In this document: piece after piece, positions 1-64,000 of the stretch | Position numbering within the stretch: the stretch's first letter is position 1 | Layout of the letters: every line of letters starts with the position of its first letter | Assembly: GCA_012295275.1 (NCBI GenBank) | Contig: CM022674.1 | Coordinates: forward strand, 17,174,001 to 17,238,000 | DNA: 64,000 nt | Reading direction: 5' to 3' | Source of the DNA: Chrysomallon squamiferum | Taxonomy: Eukaryota > Animalia > Mollusca | Program-made: the position numbers and the translations under genes | The notes under the pieces: model-generated | The model's database searches: none | What the model was told of the DNA's origin: nothing | The model's input: the letters and a program-made list of their open reading frames with translations, nothing else

Positions 1-874
1 AACTTGAATAGTACAGCATATAAAACAAAACAAAAGAAAAAAAAATAGAAAACAGAAAATAAAGAATAGGAAATAAATAATTTACTTGGTTTCATATTTT
101 AGCTTAATGCTCTGTATACATCGGAGACAGAATCACATGGTATGATATATCCTTATTCGTTTGTAATTTTCTCTCTTTAAATGTGTGTATTTATATACCT
201 ATCCCGTTATTTATTTACTATTACTATGTATATTCATTGCAAGCAGGCTTTGTTTTTTTAATATATTTTTTATTCCTTTAATACCAGATTGGCGATGACA
301 TTTTACATATTTTCACTATTGATTATGTTATAATGTCTTTTAGTATCCCGACTACAATAGCTTTTATTATTTTTATTACTTTCATTATTATTATTATTAT
401 TATTATTATTGCTGTCCTAATAAATTATTACTATCATTACTACTACTAGTAATAATAATTGTAATACTTGTATTTTACGTTTTCGTCTTTATAATAATTA
501 TGATGTAACAATTATTCTATTTATGTGCATTTTAAATTAAAGGTAATTTGTTATTATTAATACCATTTTACATTACGATATTGATAACAATTACTGTTTT
601 ACATTTTCGTATTGATAATAATTATGATGTAATAATTATTCTACATTTTAAATCCAATGAAATTTGTTATTATAATTAGTATTTCATATTTGGTTATTAA
701 TACTAATTATCTTTAAGGATTATTAATTTTCAGTTAAATGTTTGTGATTAGTTATGAGCGAAATTAGCTTCTACATTTACTGGTAGAGTGTGCCCAGCAC
801 AGGCGTTATTGATCATTGAGGATGAACACTCATTACAAACTGTTTTTTCATTATCTTTTTAATAATTTGTAACC

Positions 875-2090
875 TAACATTAACACTAACCCTAATTCAA
901 ACTCTATTCCTAACACTAAACCTAATCCTAACGAAGAGGTTAAACAATTCTAATGCTAACATTAGTACAAACCCTGATAATAACACGTTTACCGATTATG
1001 ATCAGACTCATAATAAACTTTAAATAATATTCGCACTAACTGTAACCCTAACCCTAACCCTAGTTCAACTTATAAACCTAATCCTACCCAAGTCCCCAAC
1101 ACTAATTGTTACCCTAATGCTACTTCCAGTGTGACCCTCACATCTTTTACACATTATCATAACACTCATAATAAGATTCAAATAACCCTAACCCTAGGCC
1201 TGAGTCTATCCCTAACTTTAAACCTAACCCTATCGAAGTCATTACACTTAAATATAATGCTAACACTAGTACTAACCGTGATAATAAAACTGTATCATAA
1301 GATTCCTAAATAAAATTTAAATAATACTCACCCTAACCCTAGCCCTAACTCTAATTATTTTCCACATTGCCATAACACTCATAATAAAATTTAAATAATC
1401 CTATCTGTAATCCTAACCCTAACCCTAACCCTGATCCTAACCCTAACCCAGCCTCTAGTCCTAACTCTAAACCTAACCCCTTTGAAGTCGTTAAACTTAT
1501 TTCTAATGCTAACTCTAGTACTAATCCTGATAATAAAAATGTTTTTGCAGATTATCATAAGACTCATAATAAAATTTAAATAACACTCACTCTAACCCTA
1601 ACTCTAACCCTAACCCTAACTCTAACCCTAACTCTAACCCTAACCCTAACCCTAACCCTAGCTCAACTTCTAAACCTAATCCTACCCAAGCCCCCAACAT
1701 TAATTATTGCCCTATCGCTACTTCCAATCGTGACCCTCAAATTCTTTTGTATACTATCTTAACACTCATAATAAAATTTAAAAACCTAACTCTAACCCTC
1801 ACTCTAACGCTGACCCTAACATAACCCAGATTCTATCGTTAACTCTAAACCTAACGCTAACGAAGTCGTTAAACTTAAGTCTAATTCTGACACTAGTATT
1901 AATCCTGATAGAAAAACTGTTTTGCAGATTATCATAAGATTCATAATAAACTTTAAATAACATTCAGCCTAACCCTAACCCTAACCCTAGCTCAACTTCT
2001 AAACGTCAACCTCAAATTATTTTGGACATTACCATAACACTCAGAATACAATTTAAATAACCCTAATTCTAACCCTAACCTTAACCATTA
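875..2090. repeat. Degenerate satellite with interstitial telomere-like (CCCTAA)n tracts
   Basis: Recurring taaccc/taactc runs interleaved with recurring spacers (cataacactcataataaaatttaaataa; gctacttccaatcgtgaccc). Confidence 0.85.
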
Positions 2091-4359
2091 ATATAAATTA
2101 TTAATACAGCATAAAATATTTGTCATGATCATCATGGTAATAATAATTTAAAATATACTTTAAATATAGTTATTAGTTCTAGGCAGGGAAAATGTGATTT
2201 CATTGTTCATACAAACAGTATAATATTACACAATTACGTAAGCAAATGACAATGAAAGCTATTTCTGAGAGAAATACACAAAATATTATTTTTTTCTTTT
2301 CGAAAATAATTTTTTCTCTTTCGTGAGAACCAACCAATTACGATTTGTCTGAAATGAACCTTATTTACACTCAGGCTTTAGTCTACGGCATACGAGGAGA
2401 CATTCACACACAATTTAACATAATTATTACAGTTATAACAACACGGAGGATTTACAGTCATGTAGATCGTAATAAAATACAATATATCAAAACATCAGCC
2501 GAAGGATTCAAAAAAATTCATCATAAGATGGCAGAAAATAGAAATCATTTGAAGAACACCAGCTTTTTTAAGAGTTAAATAATTTATTAAACTTACGAAT
2601 ATTTGGTTTATTTTCATTATTAACATTTCTACAAATGTTTTAATGTTGTGGAAAAAAATAGGGGAAAACAGAAATCTGACCCAACATCCCTCAAATACTC
2701 TACCTTCTGCCACAACTGTTTAGAACTGGAAAATACTGTTGTAAGTACAGTATGTGTACATATTTGTTAACATCAGTTTTTATGGTGTTTTTGTTTGTTG
2801 TTTTCTTCCTTTAATTAATTATATATATATATTTGTATGCATGTGCATCTAGAGAAATGAATGTTTAACCATGTGAGTGCTGTTCGTGTGTGTGAGATAC
2901 CTCAACCGCCACACTGGTTTTGAACACAGTAGATGTAACTATATAACTTTCCCCACAGCACCTGGCACAGTCAAGTACACGTTATGTCAAAATCTGACAC
3001 CAAAATAGTAAAACATCTAACTCTTTGGCTTTCATTTCCAGGTTTTCCGGAAAGATTAATTATGTACGCTATATGGGTCAACCAGTTTCGTTCAGAACCG
3101 TGTCCCATGTTGATGTAGTCTGTGGAATGTGTGTTTTATAGGGTTAATTTCCTGGCTTTTGATTTTATAATGACCAGGATTTGGGTTAACACATTTGAAA
3201 ATTAATAATGATTTAAGTGTACGTTTAATATCTTTTTCAGTTTTTATTTATTTATTTCTGTTAATGACACTGGCAACAACACACAAATACACAAACACAC
3301 ACCCACGCACACACACAGTTACACACACACTGAACTTTCATACCTCGGTCATTGACCACTGGTTGGAATGTGAGGTGTATGTCTAAATATACAAACACGT
3401 GTCTCATATCTGTTATATCACAGCTGTTACATAATCACTATAGTGATTGATAAAGCAAGACCCTGTAACATTAGTGCAATAATCACTTAAGAAAACTTAA
3501 TAATTCAGGAACATATCTTCTAGTATACGGAAATAAATATCTTAATTTTTAAAGATTTTGTACCAGTTTTCATACTCTCTGTACGTGTATATCTGAGATG
3601 TATATTTTTGATCTAGTAAATATGTGTTAATATTAATTAACATACCCGTATTTCTATGTTTTATATACTTTGAGATTTTAGTTTTGGTAAGTGGCGTTCT
3701 AAAAGATTTTATTATGATAACGCGTCACAGCAAGTTTTCATGTATGATTGTTATGCACTCAAGAAGTTTTATTTTCATTTTCACTAAATCATATTAATAA
3801 AATACTTTATTTGATTGTTTGTGTATGTCACATGATCGTGGGATTATCGTTGAAGGCTTTTGTGTTGGGATTGATAACAGAGAAATTAATTAATATTCTA
3901 GTATGAACAGTTGAACCTCTATAAGTTGCTTTGTTTAAACTTAAGTAAGTATTATAATGAAAACGATCTCTCTCTCATTATTAACAGTTTAACTTAGTGA
4001 AGTCAACTACATATAAATAGTAATGACAGAGTATGTTCATTTCTTCATAACGCAATTCATAAATTCTTCTCAATGGATTTTTATACAAGAGTAAATTGTA
4101 TAATAACGAGGAAGAACATTGCATTCTGCGTAACTGGGATAAGAGACGGTTTCACTGATACCATACAAACTTACCGAGTTCTAACACATCAACCATGGAG
4201 CACTAGTTAGAATGGAAGAATAGCGATATGGAGCTACGAAAAAGAATAAAATAAAAATAAATATGGAGGCAAAACCCCTGCTAATAATCATCTTTTCTTT
4301 TTCCTTTATTATTTAGCAGGAAAGAGTCTCTTAGATATATACATATATATATTCTATAT

Positions 4360-8160
<3,801 letters not shown>

Positions 8161-11100
8161 TTTTCGCCCACTCAGTAGTCTTAGAGAACAACAAAAAAGT
8201 ACAGTGAGTTATGAACATGTTTAATTCTAGTGTTTTTTAACCAAGCATTAACAAATTGAATTAATAACAACAACAACAGTAACAATAATTGTATTTCACA
8301 CACCTGTATTTTACCTTTCTATGTCTTAATTAAATTGTAATCCCACATATGTGTACATAAACTAGATGACCCTGTAGTAAAACAGTAGACACAAGATAAT
8401 TGTCTTCCTACACAGCTCTTTGGATTTTTTTGCTATCTAGGTATCTGGATTTTTTGGCCCAAAAATGTGAAATTATTTTATCATGACAATTTAATGTAAC
8501 AACAATTTTGATACAAAAAATCTTCCAAGATTTCATCCTGTCTCTTCTAATTATAACTCTCAGTTTTTAAGAGTTTGGATTCTGTTGTTGTGTGGTTGTT
8601 CTAGGAAAGAAAATGTATTTTTTTTCTTGTATTAAATTTCATTTATTTTTTTTCTAAATGAACATTAGCACACATTTTAATAATTTGAAATGTTTTGTGT
8701 TATTCTACTGGCAAGACTGAAAAGTTATATGATCAGTTAAAACAACTGCTTTAATATACAATTGCAAGAATCTAAAGATGGGATACATTGAATTATAATA
8801 AGTAATTGTTTTAAGCGTAATAGATCGATGTACATAGGTAATTCTGCAGTGCGTGTTAAACAACAGCAAATGGAGCTGATGAGTAATTCAGTAAATTATT
8901 TATAAAAGAGAATTCATCTCTGTATCTGTGGTTAATCTTAAATTTATGTCCTCAAATGACAGCAGATATTCACTCAAGTTATTAAGAATTTTTGTTTTCA
9001 CGATGTTCAGCTATGAAATGGTTATACATCCACTTTAGGATGTCAAACTTGTGGAATCATCTCATGTTTTCAGTCAGAATACAGGTAGACATGTTATCTC
9101 AATAACTTGTGTACAGATAAAACTATCATGTGACTGAAACAAATCTGGTATATTACAAATACACTAGTAAATAGAGCTGAACTATCTTTTTTTAAAGTAT
9201 GACTTTTTACTGTACTAGATTTGGTTCATAACATTTTATTTTGTAAATTAACCAGTTCCATCTACATTGATAATAATTAAATAAATAAATACAATTTTAT
9301 TTTAAGCATCAGTTTCAAGTGTGTTAATGACTTTTTATACTGATTTTGGAAAAAATGGCAGTTATAACAGATTTATTTTTGATTTTAATATTTTGTTCCT
9401 CTTGGTGCTTAATTCTTCTTTTTTATTTTTGTTTTTACTTTTTTATTAATATTTTTGTCAAATGACAGAAATTCTTTCATTACAATAGTAATAATAATAA
9501 TAATAAAAGAAAGTCTTACTTGACAATATTATTTTATGAAGCAAGGTAAATCAGTGTGTAAGTTTTGTATTGTTCTATTGACAGGACAGAAGAGTTGTAT
9601 GGTCAGTTACAGACAACTGGTTTAACATACAGCAGCTAATGTCTAAAGATGGGTTAAACTGAATTGTAAGTAAATGTTTTGTTTATTTATAATTAGTTAC
9701 ATTAAAATTTAATGTTATAAGTGTGCAATGTACAGTACAATACAGATAAAACTTTAGTTGTCAAAGCCAGTCTCAGGCTAGGTCCAGGTTTTATTAAAAA
9801 GTAACTTTTCATTCTTGTTGTAGTTTGTTACTTATAATTATTTCTTTAACAGTTTTCAACCTTTGCATAAAATATATTACACTGACTTCAATAAGCAAAT
9901 TTCATATTTGTCTCTGATACCAGAAATAGTTAATAATAAATGAAATTATTTTTTACCTTAGTTACCTAATGTTTCATTTGTTGCTATTTGTTTATTTATT
10001 TATCTACATTTGAAAAATGAAGTAACAGGACTTACTGAAGAGTTTTTAAGTGGAAACTCTGATCAGTGTTCTGTTTCTATTTCCAAGATAACAAAATGAC
10101 TGTCACTTAATTCATTTAAAAAAGAAAATAACTTGATATATTTTCAGTCACTGAATATTCTTGCTTTCTTCAAATATTTAATCAGTTTTCAGCAAGTATT
10201 ATGTAATGAAAGAACCCCAGTTAGGTGACACTAACTTTAATCCAAACATTTTGAGGCATAAATACAGCAGTTTTTACTCATTTTGTGAAGAAAATATTTA
10301 TTTCCAGAGCAGCTGTGTGTTTGTGTATATATATCTTCAATCTGATATAAATTTTTATACTTAGTGTAGAAAAATTATCATTCAGTAATCTATTAAACAA
10401 TTTAAAAACATAATAGAGTAATGACTATTATTATTATTTTGAAAATACATTTACATTTAATGGTTAAGTGAAGGAATACATACTCAAACACAATCATAAG
10501 TTATTATAATTACTCTAGAATCAATGATTAACTTCATGAAATTACTTTAAAACATTTATTTTATTTTCTATTTTTTTAACAAATACATGTATATATATGG
10601 TGTGGAGAAATCATCTTTAAAAAATAAATAATAAATAAAGAAAGTATTTGTACATAGTAAGATAATGGTTGAACACTGTACTATTCGTAGATGTCACTAC
10701 TGTACTGGTTGTGTTTTAAGATGACAGTTTCAAACACTGCACAGATAAAATGTTTCTGTAGATTAACATGAAATCATGAAGTGACCAAGAGTTGGTATTA
10801 AGAATATAGCAGTTTATTGAAAGCTGAAGTCTACAAATTCTCAAAGTATATTTATATACAAACACTCACAATACTGAAGAATAATCATACAATATTTATT
10901 TAATAGATATAGCAGTTTTCTCATCCTGATATAAAGTATTAGACATGTTCATACTGACTTATTCCAAAAAAATTGTTTTAAGAACTTACAGTACTAAATA
11001 AGTAAATAAGTTATGAAATACTTTTAGATTTAAATTAATACAAGTAAATATGAGAAGAGATACTAACAAAACCACAACAAACAGAACATAAGAGAGTGAA

Positions 11101-12089
11101 AATATAGTATACACCTGAAGAAATGTTAAGCATCCCAGTATTGGACATAGGATTTTTAAAATAACTCTTTTGTCATATAATTACCATGTAGTATTTAACA
11201 CCAAACACATTATTCGAAACTGTGGAGCTGAAATGTTAAAGAAATAGGTTAAGAAATCTGTTTCAGAGAGAAAAAATTGCTTAGTGTCTCTAGATTACAT
11301 CTGTAGTTAAAGGATTCAGTGACAAGTAAACATTCAGCCTGTAGGATCCAACTCATCTCTTCAGTTAAAAGTTGGATTTGTCAAATTGTCAACTAAACTC
11401 ATTCCCAGTTCTAAGCTGATTCCACTTCCACTCTGTGCATAAAATGCTCACTGATGACACAAATGTGCTGGACTCATGATTGGCCAAGGCTTGAAGAGTT
11501 ACAACATTAGGTTGGATGTAGAGTGTTGAGCTCACTAATGGACTGATGACTGTAACTGTTGTCAAGCTGTTGTCATATAGGTTTGAGGCATAACTGTTGA
11601 ATGCATCCTTATTTTGTGTCATCTTTGTGTTTATGATGTTCACCATTGTGCCAAGTTGACACTGAATGAGAGATGTGCTAAACACTGGAGTTCAAAATAT
11701 GATATTTGAGCATGCTGCAGTTAAGAAAAACAAGGAAACACCATACAGTGAAATCAGTTGTAACTGACATTCAGAAACATAGAACATCATTCTGTTGTCA
11801 ATCATCACAACTTTGTAATTACTTGTCACATTTTCACTCGTTATGTTCAGGTGTATATTTGTGATATTTTAGTTTGTATTGTTTATATAAAATAATTTAG
11901 TACAGTTGACAAGACTAAGAATATTACTTCAAAAAAATGTTCATTGTATAGTTATATTTGTATTGTTTATATAATTTAGTAATAGGTCTGACAAAACTAA
12001 GATAGGAATTGATTACAATATTATCAATATGATGCTTCACATGAATCTGAATCCAGAACTATCTGAACATGTATGTTTGTAATGTTTAG

Positions 12090-12220
12090 AAAAACGTGGA
12101 ATAACACTAGTAAATCAGAGCAGCAGAACAGCTGAGAAACAGGAACCCACAGTCAGAACCTGCCCCAGTTACCCCATCACCACCCCCTAAAAAGAAGGAA
12201 AAGAACAAATCCAAAATGAG
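12090..12220 (+). CDS. Upstream exon of STAND-ANK gene copy A (partly 5'UTR; candidate ATG at 12216)
   Basis: tttag|aa acceptor and ATGAG|gtaag donor; ATG-AG|C joins in frame with the 12779 exon; paralogous to 62590-62722. The true start codon is uncertain. Confidence 0.55.
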
Positions 12221-12778
12221 GTAAGATTAATTAATTAGAACTATGTTTTTAGGTAACAGTATTATGAAATTGTGTTTTCTTGAGTATTTCTAAATAACAT
12301 GATCAAACACCTCTTTTTTAAAAATGGGGATATCTATTTTAAGCCTTTTTTATTTGATTACTTTAAAAAAATGTTTCAGGCATTTATTTATAGAACCAAA
12401 TTGAGAATACAGTCTATGAGTCAATGCTAGTATTAATATAAGGTACTAGATGTAGGTCTCTAGTAAAGTTTGCAAGATGTAGTAGATATTTGGATGAATG
12501 CCTGCTGATGTAATCTTGAGCTGTTTTCATTTTAGCAGTGCTTAACACCTGATGTATGAAATAGTTTGTACTGTTTGTGGGTAGGTTTAAATGAAACATC
12601 ACTTGTTGTCATTAAGACAGAGTAGAGAGTGAAGTGACTGCAGTGGGTTTCTTTTCTTTTTGTTATCTGACTGTTCCTAAATCTTATGTCTGACCCATAT
12701 AAAAGTAAATAAAATAAGTAAATAAAACAGTTGATTTCTTCCTTTCTATATAAACAATCATTATATTATTTTTTACAG

Positions 12779-12978
12779 CTCAGGGAATATGGATGACAAA
12801 AATGAGAGTTCAGAAGTTTCTTCTAACACAGCAGCTGTTTCTTCTGCAGAGACTGTGACAGCTGTGTCTCTCTTAGACACTATGACAAGTCTATCTCTCT
12901 CTGGCATCACATCTCAGTCTTCCTTTGACATCACTCGTACAGAACATCATTTACAACTACCTGTGTCACAAAGTCGTG
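12779..12978 (+). CDS. S/T-rich N-terminal exon of STAND-ANK gene copy A (SGNMDDKNESSEVSS...PVSQSR)
   Basis: tttacag|ct acceptor, cgtg|gtaatg donor; 200 bp, phase 2 to phase 1, open frame; paralogue at 61571-62040. Confidence 0.7.
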
Positions 12979-13498
12979 GTAATGCACACAGTATTTCAAT
13001 GTACTGATTACTTTTTTAGTAGGAAATTATTAAGAGTCAACATTATTTTTATATTTGTTATAATATAATATTTCAATATATTGCTTATTTTATTGATGGT
13101 AAATTCTAAACTGACAGAAGTACTATTTACATTGGTATAAATACACTCTTTCTATGTATTGTGCAGTTACTTCTTAGGCATTAGTAAATTGACACTTTTA
13201 AAAGTTACATTCATAATGAATTAAGTTTCAAGTATTTACGGCCTTTTTGTTTCACAGATTAAAACAGTAAAGCAAAATACACTCTAGTTACTGTTTTGTT
13301 GCTTCATCGAGACCATTATAATTAATCTTGTATTTACTGTTAAACATTTTAATACTTTAAAGTAATACTTATTTCATAGCACCTGCACATAATCAGTTAA
13401 AAACATTTTTAAATGATATATTGTTATATGCAATAACACTTTTAATAGATTGTATTAATACTGTATTCTGTCCATAAAAATGTATTTACTCTTCACAG

Positions 13499-13585
13499 AT
13501 ACTCAAATAATACAACTTGTACAACCAACAGTAAAAATACGTCACTGTGGAAATGTTCTATTAGGAAACAAAAACAAGTTAATTA
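13499..13585 (+). CDS. RHIM-like exon, copy A: (D)TQIIQLVQPTVKIRHCGNVLLGNKNKLI
   Basis: ttcacag|at ... atta|gtaagt; 87 bp, phase 1-1; core tetrad VLLG at 13555-13566; colinear with the VQIG exon of copy C. Confidence 0.75.
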
Positions 13586-14399
13586 GTAAGTTGAAAACTG
13601 AAACTTTTCTTGTTCTGTACATGTTTAATGGATAAGAGAATACAGATTAGTGTTTTTCTCTCAGACACTTTGCAATTAACAACATCCACATGTGACCACT
13701 TATGCTAAAGGAGACAAGTGTATTTTTTTCTGAGATATAAATATATTTGGCATTCACATACAATATCATTTCCAATACATCACACATTTATTTTTATGTT
13801 GTAGCAGTTTCTAATATTGATATCACCATGTCATCACAAGAAATACATTTGTCAAAAAACTGTAAACATACATAAGTAGCACGCAATAGAATACCCAACC
13901 AATAATTTGCTGAAACATTCAGGAATTTCATATTGTAGAATTAAGAAGTAAATGTACACTGAGATGGTAATGTTTGTGTATGTGTGTATGTATGTATGTA
14001 TTATGTATATGTTTATATATATATGTATCTGTGTAAATATGTGATCTGTGTGTGTGTGCATTTGTAAACTTGATGGAAGTTTTATCCTGTTTTGGTGCAC
14101 ATGATCTTATTGGATGTAAGAAAAAACAGCAGTGAACTACACACGTATACTGATTAATAGACAAACTGAATAACATAGCTAACTCAGTAATTGTTTAGAA
14201 GTAATTTTACCTCTAGCAACTATATAGCTAAATTTGACCATATCAAAATTACTGATTTTTCATTAAATGAAATACTGACTAAATTTTTTGAATCCATTAA
14301 TGTTGCCCAGAACACAAAGCCCACTTGTCATGTGTGACCTATCTCAACCAATAACCAGTACACTATCCAAGGATACTGTGATCTGCTATTTCCTGAGTT

Positions 14400-15179
14400 T
14401 TCTCACCTTTGTTTTTAGAAACTGCTTCTAAAATTGTAATTTTCATTATCTTATGTCAATATGCATGTTTTAGCAATAGCTGGTGATATATGCAAAATCA
14501 CAGACACACACAAACACATTTTTGATACTGTATGCTCTGTATGTAGCTACAGACAGTTTCAGAAATAACATTTGTAGGCTGTGAGTTTAAATACTTTTTT
14601 TTTTTCTTTTTTTTTGCAGCAAACCGAGCACTGGTAGAACGTAATGTAAATATGAGAACAGATAAAAATCTTTCAAGTAACAGAAATACTGTATCAGGAG
14701 ATGAAGCTGTGAAAACCAGTAAGTTAAAAACCAAAACATTCTTAATAGATAACATAAATACATGTCACATTAATCGGTAGTATTTTACCATGAAGCAGTA
14801 TGACCAACACATGCAAACACAGACATAATACATACACACATATATGCCTACCCACTACGAAAAGTGCAGAAATTGTGTGAATGAGTTGTGTACAAAATTA
14901 TGTGCTATGCTCAATCATAGATTGCTCATGAATAAAATTAAACTGTCATTCATCACATCAACAACATTGGCCTGAGTGACTAAGATATATCTCACTTTAG
15001 AAATGTTCTGTTTGGAGACAGAAAATATTTAATTACCAAGTCGAAAACGGAAACTTGTTTTGCCTGCCTGTTTATTAGAATATGCATCAAAATACTCATT
15101 AGTATTTTTCTATCAGAATCTGTGACCTGAACAACATTCAAACAAACATAGACAATACATACATACATGTGTATGTATG

Positions 15180-15226
<47 letters not shown>

Positions 15227-15723
15227 CCAAAAGTCATGAACACATAGATGCAGACATTTAATGTAAAGAATTTTAGACATTTTTTAAAACATATTGATTT
15301 ATTCAATAATACTAACAAATGACTGATTTTATTCATACTGTGTGCAGTGGATTTACATATGGATCTGAGAAATAATGCTTGTAATTTGTGAAATTGAACA
15401 AGTTAATCCTGAGGCAATCAAATTAGAACAGTTACTTATGGAAAATGTCATAACACATGTTAATGCTGGCCAATCAGTAATTTAAAAATTTCACAAATCT
15501 GTGAGATCCAAAGCTGCCTTCCTAACTCCCACTGGACAATTTGAAGAAACTTAAGTCATGGACTACCTAGGAGTACTTATAATTTGGAACTAAATGTTTG
15601 AAGTTTATGATTTGTTAATGTTTGTAAAATAGTAATTAAAATAACAATAATTATAACAAATGTTACGCCAGCGCAGTTTTGTTGGCACACTTTTGTGCTT
15701 ATGTCCTTATTATTGTCTCACCC

Positions 15724-15760
<37 letters not shown>
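14400..15760 (+). repeat. Diverged direct paralogue of ~19630-20540 (intron of the STAND-ANK gene)
   Basis: Colinear from tctcacctttgttttt to the (CA)n tract, except for a ~450-bp segment missing in the second copy. Confidence 0.88.
14620..14718 (+). CDS. 99-bp linker exon unique to copy A: (T)NRALVERNVNMRTDKNLSSNRNTVSGDEAVKT
   Basis: Long polypyrimidine tract + gcag|ca, acca|gtaagt; phase 1-1, open frame; deleted in the homologous introns of copies B and C. Confidence 0.65.
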
Positions 15761-15761
<1 letters not shown>

Positions 15762-15768
15762 TTTTCAT

Positions 15769-15968
15769 NNNNNNNNNNNNNNNNNNNNNNNNNNNNNNNN
15801 NNNNNNNNNNNNNNNNNNNNNNNNNNNNNNNNNNNNNNNNNNNNNNNNNNNNNNNNNNNNNNNNNNNNNNNNNNNNNNNNNNNNNNNNNNNNNNNNNNNN
15901 NNNNNNNNNNNNNNNNNNNNNNNNNNNNNNNNNNNNNNNNNNNNNNNNNNNNNNNNNNNNNNNNNNNN
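15769..15968. other. Assembly gap (200 N)
   Basis: Run of N. Confidence 1.
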
Positions 15969-15993
15969 TTGGTACTTCAGTTCAGTTACTATT
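15969..15993 (+). other. Probable Oxford Nanopore ligation adapter remnant at a contig end
   Basis: ttGGTACTTCAGTTCAGTTACTATT resembles the adapter AATGTACTTCGTTCAGTTACGTATTGCT; the first ~17 nt are absent from the otherwise near-identical duplicate at ~29950. Confidence 0.7.
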
Positions 15994-16325
15994 TTTATTT
16001 TGTGAATCAACTAACTTTAGTTCAATCTTCAGTTTACATTTTTTCTATCAATTAACTGTTTCTTTAATTAATAGATGAAAATGAACAAATGGTGTTTGTC
16101 TATCACTTGTTACACATCCCATTTGTTGCATACCTAGTAGTAACAGCTGAAGTGTAATTAAGTCATTTCCAGTAATATTAGTGTAATAGTTACAGTGCTT
16201 TTCATTTTATTAATACAAAAATACAACTTTATATATAGTAATAATAATAATAGAAAGAAAGAAAGAAAAAAGCTTAGGAAAATATCTTCTAGTACACAAA
16301 AGTAAAGATCCTAATTTTCATATAG

Positions 16326-16370
<45 letters not shown>

Positions 16371-16849
16371 ATCTGTTATATCTGGTATATCTGTTCTTGT
16401 TTTTAATAATTTGAGGCACTATAAATCATAGATAAATTATTTTTTGAACTAAGATTGGATAAAACAAAATATGTTGATGATGATGATAAATAAATAAATA
16501 AAACATATCTTGAAGTATACATAATGTATTTAGGCTATTTAATTGTATGTAAACAGCGTCATAAATTGTGGACTCTTACCTACAGTACCTTTCCCACATG
16601 GGTAGATTCTGAATGCGAAACAAAGATTTCAATTTGACTTCCGATTTGTTCATGGTAGAGAAAATTATTTTATCACAGTTTTCACCTCCTCGTCTTCGGT
16701 CAAGTCATCAAGTTTTAGTTTCACCAGTTCTACTGGTTGGTAACAGTCTAGAGGGAACCAGTTGTCTGGGAGAGTTGGTGAACGTGGAAACTTCTTGAAC
16801 GAAAGACATCGATGAACTCTGCATTTTATTATATAATAAAAATAAGTAA

Positions 16850-16935
<86 letters not shown>

Positions 16936-19340
16936 AACAGTTTAAAAAAAATGAAGTATGATATTAAGATATACGATAACGACAGACAAGGTTTTAAAAC
17001 GTTAGGAAAAAAATATAAAAATAAGTAAAAATGAGGTGCAAAATATCGCAATCGAAAGTTATCGTTCTTGTACAATGTTTTCCTATTTACACTGTTTTTT
17101 TTTGTCTCTGTACATCATCACTGGAAACAAAAGCAGGTCTCCTCAGCAGTCGTCTTTGTTTTAATGTATTCAAATTTGTTTGGGTCATCTCCCTAAAATT
17201 TATTTTATACTGACATTTGTCTGTTTCAAAGTTGTAAAATGGTTGCCCAGCCAAGTACTTCAGTTCAAGAGTATATTGCAGACTTTCCTAAAATAAACAC
17301 AATATGCTGTTTTATATAATATTATAGAACGTGTAATGTGATATATCATATGATATATGTTATAGGTAATGTAATTTCAGGTGTGTGTCATGACGTGTAG
17401 TTCTTTGACTATGTATGAATGAGATATGTGATTATTTTTATTTGATAAATACTAATATATTAGAAACACAATGTTATAGGTATTAACATGAACATTTTAA
17501 ACATCTCTTTCTTTCTGTCTTCTTACTTTTTTTAAATTGATGCTTTATAAATTTTCATTTCTTTAAATATTAGTTATCTTTGCTACCTATAATATTGGTT
17601 ATTGTAGATGTTTTATTATTTTGTTTTTTTAATTTTATTTTTGAAGTAAGGAAACAAATAAATAAATAAATAGAACAAATAAAAAATAAAATAAAACAAA
17701 TAAGATGTTTAAGAAGAAAGCAGTTCAACAATAAAATAAAATGAATATTCACTGGTTCATAAGGCAAACAATTTCCAGAGTCTGCCTCAAAATACCAACA
17801 CCACTGTGTGAGCTGTGTGAAGTTGTCTTCTTGTGCAGTGACATACGATGCTGTTGAGAGACGCTGAACTTTGACATCAACCACTCCCAGTTCCAAACAA
17901 ACTAAAACTCTCATTAAGTGAAAATCAACAACAGTTGGAATGAAGTTACTGGCAAATGCAATAGAGAAATTCTTTGAAAATGAAAAAAAATGTGTGTATA
18001 TCTGTCTATATATACGAGTGTAGATTATAGATATAGATGTAAATTTTAATTAGTGGCACAAAAAAGTAATAGTAGAATTGTAATACGATTAACCCATAAC
18101 ATGTTTTCATATTGTTGTGTAGTAGTAAGTAATAAAAATAGTAAAAGAGTATACGTAAAACAAGAGAGGAAATCTTCTGAGATGTCATAATGTACTATTA
18201 TTTTTCAAAATATTTTGAATACATACGTTTTCAAAAAGAGAAAAACTTAGGACATTGGTTAGATCAGGATCCAAGGAGGACTGAACTGGTGGCCAATACC
18301 TTCTCAAGGATGTACTCTGAAACAAAAGTAAAACTGCATTATCATATGTCACTGTTATTAAAACTTATACTTTACTTATTCCATGTTCATTTATCGCTTC
18401 TGGTTGTTTTTAATTCACCTCTATATTTCCTGTGTCTGACATCAGACTACAAAAGCTCTGCTCGATCATCTCATTCTCCACTATGTCAAAGTTGACCCAT
18501 TTGTCACAAATCTCCATCTGCCACTGGTAATGTAGATATCTTTGTGTGTGGGTATTTGAATGTATTACACAGTGACTCCATACACATTTCTCACAAAGCA
18601 GACCTTCTATTTCATTGCTGTAATTCATTATTTCAAGGCTGTCATTCACATCAAGTTGTTTCTGCTGTGAAAGTTGAGCTGGATGTGCTTTGACTTTGAC
18701 ATCAAGTTGTTTCTGCTGTGAAACTTGTACTGTATCTGCTTTGACTTTGACATCAAGTTGTTTCTGCTGAGAAACGTGTGCTGGATCTGCTTTCACTTTG
18801 ACATCAAGTTGTTTCTGCTGTGAAACTTAATGTGGATTTGCTTTGACTTTTACACGTAATTGTTCTTCCTGTGAAATTCGTGCTCTATCTCCTGTAACTT
18901 TCACGCCAAGTTTTTTCTTCTGTGCATCTTGTACTGGATAAGCTTTCCTCTTCATATCAAGTTGTTTCTGCTGTTTTTGAGACGGAACTCTATTAATTTT
19001 GACATCAAGCTGTTTTTGCCTTTATACCTGTTTTAGATCTCCTTTTACTTTCAACCCAAGTTGTTTCTCTTCTAAATCTTCTATTGTATCTGCTGCGACT
19101 TTCCTGTCAAATTGTTCCTGTTCTGGAAGATCATCTTGGTAATACCACCCACTCGTTTCGAAGACGGCAATATCATCAAATTTATCAAAGTGAGATATAC
19201 TTCTGAAATAAAATATAACAGTGAATCAGTGATTTCTCTTAAATCTTCCACATTTTCATCATTAAATATAACATTGACTGTTTTTCTATTTTTTAAATGC
19301 ATTTTATATTGAATTAACAAAACTTTGGTAAATTTGTATC
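15985..19340 (+). repeat. Direct segmental duplication of ~29960-33326
   Basis: Identical ORFs at 16613 and 30590; differences are mostly homopolymer and microsatellite lengths. Confidence 0.92.
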
Positions 19341-19398
19341 TATTTGTAAAATTCTATCCGCCAAGTATTCTACCTGTTTCTTGTACATGTTTAAATGC
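16580..19398 (-). pseudogene. WWE-WWE-PARP (PARP12/ZC3HAV1/TIPARP-like) multi-exon pseudogene fragment, copy 1
   Basis: Exons give HYQWQMEICDKWVNFDIVENEMIEQSF (WWE1), VQRLSTASYV...TQWCWYFEADSG.CLPY and INFREMTQTNLNTLKQRRLLRRPAFVS (WWE2), then LPDNW...KSLFRIQNLPMWERYC (start of the PARP domain). In-frame TAA stops at 16665-16667 and ~18828. No catalytic-core exons seen downstream. Confidence 0.8.
18640..19020 (-). repeat. 51-bp (17-aa, VSQQKQLDVKVKADxxx) coding repeat in the PARP-like exon; also at ~32630-33000
   Basis: tttgacatcaagttgtttctgctg recurs every 51 bp; four clear copies plus degenerate ones. Confidence 0.85.
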
Positions 19399-20654
19399 CT
19401 GAAAATAACATTATAAATATAAAATAGACAATCGATATTTAAAAAATAGTAAGTATAAAATAATCTTGCCACTTGCTTAAAAAAACAGAAAAATACAGAA
19501 ATACATAGGGTTAGTTACCATCAGCATAGAATTGTAGTCTTAGTTATTAAACGTTGCAGAAAACTGAATGTGACACGATTATATTGTTTATCGTTACACT
19601 GACTTATTACACTATTATCTGCAGTTAGACATTTTTTCTCACCTTTGTTTTTTAGAAACTGCTTATAAAATTGTCATTTTCGTTATCTTATGTCAATATG
19701 CATGTTTTAGCAATAGCTGATCATATATACAAAAGCACATACACACACTCACACTCACACAAACACACACACACGCACACACTTACTTTTTATACTGTAT
19801 GTCCTTCATATAGCTACAAACACTTTTAGAAATAACACTTGTAGGCTGTGAGTTTAAGTCGAAAATGGAAGCTTTTCTTTTGTCTGCCTGTTTATTAGAA
19901 TATGCCTCAAAATACTCATTAGTATTTTTGTGTCAGAGACTGTGACCTGAACAACATCCAGACAAACATAGACAATACATACATACATGTATATATAAAC
20001 AATAAAAAACCCCATAAAAACACATATATGCAGACATTTAATATAAGGAATTTTAATTTTACACTGTTTTAAAACATATTGTTTTATTCAATAATACTAA
20101 CAAATCACAGATTTTATTCATATTGTGTGCAGTGGATGATCTGCATATGGATCTGAGAAATAATTATTGTAAGTTGTGAAATTGAACAATTTAATCCTGA
20201 AGCAATCAGATTCCTTATGGAAAACGTCATAACACATGTTAATGCTGGCCAATCAGTAATTTAAAAATCTCCCAAATCTGTGAGATCCGAAGCAGCCTTC
20301 ATAACACTCGATGGACAATTTGAAGAAACTGAAGTCATGGACTACCTAGGAGTGCTTATAATTAGGAACTAAATGTTTGAAGTTTATGATTTGTTAATAT
20401 TTATAAAATAATAATTAAAATAACATTCATAATAACAAATGTTACGCCAGCGGACTTTTGACTTATGTGCTTATGACGTCCCACCCAAACACACACACAC
20501 AGCAACACATACACACACACACGCACACACACACACACACACTATAAGTGCCATCAATCTTATCTAGATTTTCTTATTAAGATAATTCAGCATACATTAA
20601 TCAAGCCAATATATGTCATTATTTTCCCTTGCAACTACTGAAAAACATTAAAGA

Positions 20655-20713
<59 letters not shown>

Positions 20714-20934
20714 TGAACAATAAGTATTAGAATAGTGAGAAATAACAACAACAGTAGTTTTAATAGTAGTAGTAATAATTATAGTAAAATAAATCAGAAA
20801 GATATAATAATAATGTTATATGTTGACTGTTCCATGAATAAAGTACAAAGTAACAGTACATATCACTTTAATAATTCTCTTTTGCTCATCATCAATAATA
20901 TAAACTTACTTGTTTTATTCTTATATCATTTCAG

Positions 20935-20967
20935 CAAAGACTGATGAACGAGCGTCCCATATGAAAG
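20935..20967 (+). CDS. 33-bp linker micro-exon of the STAND-ANK gene (copy B), (T)KTDERASHMK(E)
   Basis: tttcag|ca ... aaag|gtataa; phase 1-1, in frame with the 21250 exon; same exon in copy C at 58852-58884. Confidence 0.7.
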
Positions 20968-21249
20968 GTATAATCTTATTTTATTTCATTGTAGTAGTTT
21001 TTTTTTACTTCTGTAAGATGTTAATTTATAAGAACGTAATCATTGTTACTTTTACACCATCTAAAACTGTGATATCATGGTATTGTCATTAAATTCTGAT
21101 CAAGTAAATTATAGCAAATAACTGCTGCTTTATTTTAAAACTTCACATCTGATGACTAGTTAAAAATTATATTATCTGTATTTAAATAGTAAAATATATT
21201 TAAAAGGTGTTAATAATAGATATTATTTTGTTTTAATGTTGTGATTCAG

Positions 21250-24200
21250 AGTCTACCAGGTCACAGTTAAACTCAGTTGACTGGAGAGTCTATGTTGAAA
21301 CAAGAGCAGAAGAAAGAGGTGTAACACTTTTGAAAAAGAATGGTGTTGTGATTGTAGTAGGATGTCCAGGTTCAGGAAAGACAACTCTAGGTCTGAACAT
21401 GATTAAACAGATAGAGAAAGAAGAAAAAATAGACTCTTACATCATGACTCATCACTCTGATTTCAAATGCATTCCTGTGTCTAAAGTTAAACCATGTATT
21501 GTTCTCATTGATGACATATTTGGTAAAACTAATCTTGTATTAGATTTTGTGTCGTGCTGGAAACAGCTATTTCCAGAGGTGCGGAGTCTTGTTAAAGATA
21601 AGCGTGTGAGATGTATTATTACTTTAAGAAAACAAATATTTAGAGAAGTTATAGCCAATTTGAAGGAATTTGATCTTTTCAATGAAAATAATCTTCTTGA
21701 CCTGCAGAACGATAAATGTTGTCTGAATTATGATGAGAAGTCGAAAATTCTAAACAAGTATCTGAAACAAAAGAATGTTACAATGAATGAATGGGATAAA
21801 GGGACAGTGATTTCCTGTTCATGTACAGAGTTAGGATTTCCTCAGGTGTGTGTGTATTATGTTAATTCAAGTGATGCACAGAATAGAGGAGTTACGTTTT
21901 TTAAGAATCCTGTAGAATATCTCACACAACAACTGGAAGATTTGAAAAATGATAAATTACCTGGTTCACAGATAAAGTACCTGGTTCTACTGCTGATGTT
22001 GTTCCAGCAAGGCAGTTTCAGCATTGATTTACTGGACCCATTTGAAAATAACTCTGACAGTCACATAATGAAATTAGTAAGACTGCTAGAGCAAGTCTGT
22101 CTGAGTCTGAAAAACACTGGTCTCACAGATATAAAGAAAACAGCTGATGAAATGTGTGGTACCTATCTGAAGTGTTCTGACAATAAATACACATTTATTC
22201 ACCAGTCAGTGTTTGACTCATTGTTTCTGACGTTTTCATCACAGTTTCCAAAGAAAGCAGCAGAGTTGCTAGAAATATGTCCTGTCTCCATGTTGTTAGA
22301 ATATGTTGTGACGCCTGGAGTGTCTAACAAAAGTCACATTACAATGACTGTGAAATCTAACAGCTTTGATGTTCTTGCTCGGAGATTTACTGACTTGTTG
22401 GCATCAAGCAATGCCGAATACATTATTTCACATCCGTCATTGAAAGATGAAGAGTTTGTGAAGTATCTCACAGAGAAAAAATACTTTAATGATAAATTGT
22501 CTGAAATACTGCATCAACAACTACATAAAGATCAACATAAACATTTGTGTATATCATCTGTAAACGTAGACAATCTTGATGAAATATTTAGCTATATTTC
22601 ATGTCTTCTTCATGATTATTCAAAATGTTCTATTTACATGTATCTGGATACTAAAAAACATTTTGTATTTTCATCATCTGTTCAAAGTGAGTGTATTGTC
22701 AAGGGATTAAGAACATTGTCAATTTTTTTCTCTGAATATCTGTGTAAAATGAAATTAACAAATCTGAAAAAAGAACTTTTGAGTATTTCTTGTTTGTTTG
22801 GTGATGAAGATGTTGTGAAAAAGTTGCTAAAATCAGGTGTTATTCCATCATTTGATACACTGACTGCAGCTGCTTGTTCCAAAACCGACAATACTACCAT
22901 ACTCAAAGAATTGTTACAGTGTGAAACAGAGATGAGATCGCATGACTATTCAGATCTCTTATTTGCTTCTATTTGTTCAGGGAATATGAAGATTGCATGT
23001 CTATTAGCTGGAAAGATACAAAATGAGAAACACAACAGTGAAATCAAGGAAAAAGCCATTAAACTGTTATTGGTTAGGTTCCATAGACAAGTAAGACTTG
23101 ATTCAAGAAAATGGCATTTTGGAAAGTCGAAGACTTCTGAAGTTGTTGATGTAAGCCATCTTTTTAAAAAACTGGTTACCATTGATATAATAAACAAAAT
23201 TAAACACATTGCTATTGTTGCTGCTTGTCAGAGTAATTCTCGTGTTATAAAAGAAATAGTAAAACTGAAACCTGATTGTTTAAATGATGAGAACAGAGAT
23301 AAAGTACTTTTAGCAGCAGCAGTATGGGGAGCCACTGACACAGTGAATTTTCTCATTGAGCAGAGATGTAATGATGGAGATGAGACCTGGAAGAAAAGTC
23401 AATTACTGAAAGTGGCAGTGATGTTTAACAGTGCAGATATTGTTCAGTGTCTTCTTGAAAAAGGAGCTGATCCAAATGTTAATGTAGCTGTTAATCAGAT
23501 ATGGATTCAGTTGTTTAAAGAAGAAATGGAATTTGAACTGTTGTTTGGTGTCAAAATTAATTTCGACATGTTGCCTTCATATACACCCCTCCATCTTTCA
23601 GTTCTCCGTGGTGACTTAGATATGATAAAATCACTAATAAAGAAAAATGCTGATGTTAATGCAGTAAACACTGAGGGAAAAATTCCACTTCATGAAGCTG
23701 TAAATGCAGTGACACACAGGAGGGAAGTAGCTTTGTTGTTACTGAAAAATGGTGCTCATACCGATATAAGAGATTACAACAAGAATTCAGCATTGCACAT
23801 AGCCTCTGAAATTGACATAGATGTTGTCAAAGAAGTAACAAAAAAGGGTGCTGAAATAAATGCAATTAACAGTGAACATAAAACTCCTCTTCATGTATCC
23901 TTGATATGTCACAGACCAGAAATAGCTTTATATTTACTAAACCAAGGAGCTGATCCTCATTTAACAGACAGTGATAACAATTCTGTTTTACACTTAGCAG
24001 CTAAACATGGAAATGAAGAAATTGTGACAGCACTGATTGAAAAAGGTGTTGATGTAAATGTAAAAAACAGGAAAGGTGAAAATCCTCTTTTTACAGCTCT
24101 GAATTATGACAAATTAGATTATTTAGATCTAGCGATGTCTTCTGTTAAGACAAAAATAGCTTTGGTTTTACTTGATCATGGAGCTGACGGTAATCTGAAA

Positions 24201-27200
24201 AATGACAATTCTATTTTACACTTAGCAGCTAAATGTGGAAATGCAGAAATTGTGACAGCACTGATTGAAAAAGGTGTTGACGTTAATGTTAAGAACAGTC
24301 AAGGTAAAACTCCTCTTTTTACAGCTGTTGTGTTTCAGCATCACAAAATAGTTTTGTATTTACTAAAACAAGGAGCTGATCCTCATTTAAGAGACAATGA
24401 TAACAATTCTGTTTTACACTTAGCAACCAAATGTGGAAATGCAGAAATTGTGATATCACTGATTGAAAAAGGTGTTGATGTTAATGTTAAGAACTGTCAA
24501 GGTGAAACTCCTCTTTTTACAGCTTTTAAGTTGAAGAAATACAAAATATGTTTGGATTTATTAAAACAAGGAGCTGATCCTAATTTAACAGACAATGATC
24601 ACAATACTGTTTTACACTTGGCAGCTGAATATGGAAGTCTAGAAATTGTGACAGCACTGATTGAAAAAGGTGTTGATGTAAATATTAAGAACAGTGAAGG
24701 TGAAACTGCTCTTACTAAATTTCTGAAATTCAACACATTTTATTATCTTGAATATCCAACTATGTCCTTTGATGAGACAAACGTAGCTTTGGTTTTACTA
24801 AAACATGGAGCTGATCCTAATATAATAGATAATGAGAACAATTCAGTTTTAGACTTAGCAGCTAAAAGTGGAAACAAAGAAATTGTGACAGCACTGATTG
24901 AAAAAGGTGCTGATGTAAATGTTAAGAACAGAAAAGGTGAAACTCCTCTTTTTACAGCTTTTAAGTTGAAGAAATACAAAATATGTTTGGATTTATTAAA
25001 ACAAGGAGCTGATCCTAATTTAACAGACAATGATCACAATACTGTTTTACACTTGGCAGCTGAATATGGAAGTCTAGAAATTGTGACAGCACTGATTGAA
25101 AAAGGTGTTGATGTAAATGTTAAGAACAGAACAGGTGAAACTCCTCTTTTTACAGCTGTTGTGTTTCAGCATCACAAAATAGTTTTGTATTTACTACAAC
25201 AAGGAGCTGATCCTCATTTAAGAGACAATGATAACAATTCTGTTTTACACTTAGCAACCAAATGTCGAAATGCAGAAATTGTGAAAGCACTGATTGAAAA
25301 AGGTGTTGATGTAAATGTCAAGAACAGAGAAGGTGAAACTCCTCTTGTTACATTTCTGAAATACTACCGTTTAAATGTTTCTCGTTACAATCTACATGTG
25401 TCCTCTTATATACCAAAACTAGCTTTGTTTTTACTGGATCATGGAGCTGATCCTAATTTAACAGACAATGATAACAATACTGTTTTACACTTGGCAGCTA
25501 AATATGGAAGTCTAGAAATTGTGAAAGCACTGATTGAAAAAGGTGTTGATGTAAATGTTAAGAACAGAGAAGGTGAAACTCTCCTGTTTACATATCTGAA
25601 ATACTACTATTTAGGTGATTGTCTTGACGATCTAGATGAGTCCTCTTATATACCAAAACTAGTTTTCGTTTTACTGGAACATGGAGCTGATCCTAATTTA
25701 ACAGACAATGATAACAATACTGTTTTACACTTTGCAGCTAAATGTGGAAATGCAGAAATTGTGACAGCACTGATTGAAAAAGGTGTTGATGTAAATGTTC
25801 AGAACAGAAAAGGTGAAACTGCTCTTTTTACAGCTTTTAAGTTGAAGAAATACAAAATATGTTTGGATTTATTAAAACAAGGAGCTGATCCTAATTTAAC
25901 AGACAATCATAACAATTCTGTTTTATACTTGGCAGCTAAATGTGGAAATGCAGAAATTGTGACAGCACTGATTGAAAAAGGTGTTGATGTAAATGTTAAG
26001 AACAGAAAAGGTGAAACTCCTCTGTTTACATTTCTGAAATACTACTGTTTAAATGTTTCTCGTTACGATCTATATGTGTCCCCTTATACACCAAAACTAG
26101 CTTTGTTTTTACTGGATCATGGAGCTGATCCTAATTTAACAGACAATGATAACAATACTGTTTTACACTTGGCAGCTAAATATGGAAGTCTAGAAATTGT
26201 GAAAGCACTGATTGAAAAAGGTGTTGATGTAAATGTTAAGAACAGAGAAGGTGAAACTCCTCTTTGTACCTTTCTGAAAGATTACTGTATAAGTGTTTGT
26301 TGTTACGATCTAGATGTGTCCTCTAATATACCAAAACTAGATTTGTTTTTACTGGAACATGGAGCTGATCCTAATTTAACAGACAATGATAACAATTCTG
26401 TTTTACACTTGGCAGCTGAAAGTGGAAATGCAGAAATTGTGACAGCACTGATTGAAAAAGGTGTTGATGTAAATGTTCAGAACAGAAAAGGTGAAACTCC
26501 TCTTTTTACAGCTTTTAAGTTGAAGAAATACAAAATAGGTTTGGATTTATTAAAACAAGGAGCTGATCCTAATTTAACAGACATTGATAACAATACTGTT
26601 TTACACTTGGCAGCTCAATCTGGAAATCTTGAAATATTGATAGCACTGATTGAAAAAGGTGTTGACGTTAATGTTAAGAACAGTCAAGGTGAAACTCCTC
26701 TTTTTACAGCTGTTGTGTTTCAGCATCACAAAATAGTTTTGTATTTACTAAAACAAGGAGCTGATCCTCATTTAAGAGACAATGATAACAATTCTGTTTT
26801 ACACTTGGCAGCTCAATCTGGAAATCTTGAAATATTGATAGCACTGATTGAAAAAGGTGTTGACGTTAATGTTAAGAACAGTCAAGGTGAAACTCCTCTT
26901 TTTACAGCTGTTGTGTTTCAGCATCACAAAATAGTTTTGTATTTACTAAAACAAGGAGCTGATCCTCATTTAAGAGACAATGATAACAATTCTGTTTTAC
27001 ACTTAGCAACCAAATGTCGAAATGCAGAAATTGTGAAAGCACTGATTGAAAAAGGTGTTGATGTAAATGTTAAGAACAGAGAAGGTGAAACTCCTCTTGT
27101 TACATTTCTGAAATACTACTGTTTAAATGTTTCTCGTTATGAGGTATATGTGTCCTCCTCTATACAAAAACTAGTTTTGGTTTTACTGGAACATGGAGCT

Positions 27201-27620
27201 GATCCTAATTTAACAGACAATGATAACAATACTGTTTTACACTTGGCAGCTAAATGTGGAAATGCAGAAATTGTGACAGCACTGATTGAAAAAGGTGCTT
27301 ATGTAAATGTTCAGAACAGAAAAGGTGAAACTCCTCTTTTTACAGCTTTTAAGTTTCAGAAATACAAAATAGGTTTGGATTTATTAAAACAAGGAGCTGA
27401 TCCTAATTTAACAGACAATGATCACAATACTGTTTTACACTTGGCAGCTAAATGTGGAAATGCAGAAATTGTGACAGCACTGATTGAAAAAGGTGTTGAT
27501 GTAAATGTTAAAAATGGTCAAGGTGAGACTCCTCTTGACAAAGCTAAGAGTAACCGAAGGGAAATTGTTTCCTATTTATTGGAGCATGGTGGTAAATGTA
27601 GTAACATAAATACATTTTGA
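21250..27620 (+). CDS. Giant terminal exon of NLR-like STAND NTPase (nSTAND3-type)-ankyrin repeat protein, copy B
   Basis: Uninterrupted 2096-aa ORF, extendable upstream to acceptor ttcag|ag at 21250 (ESTRSQLNSVDWRVYVETRAEERG...). Walker A GCPGSGKT at 21360-21383, Walker B IVLIDDIFG, sensor-like IITLR. The YVET...GxPGSGKT...hhhhDDhFG pattern is typical of nSTAND3. About 17 di-ankyrin modules follow (HLAAxxG.EIVTALIEKGVDVN / GETPLFT..LLxxGADPN). Confidence 0.93.
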
Positions 27621-29440
27621 TGTGTAACTGAAAGTTTCAGTTTAGTACATTACGTACACAGGCTATCACTTTAAATGGAAGATCAGCTAGTGAAAAGATT
27701 TTGAAGTTGTGCAGAAATTATACTTTTGTATAAAACTGATGTTCATAACAAACACAATACTCTAAATTTTGTTTGTAAATTCTATGGTACAAAGTCTTAA
27801 TGTTATCCTTCATCCTGAAATACAGTGATTTCTGATGTAGTTTCAGTTTGAGCTGCTTCATTTATGCACATTTTTGGTGTAATGTTGTGTATGTATTTAG
27901 CTGTGATAAATACTGTGTACAGCTTTAATTTTTCAATTCAAAAGTATAATTATTGATACATAGCCAGACCTCATTTTCAAAATAAGATCTGTGAGTAATT
28001 CATTGTCATGCAGAATTAAATACAGTGTAAATTTGTGTAAGTATATTGCTGTGTAGTCTGGTGTATATCTAGATACTGTAAATTGTTTCTATTCAGATAT
28101 TCCATTACTGTACTGTGCACTCTGCTGTTTCTGTTCAAATATTGTATTCATATATTGTATAGTTTGTGTTTCTATACAAATACTGTTACCATATTTTATA
28201 GCTGGTGCATCTTCCAACATTTTTTATTATCTTTTGTATTGAACATAACAAGAACTATTATAATACCTGTGGCTTTATGAAAATTTCACTTCATTTTTAA
28301 TTTTAGTGAAAAAAAAATGTTAAGAAATATTTTGTTGGCCAGCAATAATAAAACAACAGTAATACTGATTTCAATTTTGATCAGGTTATTCAGAAAGTGA
28401 AAAGTCAGTCAGTTTTTAAATCACATTTGTTATATTATTGATGATGATTTGCTATTAGACTTTTTATGTGTGAAAATATATGTTAAATAGGATGTTATAA
28501 TTAATGTTGTTTTTTAAAGTAGAGTGCAGAATATTTAATGTATATTTTTTAAGTTACAAAATTATTTTGCATTACTAAATATTTTACTATATTTAAATTA
28601 AGAAAAGTAGTATAGTGTAAAAAGAAAAAGTAATGTTGTGTAAAAGTGTTTTTGTTTTTTGGTTTCTTCTTTACACTATAGTTCTATAATACTAAATCCA
28701 AATTTTAATATATTTGTACTAAGTAAACTTCAATTTTCATTTGGAGTTTATGTACATTTTTTTTTACAAAATGTTTATTCATGTTTTAATATATAAATTT
28801 ATATGGTAAAATAAAATGTAATTCAAATTTTTTCTCTTATTAATTAGAAGATAAATTCATATAATGTTTACATTTCAAATAAATTATCAGAAAATACTAA
28901 CAAAATTGATAAAGCAAATGTAAATTTTCATTCATCTGATAGTTTTTATATATAGCTTTAATAATTACAAAATAATGAATAATAAAATAAATGTAAGTTT
29001 TAAGTAGGAATATTTATTTAATAATTGTGAAATAGGGAATAATTAATAAAATAAATGTGATTTTCAATTCGAAACATTTTTGGCTGACACTGAACTATCA
29101 GTGTAGATTTAAACTGATTTAATTTCAGATAAAATTTTAATACTATCTCTATTTTCTTTGTCAATAAGTTGTATCAAACAAGATTTTGTTTTTATTTTAT
29201 TTATTTATTTATTTTTGGTGATTAGTTATTTTTATTAAAAACAATTTTGAGGAATATATTGGACTTACACTGAGTGATTGTTTTGTATAAATATCTTGTA
29301 TTTATTTTACCTGTCTTGATGATTGTTTCCTTCCAGAAATTATTTTCTATTAATATAAGGATTTAATTTTATTGTGTTTGTTGCCATTATTATTTTTATT
29401 ATTATTATTATTATTATTATTACTTTTATTATTCTTATTC

Positions 29441-29480
<40 letters not shown>

Positions 29481-30302
29481 AGCTTTATAATGATTTACTT
29501 TTAATTTACTTGTTTGTTTTTCAGTGATGCAAAACAGAAAGTATTTTCTAATGTGCTAACCTTTGCTGCTTATGTCACTATTACATAAACTGTATGCAAT
29601 GTGTCAGTTTATGTATTGTTTTTTTAATACACTGATACAATTTATTTTGTTTGGGATATATGTATTGTTTATAATACTTGGCTATTGTTTTCAGTTAATA
29701 TTTTTCATACATTTATTTTATCTTCATACACTGAATAAGAAGAGAAAGACTTTTTTCTTTTTTCAAAAGAAATATATTTATATATTTATTTGTTTATTTA
29801 TATTATTATCATTATTATTAATTGGGAATATGTTTATTTATTCTTACTTCTATGTATTTAATCATTAGAATATGCTGATTCAGTTTGAATAGCAAATACT
29901 TGTATATGTTTTTAATTACACTGATTCTTTTTTTCTTATTTAATTTGCATGATAGAATGTTTTTACTATTTTTATTTTGTGAATCAACTAACTTTAGTTC
30001 AATCTTCAGTTTACATTTTTTCTATCAATTAACTGTTTCTTTAATTAATAGATGAAAATGAACAAATGGTGTTTGTCTATCACTTGTTACACATCCCATT
30101 TGTTGCATACCTAGTAGTAACAGCTGAAGTGTAATTAAGTCATTTCCAGTAATATTAGTGTAATAGTTACAGTGCTTTTCATTTTATTAATACAAAAATA
30201 CAACTTTATATATAGTAATAATAATAATAGAAAGAAAGAAAGAAAAAAGCTTAGGAAAATATCTTCTAGTACACAAAAGTAAAGATCCTAATTTTCATAT
30301 AG

Positions 30303-30348
<46 letters not shown>

Positions 30349-30556
30349 ATCTGTTATATCTGGTATATCTGTTCTTGTTTTTAATAATTTGAGGCACTAT
30401 AAATCATAGATAAATTATTTTTGAACTAAGATTGGATAAAACAAAATATGTTGATGATGATGATAAATAAATAAATAAAACATATCTTGAAGTATACATA
30501 ATGTATTTAGGCTATTTAATTGTATGTAAACAGCGTCATAAATTGTGGACTCTTAC

Positions 30557-30826
30557 CTACAGTACCTTTCCCACATGGGTAGATTCTGAATGCGAAACAA
30601 AGATTTCAATTTGACTTCCGATTTGTTCATGGTAGAGAAAATTATTTTATCACAGTTTTCACCTCCTCGTCTTCGGTCAAGTCATCAAGTTTTAGTTTCA
30701 CCAGTTCTACTGGTTGGTAACAGTCTAGAGGGAACCAGTTGTCTGGGAGAGTTGGTGAACGTGGAAACTTCTTGAACGAAAGACATCGATGAACTCTGCA
30801 TTTTATTATATAATAAAAATAAAAAT

Positions 30827-30907
<81 letters not shown>

Positions 30908-33326
30908 TAAACAGTTTAAAAAAAATGAAGTATGATATTAAGATATACGATAACGACAGACAAGGTTTTAAAACGTTAGGAGAAAAAAATATATAAAATA
31001 AGTAAAAATGAGGTGCAAAATATCGCAATCGAAAGTTATCGTTCTTGTACAATGTTTTCCTATTTACACTGTTTTTTTTTTGTCTCTGTACATCATCACT
31101 GGAAACAAAAAGCAGGTCTCCTCAGCAGTCGTCTTTGTTTTAATGTATTCAAATTTGTTTGGGTCATCTCCCTAAAATTTATTTTATACTGACATTTGTC
31201 TGTTTCAAAGTTGTAAAATGGTTGCCCAGCCAAGTACTTCAGTTCAAGAGTATATTGCAGACTTTCCTAAAATAAACACAATATGCTGTTTTATATAATA
31301 TTATAGAACGTGTAATGTGATATATCATATGATATATGTTATAGGGTAATGTAATTTCAGGTGTGTGTCATGACGTGTAGTTCTTTGACTATGTATGAAT
31401 GAGATATGTGATTATTTTTATTTGATAAATACTAATATATTAGAAACACAATGTTATAGGTATTAACATGAACATTTTAAACATCTCTTTCTTTCTGTCT
31501 TCTTACTTTTTTTTTAATTGATGCTTTATAAATTTTCATTTCTTTAAATATTAGTTATCTTTGCTACCTATAATATTGGTTATTGTAGATGTTTTATTAT
31601 TTTGTTTTTTTTTTAATTTTATTTTTGAAGTAAGGAAACAAATAAATAAATAAATAGAACAAATAAAAAATAAAATAAAACAAATAAGATGTTTAAGAAG
31701 AAAGCAGTTCAACAATAAAATAAAATGAATATTCACTGGTTCATAAGGCAAACAATTTCCAGAGTCTGCCTCAAAATACCAACACCACTGTGTGAGCTGT
31801 GTGAAGTTGTCTTCTTGTGCAGTGACATACGATGCTGTTGAGAGACGCTGAACTTTGACATCAACCACTCCCAGTTCCAAACAAACTAAAACTCTCATTA
31901 AGTGAAAATCAACAACAGTTGGAATGAAGTTACTGGCAAATGCAATAGAGAAATTCTTTGAAAATGAAAAAAAAAAAAATATCTGTCTATATATACGAGT
32001 GTAGATTATAGATATAGATGTAAATTTTAATTAGTGGCACAAAAAAAAAAGTAATAGTAGAATTGTAATACGATTAACCCATAACATGTTTTCATATTGT
32101 TGTGTAGTAGTAAGTAATAAAAATAGTAAAAGAGTATACGTAAAACAAGAGAGGAAATCTTCTGAGATGTCATAATGTACTATTATTTTTCAAAATATTT
32201 TTTGAATACATACGTTTTCAAAAAAGAGAAAAAACTTAGGACATTGGTTAGATCAGGATCCAAGGAGGACTGAACTGGTGGCCAATACCTTCTCAAGGAT
32301 GTACTCTGAAACAAAAGTAAAACTGCATTATCATATGTCACTGTTATTAAAACTTATACTTTATTCCATGTTCATTTATCGCTTCTGGTTGTTTTTTTAA
32401 TTCACCTCTATATTTCCTGTGTCTGACATCAGACTACAAAAGCTCTGCTCGATCATCTCATTCTCCACTATGTCAAAGTTGACCCATTTGTCACAAATCT
32501 CCATCTGCCACTGGTAATGTAGATATCTTTGTGTGTGGGTATTTGAATGTATTACACAGTGACTCCATACACATTTCTCATAAAGCAGACCTTCTATCTC
32601 GTTGCTGTAATTCATTATTTCAAGGCTGTCATTCACATCAAGTTGTTTCTGCTGTGAAAGTTGAGCTGGATGTGCTTTGACTTTGACATCAAGTTGTTTC
32701 TGCTGTGAAACTTGTACTGTATCTGCTTTGACTTTGACATCAAGTTGTTTCTGCTGAGAAACGTGTGCTGGATCTGCTTTCACTTTGACATCAAGTTGTT
32801 TCTGCTGTGAAACTTAATGTGGATTTGCTTTGACTTTTTACACGTAATTGTTCTTCCTGTGAAATTCGTGCTCTATCTCCTGTAACTTTCACGCCAAGTT
32901 TTTTTTTCTGTGCATCTTGTACTGGATAAGCTTTCCTCTTCATATCAAGTTGTTTCTGCTGTTTTTGAGACGGAACTCTATTAATTTTGACATCAAGCTG
33001 TTTTGCCTTTATACCTGTTTTAGATCTCCTTTTACTTTCAACCCAAGTTGTTTCTCTTCTAAATCTTCTATTGTATCTGCTGCGACTTTCCTGTCAAATT
33101 GTTCCTGTTCTGGAAGATCATCTTGGTAATACCACCCACTCGTTTCGAAGACGGCAATATCATCAAATTTATCAAAGTGAGATATACTTCTGAAATAAAA
33201 TATAACAGTGAATCAGTGATTTCTCTTAAATCTTCCACATTTTCATCATTAAATATAACATTGACTGTTTTTCTATTTTTAAATGCATTTTATATTGAAT
33301 TAACAAAACTTTGGTAAATTTGTATC
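30557..33326 (-). pseudogene. WWE-WWE-PARP pseudogene fragment, copy 2 (cut by the gap)
   Basis: Near-identical to copy 1 at an offset of about +13.98 kb, with the same stop codons. Confidence 0.8.
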
Positions 33327-33526
33327 NNNNNNNNNNNNNNNNNNNNNNNNNNNNNNNNNNNNNNNNNNNNNNNNNNNNNNNNNNNNNNNNNNNNNNNNNN
33401 NNNNNNNNNNNNNNNNNNNNNNNNNNNNNNNNNNNNNNNNNNNNNNNNNNNNNNNNNNNNNNNNNNNNNNNNNNNNNNNNNNNNNNNNNNNNNNNNNNNN
33501 NNNNNNNNNNNNNNNNNNNNNNNNNN
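33327..33526. other. Assembly gap (200 N)
   Basis: Run of N. Confidence 1.
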
Positions 33527-35005
33527 TATGCAAAATAATTTAACGTTAGGGTTAGGGTTAGAGCTAGAATCATTTAAATTTTATCATTAGTGTTATGATA
33601 ATATGCAAAATAATTTGGGGTCACGTTAGGGTTAGGGTTAGAGCTAGAATCATTTAAATTTTATCATTAGTGTTATGATAATATGCAAAATAATTTGGGG
33701 TCACGTTAGGGTCAGGGTCAGGGTTAGGATTAGAGCTAGGATCATTTAAATTTTATCATTAGTGTTATGATAATATGCAAAATATTTTGGGGTCACGTTA
33801 GGGTCAGGGTTAGGGTTAGGGTTAGGGTTAGACCTAGGATCATTTAAATTTTATCATTAGTGTTAATGCAAAATGATTTGGGGTCACGCTTGGAAGTAGC
33901 GTAAGGGTAAGAAATAATGTTGCGAACCTCCGTACTATTCCTTTAGAAATTGAGCTAGCGTTAAGGGTAGGGTTAGGGTTAGTGTTAGTGTTAGTGCTAC
34001 GGTTATTTAAGTTTTATCATTAACGTTATGATAATATGAAAAATAAATTCTGGGTCACGATTGGAAGTAGCGTAAGGCTAACAATAAAAGATGCGGACCT
34101 CCGTAGGATTGAGCTTTGAAACTGAGATACGGTTAAGGGTAGGGTTAGTGTTAGGGTTATTCAAATTGTATCACTTGTGTAATGATAATGTCAAAAATAA
34201 TTTGTGGTTCACGATTGGAATTAGCTTAAGGGTAAGTATTAATATTCTGAACCTCCGTAGCTTTAGTTTTGGTAGTTAAGCTAGGGTTAGGGTCAGGATT
34301 AGGGTTAGAGGTAGTTTTATTTAAACTGTATTATTAGTGTTATGACAATGTGCAAGATAATTTGTGGGATACGACTGGAAGTATCGTACGAATTAATGCT
34401 GCGGACCTCCGTAGGTTTAGGTTTAGAAATTGAGCTAGGGTTAAGGTTAAGGTTAGGGATAGATTTAGGGTTAGGGTTAGAGCTAGGATTATTAAAACTG
34501 TATCATTAATCTTCTAATAATGTGCAAACTAATTTGAGATCACGATTCGAATTAGCGTAAGGGTAAGAATTAATGTGGCGGAATTCCGTAGGATTAAGTT
34601 TAGAAATTGAGATAGGGTTAAGGTTAGGGTTAGGGTCTGGATAAGGATTAGGGTTAGGGCTAAACCTAGGGTTGTTTAAATTGTATCACTAGTGTTAGGA
34701 TCATGTGCAACATAATGTGCGAGTCACGTAGAAGTAGCGAAATGGTAAGAATTCATGTTCGGGACCTGCGTTGGATTAGGTTTAGAAGTTGAGCTACGTT
34801 TAGGGTTGGGGTTAGGGTTAGGGTAAGAGTTAGGGTTAGAGCTTGGATGATTAAAATATTATCATTAGTGATCTTATAACGTGTAAAATAATTTGGGGGT
34901 CACGATTGGAGTCAGCGTAAGGGAAAAAACTCATGTTGCGAATTTCCAGTGGATTAAGTTTAGAAATTGAGCTAGGTTATGGATTAGTGTTAAGGTTAGG
35001 GATAC
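33527..35005. repeat. Same telomere-like satellite family, opposite orientation, (TTAGGG)n tracts
   Basis: The motif gtcacgattggaagtagcgtaagggtaa recurs about every 155-185 bp and is the reverse complement of the spacer in 875-2090; the array abuts an assembly gap. Confidence 0.85.
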
Positions 35006-35255
35006 AGAATTTGCCACCATTTTCTTTTCTTTTTCTCTTATTTCTTTATTTCTTTATTTTTTTTTACAAAATAGCAAAATAATTTTGTTTCTAAAATCTA
35101 CATTTTTCTTCTTTTATTTCAACACTAAATGTCTGAAATCTACATTTTACATCTTTTATTTCAAACTAAATTCCACCCTTACCGGATGTACCCTTTTTTA
35201 CACACGAGTCTAAAAAAATTAGAAAACAGTTACTGTGTAATAATAATAATAATAA

Positions 35256-35292
<37 letters not shown>

Positions 35293-35296
35293 TACA

Positions 35297-35330
<34 letters not shown>

Positions 35331-36528
35331 TTAGTACTAGTATTAGTATTAGTATTACTATTAGTATTAGTATTATGCAGTGTTAACTGGCTTAATTACC
35401 TACTGAAATCCTAGCCCTTCAGCCGAACACGGACATTATGGTTATTAATATTGTTGATAGTGTAGGTTGATCAATGTGGGTCTTTAGCATAAAGTATTAA
35501 TATTTTTAAAAAAGGCTTCGTAAATAATAATACAGATAAAAACACAGATAAATAAATGCAAATAACTGAAACTACTTTGTGTTGCTTGTAAGTACATGAT
35601 AGAAACTATATTTACTTGTACAGTTAAAACTATAGATGATATGTATTCGTCCACAAATGCTTAATTATATCGTTTATTCCGATCGAGCCTATATTTCCCA
35701 CTTGGTATAGTGCTGTATAATTTTAAAAATAAAACAACTAAAGCAAAGTTATGAATATATAAAAGGAAAAATATGATATGATCGATATGATTTATTTTAT
35801 TTAAACTCGATTGTGATTGTGTTATAGATTTAAAGACAAATTTAATATAATTTACCCGATTTTATATATATATATATTTTTAATACACATAATATTTGTT
35901 ATTATTGGTGTTATTATTTGTATTATCATCATTATTATTTGTCAGTATTTTTCTACTAATAATTCTGAACTCATTAAGAACGAGAACTTTGCTATTTCAC
36001 CAAATATGACTGTGAGACTTCCTCCCCCTTATACGATGTTGAAGCCCTTAAACGCAGCAGTTTGATAAAAAAGAACCACAAAGTTTCAGATATCGAAACC
36101 GCCTGCTTGAAGGTGTTCCCCATTGCTGATAAATGAACTCATTATTAATCAATTAATGTATTAAGAATACTTCAGAAAACGTCTTTGTTTTATGATTTTA
36201 TTGACGATACTTTCCTATACAGATCAGGTACTGTAATTATATAAACAGTGAACGAATAACAAGATTGGATGAAAGAAAGGAGAAAAAGACAAATATAAAA
36301 CGACATTAGAAAATTTTTAAATTAATGAAATGTCAGACATCATTTTCTTTCTTAATTATTGGTTTTATCATTGTTGTGTTGTTGTTGTTATTATTATTAT
36401 TATTATTATTATTCCTATCCATCCTTTTATTACCATCATCGTAATTATTTTTCAGTACTGATTATGATTATGATTAAGATTGTTATTGTTATTGTCATTA
36501 TTATTGTTATTATTACTATTATTATTAT

Positions 36529-36596
<68 letters not shown>

Positions 36597-37149
36597 CTCC
36601 TTGTCCATATTTATACGATCATCATCATCATAATCATCATCATTATTTTTTTATTACGGAACAGCAGATTATTTTGTTCAGGATTATTTTGCTCCTGCCA
36701 GGACCTAGTTTCAGTTATTTAATATCTGGACCAAAAGATAAACCATAGACATAACGAATACAAATATAGCATGGCGTCTGTCTACACACCTGATCGACTT
36801 TAGCTCAGTTGATAAGACGTCATTTGCTTCACTATCCTTTTTCACGGTCATTATATCAGTATTTCATAACAACAACAACAACAATAACAACATCAGAAGC
36901 AACAAGACTAACAACAACCATAGCTATAAATGAAAGAAAGAAATAACTGAGTTACAAAGATGTTTCAGTATTTTCAACTGATCTATGTAATATACTTTTC
37001 TGACATAATTAACGCGCCAAGTGTATTTTTGAACTGTACATTCATTTGCTATATGGTATCATCTGTAAACAATTAAACAAACAAACAAACAATCAAATAA
37101 ATAAATAAATAAAAATAAATAAATCTAACGAATGATGTACAATTATTTC

Positions 37150-37331
37150 GTGTTCGTGTGCAAGCGCAAATGCCATGACCGGATGTTAGGACTCGTTTGC
37201 CATCATTTAGAACCTTACTTTCCGGAAGAATGCGTCGCAATAACAGATAATAGTCGTCAAGAACAAAACAAAGCAGAAACTTGTAACAGATCAGGTGAAC
37301 TGTTCTTCTGATTTATTATTCTGACTGATCT
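37150..37331 (+). promoter_or_regulatory. Candidate promoter / first non-coding exon of the PARP-like copy 3
   Basis: Locally CpG-rich; ETS-like CCGGATGT and palindromic CTTCCGGAAG, near-palindrome TCTCACGAGA; donor cacg|gtaaga at 37331, upstream of the 39046 acceptor. Confidence 0.35.
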
Positions 37332-37408
37332 CACGAGACGATAAAATCACGGTAAGAAAAATATGTAATGTTACAGGCATATATTATTATTATTATTATT
37401 ATTATTAC

Positions 37409-37451
<43 letters not shown>

Positions 37452-37619
37452 TTATTATTATTATTATTATTATTATATTAATATTATTATTATTAGTATT
37501 AGTATTAGTATTAGTATTATTATTATGCACTGACACGGAAGAAATCGCTCAACATTTAAGGGAAACTAGAAGCTGTTTATAATGAATATATCATTAAACG
37601 TATTATGTATTATATATAA

Positions 37620-37662
<43 letters not shown>

Positions 37663-37711
37663 CTTAAGAAAGAAAGGGCAAACAAAAAAAAGGAGCACCA
37701 TAAACCCCTTA

Positions 37712-37900
37712 GCTATCAGTATCGCTACAGTATATCGCTACAGTATATCGCTACAGTATATCGCTATAGTATATCGCTACAGTATATCGCTACAGTATAT
37801 CGCTATAGTATATCTCTATAGTATATCGCTATAGTATATCGCTACAGTATATCGCTACAGTATATCGCTATAGTATATCGCTACAGTATATTACTACAGG
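37712..37900. repeat. 13-bp minisatellite (TATATCGCTAYAG)n
   Basis: About 14 tandem copies, with C/T variants. Confidence 0.95.
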
Positions 37901-39045
37901 AGGTATAAATACTCTCGTGTCAGGTTGATATGGTAGAATAGGTTTTGAGTCCATGTAACGATAAACAATATAATCGTCACACATTCAGTTTTCTGCAACA
38001 TTTAATAACTAAGACTACAATTCTATGCTTTGGGTAAATACCCGTATGTACTTCTGTATTTAATCTCTGAACTACGTCAGATGTTCTCTGTCCTTACAAA
38101 TATCACTAGCAGCAGAAGAACAAATCGTAAAAAATATTTAAATATTCAGTAAAATGTCTACTGATACGGCCATGATCTAAATTGCAAGATTACATAAATT
38201 TATAACTTAGCTTTCATTGGATAATATTTATTTATTTTATTTATTTATTTTTTTTTTATTTTTATTTTTTATTTGTTAGTTTCTTTATTTTTGTCGTTTT
38301 TTATTATCATTATTGTTATTTATCATTTTGTATTTTTTAGATTTGTTTTTTTTTTATTATCATTATTTTTATTGCTATTATTATTATTTTTTAAGTCGAT
38401 TTTTTGGGAGACTTTTTTTAAGTAATAGTGGCAAAACTATTTTATACTTATTATTTTTTAAATATCGATTGTCTATTTTTACGGGATGCATCTGAATTAA
38501 TTAAAATGTTATTTTCAAAATATAATTTTATCCATAAAACATTTTGAAAAATTAAATATCAAAACCAATATGTTAAACAGATATCTTCCATTTAATGACA
38601 TAAAAATACATTTTAAAGCGATAAAACCGTCAGTATGCGTTATATCGGCGTCTTGCAAATGATCTAGGAATGCAGACTTCTCTACCAAATTGCACTAAAT
38701 ATATTCCTACAGGAGGTATAAAAACTCACTCGTGTCAATTTGATACGGCCATGCAATCGTCAAATTACCGAAAATCGAAAACAAATAAATTTATAACTTA
38801 GCTTTCATTGGTTAATATTTATTTATTTACTATAGGTTATTTATTTATTTATTTATTTATTTATTTGTTAGTTTCTTAGATTGTCAATGTTTTTTATTAT
38901 CTAAAAATTATTGCCTGGAATCTATTATTATTATTTTTCAATTTTTCTTAAAATACACATCGACTTATACAGTGGCAAAACTATTTTATACTTATTATTT
39001 TTTAAATATCGATTGTCTATTTTATACTTAAAATGTTATTTTCAG

Positions 39046-39575
39046 GCATTTGAAACATGTCTAAAAAAAAGAGATAGTATACTTGGCAGATAGAATTTTA
39101 CAAATAGTAGAAAGTTCTGATAATTCAGTATTAAATGTATTTAAAAAAAATAGAAAAACAGTCAGTGTTATATTTAATGATGAAAATATCACAACTGGTG
39201 AAGATTTAGGAAAAATCACTGATTCACTGTTATATATTTTCAGAAGTTTATCTCACTTTAATAAATTTGATGATATTGACGTCTTCGAAACGAGTGGGTG
39301 GTATTACCAAGATGATCTTCCAGAACAGGAACAATTTGACAGGAAAGTCACAGCAGATGCAATAGAAGATTTAGAAGAGAAACAATCTGATTTGAAAGTA
39401 AAACTAATTCTAAAACAAATTGGTATCAAACTGAAAACAATTCCATGTCAAAAATTAGAAAAGATTTCCGTCTGAAAAAAGCAGAAACAACTTGGAAGAA
39501 AAAAAGTGAAAGCAGATCTAGTACAAAGTTTCAGAACAAAGAAACAACTTGATGTCAAAGTGAAATCAGAAACAA
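39046..39575 (+). pseudogene. Third, more diverged 5' fragment of the same PARP-like gene
   Basis: ttttcag|gcattt acceptor as at 19398; DRILQI...FNKFDDIDVFETSGWYYQDDLPEQEQFDRKVTAD matches copies 1 and 2; TGA at 39473-39475; truncated after KQLDVKVKSE. Intron 37955-38050 matches ~19500-19598 inverted. Confidence 0.75.
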
Positions 39576-39656
39576 CAATTTATATATTATTATTATTATT
39601 TATATATATATACATATACATACACCATTGCTCTGCTGGCAGTACCAAACGCATAG

Positions 39657-39842
39657 ATCAATTTGAAGTTAATTCCGAATTCATGTGGCAAGCCTACTTT
39701 AGTGCATCAGGGACATAGGTTCAGGATCAAGAGTAGTAAAAGAGATATTGTTCATTGGAAGTGTTGCAAAGTCGGTTGTCCATCTACCATAATACCTCGA
39801 GAGATTTAATTACGAGCTACCGAAATCTTCACAACCATGAAC
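39657..39842 (+). mobile_element. FLYWCH zinc-finger remnant, probably from a Mutator-like (MULE) transposon
   Basis: INLKLIPNSCGKPTLVHQGHRFRIKSSKRDIVHWKCCKVGCPSTI, then after a frameshift LITSYRNLHNHE, fits the L..GY.F...W.C...C...HNH FLYWCH pattern. Confidence 0.6.
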
Positions 39843-42342
39843 GCGGCAGATGTGATAAAATGAATAAATGTTATGAATAACTATAATTTTAACTATGTGA
39901 ATGTTATGAATGACTATACTTTTAACTATGTGAATGTTATGAATGTCCAATTATTTGTAGATGTAATAAAATGAACAAATGTTATGAATGACTATAATTT
40001 AACTATGCAGTAAAATAAACGATGAAGTGATCGAACGATTTTTTTCAGGTTATTTATTGATATAGACTATTCCATACTCGCTTATTGTATTAGGGGTTAG
40101 CGCGTATCAGTGATTTTTATATAAGAACAGTAGAGTTCTGTATAAGAACAATAATACGGAGACACCGCGTGTTATTCAAGGTAAATAGCAGGTTATTAGT
40201 AACGCGCTCAACCTTGTCTTGTATTGTTTAATGCCTCCGCGTTATGGGACCTCAGTCTTTTGGGAGGTCACCCACAGATTCACGAGTCAGTATGACACAA
40301 AGAATTACATTACACAGGTGTGTGCGTCAGTAGTATATACAAAGAATTATATTACATGGATGTTTGGGTCAGTAGGCTATATAAGTGAATACATTACAGG
40401 GTACAAAGGTCAGTACGATTTACAACGGACTATATTACAGTGGTATATGGGTTGGAAGGGTTGACAAAGATTTACATTACAGCGTTCAAGATCTGAGCAT
40501 ATTTCTCAAAAACAATATTACAATCAGGCAAGACACATTAAAGGAACAAGTTATATCAGACTGTGTTACAGATGTGTATGGTTATCTTTTCATTACATTT
40601 TGAAGTTTATTGTTACGTGAGATTTTTGTTATAAGGGCAATGTATAATTAATTATATTGCTGACGTTAAATGGGTCATTTGTAGTTATATATAATAGTGG
40701 TGTACTGACCACGTAGAATTAAATCATATCGGTACAGGTGTCAGATATATTGATATATGGTATCATAAGAGGCCGTAGGATCAATCCTTCTTAGCGTACC
40801 CTTTGCATTATATTTCTTCTTAGCGATGAGATATGTGTGTATGCACACACACACACACACACACAATTATTGGTAACTGAAAACCTCTTTTTTTTCTTTC
40901 GTACAATTATCATGTAGATAAAAGGATTGTTGGTAAATTTAGACTCACTGACTATTCAGTTATTTTATATATCTAAATGTCAGTCACTATCTTGGTTACT
41001 CACACTGATACACTGAAGGAACGGAAAACAATTTAATTTACACATTTCATTTCCTTTGTTACTTTTCCTCATATAAATGATTACTGCTTGACAGTCACAT
41101 AATAACAAAAAGTTAGTTGGGCATAATTACATGCAAGCCATTCATTAAAATGAATATTACTCGTAGTCATGCAAAAAGAGTTCTGTCAAAGATATCCATG
41201 CTTAAGAAAAGAAAAACTATTTTTTTTATTTATATTTAATATTTATCTTATTGCTATTGATTTATGTATATGATCTTCTATCACTGTATTAAATCAAATG
41301 CTATTATAATTTTTATGATATATTTTAGATAGCGAAAAAGACCTGTAACTTAACTGATCTAAAGGTTGATATATATCGATAAACAAACCGATTAGAAAGA
41401 AATATACATAGATACGGACAGACAGACAGACAAATCAGTGGTTGAAATGCTTTGGTGTTATTATTTTTATTAGTATTATTTTATTATTTTTATTAGTATT
41501 ATTTTATTATTTGTATTAGTATTAATAAAATAGTTTCTTATATGCATTTATGTTAACATATTGTATTGTCTTGATTACTCATAAACAATAAATAAAATTT
41601 ACCGAATTGTAATATCTTTCTTATATTATAACAAGAGTTAATTACAGCACAATTTAACTACTTCATGAAGTTTAATGTTTAAGTCTTGTGTAATTTCCAC
41701 ACACAACAAATACTAATTGGAAATTATTTAAAATGTTAACTACAAAATGCTTATTTCCCGTTCTAGATATCTCATACGAAAATTGATTAATAAACACTTT
41801 TTCGTCTAACCAATTTATTTATTTAGAAGAAGCATAAACAACCAGAAACAGTAACTGGAAAAGTGTAATGACCGAGTTCAAAGAAATTACATAAAGAGAT
41901 TTTCAGAGAGAAAGAAAACAAAACTAAATCACACACACTTTACAGCTTTAGTTTAGTTATTTCAGAAATGCTAAATAAGAAGGTTTGAAACTATATACAT
42001 TTCATTTTTTAAATGTGATGTATGGCTACAGTATCAGGACAGTTTCAAGTAACAACATACATGTACAGGGGAAAAGACCGCTTTTGTGTGTGTGTATGTA
42101 TGTGTGTGACTGTGTGTGTGTGTGTGTGTGTGTGTTTATGTGTCTGTTTCTAAGGTGGAGGCATACATTCGTATGATTCTTTCTCTTTCGTTTACAGATG
42201 CATTAATATTGTATGTAATTTACACTAATACAGTTAATAATATGCATATTTTAAACGTTATTTACAAACAAATAAAAACACAAAGTTTCAAAAAACAAAA
42301 TCCTCTGTACTATTAAAGAGATTGTTTTTCACATTTGCTTAC

Positions 42343-42992
42343 CTCTATTGCCCGTTCTAGAACGTGGTCCCGTAGTGAGAACTTCTCGTCAACATCTAGT
42401 TGTCTCATCTTGACAAAACCAATCATTCCTGCTTTCTCAACACACGAATGATCCTGAAACGTGTCAAAGTAGATTGTGCAGTTTTCAGTACGAAACGTCT
42501 CAGTGAAATCAAACTGGTAAGTAAAAGTGTGGAACCCAGATAAACAGAAATCAAGATGGATTGATTGACGGACGAACGAACAAAATAGTCTGACTGATTA
42601 GGAGTCTACAGATGGAGAGACTGACACTGATAAATAGATATACAGACAGAGAGATGGATGTACTGACAACGATACATACATGTATATAGTCAGAAATGGA
42701 CGGACAGAGAGAGAAAGACAAAGGTACAGAAGAATAGTTTTGACAGACAGATAAGACAATAAGTAAATAAACTAAGAGATAATACAGTAAATAAACTAAC
42801 AAACTGAACCATAAAGGAGACATGCTGAAGGACAGATCACATAAAATTAATACTGACTAGTTTTGACGAATAAGCTACGAGTCTCGATAACAACATTCCA
42901 TCTTCGATGGAAGGGAGGCGACTCTTGAGTTTGCCGATGGTGGCATTTCTGGCGGCGAGTAAGGCTACAAGTACACACTTGCTAGCTGATCC
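42343..42992 (-). pseudogene. Tdc: Two orphan exons of a group II PLP-dependent aromatic amino acid decarboxylase, most like tyrosine decarboxylase
   Basis: Exon 42992-42858 (135 bp, ccag|gga...cta|gtcagt) = GSASKCVLVALLAARNATIGKLKSRLPSIEDGMLLSRLVAYSSKL. Exon 42453-42343 (111 bp, tcag|gat...gag|gtaagc) = DHSCVEKAGMIGFVKMRQLDVDEKFSLRDHVLERAIE. These match the family motifs GSASE..LVALLAAR and AHSCVEKA.MIGFVK. Other exons not found. Confidence 0.82.
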
Positions 42993-43383
42993 CTGGATAT
43001 TAAATATTGCATTTTTATAGTGTCTACTCTGGATTTTTGATTTTAAATATGTGCTTTTGTAATGTTTACTGTAGATGATGCAATTGAAATATATATTTTT
43101 TGTAGTTTTTTCTACAAATTTTGAATATTAAATATTCATTTTTTAGTGTTTATTGTAGATTTTTTATGTTAAATATGTATGTTTGTATTATTTACTCTAG
43201 ATTTTGGATACTAAATTTGTATTTTCGAAGTGTTTACTGTAGATTTTGGAGATAAAATTGATCATTAAGGTGTTGTGACTTTTTCAAATACCTTGAACCG
43301 TTAAATATTGACTGTTAACCATGATGATATAAATATCATATTTAAACGTCTGCCTGAGACATGTAGTTATATATCTCTCTCTA

Positions 43384-43463
<80 letters not shown>

Positions 43464-43788
43464 TATAGATAGATAGATGCATAGTTAGACATATATATAG
43501 GCTTAACGATATAAAAACAAAACACTGCTAAATTTCTGCAACGTGAAGTCAAACATTTTGTTCACTATCTAACAACGCCTTATTGATTATCAATTTGATT
43601 GACAATTTAACAGGTAGACTTATTTTAAAACTAATAAGAATATAAAGGACACGCCTATAGCACCTTTGTACATGAATAACTCCGCCCCCTCTTCCTGATT
43701 CGTTGAAAAACGTTTTGGGCAGACAAGTCAGTTTTCCTGAAGGGAAATAACAACAGTGAACAACAGTGGTCTACTCTATGATGGGAAA

Positions 43789-43837
<49 letters not shown>

Positions 43838-44174
43838 TATAAAATGTAATATATCTAATGATACACTGTTTATTATACTCTTGTCGTCAAATAATAACAA
43901 TGATCTGTATGTTTGTAAATCTGTTATGTTTATGTCATTTAAAGGTTTCATTTCACAATTCTTAATTTCCATTTTCTGTAAACTATCAACGTCACAACAA
44001 AAAAGAATCCATTCTCCATTCTTTTCTGCAACAGATGAATTAAGCCTGTATGATGGTCCATCAAGTTCTGGCATTCTTCACGTCGTGTAATGTTATTTGG
44101 TTCGTTTCTTTCTTGTCTAACACATCTACAGTCTGATACATTAACAGTCAAAGACTTAAGCTTGAAAACTGCTG

Positions 44175-44420
44175 AGACTTCACTCAAACCAGCTACTGTT
44201 CACTGCTGTTATTTGCTTTCATGAAATGTTTAGTGAATTCACTCAAACCAGGTACTGTTCACTGTTGTTACTTGCCTTCATGATATGTTTAGTGAATTCA
44301 CTCAAACCAGGTACTGTTCACTGTTGTTATTTGCTTTCATGATATGTTTAGTGAATTCACTCAAACCCAGGTACTGTTCACTGTTGTTACTTGCCTTCAT
44401 GATATGCTTAGTGACTTCAA
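44175..44420. repeat. 59-bp tandem repeat, 4 copies
   Basis: ttcactcaaaccaggtactgttcactgttgtta... at 44179, 44238, 44297 and 44356; partial copies at ~44715 and, inverted, at ~43740. Confidence 0.9.
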
Positions 44421-44829
44421 GATTAGAAAATGGATTCACCTGAACAATGAAAAAGAGTTAGAACATATCTACTTTTCATTACATTCCTTGCATGAATAAT
44501 ACTTTAAAAGAAATGTTTCAGATCTCTCAGCAATAGTAAGTGTAGCAAAAATACTGATCTTAAATATGTGGTTTAAATACAAATATAAACGTTCACATGG
44601 TATATAACATTGACATTTTTTCATATTTTTGGATTTTGTGCCAAAATATATCTTAAGATTGTAAACACAAGAAAAGTGTTTTCATAATATGTTCAGTTTT
44701 GCTATGAAAACTACTGAGACTTCACTAAAACCCAGGTACTGTTCACTGTTGTTTTACGTGTTATACCTTTGAAACCACTGCTGATGCACCAAGCATTAAT
44801 AACAGGTTGAGTAAATAATGGCAGATGTT

Positions 44830-45200
44830 TGTCTACTCTGTAACATAATAACATACAGCATGTATGATTAAAATTGTCACTTGAGTAAGACCGATAATTA
44901 TCATCACATGAAACAAACTGACCACAATGTTCAATAAGTGCGGTATAGTGACTTTGGTGAATATCATCTGGAACCTCTTCGCAGTGTTTATTTTCATCTT
45001 TCAAATGATGCAGTATTTGCAGTACACTTTCTTCTACTAACTGAACTCGTAATATTACATAAGTATCATAATATACAGTTGCAGATTCACATTAATTTTC
45101 ATAAAGAATTAACCATACAAATCGCTTGCTGCTAGGGCTTGCATCACTGCATTAAGGCACCAGGTGTTGTCAAAATACTTCATAGGTCTCCATATGAATC
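44830..45200 (-). pseudogene. Degenerate, internally deleted USP (peptidase C19)-like remnant
   Basis: PMKYFDNTWCLNAVMQALA resembles the Cys box (GL.N.GNTC..NAV.QAL); IHQSHYTALIEHCGQFVSCDD...CMLLCYR resembles the His box (GHYTA...W...DD..AYLLFY.R). Stops and frameshifts lie between them and the spacing is too short for an intact domain. Confidence 0.42.
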
Positions 45201-47769
45201 CTGTATCAGTGACGTCTATGTGACCATTTTTTACATTTCTCTCATGTGATCATGTGCTAGATTGGATTCGTTCTTTATTTTAGTGGTATTGTTTCTTGTT
45301 TCTGTTTTATTTGTATGAGCTTCCAGAAAAGTACCTTGTTTCTTAAAATGATCAGGTTGCTGTTTTGATTTGGCCCACATTTCTGATATTGTTGTATTTA
45401 TCTTTTTACCAGGTGCCTTCTTTATCTTCCTTTAATATTTTTTCACTTTCATACAATCTACCGCTGCCAATATTTGCACCCCAACAGTTTGGTTTTCCAA
45501 TTTTTCTGAAACATCATCCAGTCTTTGTTGGCTTCTGCCTTGCAGTCCAATATATTTCAGAATTCTAAACGTCCAACACTTTACCTTGAAAACTGTCAAC
45601 ACTTGGGTTGACGACCGCGATATGTTCTGTGCTACTGTTTGGCATCAGCATTCGCAGATATTTAGCAGTACGCTGTGATTGGTGTGCCATTGTCACGTGG
45701 TACAATTGTATTCGCACATATTGACACAAACCAAACATTACATTTATGATACACCAACCCTAGACACTATACATTGAAATATACAAAAAAACAGAAACAT
45801 GTCCAAGTGAAAAATGCAAGAAAATGTAAGAATATACATGAATAATTTATTTATTACCCTGTTTGAGGAAATTAACATAATAAACTGTGTCTGGTTTTTT
45901 AGTTAAATCATTCCACAATTTACTTGTGCATTAGTAGAGTTGCCAGACTCGCTGGTATGTAACACTGTTACGGGGCGTCTGACGCAGTCGCATGCGACCC
46001 GTAATTAACACAGTCGTCACGTAACCAAATTAGAACCCGCAACAGCCGTAACACTGCTCCCCCAAATTACCACTAACTATACATACAGACCTCCCTGTAT
46101 CAGGTAGATAGCTACCCGATTTGACTCGGCAGTGACGGTATTCAGGGAACAAGGTCATATATGAATTTATATTTAGCCAATTTTAAATCACTAGAAACAC
46201 AACAATATCTGTTCTGTGCGTTGTAAAAACTGATTGCCCCAAACAAAACACGATCTCTGCTTTTATTACCTAGGAAAGATCTCACCACGGGTCTTTTAAC
46301 ATAGATGTCCCAGAGTGATGCCAATACTGGTTGGAACTTTAGCAGACACAGGTGCCAGTGGTCCGCAAAACAACACCTCACCATAGCTTATACAAGTTGT
46401 AAGAAAAACCTAACATCTAATACATATTAAACAGGAGACTGCCTTCTCCGTCACACTTAGCTTATATAATTCTTACAGTTGCATATTAAAGAGCAGACTG
46501 CTGTCTCCCTTACAAAGTATATGCCACTAGTGGGTGTCAGTGGAGTCAAAAGAACTCGTAAAATGCATTATTCCACTGTAGTGTGTTTTTCGTGAATACA
46601 GGAAATATTGCTCATCTAATAAACAAAAAAACAGTAGAGTAATTGCATTTTATAAAACATTTATTATGTTAATTGTTAACAACATTACAATACAGTCTGT
46701 ATTAATAATTGCCATTATAAAGAAATAATACAAAAATCGAAAAGAAATTAGTGAAACAGTAAACTCTAAATTAATATATTCCAACAAAATTTAAATTGAG
46801 TATTTACTCATTTAACTATGTTGTGTTGGTCAGACACACACACGTACACAAACACACACACAGAGATACATATATTAATAACAATTATTATATTTCTCAT
46901 TTAGTATTCAAAATAAATGAAATCAAGGTTTACTTTTGTAGATAATCTCACTTTTGTTACACATCCATTTGTCATGGTCCACTTAACTGGTAATCAGATG
47001 TCCTGTATCTGGTATACAATAATGGATTCATCTTCCCACTTGTTGCACAATCAGCTTAGGAAATAATTAAGCAGTTGATCCCTATTACGATTTACCAGAA
47101 GTCAAAACAAAAACCAGCAAAGTTTAAACAAAGCAGTTTAATTACTGGTGATATTGGAACGTTAGTTAATTTCCCACATTGCTAATCCCAATAAATACAA
47201 TAGCTTAATATAACCGCACTATCACGTGACTTGCACATCCAATCAGACCAAGTATTTTGTTAATCTGATTTCCTGTTCCTGTGAAAACAAAAGCAACTTG
47301 TGGAAATGAAAGTTATGCCTCTTATGTCTCTGTGAAAATAGATAATGTTTATTAGTATTAAAGGGACTTTGTCCATTTTATCAGTGTAAATTATTTCTAA
47401 AGATAAGTGAGTATGCAGAATGAAATGAGAAAAGGTAAAAAGAGAAAAAAAAAGAAGAGTAAAAATATAAGTGGAGTAAGTGAACAGAAAATAAAGCTAA
47501 GCAGTATCCAAGCTGGTCAAGAAGAGATCATACTGAGGATGTCAAAATACACAAATGTCGAATGACCTTAAATGTTCATCTGCAGCATTTTATCAGTCAA
47601 CACCAGTCTTAATAAAAGTACCCCTGGTTTTATGATCTATGATGATCTAGAACGGTATCCCTTTGTATTTGTATAAAAGTAAGAATGATAACCTTTTCAA
47701 GGAACCTAATTTGCAAAACCCAAAACAAGATTTCCTAACAAATATATTATTTTTGCATGTTATTATTCT

Positions 47770-48160
47770 TCTTCGAAAAACTTTGTAAAAGGTATTTTAG
47801 ATGATTCTGGTTTAACATATCACAACTTTGATAATGTTAAATGATTATGTGAAACAATATCCAAAATATTACATGCTGAATATCAACAATTATGGAAAAA
47901 TCAAATTAAAACGTCTCCAAAGGATATTAATTACAAAAGTTTTAAGAATGAACTGAAATTAGAAAACTATTTTACTTTGCTGTCTCGAAAAAATGCTAAT
48001 GTCTTATGTAAATTTGGAACTGCGAATGCTAAACTTCCTATTGAAACCGGATGATGGTCTGATATTCTAATTAAAAACAGAAAATGTCATATTTCTAATC
48101 TTAACAAGATTGAAGATAAATATCACTATATATTTGAATGTACTGATCCTATATTATTAA
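47770..48160 (+). mobile_element. Degenerate non-LTR retrotransposon (LINE) ORF2 C-terminal fragment
   Basis: Translates VKGILDDSGLTY...YQQLWKNQIKTSPKDINYKSFKNELKLENYF...LCKFGTANAKLPIETG*W...RKCHISNLNKIEDKYHYIFEC, the typical LPIETGRW..C..C..EDEYH..C tail of invertebrate LINE ORF2; contains stops. Confidence 0.75.
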
Positions 48161-48189
48161 AGCAAGAACAGATATACCAGATATACCAG

Positions 48190-48229
<40 letters not shown>

Positions 48230-49042
48230 TAACTATATCAAAATTAGGATCTTTACTTTTGTGTACTAGAAGATATTTTCCTAAGCTTTTTTCTTTCTTT
48301 CTTTCTATTATTATTATTACTGTGTATAAAGTTTTTATTTTTTTATTAATAAAATTAAAAGTACTGTAACTATTACACTAATATTATTGGAATTGACTTA
48401 ATTACACTTCAGCTGTAACTACTAGCAATGGAACAAATGGGATATGTAACAAGTGATAGACAAACACCATTTGTCCATTTTCCATTAAAGAAACAGTTAA
48501 TTGATAGCGAAAATGTAAGCTGAAGATTGAACTAAAATTAGTTGATACACAAAATAAAGATAGCAAAAACATTCTATCATGCAAATTAAATAAGACCAAA
48601 CAAATCAGTGTAATTAAAAAATATATACAATTATTTGCTATTCAAATTGAATCAGCATATTCTAATGATTAAATACATAGAAATAAAAAATAAATATATT
48701 CCCAATTAATAATATTGATAATAATATAAATAAACAAATAAATATATAAATATTTTTTTTGAAAAAAGAAAAAAGTCTTTCTCTTCTTATTCAGTGTATG
48801 AAGATAAAATAAATGTATGAAAAATATTAACTGAAAACAATAGCCAAGTATTATAAACAATACATATATCCCAAACAAAATAAATTGTATCAGTGTATTA
48901 AAAACAATACATAAACTGACACATTGCATACAGTTTATGTAATAGTGACATAAGCAGCAAAGGTTAGCACATTAGAAAATACTTTCTGTTTTCCATCACT
49001 GAAAAACAAACAAGTAAATTAAAAGTAAATCATTATAAAGCT

Positions 49043-49079
<37 letters not shown>

Positions 49080-50926
49080 GAATAAGAATAAGAATAAGAA
49101 TAAGAATAAGAATAAGAATAATAAAAGTAATAATAATAATAATAATAATAATAAAAATAATAATGGCAACAAACACAATAAAATTAAATCCTTATTAATA
49201 GAAAATAATTTCTGGAAGGAAACAATCATCAAGACAGGTAAAATAAATACAAGATATTTATACAAAACAATCACTCAGTGTAAGTCCAATATATTCCTCA
49301 AAATTGTTTTTAATAAAAATAACTAATCACCAAAAATAAATAAATAAATAAAATAAAAACAAAATCTTGTTTGATACAACTTATTGACAAAGAAAATAGA
49401 GATAGTATTAAAATTTTATCTGAAATTAAATCAGTTTAAATCTACACTGATAGTTCAGTGTCAGCCAAAAATGTTTCGAATTGAAAATCACATTTATTTT
49501 ATTAATTATTCCCTATTTCACAATTATTAAATAAATATTCCTACTTAAAACTTACATTTATTTTATTATTCATTATTTTGTAATTATTAAAGCTATATAT
49601 AAAAACTATCAGATGAATGAAAATTTACATTTGCTTTATCAATTTTGTTAGTATTTTCTGATAATTTATTTGAAATGTAAACATTATATGAATCTATCTT
49701 CTAATTAATAAGAGAAAAAATTTGAATTACATTTTATTTTACCATATAAATTTATATATTAAAACATGAATAAACATTTTGTAAAAAAAAATGTACATAA
49801 ACTCCAAATGAAAATTGAAGTTTACTTAGTACAAATATATTAAAATTTGGATTTAGTATTATAGAACTATAGTGTAAAGAAGAAACCAAAAAACAAAAAC
49901 ACTTTTACACAACATTACTTTCTTTTTACACTATACTACTTTTCTTAATTTAAATATAGTAAAATATTTAGTAATGCAAAATAATTTTGTAAACTAAAAA
50001 ATATACATTAAATATTCTGCACTCTACTTTAAAAAACAACATTAATTATAACATCCTATTTAACATATATTTTCACACATAAAAAGTCTAATAGCAAATC
50101 ATCATGAATAATATAACAAATGTGATTTAAAAACTGACTGACTTTTCACTTTCTGAATAACCTGATCAAAATTGAAATCAGTATTACTGTTGTTTTATTA
50201 TTGCTGGCCAACAAAATATTTCTTAACATTTTTTTTTCACTAAAATTAAAAATGAAGTGAAATTTTCATAAAGCCACAGGTATTATAATAGTTCTTGTTA
50301 TGTTCAATACAAAAGATAATAAAAAATGTTGGAAGATGCACCAGCTATAAAATATGGTAACAGTATTTGTATAGAAACACAAACTATACAATATATGAAT
50401 ACAATATTTGAACAGAAACAGCAGAGTGCACAGTACAGTAATGGAATATCTGAATAGAAACAATTTACAGTATCTAGATATACACCAGACTACACAGCAA
50501 TATAGTTACACAAATTTACACTGTATTTAATTCTTCATCACAATGAATTAGTTCACAGATCTTATTTTGAAAATGAGGTCTGGCTATGTATCAATAATTA
50601 TACTTTTGAATTGAAAAATTAAAGCTGTACACAGTATTTATCACAGCTAAATACATACACAACATTACACCAAAAATGTGCACAAATGAAGCAGCTCAAA
50701 CTGAAACTACATCAGAAATCACTGTATTTCAGGATGAAGTATAACATTAAGACTTTGTACCATAGAAATTACAAACAAAATTTAGAGTATTGTGTTTGTT
50801 ATGAACATCAGTTTTATACAAAAGTATAATTTCTGCACAACTTCAAAATCTTTTCACTAGCTGATCTTCCATTTAAAGTGATAGCCTGTGTACGTAATGT
50901 ACTAAACTGAAACTTTCAGTTACACA

Positions 50927-53900
50927 TCAAAATGTATTTATGTTACTACCTTTACCACCATGCTCCAATAAATAGGAAACAATTTCCCTTCGGTTACTCT
51001 TAGCTTTGTCAAGAGGAGTCTCACCTTGACCATTTTTAACATTTACATCAACACCTTTTTCAATCAGTGCTATCAATATTTCAAGATTTCCATATTGAGC
51101 TGCCAAGTGTAAAACAGTATTGTGATCATTGTCTGTTAAATTAGGATCAGCTCCTTGTTTTAATAAATCCAAACATATTTTGTATTTCTTGAAACTTAAA
51201 AGCTGCAAAAAAGGAGTTTTCATCAGCACCTTTTTTTTCTGTTCTGAACATTTACATCATTGTCTGTTAAATTAGGCACCATGTTTTTCAATCAGTGCTG
51301 TCTAGATCGTAACAATTTCTGCTTTTTCCACTTTTTCTGTTTTATTTGCCAACCTTTGTAAAACAGTATTGTTATCATTGTCTGTTAAATTAGGATCAGC
51401 TCCATGTTCCAATAAAACCAAAACTAGTTTTTTTTTGTATGAGAGAAGGACACATATACCTCTGTCACAATTTCTGCATTTCCACATTTAACGAGTAAAA
51501 CAAACATTTAAAAGTAGTCAGCTCCATTTCAGTAAGAAATGTAACAAGAGGAGTTTCACCTTCTCTGTTCTTAACATTTACATCAACACCTTTTTCAATC
51601 AGTGCTTTCACAATTTCTGCATTTCGACATTTAGCTCCAAAGTGTAAAACAGTATTGTTATCATTGTCTGTTAAATTAGGATCAGCTCCTTGTTTTAATA
51701 AATCCAAACATATTTTGTATTTCTGAAACTTAAAAGCAGTAAAAAGAGGAGTTTCACCTTTTCTGTTCTGAACATTTACATCAACACCTTTTTCAATCAG
51801 TGCTGTCACAATTTCTAGACTTCCATACTGAGCTGCCAAGTGTAAAACAGAATTGTTATCATTGTCTGTTAAATTAGGATCAACCCCAAGTTCCAGTAAA
51901 ACCAAAGCTAGTTTTGGTATATTAGAGGACTTATCTAGATCGTCAGGACAAACACTTAAACAGTAGTCTTTCAGATATGTAAACAGAGGAGTTTCACCTT
52001 CTCTGTTCTGAACATTTACATCAACACCTTTTTCAATCAGTGCTATCAATATTTCAAGATTTCCAGATTGAGCTGCCAAGTGTAAAACAGTATTGTTATC
52101 AATGTCTGTTAAATTAGGATCAGCTCCTTGTTTTAATAAATCCAAACCTATTTTGTATTTCTGAAACTTAAAAGCTGTAAAAAGAGGAGTTTCACCTTTT
52201 CTGTTCTGAACATTTACATCAACACCTTTTTCAATCAGTGCTGTCACAATTTCTGCATTTCCACTTTCAGCTGCCAAGTGTAAAACAGAATTGTTATCAT
52301 TGTCTGTTAAATTAGGATCAGCTCCATGTTCCAGTAAAAACAAATCTAGTTTTGGTATATAAGAGGACTCATCTAGATCGTAACGACAACCACCTAAAAA
52401 GTAGTCTTTCAGATATGTAAACAGAAGAGTTTCACCTTTTCTGTTCTTAACATTTACATCAACACCTTTTTCAATCAGTGCTGTCACAATCTCTGCATTT
52501 CCATGTTCAGCTGCTAAGTGTAAAACAGAATTGTTATCATTGTCTCTTAAATTAGGATCAGCTCCTTGTTTTAATAAATCCAAACATATTTTGTATTTCT
52601 GAAACTTAAAAGCAGTAAAAAGAGGAGTTTCACCTTTTCTGTTCTGAACATTTACATCAACACCTTTTTCAATCAGTGCTGTCAATATTTCAAGATTTCC
52701 ATATTGAGCTGCCAAGTGTAAAACAGTATTGTTATCATTGTCTGTTAAATTAGGATCAGCTCCATGATCCAGTAAAAACAAAGCTAGTTTTGGTATATAA
52801 GAGGACACATATAGATCGTAACGACAAACATTTAAACAGTAGTATTTCAGAAATGTAAACAGAGGAGTTTCACCTTTTCTGTTCTTAACATTTACATCAA
52901 CACCTTTTTCAATCAGTGCTGTCACAATTTCTGCATTTCCACATTTAGCTGCCAAGTGTAAAACAGTATTGTTATCATTGTCTGTTAAATTAGGATCAGC
53001 TCCATGTTCCAGTAAAAACAAATCTATTTTTGGTATATTAGAGGACACATCTAGATCGTAACAACAAACACTTATACAGTAATCTTTCAGAAAGGTACAA
53101 AGAGGAGTTTCACCTTCTCTGTTCTTAACATTTACATCAACACCTTTTTCAATCAGTGCTGTCACAATTTCTGCATTTCCATGTTCAGCTGCTAAGTGTA
53201 AAACAGAATTGTTATCATTGTCTCTTAATTTAGGATCAGCTCCTTGTTTTAATAAATCCAAACATATTTTGTATTTCTGAAACTTAAAAGCAGTAAAAAG
53301 AGGAGTTTCACCTTTTCTGTTCTGAACATTTACATCAACACCTTTTTCAATCAGTGCTGTCACAATTTCTGCATTTCCATATTGAGCTGCCAAGTGTAAA
53401 ACAGTATTGTTATCATTGTCTGTTAAATTAGGATCAGCTCCATGATCCAGTAAAAACAAAGCTAGTTTTGGTATATAAGAGGACACATATAGATCGTAAC
53501 GAGAAACATTTAAACAGTAGTATTTCAGAAATGTAAACAGAGGAGTTTCACCTTTTCTGTTCTTAACATTTACATCAACACCTTTTTCAATCAGTGCTGT
53601 CACAATTTCTAGACTTCCATACTGATCTGCCAAGTGTAAAAGAGAATTGTTATCATTGTCTGTTAAATTAGGATCAGCTCCTTGTTTTAATAAATCCAAA
53701 CATATTTTGTATTTCTTCAACTTAAAAGCTGTAAAAAGAGGAGTTTCACCTTTTCTGTTCTGAACATTTACATCAACACCTTTTTCAATCAGTGCTGTCA
53801 CAATTTCTGCATTTCCATATTGAGCTGCCAAGTGTAAAACAGTATTGTTATCATTGTCTGTTAAATTAGGATCAGCTCCATGTTCCAGTAAAACGAAAAC

Positions 53901-56900
53901 TAGTTTTGGTATATAAGAGGACTCATCTAGATCGTCAAGACAAACATCTAAATAGTAGTCTTTCAGATATGTAAACAGAAGAGTTTCACCTTTTCTGTTC
54001 TTAACATTTACATCAACACCTTTTTCAATCAGTGCTGTCACAATTTCTAGACTTCCATACTGAGCTGCCAAGTGTAAAAGATAATTGTTATCATTGTCTG
54101 TTAAATTAGGATCAGCTCCTTGTTTTAATAAATCCAAACATATTTTGTATTTCTGAAACTTAAAAGCTGTAAAAAGAGGAGTTTCACCTTTTCTGTTCTT
54201 AACATTTACATCAACACCTTTTTCAATCAGTGCTGTCACAATTTCTGCATTTCCACATTTAGCTGCCAAGTGTAAAACAGTATTGTTATCATTGTCTGTT
54301 AAATTAGGATCAGCTCCATGTTCCAGTAAAAACAAATCTAGTTTTGGTATATAAGAGGACTCATCTAGATCGTCAAGACAAACATCTAAATAGTGTTCTT
54401 TCAGATATGTAAACAGAAGAGTTTCACCTTCTCTGTTCTTAACATTTACATCAGCACCTTTTTCAATCAGTGCTGTCACAATTTCTGCATTTCCACATTT
54501 AGCTGCCAAGTGTAAAACAGTATTGTTACCATTGTCTGTTAAATTAGGATCAGCTCCATGTTCCAGTAAAACCAAAACTAGTTTTTGTTTATAAAAGGCG
54601 TCCTCTAGATCGTCAAGACAAACATCTAAATAGTAGTCTTTCAGATATGTAAACAGAAGAGTTTTACCTTCTCTGTTCTTAACATTTACATCAACACCTT
54701 TTTCAATCAGTGCTGTCACAATTTCTAGACTTCCATACTGAGCTGCCAAGTGTAAAAGAGAATTGTTATCATTGTCTGTTAAATTAGGATCAGCTCCTTG
54801 TTTTAATAAATCCAAACATATTCTGTATTTCTTCAACTTAAAAGCTGTAAAAAGAGGAGTTTCACCTTTTCTGTTCTGAACATTTACATAAGCACCTTTT
54901 TCAATCAGTGCTGTCACAATTTCTGCATTTCCACATTTAGCTGCCAAGTGTAAAACAGTATTGTTATCATTGTCTGTTAAATTAGGATCAGCTCCATGTT
55001 CCAGTAAAACGAAAACTTGTTTTGGTATATAAGAGGACTCATCTAGATAGTAGTCTTTCAGATATGTAAACAGAAGAGTTTCACCTTTTCTGTTCTTAAC
55101 ATTTACATCAGCACCTTTTTCAATCAGTGCTGTCACAATTTCTATGTTTCCACTTTCAGCTGCTAAGTCTAAAACTGAATTGTTCTCATTATCTATTATA
55201 TTAGGATCAGCTCCATGTTTTAGTAAAACCAAAGCTACGTTTGTCTCATAAAAGGACATAGTTAGATATTCAACAAAATAAAATTTGTTGAATTTCAGAA
55301 ATTTAGTAAGAGCAGTTTCACCTTCAGTGTTCTTAATATTTACATCAACACCTTTTTCAATCAGTGCTGTCACAATTTCTACATTTCCATGTTTAGCTGC
55401 TAAGTGTAAAACAGAATTGTTATCATTGTCTGTTATATTAGGATCTCCTCCTTGATTTAGTAAATAAAAAAGTATTTGGTAATGCTGAAACTCAACAGCT
55501 GTAAAAAGAGGAGTTTCACCTTGACAGTTCTTAACATTAACATCAACACCTTTTTCAATCAGTGATATCACAATTTCTGCATTTCCACATTTAGCTGCTA
55601 AGTGTAAAATAGAATTGTAATCTTTCAGATTACCGTCAGCTCCATGATTAAGTAAAACCAAAGCTATTTTTGTCTTAACAGAAGACATCGCTAGATCTAA
55701 ATAATCTAATTTGTCATAATTCAGAGCTGTAAAAAGAGGATTTTCACCTTTCCTGTTTTTTACATTTACATCAACACCTTTTTCAATCAGTGCTGTCACA
55801 ATTTCTTCATTTCCATGTTTAGCTGCTAAGTGTAAAACAGAATTGTTATCAATGTCTGTTAAATGAGTATCAGCTCCTTGCTTTAGTAAATATAAAGCTA
55901 TTTTTGGTCTGTGACATGTCAAGGATACATGAAGAGGAGTTTTATGTCCAGTGTTAATTGCATTTATTTGAGCACCCTTTTTTATTACTTCTTTCACAAC
56001 ATCTATGTGAATTTCAGAGGCTATATGCAATGCAGAATTCTTGTAGTAATCTGTTATATGCGTATCAGCACCATTTTCCAGTAAGAACAAAGCTACTTCC
56101 TTCCTGTTTCTCACAGCATTTACAGCTTCATGAAGTGGAATTTTTCCCTCAGTGTTTACTGCATTAACATCAGCATTTTTCTTTATTAGTGATTTTATCA
56201 TATCTAAGTCACCACGGAGAACTGAAAGATGGAGGGGTGTATATGAAGGCAACATGTCAAAATTAATTTTGACACCAAACAACATTTCAAATTCAATTTC
56301 TTCTTTAAACAACTGAATCAATTTCTGATTAACAGCTACATTCACATTTGGATCAGCTCCTTTATCAAGAAGACACTGAACAACATCTGCACTGTTAAAC
56401 ATAACTGCCGCTTTCAGTACTTGACTTTTCTTCCAGGTCTCATCTCCATCATTACATCTCTGCTCAATGAGAAAATTCACTGTATCAGTGGCTCCCCATA
56501 CTGCTGCTGCTAAAAGTACTTTATCTCTGTTCTCATCATTTAAACAGTCAGGTTTCAGTTTTACTATTTCTTTTATAACACCTGAATTACTCTGAGAAGC
56601 AGCAACAACACCAATGTCTTTAACTTTGTTTATTATATCAATGGTAACCAGTTTTTTAAAAAGACGGCTAAGATCAACAACTTCTGAAGTCTTCGACTTC
56701 CCAAAATGCCATTTTCTTGAATCAAGTCTTACTTGTCTATGGAACCTAACCAATAACAGTTTAATGGCTTTTTCCTTGATTTCACTGTTGTGTTTCTCAT
56801 ATTTTATCTTTCCAGCTAACAGACATGCAACCTTCATATTACCTGAACAAATAGAAGCAAGTAAGAGATGTGAATAATCATTCAATTTCATCTCAGTTTT

Positions 56901-58566
56901 ACACTGTAACAGTTCTTTGAGTATGGTAACACTGTCGGTTTTGGAACAAGCAGCTGCAGTCAATGTTTCAGGTGATGGAATACAACCTGATTTTAGCAAC
57001 ATTATCACAACATCTTCATCACCAAACAAACAAGAAATATTCAAAAGTTCTTTTTTCAGATTTGCTAATTTCATTTTACACAGATATTCAGAGAAAAATC
57101 TTGACAATGTTGTTAATCCGTTCACAATACACTCACTTTGAACAGATGATGAAATTTCAAAATATTTTTTAGTATCCAGATACATGTAAATAGAACTCTT
57201 TGAATAACTGTCAAGAAGACATGAAATATTGCTAAATATTTCATCAAGATTGACTACGTTTACAGATGATATACACAAATGTTCATGTTTAGGTAGTTGT
57301 TGATGCAATATTTCAGACAATTTATTATTAAAGTATTTCTCCTCTATCAGATACTTGACAAACTCTTCATCTTTCAATGATGGATGTGAAATAATGTCTT
57401 TGGCATTGCTTGATGCCAACAAGTCACCAAATCTCCGAGCAAGAACATCAAAGCAGTTAGGTTTTACAGTCATTGTAATGTGACTTTTGTTAGACACTCC
57501 AGGCGTCACAACATATTCTAACAACATGGAGACAGGGACACATTTCTAGCAACTCTGCTGCTTTCTTTGGAAACTGTGATGAAAACGTCAGAAACAATGA
57601 GTCAAACACTGACTGGTGAATAAATGTGTATTCATTGTCAGAACACTTCAAATAGGTACCACACATTTCATCAGCTGCCTTCTTTATAGCTGTGAGACCA
57701 GAGTTCAGACCAGTATTCAGACAGGCTTTCTCTAGCAGTCTTACTAATTTCATTATGTGACTGTCAGAGTCATTTTCAAATGGGTCCAGTAAATCAATGC
57801 TGAGACTGCCTTGTTGGAACAACATCAGCAGTAGAACCAGGTACTTTATCTGTGAATAATTTATCAGTTTTCAAATCTTCCAGTTGTTGTGTGAGATATT
57901 CTACAGGATTCTTAAAAAACTTAACTCCTCTATTCTGTGCATCACTTGAATTAACATAATACACACACACCTGAGGAAATCCTAACTCTGTACATGAACA
58001 GGAAATCACTGTCCCTTTATCCCATTCATTCATTGTAACATTCTTTTGTTTCAGATACTTGTTTAGAATTTTCGACTTCTCATCATAATTCAGACAACAT
58101 TTATCGCTCTGCAGGTCAAGAAGATTATTTTCATTGAAAAGATCAAATTCCTTCAAATTGGCTATAATTTCTCTAAATATTTGTTTTCTTAAAGTAATAA
58201 TACATCTCACACGCTTATCTTTAACAAGACTCCGCACCTCTGGAAATAGCTGTTTCCAGCACGACACAAAATCTAATACAAGATTAGTTTTACCAAATAT
58301 GTCATCAATGAGAACAATACATGGTTTATCTTTAGACGCAGGAATGTATTTGAAATCAGAGTGATGAGTCATGATGTAAGAGTCTATTTTTTCTTCTTTC
58401 TCTATCTGTTTAATCATGTTCAGACCTAGAGTTGTTTTTCCTGAACCTGGACATCCTACTACAATCACAACACCATTCTTTTTCAAAAGTGTTACTCCTC
58501 TTTCTTCTGCTCTTGTTTCAACATAGACTCTCCAGTCAACTGAGTTTAACTGTGACCTGGTAGACT
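50927..58566 (-). pseudogene. Giant terminal exon of STAND-ANK gene copy C, frameshifted as assembled (pseudogene or consensus errors)
   Basis: ORFs 57794-58486, 57490-57825, 51465-57527 and 50927-51229 are consecutive pieces of a protein colinear with copy B. There is a 5-nt deletion at ~57856/57857, a 1-nt insertion at 57535-57537 and a scrambled stretch at ~51200-51530. About 22 di-ankyrin modules; acceptor atacag|ag at 58566. Confidence 0.85.
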
Positions 58567-58851
58567 CTGTATCACAACATTAAAACAAAATAATATCTAT
58601 TATTAACACCTTTTAAATATATTTTACTATTTAAATACAGATAATATAATTTTTGAAACTAGTCATCATCAGATGTGAAGTTTTAAAATAAAGCAGCAGT
58701 TATTTGCTATAATTTACTTGATCAGAATTTAATGACAATACCATGATATCACAGTTTTAGATGGTGTAAAAGTAACAATGATTACGTTCTTATAAATTAA
58801 CATCTTACAGAAGTAAAAAAAACTACTACATAAAATAAAATAAGATTATAC

Positions 58852-58884
58852 CTTTCATATGGGACGCTCGTTCATCAGTCTTTG
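58852..58884 (-). CDS. 33-bp linker micro-exon, copy C
   Basis: Same sequence as 20935-20967, AG/GT intact. Confidence 0.7.
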
Positions 58885-59105
58885 CTGAAATGATATAAGA
58901 ATAAAACAAGTAGTTTTTATATTATTGATGATGAGCAAAAGAGAATTATTAAAGTGATATGTACTGTTACTTTGTACTTTATTCATGGAACAGTCAACAT
59001 ATAACATTATTATTATATCTTTCTGATTTATTTTACTATAATTATTACTACTACTATTAAAACTACTGTTGTTGTTATTTCTCACTATTCTAATACTTAT
59101 TGTTG

Positions 59106-59162
<57 letters not shown>

Positions 59163-59272
59163 TCTTTAATGTTTTTCAGTAGTTGCAAGGGAAAATAATG
59201 ACATATATTGGCTTGATTAATGTATGCTGAATTATCTTAATAAGAAAATCTAGATAAGATTGATGGCACTTA

Positions 59273-59315
<43 letters not shown>

Positions 59316-60962
59316 GCTGTGTGTGTGTGTTTGGGTGGGACGTCATAAGCACATAAGTCAAAAGTCCGCTGGCGTAACATTTGTTATTATGAATGTTATT
59401 TTAATTATTATTTTATAAATATTAACAAATCATAAACTTCAAACATTTAGTTCCTAATTATAAGCACTCCTAGGTAGTCCATGACTTCAGTTTCTTCAAA
59501 TTGTCCATCGAGTGTTAGGAAGGCTGCTTTGGATCTCACAGATTTGGGAGATTTTTAAATTACTGATTGGCCAGCATTAACATGTGTTATGACATTTTCC
59601 ATATGGAACTGTTCTTATTTGATTGATGCAGGATTAAATTGTTCAATTTCACAACTTACAATAATTATTTCTCAGATCCATATGCAGATCATCCACTGCA
59701 CACAATATGAATAAAATCTGTGATTTGTTAGTATTATTGAATAAAACAATATGTTTTAAAACAGTGTAAAATTAAAATTCCTTATATTAAATGTCTGCAT
59801 ATATGTGTTTTTATGGGGTTTTTTATTGTTTATATATACATGTATGTATGTATTGTCTATGTTTGTCTGGATGTTGTTCAGGTCACAGTCTCTGACACAA
59901 AAATACTAATGAGTATTTTGAGGCATATTCTAATAAACAGGCAGACAAAAGAAAAGCTTCCATTTTCGACTTAAACTCACAGCCTACAAGTGTTATTTCT
60001 AAAAGTGTTTGTAGCTATATGAAGGACATACAGTATAAAAAGTAAGTGTGTGCGTGTGTGTGTGTTTGTGTGAGTGTGAGTGTGTGTATGTGCTTTTGTA
60101 TATATGATCAGCTATTGCTAAAACATGCATATTGACATAAGATAACGAAAATGACAATTTTATAAGCAGTTTCTAAAAAACAAAGGTGAGAAAAAATGTC
60201 TAACTGCAGATAATAGCAGATCACAGTATAATTGGATAGTGCACTGGTTATTGGTTGAGGTAGGTCACACATGACCAGTGGGTTTTGTATTATTGGCAAC
60301 ATTAATGGGTTCAAGAAATTTAGTCAGTCTTTCATTTAATGAAAAATAAGTAATTTTGATATGGTAAAATTTAGCTATGTAGTTGCTAGAGGTCAGCACT
60401 GCAGTAAAATGACTTCTAAACAATTATTGAGTGAGCTATGTTATGCAGCTTGTCAGTTAATCAATCTAATTGTGTTGTTTTGCTTGTGTAGTACACTTCT
60501 GTTTTATCTTTCATCCAGTAAGATCACATACATACATACATACATACACACATACACACACACACAAACACACAAACCATCTGAGAGTGCATTTACTTCT
60601 TAATTCTACAATATAAAATTCCTGAATGTTTCAGCAAATTATTGATTGGGTTTTCTTTTGCATGCTATTTACATATGTTTACAGTTTTTTGCCAAATGTA
60701 TTTCTTGTGGACATGGCACATCAATATTAGAAACTGCTACAACATCAAAATACATGCATGATATATTGGAAAGGATATTGTATGTGAATGCCAAATATAT
60801 TCATATCACAAAAAAAAAAAAAAAAGACTTGTCTCCTTTATCATAAGTGGTCACATGTGTGGATGTTGTTCATTTTACAGTGTCTGAGACAAAAGCACTA
60901 ATGTGTATTCTCTTTTATACTAAACACGGACAGAAAAAGAAAACTTTCAATTTTCAACTTAC

Positions 60963-61049
60963 TAATGAACTTGTTTCCGGCTCCTATCTGAACCTTTTCA
61001 CAGTGACTTACGTTTACTGTTGGTTTTGCATGTTGTATTGTTTGAGTAT
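60963..61049 (-). CDS. RHIM exon, copy C: (D)TQTIQHAKPTVNVSHCEKVQIGAGNKFI
   Basis: ttcacag|at ... atta|gtaagt; 87 bp, phase 1-1. Canonical VQIG core at 60982-60993, in register with human RIPK3 PLVNIYNCSGVQVGDNNYL. Confidence 0.8.
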
Positions 61050-61570
61050 CTGTGAAACAGAGTAAATACATTTTTAAGGACAGCATACAGTATTAATACA
61101 GTCAATTAAACGTAGTACTGCATATAACAATATTTCATTTAAAAATGTTTTTAACTGATTATATGCAGGTGCTATGCAATAAGTATTACTTTAAAGTATT
61201 AAAATGTATAACAGTAAATACAAGATTAATTGCAATGGTCATGATGAAGCAAATAAACAGTAACTAAAGTGTATTTTGCTTTATGTTTTTAATCTGTGAA
61301 ACAAAAACATGGTAAAAACTTTAAACGTAATTCATTATCAGTATAACTTGTCAATTGTCTAATGCCTAAGATGTAACTAAACAATACATTGAAACAGTGT
61401 ATTGATACAAATGTATATAGTACTTTTGTCATTTTAGAATTTACCAGCAATATATTGAAAGTAAACAATATATTGAAATATTATATTATTACAAATATAA
61501 AAATAATGTTGACTCTTTACAATTTCCTATTAAAAAAATAAACACTACATTGAAATGCTGTGTGTATTAC

Positions 61571-62040
61571 CACGACTGCTTGACACAGGTAGTTGTAAAT
61601 GATGTTCTATACGAATGATGTCAAAGGAAAACTGAGATGTGATGCCAGAGAGAGATACACTTGTCACATTGTCTAAGAGAGACACAGCTGTCACAGTCTC
61701 CCCAGAAGAAACAGCTGTCACAGTCTCTTCAGAAGAAACAGCTGTCAAAGTCTCTTCAGAAGAAACAGCTGTCACAGACTCTTCAGAAGAAACAGCTGTC
61801 ACAGTCTCTTCAAAAGAAACAGCTGTCACAGTCTCTTCAAAAGAAACAGCTGTCACAGTCTCTTCAGAAGAAACAGCTGTCACAGTCTCTTCAGAAGAAA
61901 CAGCTGTCACAGTCTCTGCAGAAGAAACAGCTGTCAGAGTCTCTTCGGGATAAACAGCTGCCACAGTCTCTGCAGAAGAAACAGCTGCTGTGTTAGAAGA
62001 ATCTTCTGAACTCACATTTTTGTCATCCATATTCCATGAG
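61571..62040 (-). CDS. S/T/E-rich N-terminal exon, copy C, with expanded 10-aa repeat (ETVTAVSSEE-like)
   Basis: 470 bp versus 200 bp in copy A (+270 = 9 x 30 bp); splice sites conserved; overlaps ORF 61545-62030. Confidence 0.72.
61680..61990 (-). repeat. 30-bp coding minisatellite
   Basis: Unit gaagaaacagctgtcacagtctcttca(gaa), about 10 copies. Confidence 0.95.
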
Positions 62041-62589
62041 CTGTAAAAAATAATATAATGATGTTTTATATAGAAAGGAAGAAATGAACTGTTTTATTTG
62101 CTTATTTTATTTACTTTCATATTGGTCAGACATAAGATTTAGGAACAGTCAGATAACAAAAACAAAGAAACCTACTGCAGTCACTTCACTCTCTACTCTG
62201 TCTTATTAACAACAAGTGATGTTTTATTTATACCTACCCACAAACAGTACAAACTATTGCACACATCAGGTGTTAAGCACTGCTAAAATGAAAACAGCTC
62301 AAGATTCCATCAGCAGGAATTGATCTAAATATATACTACACCTTGCACACTTTACTAGAGACCTACATCTAGTACCTTCTATTAATACTAGCATTGACTC
62401 ATAGACCGTATTCTCAATTTGGTTCTATAAATAAATGCCTGGAACATTTTTATAAAGAATCAAATAAAATATGCTTAAAATAAATATACTCATTCTTTAA
62501 AAAGAGGTCTTTGATCATGTTATTTAGAAATACTCAGGAAAACACAATTTCACAAACCTAAAAACATAGTTCTAATTAATTAGTCTTAC

Positions 62590-62722
62590 CTCATTTTGGA
62601 TTTGTTCTCTTCCATCTTCTTAGGGGTTGGTGATGGGCTGACTGGGGCAGGTTCTGGCTCTGGGTTCCTGTGTTTCTCAGCTGTTCTGCTGCTCTGATTT
62701 ACTAGTGTTATTCCACATTTTT
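62590..62722 (-). CDS. Upstream exon of copy C (open throughout: KCGITLVNQSSRTAEKHRNPEPEPAPVSPSPTPKKMEENKSKM)
   Basis: tttag|aa, atgag|gtaaga; 133 bp; paralogue of 12090-12220. Confidence 0.55.
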
Positions 62723-64000
62723 CTAAACATTACAAATATACATGTTCAGATAGTTCTGGATTCAGATTCATGTGAAGCATCATATTGATAATATTATAAT
62801 CAATTCCTATCTTAGTTTTGTCAGACCTATTACTAAATTATATAAACAATACAAATATAACTATACAATGAACATTTTTTTGAAGTAATATTCTTAGTCT
62901 TGTCAACTGTACTAAATTATTTTATATAAACAATACAAATTAAAATATCACAAATATACACCTGAACATAATGAGTGAAAACGTGACAAGTAATTACAAA
63001 GTTGTGATGACTGACAACAGAATGATGTTCTATGTTTCTGAATGAGAGTTACAACTGATTTCACTGTGAGAGACCAGTGTATGATGTTTCATTGTTTTTC
63101 TTAACTGCAGCATGCTCAAATATCAGATTTTGAACTCCAGTGTTTAGCACATCTCTCATTCAGTGTCAACTTGGCACAATGGTGAACATCATAAACACAA
63201 AGATGACACAAAATAAGAATGCATTCCACAGTTATGCCTCAAACCTACAGGACAACAGCTTGACAACAATTACAGTCATCAGTCCATTAGTGAGCTCAAC
63301 ACTCTACATCCAACCTAATTTTGTAACTCTTCAAGCCTTGGCCAATCATGAGTCCAGCACATTTGTGGCATCAGTGAGCATTTTATGCACACAGTGGAAG
63401 TGGAATCAGCTTAGAACTGGGAATGAGTTTAGTTGACAATTTGACAAATCCAACTTTTAACTGAAGAGATGAGTTGGATCCTACAGGCTGAATGTTTACT
63501 TGTCACTGAATCCTTTAACTACAGATGTAATCTAGAGACACTAAGCAACATATACTCTCTGAAACAGATTTCTTAAACTATTTCTTTAACACTTCAGCTC
63601 CACAGTTTCGAATAATGTGTTTGGTGTTAAATACTACTTGGTAATTATATGACAAAAGAGTTATTTCAAAAATCCTATGTCCAATACTGGGATGCTTAAC
63701 ATTTCTTCAGGTGTATACTATATTTTCACTCTCTTATGTTCTGTTTGTTGTTGTTTTGTTAGTATCTCTAATCATATTTACTTGTATTAATTTAAATCTA
63801 AAAGTATTTCATAGCTTATTTACTTATTTAGTACTGTAAGTTCTTAAAATTATTTTTTTTTGGAATAAGTCAATATGAACATATCTAATACTTTATATCA
63901 GGCTGACAAAACTGTTACATCTATTAAATAAATATTCTGTCTCTTTGTATATAAACACACTTTGAGTATTTGTAGACTTCAGCTTTTAATAAACTGCTAT

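Follow-up and report, generated by a model that had tools for sequence, protein, structure and literature searches.

Two related exons in this stretch of Chrysomallon squamiferum DNA encode a short motif resembling the RHIM, and every codon in which they differ changes the amino acid. The locus raises two questions: what kind of gene carries this motif, and whether the pattern reflects diversifying selection, as a sequence-only reading of the DNA had proposed, or some other process. Throughout, the window denotes the whole 64,000-nt stretch that was analysed.

Gene copies and exon layout

The window is intron-rich, with a GC content of 30%, and self-alignment places three copies of the gene in it, not two. 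These copies, termed A1, A2 and B, have the following features.

10806-15768, + strand: copy A1, stopping at a 200-N gap
12090-12220, + strand: A1 upstream exon, coding or 5ʹ UTR; a 2-nt deletion relative to copy B produces a stop in B's frame
12779-12978, + strand: A1 S/T-rich low-complexity exon; the ATG at 12789 (A at −3, G at +4) is a possible start
13499-13585, + strand: A1 RHIM-like exon, core VLLG, no Pfam match
14620-14718, + strand: A1 99-nt spacer exon, missing from copies A2 and B
14992-15035, + strand: remnant of a second A1 RHIM-like exon, core VLFG, with its 5ʹ half gone and its donor GT lost
15769-15968, no strand: assembly gap of 200 N, hiding the 3ʹ part of copy A1
from 19612, + strand: copy A2, 5ʹ-truncated, without a RHIM exon, large frame intact
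20935-20967, + strand: A2 33-nt linker exon
21250-27620, + strand: A2 large exon with an intact 2122-codon frame (nSTAND3 NTPase, helical and winged-helix-like part, ankyrin repeats)
64000-48153, − strand: copy B, delimited by self-alignment
62590-62722, − strand: B upstream exon, open in frame
61571-62040, − strand: B S/T-rich exon, with ten extra 27-nt repeats
60963-61049, − strand: B RHIM exon, core VQIG (Pfam PF12721, 20.3 bits, E 0.0004)
58852-58884, − strand: B 33-nt linker exon
50927-58566, − strand: B nSTAND3-ankyrin exon, open for 256 codons to the first stop

In copy B, the exons follow one another in the order upstream, S/T-rich, RHIM, 33-nt linker and NTPase-ankyrin, all in phase, and the tetrad lies 58 residues before Walker A. 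The motif, the STAND NTPase and the repeats are contiguous and in phase in this copy, with the frame broken by frameshifts: the NTPase part of the nSTAND3-ankyrin exon has lost 5 nt near 57857 and gained 1 nt near 57537, and the same exon has a garbled stretch near 51200-51465. These frameshifts are putative lesions and are possibly assembly noise, which the garbled 3ʹ end and homopolymer indels elsewhere show to be present. The ten extra 27-nt repeats of the S/T-rich exon, at 61653-61987, lengthen the spacer before the RHIM by 90 residues.

The VLLG exon of copy A1 is cut off from the intact open reading frame by the gap, and the intact copy A2 lacks a RHIM exon. Treating the VLLG exon as part of the intact 2122-codon frame was considered and rejected; the two are frame-compatible, but the gap and a 3ʹ-flank segment intervene, and A2 is B-like, its introns being 1.1% diverged from B versus 11.9% from A1; A1 is about 12% away from each of the other two copies. 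Because a segment found behind the 3ʹ end of these genes sits between the gap and A2, the NTPase exon belonging to A1 itself probably lies in the gap. The second RHIM-like exon (VLFG) is deleted in both A2 and B. The 2-nt deletion in the upstream exon of A1 need not disable this copy, since the possible start at 12789 lies downstream of it.

The layout has two further features. A 3.4-kb segment is doubled (15986-19340 and 29963-33326), occupying both ends of the contig between two 200-N gaps; it contains a tandem repeat of 51 nt whose minus strand has an open frame, the two copies of the segment are 15 substitutions and 19 mostly homopolymer indels apart, and the duplicate is either a tandem duplication or an assembly overlap. 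Upstream of A1 are two related exon-like pieces (8692-8812 and 9562-9680), the second with stops in all three frames as judged by eye; both are possibly 5ʹ UTR or degenerate exons.

Contigs of four runs, two of DNA (X1 and X3) and two of RNA (X6 and X7), were placed on 11900-13960. The DNA runs yielded up to 16 contigs at single sites, which indicates a multi-copy family. In RNA run X7, two contigs contain the S/T exon spliced onto the RHIM exon; their letters do not match A1 and are only one or two away from B. RNA run X6 includes contigs identical to A1 over 12112-12218 in the upstream exon and over 12836-12921 in the S/T-rich exon, and the 2-nt deletion of the A1 upstream exon also occurs in an RNA contig. 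Despite these A1-identical contigs on two upstream exons, no X6 contig falls on the RHIM exon, which is not taken as silence; the depth of DNA contigs dips over the RHIM-like exon, which is not taken as evidence of divergence. None of the 40 variant rows listed, out of 576, falls within this exon. X1 and X3 each have one contig that fits the downstream intron yet runs, in a 30-letter loose end, into the end of another exon, which reads SQIG. At 12963, an X6 transcript of another copy's S/T exon runs into a different next exon that is absent from the window at 80% identity and is possibly a more diverged RHIM-like exon.

A predicted NLR-like receptor and its relatives

As described in PMC12119088 and PMC4262963, the V/I-Q-V/I-G tetrad of a RHIM has an Asn and an apolar residue downstream of it. 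The copy B peptide has this arrangement (VQIG, N at +6, F at +8) and passes the Pfam RHIM model marginally, its score standing against a cut-off of 20 bits. The A1 peptide departs from the tetrad in that VLLG has no Q, but it retains the apolar positions, the G, the N and the apolar residue at +8; it matched no family in Pfam and did not reach the RHIM cut-off. By sequence, copy B is a marginal RHIM member, while copy A1 is RHIM-like and non-canonical. The earlier designation of a RHIM exon is supported in the looser form RHIM-like, and the exon heads an NLR-like gene. Both exons are preceded by the low-complexity S/T-rich exon, in which Pfam finds no match, and the VQIG peptide had no match among solved structures.

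The large exon is more readily classified. The nSTAND3 domain (PF20720) scores 89.8 bits in copy A2 and 97.9 bits in copy B against a cut-off of 27.2 (E 2e-25), and ankyrin repeats are also matched. Residues G37/G40/G42/K43, D87, R126, F196-P197 and H317 are invariant across 16 aligned NTPase sequences, and the positions that we take to be Walker A, Walker B, the sensor Arg, GxP and the winged-helix/FxH are invariant or nearly so in these 16. A 400-residue, alignment-based model of the NTPase reached a pLDDT of 88 and resembles STAND/AAA+ structures, including the NRC1 NB-ARC, MalT, SAMD9 and NOD2, at TM 0.4-0.5; a single-sequence fold with a pLDDT of 37 was discarded. The gene is predicted to encode a mollusc NLR-like receptor consisting of a RHIM-like motif, an nSTAND3 NTPase and ankyrin repeats.

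A search of representative proteins returned 896 at E ≤0.001, of which 150 were listed, and the set analysed comprised 159 proteins. The nearest named homologues are proteins of Gigantopelta aegis and Haliotis; among six G. aegis matches, five share 39-42% identity over the first 560 residues and the sixth 33%. Mollusc nSTAND3-ankyrin proteins (PF20720; G. aegis LOC121387063, LOC121373407, LOC121373015 and others) have the same domain order as the window gene. These proteins, annotated as uncharacterised or ankyrin proteins, include RHIM-like cores VHVG and VQFG located 60-64 residues before Walker A, with none of the proteins scanned passing Pfam RHIM, and in two from G. aegis (P0004 and P0005) a motif-like core, the NTPase and the ankyrins occur within one protein.

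For the relatives at large, the N-terminal zone was taken as the 35-200 residues before Walker A, and 82 of the 159 proteins had at least 20 residues there. A pattern built on the scaffold of the two exons in the window, and blind to the second tetrad position, matches nine of these 82 at a distance of 60-107 residues ahead of Walker A (shuffles average 1.6 matches, and none of 2000 attains nine), although enrichment over the NTPase-region background is weak (9 in 9664 versus 15 in 33117 residues, P 0.07). The nine matched cores are VHVG, VQFG, TNVG, LYIG, VEIG, TQIG, ISVG and, twice, LSIG; Q is present in two and missing from seven. A Q/H-tetrad pattern gave 11 matches (shuffled mean 4.7, P 0.009). 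Pfam RHIM was found in none of 11 and none of 28 whole proteins, nor in any of five excised stretches; the whole-protein scan covered 39 of the 159 relatives, the 28 having been picked for their N-terminal extensions. A two-sequence HMM of the exons had no significant match in 16 relatives, and querying proteins with the two genomic frames that contain the exons gave one candidate and none at E ≤10. The motifs in relatives are best described as RHIM-like by pattern only.

Other relatives have caspase, DZIP3-HEPN, death, DED or SAM domains in the same place before the NTPase, which suggests, by analogy with fungal NLRs, an interchangeable N-terminal effector slot. Proteins with a caspase (P0008, and P0023 by its likeness to P0008), death, SAM or weak DED domain before nSTAND3 are P0008, P0023, P0055, P0092, P0113 and P0129. 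In the open-access literature, represented mostly by titles and the starts of abstracts without supplements, no description of a mollusc RHIM-nSTAND3-ankyrin family was found, and the family is apparently undescribed.

Divergence of the RHIM-like exon and its possible causes

The exon pair compared consists of 13499-13585 (+) of copy A1 and 60963-61049 (−) of copy B. Pairwise codon comparison gives 17 differences in 87 nt and 14 changed codons among 28 whole codons, all 14 of them amino-acid-altering (A1/B: I/T, L/H, V/A, Q/K, K/N, I/V, R/S, G/E, N/K, L/Q, L/I, N/A, K/G and L/F), so the count of the sequence-only reading was reproduced exactly. Its statement that no codon differs only synonymously also holds, but one silent step is hidden in the CTA/CAG (L/Q) pair whichever path is taken, and the tally becomes 16 nonsynonymous changes and one synonymous. 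As had been observed, length and splice sites are kept, both exons being 87 nt with AG/GT borders and an intact frame; the encoded peptides are 50% identical. The impression that the exon is more diverged than its flanking introns was confirmed by comparison: 139 of 1276 gap-masked intron columns differ (10.9%) versus 19.5% of exon positions (Fisher P = 0.022), and none of 1182 overlapping 87-column intron windows holds 17 differences (maximum 16).

The rise in rate is evident in pN, which is 0.25, compared with a pS of 0.05 and a flanking-intron divergence of 0.11. Simulation with base-specific intron rates predicts 7.1 nonsynonymous changes where 16 are observed (P = 0.0011; P = 0.005 with rates from the nearest 300 nt of intron on each side), which rules out base composition as the cause of the excess, and after base-composition correction pN is 2.3 times the intron rate. 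The two exons adjoining the RHIM-like exon have no rate excess (pN 0.08 and 0.10). In the S/T-rich neighbour, 10 of 10 changed codons are nonsynonymous at an ordinary rate (pN 0.08); the absence of silent-only codons is therefore not special to the RHIM-like exon, whereas the raised rate is. The excess of amino-acid-changing differences over the flanking introns is real. A dN/dS above 1 within the exon is borderline, coming from one pair with one silent change: the ratio is 5-7, with P = 0.03-0.08 varying with kappa and test, and the simulated probability of at most one silent change among 17 is 0.04-0.06. Of the diversifying selection originally proposed, the nonsynonymous excess beyond chance thus stands, and the ratio itself is left borderline. 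The signal is real but comes from this single pair, chosen for looking extreme, and likely reflects diversifying selection.

The direction of change was polarised with the VLFG remnant at 14992-15035 as sole outgroup, which covers only the last 44 nt of the exon. Ten differences could be polarised there: the VQIG (B) lineage accounts for seven, each of them nonsynonymous and the L-to-Q and L-to-I replacements among them, and the VLLG (A1) lineage for three. Changes on the VQIG lineage affect 7 of 44 exon sites versus 4-6 of 109 intron sites (P 0.014-0.043), whereas the VLLG lineage is intron-like (3 of 44 versus 9 of 109); the difference in polarity that separates exon from intron does not itself reach significance (P 0.10-0.23). 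With seven of ten changes on the B lineage, either VQIG looks derived or the A1 exon was partly converted by a VLFG-type donor. To judge from the outgroup, VQIG looks derived rather than VLLG decayed. The suggestion that VLLG is an attenuated or decoy RHIM is not supported, given this polarity, the seven of nine relatives' cores without Q and the location of the frameshifts, which are in the NTPase exon of the VQIG copy.

The reading placed at an even chance is that a RHIM-like motif, predicted to form a signalling amyloid, fronts an NLR-like receptor and that the excess changes come from positive selection, mostly on the VQIG lineage. It draws on pN being raised without a raised pS, in the RHIM-like exon only when set against its two neighbours, and mostly on one lineage. 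That the differences are instead consensus errors or mixed haplotypes is very improbable. Indel noise is present, both in the 3.4-kb segment and at the garbled 3ʹ end of copy B, and at the sites listed several A1 letters are missing from every contig of DNA runs X1 and X3; however, all 17 differences are substitutions that disturb neither the reading frame nor the splice sites, the independent remnant exon shares 7 of 10 A1 letters, and two neighbouring exons have A1-identical RNA contigs. Relaxed constraint combined with chance, in which decaying copies drift neutrally and this exon is the tail of a distribution among many scanned, would account for some of the same observations. About three quarters of neutral changes are nonsynonymous anyway, the S/T exon likewise has no silent-only codon, and six of seven scaffold positions are kept between the exons, no better than chance (P 0.37). 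Copy B has its 5-nt deletion and 1-nt insertion, copy A1 its 2-nt deletion and dead second RHIM exon, and between A2 and B the rest of the gene has a pN/pS of 0.75-1.13 in four segments (875 codons), near neutral. Neutral drift nevertheless predicts an intron-like rate, which pN exceeds 2.3-fold (P 0.001-0.005), and both exons have kept frame, length and splice sites even though 17 random changes would introduce a stop codon in 57% of cases; related copies, moreover, are spliced in RNA contigs. Relaxed constraint is accordingly judged quite unlikely.

Gene conversion deserves separate consideration, having been, like the gap between the VLLG exon and the intact frame, absent from the sequence-only reading. 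The gene family duplicates, recombines and decays fast. Introns of A2 and B differ at 7 of 633 positions (1.1%), whereas synonymous sites in codons 400-880 differ at ~27 of 339 (about 8%; P about 1e-7); the A2/B coding stretch is a patchwork made by exchange with other paralogues, and its exons are mosaic. Comparing 22000-23900 of A2 with 55900-57800 of B gives 3-11% divergence per 200 nt, silent sites included, against ~1% in introns and 3ʹ flank. One RHIM-like exon, most simply that of A1, could likewise have been partly overwritten by a distant exon of the VLFG type; the common ancestor of the exons would then be older than that of the introns, and no selection would be needed for the peak. 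Besides mosaicism at the same locus and the multi-copy nature of the family, with up to 16 contigs per site, this explanation can point to the VLFG remnant, which is nearer the A1 exon (9 of 44 differences) than the B exon (13 of 44), while the introns behind the two exons are equally far from the remnant's (37 and 34 of 109). Whole-exon conversion fares poorly, as ~6 silent differences would be expected in 20 sites at the 31% RHIM-exon-intron divergence and one is seen (P 0.006); conversion of the 3ʹ half only is compatible with the silent count (P 0.13). In addition, A1 differs from the remnant by 20%, above the 11% expected if conversion were younger than the A1/B split, and the exon-intron contrast for A1 versus the remnant is not significant (P 0.12). 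Overall, conversion is considered somewhat unlikely as the source of the pattern.

Proposed signalling and comparison with known systems

The placement of a RHIM before a STAND NTPase and repeats is already known from fungi, bacteria and Branchiostoma. Fungal NWD2 (HET-s motif) and PNT1 (PP motif) and bacterial BASS3 NLRs, like the window gene, carry a short amyloid-type motif before a STAND NTPase and C-terminal repeats. The PP and BASS3 motifs are described as RHIM-related (PMC7885112; bioRxiv 10.1101/2020.01.06.895854), and diversification of fungal amyloid motifs into classes has been proposed (PMC4518210). Unlike these fungal and bacterial NLRs, the window gene is an animal gene with introns and has nSTAND3 instead of NACHT or NB-ARC. 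It also differs in that no neighbouring gene in the 64-kb window encodes an effector bearing a corresponding motif; tblastn and a motif scan of the window found the two exons and the remnant only. The G-x-Q-x-G signature is incomplete here, copy B being without the first G and copy A1 without that G and the Q. The closest metazoan parallel listed is the Branchiostoma RHIM-NACHT-repeat protein BF82280, in which, as related in PMC4262963, a RHIM takes the usual place of a death-fold domain before a STAND NTPase and repeats; the window gene differs from it in being molluscan, in combining nSTAND3 with ankyrin, in being multi-copy and in its measurable recent motif divergence.

By analogy with fungal NWD2/PNT1, for which PMC7885112 describes amyloid templating by the NLR, binding of a ligand by the ankyrin repeats would lead the NTPase to oligomerise and the motifs to cluster. 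The clustered motifs could then nucleate an amyloid that templates a RHIM-bearing partner, with NF-kB signalling or cell death as the outcome. Within the motif, the scaffold of apolar residues, glycine and asparagine would tend to stay while other positions, including the second tetrad position, change, and such changes may tune the seeding strength or partner choice of each copy. What was observed is the architecture, the excess of divergence, the direction in which the exon changed (given the outgroup) and exon splicing in related copies; amyloid formation, the RHIM partner and the selective agent are inferred. The window itself contains no RHIM-bearing partner; zebra mussel RIPK1-like proteins with a conserved RHIM, reported in PMC12119088, make mollusc proteins of this kind a candidate partner by analogy.

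Vertebrate RHIMs provide a second point of reference. Copy B resembles those of RIPK1, RIPK3, ZBP1 and TRIF in having a V/I-Q-V/I-G tetrad with an Asn and an apolar residue after it, but the vertebrate proteins act as kinases or adaptors and do not belong to the STAND receptors. PMC12119088 reports that the RIPK3 RHIM and the sequence around it have been under positive selection; in RIPK3 the tetrad is conserved and its flanks evolve, whereas two tetrad positions differ here between close paralogues. The same paper describes natural single changes in the RIPK3 tetrad that lower NF-kB output and leave cell death intact, which suggests that motif changes may tune rather than switch signalling. 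Against the earlier suggestion of an orthogonal amyloid channel for each paralogue, cross-seeding persists between fungal PP motifs that share just 36% identity (PMC7885112), so the 50% identity of the VQIG and VLLG peptides does not imply separate channels.

Viruses are a conceivable selective agent, as the earlier suggestion of escape from pathogen mimics would have it. HSV ICP6 is a viral RHIM decoy. The cytomegalovirus vIRA is a RHIM inhibitor (PMC4262963), and a bivalve iridovirus has a predicted CARD-RHIM protein (PMC12452177), which makes viral pressure plausible in molluscs but is no demonstration of it for the window's gene. In the fullest version of the proposal, which is unlikely as a whole, a mollusc NLR-like family would signal by amyloid templating while selection rewrites the motif core between paralogues to switch partners; VQIG, gained from VL(L/F)G, would couple to a RIPK1-like RHIM pathway, and the VLLG copies would use another or escape viral RHIM mimics.

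In vertebrates the tetrad is the conserved part of the RHIM, and a family with tetrad turnover between close paralogues would contrast with this. If the selective reading is true, such paralogues would be natural close sequence pairs for testing how amyloid seeding specificity evolves, and would allow a test of whether viral RHIM proteins, for example the iridovirus CARD-RHIM protein, drive the turnover. If conversion or decay explains the pair, the annotation of an overlooked invertebrate receptor family remains useful.

Two observations concern other parts of the window. A 100-codon S/T-rich frame without a Pfam match lies on the opposite strand to the receptor copies at 11389-11691 (−) and 63134-63436 (+), in the best-conserved A1/B stretch (19 of 682 positions different, 11401-12088), and may be an exon of an antisense gene. 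Between A2 and B, at 42313-43127 (−), are exons of a pyridoxal-dependent decarboxylase (PF00282, with single exons below the cut-off).

Follow-up and report, generated by a model that had tools for sequence, protein, structure and literature searches.

Mosaic di-ankyrin cassette arrays in nSTAND3 NLR-like genes of Chrysomallon squamiferum, probable immune receptors diversified by recombination

Two genes of C. squamiferum, B and C, carry arrays of near-identical two-ankyrin cassettes that are mosaics of one another, and by its sequence the array forms the C-terminus of an NLR-like gene of the STAND class (nSTAND3). We think it probable that B and C are multi-copy NLR-like genes whose mosaic arrays are reshuffled in the germ line and which likely recognize microbial or other non-self molecules. 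They are likely to be immune receptors diversified by recombination because the cassette orders are shuffled, the inserts change fast, an ATP-switch domain is present, and C has a predicted amyloid motif. To our knowledge, molluscs have no rearranging receptors of the vertebrate kind. Mollusc STAND-ankyrin genes are many and mostly annotated as uncharacterized, and the locus points to a specific way, open to testing, in which an animal could diversify its receptors quickly.

Gene structure, the nSTAND3 region and the predicted RHIM exon

The window, meaning the whole 64-kb stretch of DNA that was analyzed, holds B, C, and the 5' exons of a third copy, A. The features are as follows.

12090..13585, + strand: 5' exons of the third copy, A; the one at 13499-13585 is RHIM-like and has a VLLG core
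19612..33326, + strand: tandem unit containing B, period 13,977 bp
20935..20967, + strand: 33-nt exon of B, phase 1 to phase 1
21250..27620, + strand: terminal exon of B, one open frame that encodes, in this order, an nSTAND3 NTPase, a helical/winged-helix region, ankyrins that are degenerate and divergent, and the array
23946..27620, + strand: di-ankyrin cassette array of B, 16 cassettes and a capping unit when split at the GADP linker
50927..58566, - strand: terminal exon of C, nSTAND3 to array, broken in the assembly by two frameshifts and a garbled stretch
50927..55877, - strand: cassette array of C, 19 clean cassettes, a garbled L and K, and a cap
58852..58884, - strand: 33-nt exon of C
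60963..61049, - strand: predicted 87-nt exon of C, RHIM motif with a VQIG core, PF12721 match, phase-keeping GTAAGT donor
61571..62040, - strand: predicted Ser/Thr/Glu-rich exon of C with 11 copies of a 9-residue repeat
62590..62722, - strand: predicted upstream exon of C, with the likely start codon at its 3' end

The open frame of B runs for 2,127 codons. A preliminary description had called the system intron-free, which is true of the array, contained in one exon, but not of the gene, which has at least four exons upstream of the array-bearing exon in a chain of compatible splice phases. The most upstream predicted exon of C is likely mostly untranslated, since in A the paralogous exon carries a 2-nt indel, with stop codons upstream in that frame. 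The Ser/Thr/Glu-rich exon matched no family above cut-off in a Pfam scan. The terminal exon of A likely lies in the gap at 15769-15968. Sequence 15986-19340 recurs at 29963-33326 with 10 mismatches, and the likeness between B and C begins at 19612/60216. The tandem unit of B therefore starts within the intron that follows the RHIM exon and has no RHIM exon of its own, and B is without one in the present assembly. The two frameshifts in C are a 5-nt deletion near 57857 and a 1-nt insertion near 57535. Around 51590-51190 the sequence is garbled: across 400 aligned columns there are 8 mismatches and 18 small gaps, which add about 98 bases, so the final three units of C were read through noise.

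In RNA run X7, a variant of the 33-nt exon was joined to the terminal exon in 4 contigs (loose end at 21248). Intron depth was near 0 in both RNA runs, and family members were present and spliced.

The region upstream of the array matched nSTAND3 (PF20720) at 91 bits against a cut-off of 27.2 (E 8e-26). Columns invariant in 12 aligned proteins were those that we take to be Walker A, the Walker B Asp (D87), T124/R126 (T-x-R), GFP, and F315-H317-S319 (F-x-H-x-S). A model of the NTPase region had a pLDDT of 83 and the order NBD-helical-winged-helix. Its fold matches were weak, the best at E 5e-8; besides NB-ARC and NACHT structures they included Cdc6/ORC and other AAA+ ATPases. The nearest ESM Atlas cluster was 97% PF20720, with Mollusca as the commonest phylum. 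NACHT (PF05729) was absent from the 20 families listed for B at E up to 0.1. The repeats are ankyrin only, with no leucine-rich repeats, and the genes thus fall outside the strict animal NLR definition of NACHT plus LRR.

The predicted RHIM exon of C matched PF12721 at 20.3 bits, barely above the cut-off of 20 (E 3.9e-4), and its splice phases fit the rest of the gene model. No Pfam RHIM match was found for the VLLG exon of A or in a scan of 15 whole relatives; motif-like stretches picked out by eye in five relatives likewise had no Pfam match. A PDB sequence search returned no RHIM match, and no partner effector with a matching amyloid motif was found within the window. The preliminary description had overlooked both the nSTAND3 switch and the predicted RHIM exon of C.

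Cassette composition and tests of selection

Split at the GADP linker, the array of B read L V K L K V L L K L L K V V L K cap, which matches the earlier order and count of 17 units exactly. The array of C read L V L L K L L K L K L K L L K L K L K, with the garbled L and K next and the cap at the end; these 22 units, the last ones garbled, agree with the previous order and the estimate of about 22. The inserts and V and K motifs quoted in the preliminary description were also present in the translations. The plan is one conserved first repeat followed by a second repeat of three classes (K, V, L). There were 36 clean cassettes (12 K, 5 V, 18 L, and 1 cap), and every length was divisible by three. 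The 198 bp claimed for the short types was accurate for K, and V spanned 192-198 bp; L cassettes were 219-240 bp (13 of them at 240), none reaching the approximately 243 bp once given. First repeats had a mean nucleotide identity of 91% over 561 pairs, with 29 of 34 distinct, and all 12 K and all 13 full-length L cassettes differed from each other. Repeat conservation was measured as windowed self-identity (at least 85% over at least 100 aa), and 889 residues in B and 1,172 in C lay inside such windows.

Variation was focused at HLAA-xx-G, as had been proposed, with nine AA-xx pairs that include KS beyond the eight already listed. Amino-acid entropy at nine positions that we take to be of DARPin type was 1.01 bits compared to 0.47 overall (p=0.0004), so these positions are more variable than the array as a whole. 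The L insert is a 14-residue segment rich in Tyr, Asp, Ser, and Cys. In a 452-aa array model, all four inserts were low-confidence loops following a lengthened helix 1, and ankyrin stacking suggests that they would sit along one edge of the solenoid.

Pooled L inserts had 34 replacement and 3 silent changes (p=0.016 against the mutation spectrum of paralogous non-coding DNA) and an omega of 4.2 (LRT p=0.005), a tree-based value of the kind that recombination inflates. C inserts gave 25:1 (p=0.009), B inserts alone gave 22:3 and were not significant (p=0.13), and insert codons found in two or more cassettes gave 14:1 (p=0.10). The insert signal leans on C, the worse-assembled copy. The classic helix-1 and hairpin binding positions, including the 'xx' residues, were variable, but positive selection there was not significant (omega 2.0, p=0.21). 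Replacement-biased variation, as anticipated earlier, was supported for the pooled inserts and did not reach significance at the helix-1 positions.

Several of these values would be accounted for by neutral concerted evolution in a gene family that is decaying or under weak constraint, its inserts varying since loops tolerate change. B and C had a pN/pS of 0.74 outside the array, indistinguishable from 1, and constraint on the scaffold was not significant (omega 0.62, p=0.13). The frameshifts of C, the missing 5' exons of B, and the non-significant insert test in B fit the same explanation. However, neutral turnover would give an omega near 1 in the inserts, where we observed 4.2, and does not readily explain why B has kept its whole frame open, why no clean cassette breaks the reading frame, or why spliced family members occur in the RNA runs. 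Moreover, the pattern of variable positions in abalone relatives is the same as in the window. We therefore regard neutral turnover as improbable, and it is the best placed of the alternatives.

Exchange among cassettes

The cassettes are mosaics. A near-site incompatibility test was significant for first repeats (p=0.0004), for whole L cassettes (p=0.0002), and for B alone (p=0.0013), in keeping with the recombination-driven array of the preliminary description. Of 6 per-gene subsets, 3 were significant; the 3 that were not had 5-7 sequences each. Within the first repeat, sites in codons 5-22 follow the preceding second repeat, and those in codons 36-40 follow its own second repeat; the exchanged unit is offset from the cassette as drawn before. 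We infer that exchange points likely lie in helix 2 of the first repeat, which is invariant. With crossovers mostly there, a second repeat would carry along the beginning of the first repeat that follows it, and the register of the solenoid would be kept. B and C share 8 exact tracts of at least 120 nt (120-202 nt) at different array positions, several of them non-collinear.

Could the order differences and mosaicism be largely an artefact of assembly or polishing, with B possibly a mis-placed haplotype of C? Two 200-N gaps flank the contig of B, the contig ends are 3.4-kb direct terminal repeats, the flanks of B and C are 99-100% identical, and the tail of C resembles a failed consensus. Nevertheless, exact repeats inside B reach at most 211 nt and the K and full-length L cassettes are all distinct, unlike a collapse, and the recombination signal is present in B alone. 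B and C also diverge by 4-8% across 2 kb of coding sequence, and their DNA differs beyond the shared flanks. Many more cassette types occurred in four independent public runs from 2 studies, all of which contained L-type inserts with other letters and further second-repeat types attached to the scaffold. Were B and C alleles, their order difference would be a real allelic polymorphism. We consider an artefact slightly less probable even than neutral turnover.

In all four runs, scaffold depth was about 400-1,100 times that of one insert, although contig depth sums are a rough sign and not copy numbers. Paralogous contigs numbered hundreds to thousands and were most often 90-95% alike. Metagenome contigs gave 210 pattern matches and 0 confirmed relatives. 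Somatic rearrangement of the cassettes, which the preliminary description had thought possible and which would equip each animal with a repertoire at the level of its cells, is quite unlikely. In its favor are the instability of near-identical tandem units, the somatic change of such domains that the available text of PMC13449251 cites for Podospora, and the high depth ratios. Against it, 0 of 89 tblastn HSPs in the window lay outside B and C to serve as donor cassettes, there is no incomplete germline gene, the contigs point to a large germline family able to explain the diversity, and contigs are unable to reveal somatic variants.

Proposed mechanism, relatives, and known systems

We favor germ-line reshuffling, which would proceed by unequal crossing-over and gene conversion with crossovers mostly in the first repeat's invariant helix 2. 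The invariant helix would be the likely crossover zone, and the length-variable loops would bear the selected variation. As modeled, the insert may extend helix 1 and form a flexible loop along the edge where the 'xx' residues lie, giving an interchangeable binding ridge. By analogy with fungal NWD2/PNT1 and with plant and animal NLRs, a bound ligand would release the STAND switch and the protein would oligomerize; clustered RHIM motifs would then seed an amyloid, to which a death or NF-kB effector would be recruited. A far bolder idea, which we put forward as a long shot, is that snails hold a natural loop-ankyrin library of tens of RHIM-nSTAND3 receptors and hundreds of interchangeable cassettes, rearranged within an individual and between generations, with tandem terminal-exon units like B spliced to a shared RHIM head. 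If true, this would be an adaptive-like intracellular repertoire wired to amyloid cell-death signaling.

Relatives with nSTAND3 and ankyrins were found in Gigantopelta aegis, Haliotis, Mytilus, and oysters. Repeat conservation was compared across 24 proteins, hand-picked from search matches and enriched for ankyrin-rich proteins (the 'Haliotis' label of protein P0113 comes from an incomplete name). Five G. aegis proteins were 42-44% identical to the NTPase of B over 400 aa, and conserved repeats were found in 0 of 7 proteins of that species. In the Haliotis members the di-ankyrin units are 68 residues long, and a short insert of variable sequence separates helix 1 from helix 2. The abalone proteins share the design of B and C, with inserts of a few residues compared to up to 14 here, and their arrays are only about 32% identical to that of B. 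The system is therefore not unique, as abalone carries an analogous array. A first tree (10 rows) left the key fork unsettled; a second (14 rows) grouped B with G. aegis at a support of 89/93. This is below the starred level, and an independent origin of the abalone and window arrays is therefore only suggested. The cassette design may have arisen more than once, since it recurs in abalone with non-conserved relatives in between.

As far as the available parts of the report by Dyrka et al. 2014 (PMC4986451) go, fungal HET-E/HNWD and Podospora ANK-type NLRs combine a STAND NTPase with near-identical C-terminal repeats. B and C share both features with these high-internal-conservation NLRs, along with differences in repeat number, mosaic repeats, and, on the pooled insert data, replacement-biased variation near the predicted binding face. 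The likeness to HET-E drawn in the preliminary description gains from the STAND NTPase. B and C differ in being animal genes with nSTAND3 rather than NACHT or NB-ARC, in having a two-repeat cassette of three length classes as the unit, and in where the strongest selection signal falls, which is a loop insertion and not single positions on the concave face. Allorecognition has been shown for fungal NLRs; for B and C a recognition role is proposed. A survey of high-internal-conservation NLRs counts nSTAND3 among the ATPases and, in its accessible text, apparently finds the pattern in animals too (PMC13449251); that text contains no mollusc example, no di-ankyrin insert classes, and no animal selection or recombination test.

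Excerpts on the amphioxus RHIM-NACHT-repeat protein BF82280 (Kajava et al. 2014, PMC4262963) and on the fungal amyloid-signaling NLRs NWD2/PNT1 (PMC5485727) describe, as predicted for C, a short amyloid-type motif in a low-complexity N-terminus before a STAND NTPase and repeats. On the same excerpts, C is set apart by nSTAND3 and its shuffled ankyrin array. By analogy, the RHIM motif suggests fungal-style amyloid signaling.

Lamprey VLRs owe their diversity to interchangeable repeat modules. In contrast to them, the array of B is a complete open frame, with no outside donor cassettes in the window and no sign of programmed assembly. Brown-algal exon-shuffled receptors also diversify through interchangeable repeat modules, according to the available text of PMC13449251; here the whole array lies in one 6.4-kb open frame and not in one repeat per exon. 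A literature search, in which subscription papers were thinly covered, found no description of cassette shuffling in mollusc nSTAND3-ankyrin genes. Shuffled near-identical-repeat NLRs are already known in fungi and have been surveyed in animals; B and C depart from them in inserts that vary in length and show a selection signal, and C also in its predicted RHIM head.

The best fold matches of the array were DARPins. These engineered proteins have a consensus-like scaffold with variable helix-1 and hairpin positions, and their loop-grafted form carries its loop in the beta-hairpin. The arrays of B and C have the same kind of scaffold and variable positions, but they are natural and place a long loop between helix 1 and helix 2 rather than in the beta-hairpin, which makes them a natural model for loop-extended ankyrin binders.

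Organization of the locus

Genes B and C, two copies of an nSTAND3-ankyrin NLR-like gene, and A, a third copy represented by its 5' exons, lie in AT-rich eukaryotic DNA (~30% GC). Their main features were as follows.

12090-13585: 5' exons of A, resembling those of C, ahead of the first gap
13499-13585 (+): RHIM-type exon of A
15769-15968: gap of 200 N
21237-27620 (+): gene B, a single open frame of 2,127 codons
33327-33526: gap of 200 N
61049-60963 (-): RHIM-type exon of C, on the strand opposite to B

Gene B is inside a 13,977-bp tandem unit that starts within the intron following the RHIM exon, so that B, as assembled, lacks a RHIM exon. B may rely on the 5' exons of A, or it may be a 5'-truncated duplicate. 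The same 3.4 kb (15986-19340 and 29963-33326, 10 mismatches) was found at both ends of B's contig, which implies that 14-kb units are arrayed in tandem, each carrying the last two exons only, and that the gaps conceal part of this array.

B and C are also arms of an inverted duplication with flanks 99-100% identical. Introns and 3' flanks differed by 0-1%, less than the coding sequence (21995-24087 in B compared to 57826-55736 in C), which was 92-96% identical, or 4-8% different. Near-identical flanks around a diverged coding patchwork fit gene conversion between the arms, and this comparison of sequences suggests that such conversion has been patchy.

In this assembly two indels break the frame of C, one a loss of 5 nt near 57857 and the other a gain of 1 nt near 57535; an RNA contig from some paralogue had an in-frame 6-nt loss at the first of these sites. 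The tail of C, with ~98 extra bases spread over 18 small gaps, looks like a failed consensus. B was cleaner, with an unbroken frame and a longest internal exact repeat of 211 nt.

Downstream of both arms was a broken gene fragment in three copies (18410-19200 and 32400-33300, both minus strand, and 38971-39715, plus strand). It contains repeats of 17 residues and matches the WWE domain weakly, below cut-off (E 9e-4); judged from this match, it is perhaps a PARP- or Deltex-type remnant. Degenerate TTAGGG-rich satellite-like arrays, ~70% alike and in opposite orientations, occupied 873-2086 and 33527-35000.

Cassette arrays and exchange

In each cassette a conserved first ankyrin of 43 codons precedes a second one, which belongs to class K, V or L. 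When B was cut at the GADP linker, the same 17 units emerged in the same order as in the preliminary description. The ~22 units proposed for C were counted as 22: 19 clean cassettes, one L and one K whose sequence is garbled, and the terminal cap. Mean nucleotide identity was 91% among first ankyrins, and the second halves were 97% (K) and 87% (L) identical. L second repeats were 7-14 residues longer, and Tyr, Asp, Ser, Leu, Val and Cys made up 172 of the 208 insert residues in 13 full-length L repeats.

Recombination was assessed by comparing the incompatibility of neighboring informative sites to that of permuted sites. Incompatibility was lower than permuted for first repeats (0.016 compared to 0.131, p=0.0004) and for whole L (p=0.0002) and K (p=0.009) cassettes; L second halves alone gave no significant result (p=0.10). 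Within single genes, 3 of 6 subsets were significant, including B first repeats (p=0.0013). Early in the first repeat, sites follow the class of the preceding second repeat; late in it, they follow that of their own second repeat, and codons 30-34 in between are invariant. This flip in class tracking points to exchanges that would have fallen mostly within the invariant helix. Identical stretches of 120 nt or more occurred 5 times inside B, 6 times inside C and 8 times between the two genes, several of them at non-matching array positions. Germ-line shuffling of cassettes is well supported; somatic shuffling, which had been raised as possible, found no support.

Parts of B were present in nine sequencing runs of one organism from three studies, and contigs were compared for four of these runs, from two studies. 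The stretch before the array matched 499, 784, 1,568 and 2,890 contigs, mostly 90-95% alike, indicating many paralogues. For one cassette, depths, which are rough in contigs where cassette order is not visible, rose to 17,240, 15,894, 25,644 and 1,316,664 in scaffold bins and were 29, 19, 62 and 1,165 in insert bins. Loose contig ends carried other second-repeat types. The 30 insert substitutions among those listed, some derived from gapped alignments, comprised 27 replacements, 1 silent change and 2 stops if taken alone.

Variation, selection and structure

Entropy in the first repeat was 1.01 at nine positions, which we take to be equivalent to those randomized in DARPins, compared to 0.47 overall (p=0.0004), bearing out the proposed clustering of variation at such sites. 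A signal of positive selection appeared in the L inserts of both genes taken together, but not at the DARPin-type positions, where omega (2.0) was not significantly different from 1. In the 21-codon stretch from the end of helix 1 through the insert, the minimal changes comprised 34 replacements and 3 silent ones (p=0.016 against the spectrum of 171 non-coding A-C substitutions), and a codon model gave an omega of 4.2 (LRT p=0.005), a value that recombination can inflate. Ratios were 22:3 for B alone (p=0.13), 25:1 for C alone (p=0.009), and 14:1 for codons present in at least 2 cassettes (p=0.10). Selection on the inserts is moderately supported. Neither the array scaffold (omega 0.62) nor B compared to C outside the array (pN/pS 0.74) differed significantly from 1.

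A six-cassette model formed a regular solenoid (pLDDT 79.8) with DARPins and ankyrin-B/R as top fold matches. In all 4 of its L cassettes, helix 1 was extended, reaching 12-15 residues, and led into a loop modeled at pLDDT <50. Ankyrin repeats stack with equivalent positions aligned along the solenoid, and the insert begins where the first repeat has its variable pair after HLAA; all inserts would therefore lie along one edge.

Predicted head and relatives

B residues 19-177 matched nSTAND3 (E 8e-26), and the Walker A, Walker B Asp, T-x-R, GFP and F-x-H-x-S motifs were invariant in an alignment with 11 homologues. The NTPase region was modeled confidently (pLDDT 83); its matches to NB-ARC and NACHT structures were weak and mixed with other AAA+ ATPases.

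Four exons with compatible splice phases were predicted 5' of the terminal exon of C. The first is the likely start exon and the second is rich in Ser, Thr and Glu; the other two are 87 and 33 nt long. Intron depth was near zero in both RNA runs, and four contigs of one run (X7) had the terminal exon joined to a variant of the 33-nt one. The 87-nt exon matched Pfam RHIM at 20.3 bits, just over cut-off; the same search with the RHIM-like exon of A gave no match. These exons differ at 17 of 84 nt (16 replacement), compared to 11% divergence in adjacent introns, and their cores read VLLG in A and VQIG in C; by sequence, they are possibly diverging in signaling specificity. The Ser/Thr-rich exon contains a coding repeat of 27 nt, present in 11 copies in C (61680-61987) and 2 in A (12832-12887), which gives the same protein a second length-variable region.

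For the N-terminal region, the closest relatives with a species name were proteins of Gigantopelta aegis (36-37% over 895 aa; 42-44% over 400 aa), which makes a gastropod the likely source of the DNA. Among 24 hand-picked proteins, conserved arrays (85% identity over 100 aa) were found in 2/2 from the window, 4/6 from Haliotis, 1/1 from Mytilus and 2/2 cockroach NACHT proteins, and in 0/7 from G. aegis, 0/4 from oyster, 0/1 from Batillaria and 0/1 other. Di-ankyrin units of ~68 residues numbered 26 in H. rufescens and 14 in H. cracherodii, varying at the equivalent of the pair after HLAA and in a short insert between helices 1 and 2. An NTPase tree united B with G. aegis (89/93); the abalone arrays were joined there by an H. 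asinina protein that lacks a conserved array (100/99). These groupings suggest repeated gain or loss of conserved arrays.

Fungal NLRs are described as having conserved, positively selected and number-polymorphic ANK repeats (Dyrka et al. 2014, PMC4986451, in part). NLRs of that type, nSTAND3 counted, are reported across life, animals included, in the portion available of PMC13449251, a survey that may include mollusc cases. Excerpts of other sources cover an amphioxus protein of RHIM-NACHT-repeat type (Kajava et al. 2014, PMC4262963) and STAND and ankyrin expansions in bivalves (PMC8195603). No description of a mollusc nSTAND3-ankyrin shuffled-cassette system was found in the literature searched. 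The arrays of B and C are a real feature and would belong to an NLR-like receptor diversified by recombination in the fungal style, but in an animal; what sets it apart from known systems of this kind is that its loops vary in length and are interchangeable and that a RHIM head is predicted.

Cockroach NACHT-ankyrin proteins (P0022, P0020 and other insect matches) also had near-identical ankyrin arrays, those of P0022 being two-repeat units without inserts. Six other homologues (P0082, P0017, P0057, P0031, P0138 and P0140) carried short Gly/Asn/Val-rich N-terminal stretches directly ahead of the NTPase; these matched no Pfam family and by eye resembled amyloid-signaling motifs, the fungal forms of which are treated in PMC5485727 (in part).

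Follow-up and report, generated by a model that had tools for sequence, protein, structure and literature searches.

NLR-type amyloid signalling is established in fungi and bacteria, and in animals it has been predicted only. The fungal receptors of the PP/RHIM type (Podospora PNT1/HELLP; NWD2/HET-S) have an N-terminal amyloid motif, a STAND domain of the NB-ARC or NACHT kind and a repeat sensor, with a HeLo-type effector encoded by the adjoining gene; cross-seeding of the PP motif with human RHIMs is reported (PMC12881547). In bacteria, the BASS3 NLR/Bell systems are two-gene operons in which a receptor whose STAND NTPase is preceded by a RHIM-like motif is paired with a Bell effector (Dyrka et al., 10.1101/2020.01.06.895854). 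Among animals, a RHIM-NACHT-repeat architecture was predicted in 2014 for Branchiostoma floridae BF82280, a protein likened to fungal receptors of the NACHT type (Kajava et al., PMC4262963); we found no experimental work on this protein in the literature. The nSTAND3 type of NTPase occurs in bacterial Avs5 (Sir2-nSTAND3-repeat), a characterised anti-phage receptor with a C-terminal repeat sensor (10.1101/2025.07.08.663546), and in molluscan nSTAND3-ankyrin proteins that begin with a HEPN_DZIP3, Death, CARD, caspase or SAM domain. In the pearl oyster, NACHT-HEPN proteins have been found to be expanded in an analogous way (PMC9646362).

The window analysed here, a stretch of 64,000 nucleotides from the mollusc Chrysomallon squamiferum, holds three related copies, which we call paralogue A, copy B and copy C. 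The locus is probably, though by no means surely, a duplicated nSTAND3-ankyrin gene for a gastropod NLR-like immune receptor, whose predicted linker carries a RHIM-like amyloid-seeding motif akin to that of human cell-death proteins. If spliced as predicted, copy C would have the layout of an amyloid signalosome, with the motif N-terminal to the NTPase and no folded effector domain, as in the fungal receptors. Unlike them, it has its motif after about 175 residues of linker, and the window showed no effector gene bearing a motif that matches, either adjacent to copy C or elsewhere. The phi-Q-phi-G core is common to BASS3 and copy C, but the residue before the core is K in copy C rather than G. 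Like copy C, BF82280 is an invertebrate protein with a RHIM in the usual place of a death fold, followed by a STAND ATPase and repeats, so that the earlier note, which implied that the architecture was new for invertebrates, overstated the case; copy C differs in being molluscan and in having an NTPase of the nSTAND3 type, which is joined here to ankyrins. With the other molluscan nSTAND3-ankyrin proteins it shares the NTPase and ankyrin body, and a short motif stands in place of their folded N-terminal domain. Avs5 resembles copy C in layout, whereas its fused enzymatic effector, its TPR-type repeats and its lack of an amyloid motif set it apart.

Gene structure and state of copy C

Copy C lies on the - strand and has five predicted exons with AG/GT ends, which give a single open frame when joined. 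The first (133 bp, 62590..62722) has its first in-frame ATG at 62615 and is possibly part 5' UTR. The second (470 bp, 61571..62040) encodes an S/T/E/V-rich low-complexity linker containing a 27-bp repeat (11.4 units, 61680-61987), and matches no Pfam family at the cut-off. It is followed by an 87-bp exon of phase 1-1 (60963..61049), which carries the RHIM-like motif with the core VQIG, a 33-bp exon of phase 1-1 (58852..58884), whose peptide has a similar counterpart ahead of the NTPase in Gigantopelta homologues, and a large last exon (50927..58566) for the nSTAND3 NTPase, a helical/winged-helix region and the ankyrin array. The predicted junctions 61571>61049, 60963>58884 and 58852>58566 place the 87-bp exon in frame with the NTPase exon. 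Thus, the small exons do join the NTPase exon in phase (2-1, 1-1, 1-1), as the earlier note proposed, and translation of the 87-bp exon agrees with the peptide it quoted. Its description of an N-terminal amyloid motif followed by a STAND domain and repeats is supported as the layout of the family, with a motif that is RHIM-like; in copy C itself VQIG starts at residue 185, behind the repeat-bearing linker and away from the extreme N-terminus. A death-fold exon was looked for upstream of the NTPase within the window, which ends at 64000, and none of the 82 open frames there carries a death-fold family.

The domain content of the body was read from Pfam comparisons. The nSTAND3 domain (PF20720, 58049..58525, - strand) matches at E 5.8e-28, with Walker A (GCPGSGKTT) and a Walker B-like element (VLIDD) intact in the translation, and the ankyrin families match at E<1e-180. 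Copy C is not a canonical animal NLR (NACHT-LRR): NACHT scores 13.9 bits against a cut-off of 26.7 (E 0.049), and the Pfam listing for copy C contains no LRR family. The NTPase exon of copy B (21250..27620, + strand) is intact over 2122 aa, and its fold model (pLDDT 89) is STAND-like, resembling NB-ARC, Dark, MalT-system, SAMD9, Avs5 and NOD2 structures among AAA+ proteins, with TM 0.3-0.5 to the NB-ARC, NACHT, SAMD9 and Avs5 folds. The model is consistent with an NTPase, then a helical/winged-helix module, then C-terminal repeats.

The last exon of copy C is not the single giant reading frame that had been supposed. As assembled, it comprises four ORFs (57794-58579, 57490-57870, 51465-57545 and 50927-51256), whereas copy B has one intact frame. 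Relative to its + strand twin, copy C has a 5-nt deletion at 57850..57862 (near 57856), beside a short imperfect direct repeat, and a 1-nt insertion at 57533..57541 (near 57537), in a C run; both frameshifts lie downstream of the NTPase core. Near the 3' end, the ankyrin units at 51200..51540 (against the twin, around 51230-51490) are garbled and have a poor-consensus look, with 80/326 16-mers recurring elsewhere in the arrays versus 324/326 for an intact stretch. The spliced frame as assembled meets a stop 462 residues past the first in-frame Met.

Copy C may accordingly be a recently broken duplicate in a fast-turnover receptor cluster, either a pseudogene or the source of a truncated 462-residue motif-plus-NTPase product, with any amyloid signalling left to its paralogues. 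The two frameshifts do not compensate each other, the ratio of non-synonymous to synonymous changes between copies B and C (110:32) is near the neutral 2.5-3.5, a second GTAAGT donor of phase 0 occurs within the motif exon (61011) in copy C and is missing from paralogue A, and each of the three copies is either incomplete or broken. Copy B has a 33-bp exon (20935..20967, + strand) identical to that of copy C and lacks the RHIM exon in this assembly because its homology to copy C begins at 19612, within an intron. Paralogue A (+ strand) has 5' exons at 12090-12220, 12779-12978, 13499-13585 and 14620-14718, the first with stops in all three frames, and no NTPase exon was seen ahead of an N gap at 15769. 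However, a 2026-aa open frame persists in copy C, no stop is found among the 142 codons changed between B and C (P 0.03-0.09, assuming that half of these are neutral changes on copy C), and their coding identity (93.5-96.6%) is below that of introns and 3' flank (98-99%), where plain decay predicts otherwise. The breaks fall in a C run, by a short repeat and in a repeat array, which are expected sites of consensus error. Such errors are more likely than old decay and modestly favoured over a recent true loss, and we consider a broken duplicate unlikely.

Joining A and B into one gene was rejected, as the introns of the two overlap in sequence, with about 85% identity. The copies have WWE-like and decarboxylase pieces as neighbours in the window.

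The RHIM-like motif and its relatives

On the isolated 28-aa exon, the Pfam RHIM family (PF12721) scores 20.3 bits (E 3.9e-4; about 61017-60970, - strand), just above the gathering cut-off of 20 bits, which is reached on the isolated exon only. Such a score is expected about 0.002 times by chance in all six frames of the window. The core VQIG fits the RHIM consensus tetrad (V/I)-Q-(V/I/L/C)-G. In a deep mutagenesis study of RIPK1/3, aliphatic residues at 0, +2, +8 and +10 and Gly at +11 are essential (10.64898/2026.02.19.706818; spacing derived from its residue numbers, core consensus from the same source), and these are present in both 87-bp exons of the window, that of paralogue A (13499..13585, + strand) having the core VLLG and no Pfam RHIM match. 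Charged residues occur in the motif loop of both. Five other core-like matches were found in the six frames, four antisense to NTPase exons and one in a simple repeat.

Between paralogue A and copy C, all 14 changed codons of the motif exon are non-synonymous, and the pattern is retained (P 0.01-0.03, or 0.03-0.06 when only the 11 codons with a single change are counted). Identity is lower in the exon (80.5%) than in the introns that flank it (89%; Fisher P 0.024). In the neighbouring exon, where the two share sequence, 10/10 changes are likewise non-synonymous, so that rapid change is no peculiarity of the motif.

Support for the motif from homologues is mixed. In a quick tree the NTPase groups with six proteins of Gigantopelta aegis (SH-aLRT 99), and five Gigantopelta proteins have N-terminal motifs, just ahead of the NTPase, that a MAFFT alignment sets in register with that of copy C. 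XP_041355392 has the full pattern with the core VQFG, a natural and functional RIPK3 tetrad (PMC12119088), and XP_041355986 has the motif, a peptide like that of the 33-bp exon and the NTPase in the same order and at similar spacing. Bivalve relatives have similar stretches in the slot N-terminal to the NTPase that is taken by Death, CARD, caspase, SAM or HEPN domains in other family members, and the motif-bearing P0121/P0128 are sister to the HEPN-labelled P0150 in the quick tree. The motif can be aligned in these five proteins and is modestly enriched among homologues, but 0/51 homologue N-termini match Pfam RHIM. Most homologues lack the canonical VQIG core, and none of the 21 listed molluscan nSTAND3-ankyrin proteins has a precomputed RHIM annotation.

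The sequence counts point to a modest enrichment over shuffles. The pattern with Gly occurs in 4/69 non-HEPN N-termini versus 1.03 in shuffles (P 0.015), two of the four being near-copies and the pattern being one of eight tried, most of them written once sequences had been seen; it occurs in 0/17 HEPN and 1/68 control regions. The strict core is found in 2/69 versus 0.59 expected (P 0.13), dropping Gly from the tetrad leaves no enrichment (12 versus 15.2), and the control region, too, has an excess of the loosest pattern (17/68 versus 10.4, P 0.026). A held-out profile at p<=0.05 gave 9/62 versus 3/62 controls and 0/17 HEPN, and a BLOSUM scan with a single peptide was weak (9/78 versus 3/77). 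De novo EM motif discovery failed to recover the motif and overfitted (best likelihood 253-310 versus 209-229 for shuffles).

It is also conceivable that the receptor is real while its motif is a beta-prone part of a linker that evolves fast, with VQIG there by chance and signalling achieved otherwise, for example by hetero-oligomers formed with paralogues that have Death, CARD or HEPN domains. The Pfam score at threshold, the VLLG core of the nearest paralogue, the homologue stretches without a RHIM match and the charged loop residues fit this reading, as do the sequence searches of the PDB, which gave no match for the exon peptide and, for the motif profile, two unrelated matches and no RHIM. 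The ESM Atlas gave no usable match for the motif exon or for the N-terminus of P0014. A non-working motif is nevertheless quite unlikely, given that its aliphatics and Gly persist through 14 amino-acid changes, that a second species has an alignable motif, that the window-wide chance is so low and that variant tetrads such as VQFG work in RIPK3. That the motif exon is a cassette, mostly skipped or placed in short NTPase-less transcripts that make a free decoy or adaptor, is very unlikely: the exon could be skipped without a frameshift, annotated 198-219-aa isoforms at one family locus of Haliotis rufescens stop just past its Gly-rich motif and one Gigantopelta model (252 aa) ends inside the NTPase region, but NCBI models of Gigantopelta unite motif and NTPase in one protein, and the acceptor and terminal donor of the exon are conserved in both window paralogues.

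Proposed mechanism and meaning for molluscs

As a receptor with an amyloid-seeding motif, copy C would likely act in steps. The variable ankyrin array would bind a ligand and so free the NTPase to form oligomers. Oligomerisation would cluster the motifs, which lie some 35 residues ahead of the NTPase on a disordered tether. The clustered motifs could then act as a template on which a partner with a RHIM, encoded elsewhere, assembles into amyloid, leading to NF-kB activation or cell death. The most plausible partners are a molluscan RIPK1-like kinase and an IMD-like adaptor; a molluscan RIPK1 with a RHIM does exist.

Beyond this locus, a molluscan family of amyloid-signalling NLR-like receptors is likely, and its multi-copy RHIM-like motifs are apparently under diversifying selection. 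We suggest, very tentatively, that molluscs run fungus-like amyloid signalling at scale, through an expanded nSTAND3-ankyrin family in which short amyloid motifs replace folded effector domains and have diversified under selection into specificity classes, each templating its own partner. On the same tentative reading, the classes would include a RHIM-like one in Gigantopelta, Solemya, scallops and freshwater mussels and a different Gly-rich motif in Haliotis. If true, such a system would answer whether RHIM is the sole signalling amyloid of animals, a question raised in PMC7889193. The family may be widely overlooked because its motifs escape database annotation. It offers concrete peptides of 20-30 residues for existing fibril and prion assays, and would connect innate immunity with mollusc 'ankyrin repeat' genes, a large class that is so far unstudied.

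The RHIM-like motif of copy C

The flagged minus-strand gene, here copy C, was proposed in the earlier note to splice from five exons (62722-62590, 62040-61571, 61049-60963, 58884-58852 and 58566-50927), and each of these has canonical AG/GT ends and contributes to a single open frame when joined. The RHIM, nSTAND3 and ankyrin domains ascribed to it were all recovered with Pfam: the 87-bp exon (61049-60963) just reaches the RHIM cut-off of 20 with 20.3 bits (E 3.9e-4), and the large exon that follows encodes nSTAND3 (E 5.8e-28), with ankyrin repeats making up the remainder. About 0.002 RHIM scores this high are expected by chance over all offsets and six frames of the window. The motif is, on sequence grounds, real and above chance. 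Counted from the first in-frame Met (62615), its four-residue core, VQIG, opens with residue 185, and the NTPase follows from about residue 219. Register was compared with a deep-mutagenesis preprint, which gives aliphatics at 0, +2, +8 and +10 as needed for RHIM nucleation and places the core Gly at +11 (10.64898/2026.02.19.706818); the copy C peptide fits that published spacing.

The linker upstream of VQIG is composed chiefly of S, V, E, T and A. It is extended by a 27-bp coding repeat of 11.4 copies (61680-61987, minus strand), of which paralogue A, a related set of plus-strand exons, has about one unit. In copy C, splicing at a second GTAAGT donor within the motif exon would sever the motif and put the frame out; paralogue A shares the terminal donor and lacks this internal one. 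Within the window, 82 open frames 5' of copy C and paralogue A gave no match to a death-fold family, and further 5' exons may lie past its end.

Three gene copies and the state of copy C

Three gene copies occur in the window. Copy C is complete but broken. Copy B, its plus-strand twin, has homology from 19612, inside an intron, and retains both the 33-bp exon and a large exon that reads through for 2122 aa (21250-27620); the RHIM exon is absent from it in the window assembly. Paralogue A (10891-15759) has 5' exons only. Because the segments carrying the copies are parted by two 200-N gaps (15769-15968 and 33327-33526), their order and orientation rest on scaffolding.

The giant NTPase-ankyrin exon, earlier described as a single unit, is actually four ORFs. 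Compared with copy B, copy C lacks 5 nt near 57856, has 1 nt too many near 57537 and is garbled over a stretch at its 3' end; as assembled it is broken. Three observations point to an error in the consensus or to a very recent break: there are no stops among 142 changed codons of 1049 compared between B and C (P 0.03-0.09, assuming half the changes neutral on copy C); coding sequence, at 93.5-96.6% identity, is more diverged than introns, at 98-99%; and 80 of 326 16-mers of the garbled stretch recur in ankyrin arrays, against 324 of 326 for an intact stretch. The near-neutral ratio of non-synonymous to synonymous codons between B and C (110:32) counts against such a recent or artefactual origin, as does the internal donor in the motif exon of copy C.

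Between paralogue A (motif exon 13499-13585) and copy C, 17 of the 84 coding bases of the 87-bp exon differ. These fall in 14 codons, every one of which encodes another amino acid (P 0.01-0.03; P 0.03-0.06 when just the 11 codons with a single change are counted). The exon is 80.5% identical between the two, less than the introns on either side of it (89%; Fisher P 0.024). In paralogue A the core reads VLLG and the Pfam RHIM match is lost; the four aliphatic positions and the Gly are all retained. These comparisons suggest that the motif exon is coding and evolves under diversifying selection, its scaffold being preserved, though the non-synonymous excess is not motif-specific, as the neighbouring exon equals it (10 of 10 changes).

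Other features were noted around the copies. In paralogue A the motif exon is followed by an additional phase 1-1 exon of 99 bp (14620-14718, plus strand), of which no counterpart was found in B or C. On the same strand, upstream of paralogue A, are two duplicated short ATG-to-GT units (5003-5031 and 7372-7400) and an exon-like piece at about 9585-9665 with all frames closed; all of these may belong to the 5' UTR, as exons carrying upstream ORFs. Copy B is flanked on both sides by a 3.4-kb segment (15986-19340 and 29963-33326, 98.7% identical), and a related piece lies at 38971-39561. The segment contains a 51-bp coding repeat and matches the WWE domain weakly (E 9e-4); its duplication may reflect segmental duplication or assembly redundancy. 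Between B and C, exon-sized frames at 42316-43127 (minus strand) have weak, sub-cut-off pyridoxal-dependent decarboxylase matches (E 4.5e-6 and 2.8e-5) and probably belong to a gene for an aromatic amino-acid decarboxylase.

The motif among nSTAND3-ankyrin relatives

The nearest proteins belong to the vent snail Gigantopelta aegis, with 38-41% over 620 aa, which makes a related gastropod the likely source of the window. Further relatives were taken as the best 150 of 1003 matches at E<=0.001 in a search of cluster representatives. A quick tree, with SH-aLRT support only, was built on 87 NTPase domains, leaving out proteins with <30 N-terminal or <200 domain residues (including P0042); in it, copies B and C cluster with six Gigantopelta proteins (SH-aLRT 99). 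In a MAFFT alignment, five Gigantopelta proteins have N-terminal motifs that line up with the exons of A and C. Among the proteins of this species, XP_041355392 shows the complete pattern around a VQFG core, described in PMC12119088 as a natural RIPK3 tetrad functional in tests, and XP_041355986 runs from motif through a 33-bp-exon-like peptide to NTPase at spacing like that of copy C, an order that lends indirect support to the predicted splice junctions. The family context of the motif is better than the earlier note could show.

Evidence from homologues on conservation of the motif is mixed. The aliphatic pattern with Gly occurs in 4 of 69 N-termini lacking a HEPN domain, two of the four being near-copies, where shuffled sequences give 1.03 (P 0.015); it occurs in 0 of 17 HEPN N-termini and in 1 of 68 control regions. 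Pfam RHIM matched none of 51 sequences, namely XP_041355392 and 50 N-terminal stretches drawn from 79 (29 folded-looking, very short or duplicated ones were left out). The spacing without Gly is not enriched (12 versus 15.2 in shuffles), the loosest pattern is enriched in control regions as well, and the strict core is found in 2 of 69 (0.59 expected, P 0.13); three looser patterns, composed post hoc from the data, give P 0.001-0.013. At p<=0.05, a profile of the Gigantopelta-clade motif detects 9 of 62 N-termini held out from it; controls give 3 of 62, and HEPN N-termini 0 of 17. The profile retrieved no RHIM from the PDB. The family-wide signal is modest, and conservation of the canonical core is not general.

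Among the more distant of the matches listed, motif-like stretches appear in Solemya (IQIG, TQIG, AQVG and IQLG, one clade of four), Potamilus, Sinanodonta and scallops. P0001 and P0002 carry a different Gly-rich stretch, and P0003 and P0012 are without an N-terminal extension. In other members, 20 of them chosen by eye, this N-terminal slot holds Death, CARD, caspase, SAM, Ig or HEPN domains, with HEPN in 17 of 86 relatives. In the clade of P0036, P0038 (Haliotis), P0041 and P0045, a distinct Gly/Asn-rich motif, repeated in P0036, abuts the NTPase and is a candidate second amyloid-motif class. Annotated short isoforms of Haliotis rufescens LOC124125868 (P0166, P0167 and P0170) stop just after the motif, without the NTPase, and are possible decoys or adaptors.

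Proposed signalling and known layouts

The first 400 residues of copy B give a fold model (pLDDT 89) that matches, among general AAA+ folds, NB-ARC, Dark, SAMD9, Avs5, NOD2 and NLRC4; Avs5 is a bacterial nSTAND3 protein characterised as a sensor (10.1101/2025.07.08.663546). All steps beyond this anatomy are inference, modelled on fungal NWD2/HET-S and PNT1/HELLP as described in reviews: the ankyrin array would sense a ligand, upon which the NTPase would oligomerise, gathering the RHIM-like motifs into a cluster that may then template a partner protein. No partner gene was found in the window.

The earlier note had raised the possibility that this architecture was uncharacterised in invertebrates. 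It was preceded by Kajava et al. 2014 (PMC4262963), who report many Branchiostoma RHIM proteins, one of them of fungal NLR-like layout, so a RHIM-STAND-repeat layout in an invertebrate is not new. In the openly searchable full-text literature, where 5 papers name nSTAND3, no report was found of RHIM-like motifs in molluscan nSTAND3 proteins, nor, among the papers listed from 2020 on, any with nSTAND3 together with RHIM. RHIM partners do exist in molluscs, since the zebra mussel RIPK1 is described as requiring its RHIM for maximal NF-kB activation, and a predicted CARD-RHIM protein of a bivalve iridovirus is likewise described as having bivalve relatives. The copy C family would represent a variant on a known layout, with a predicted role in signalling.
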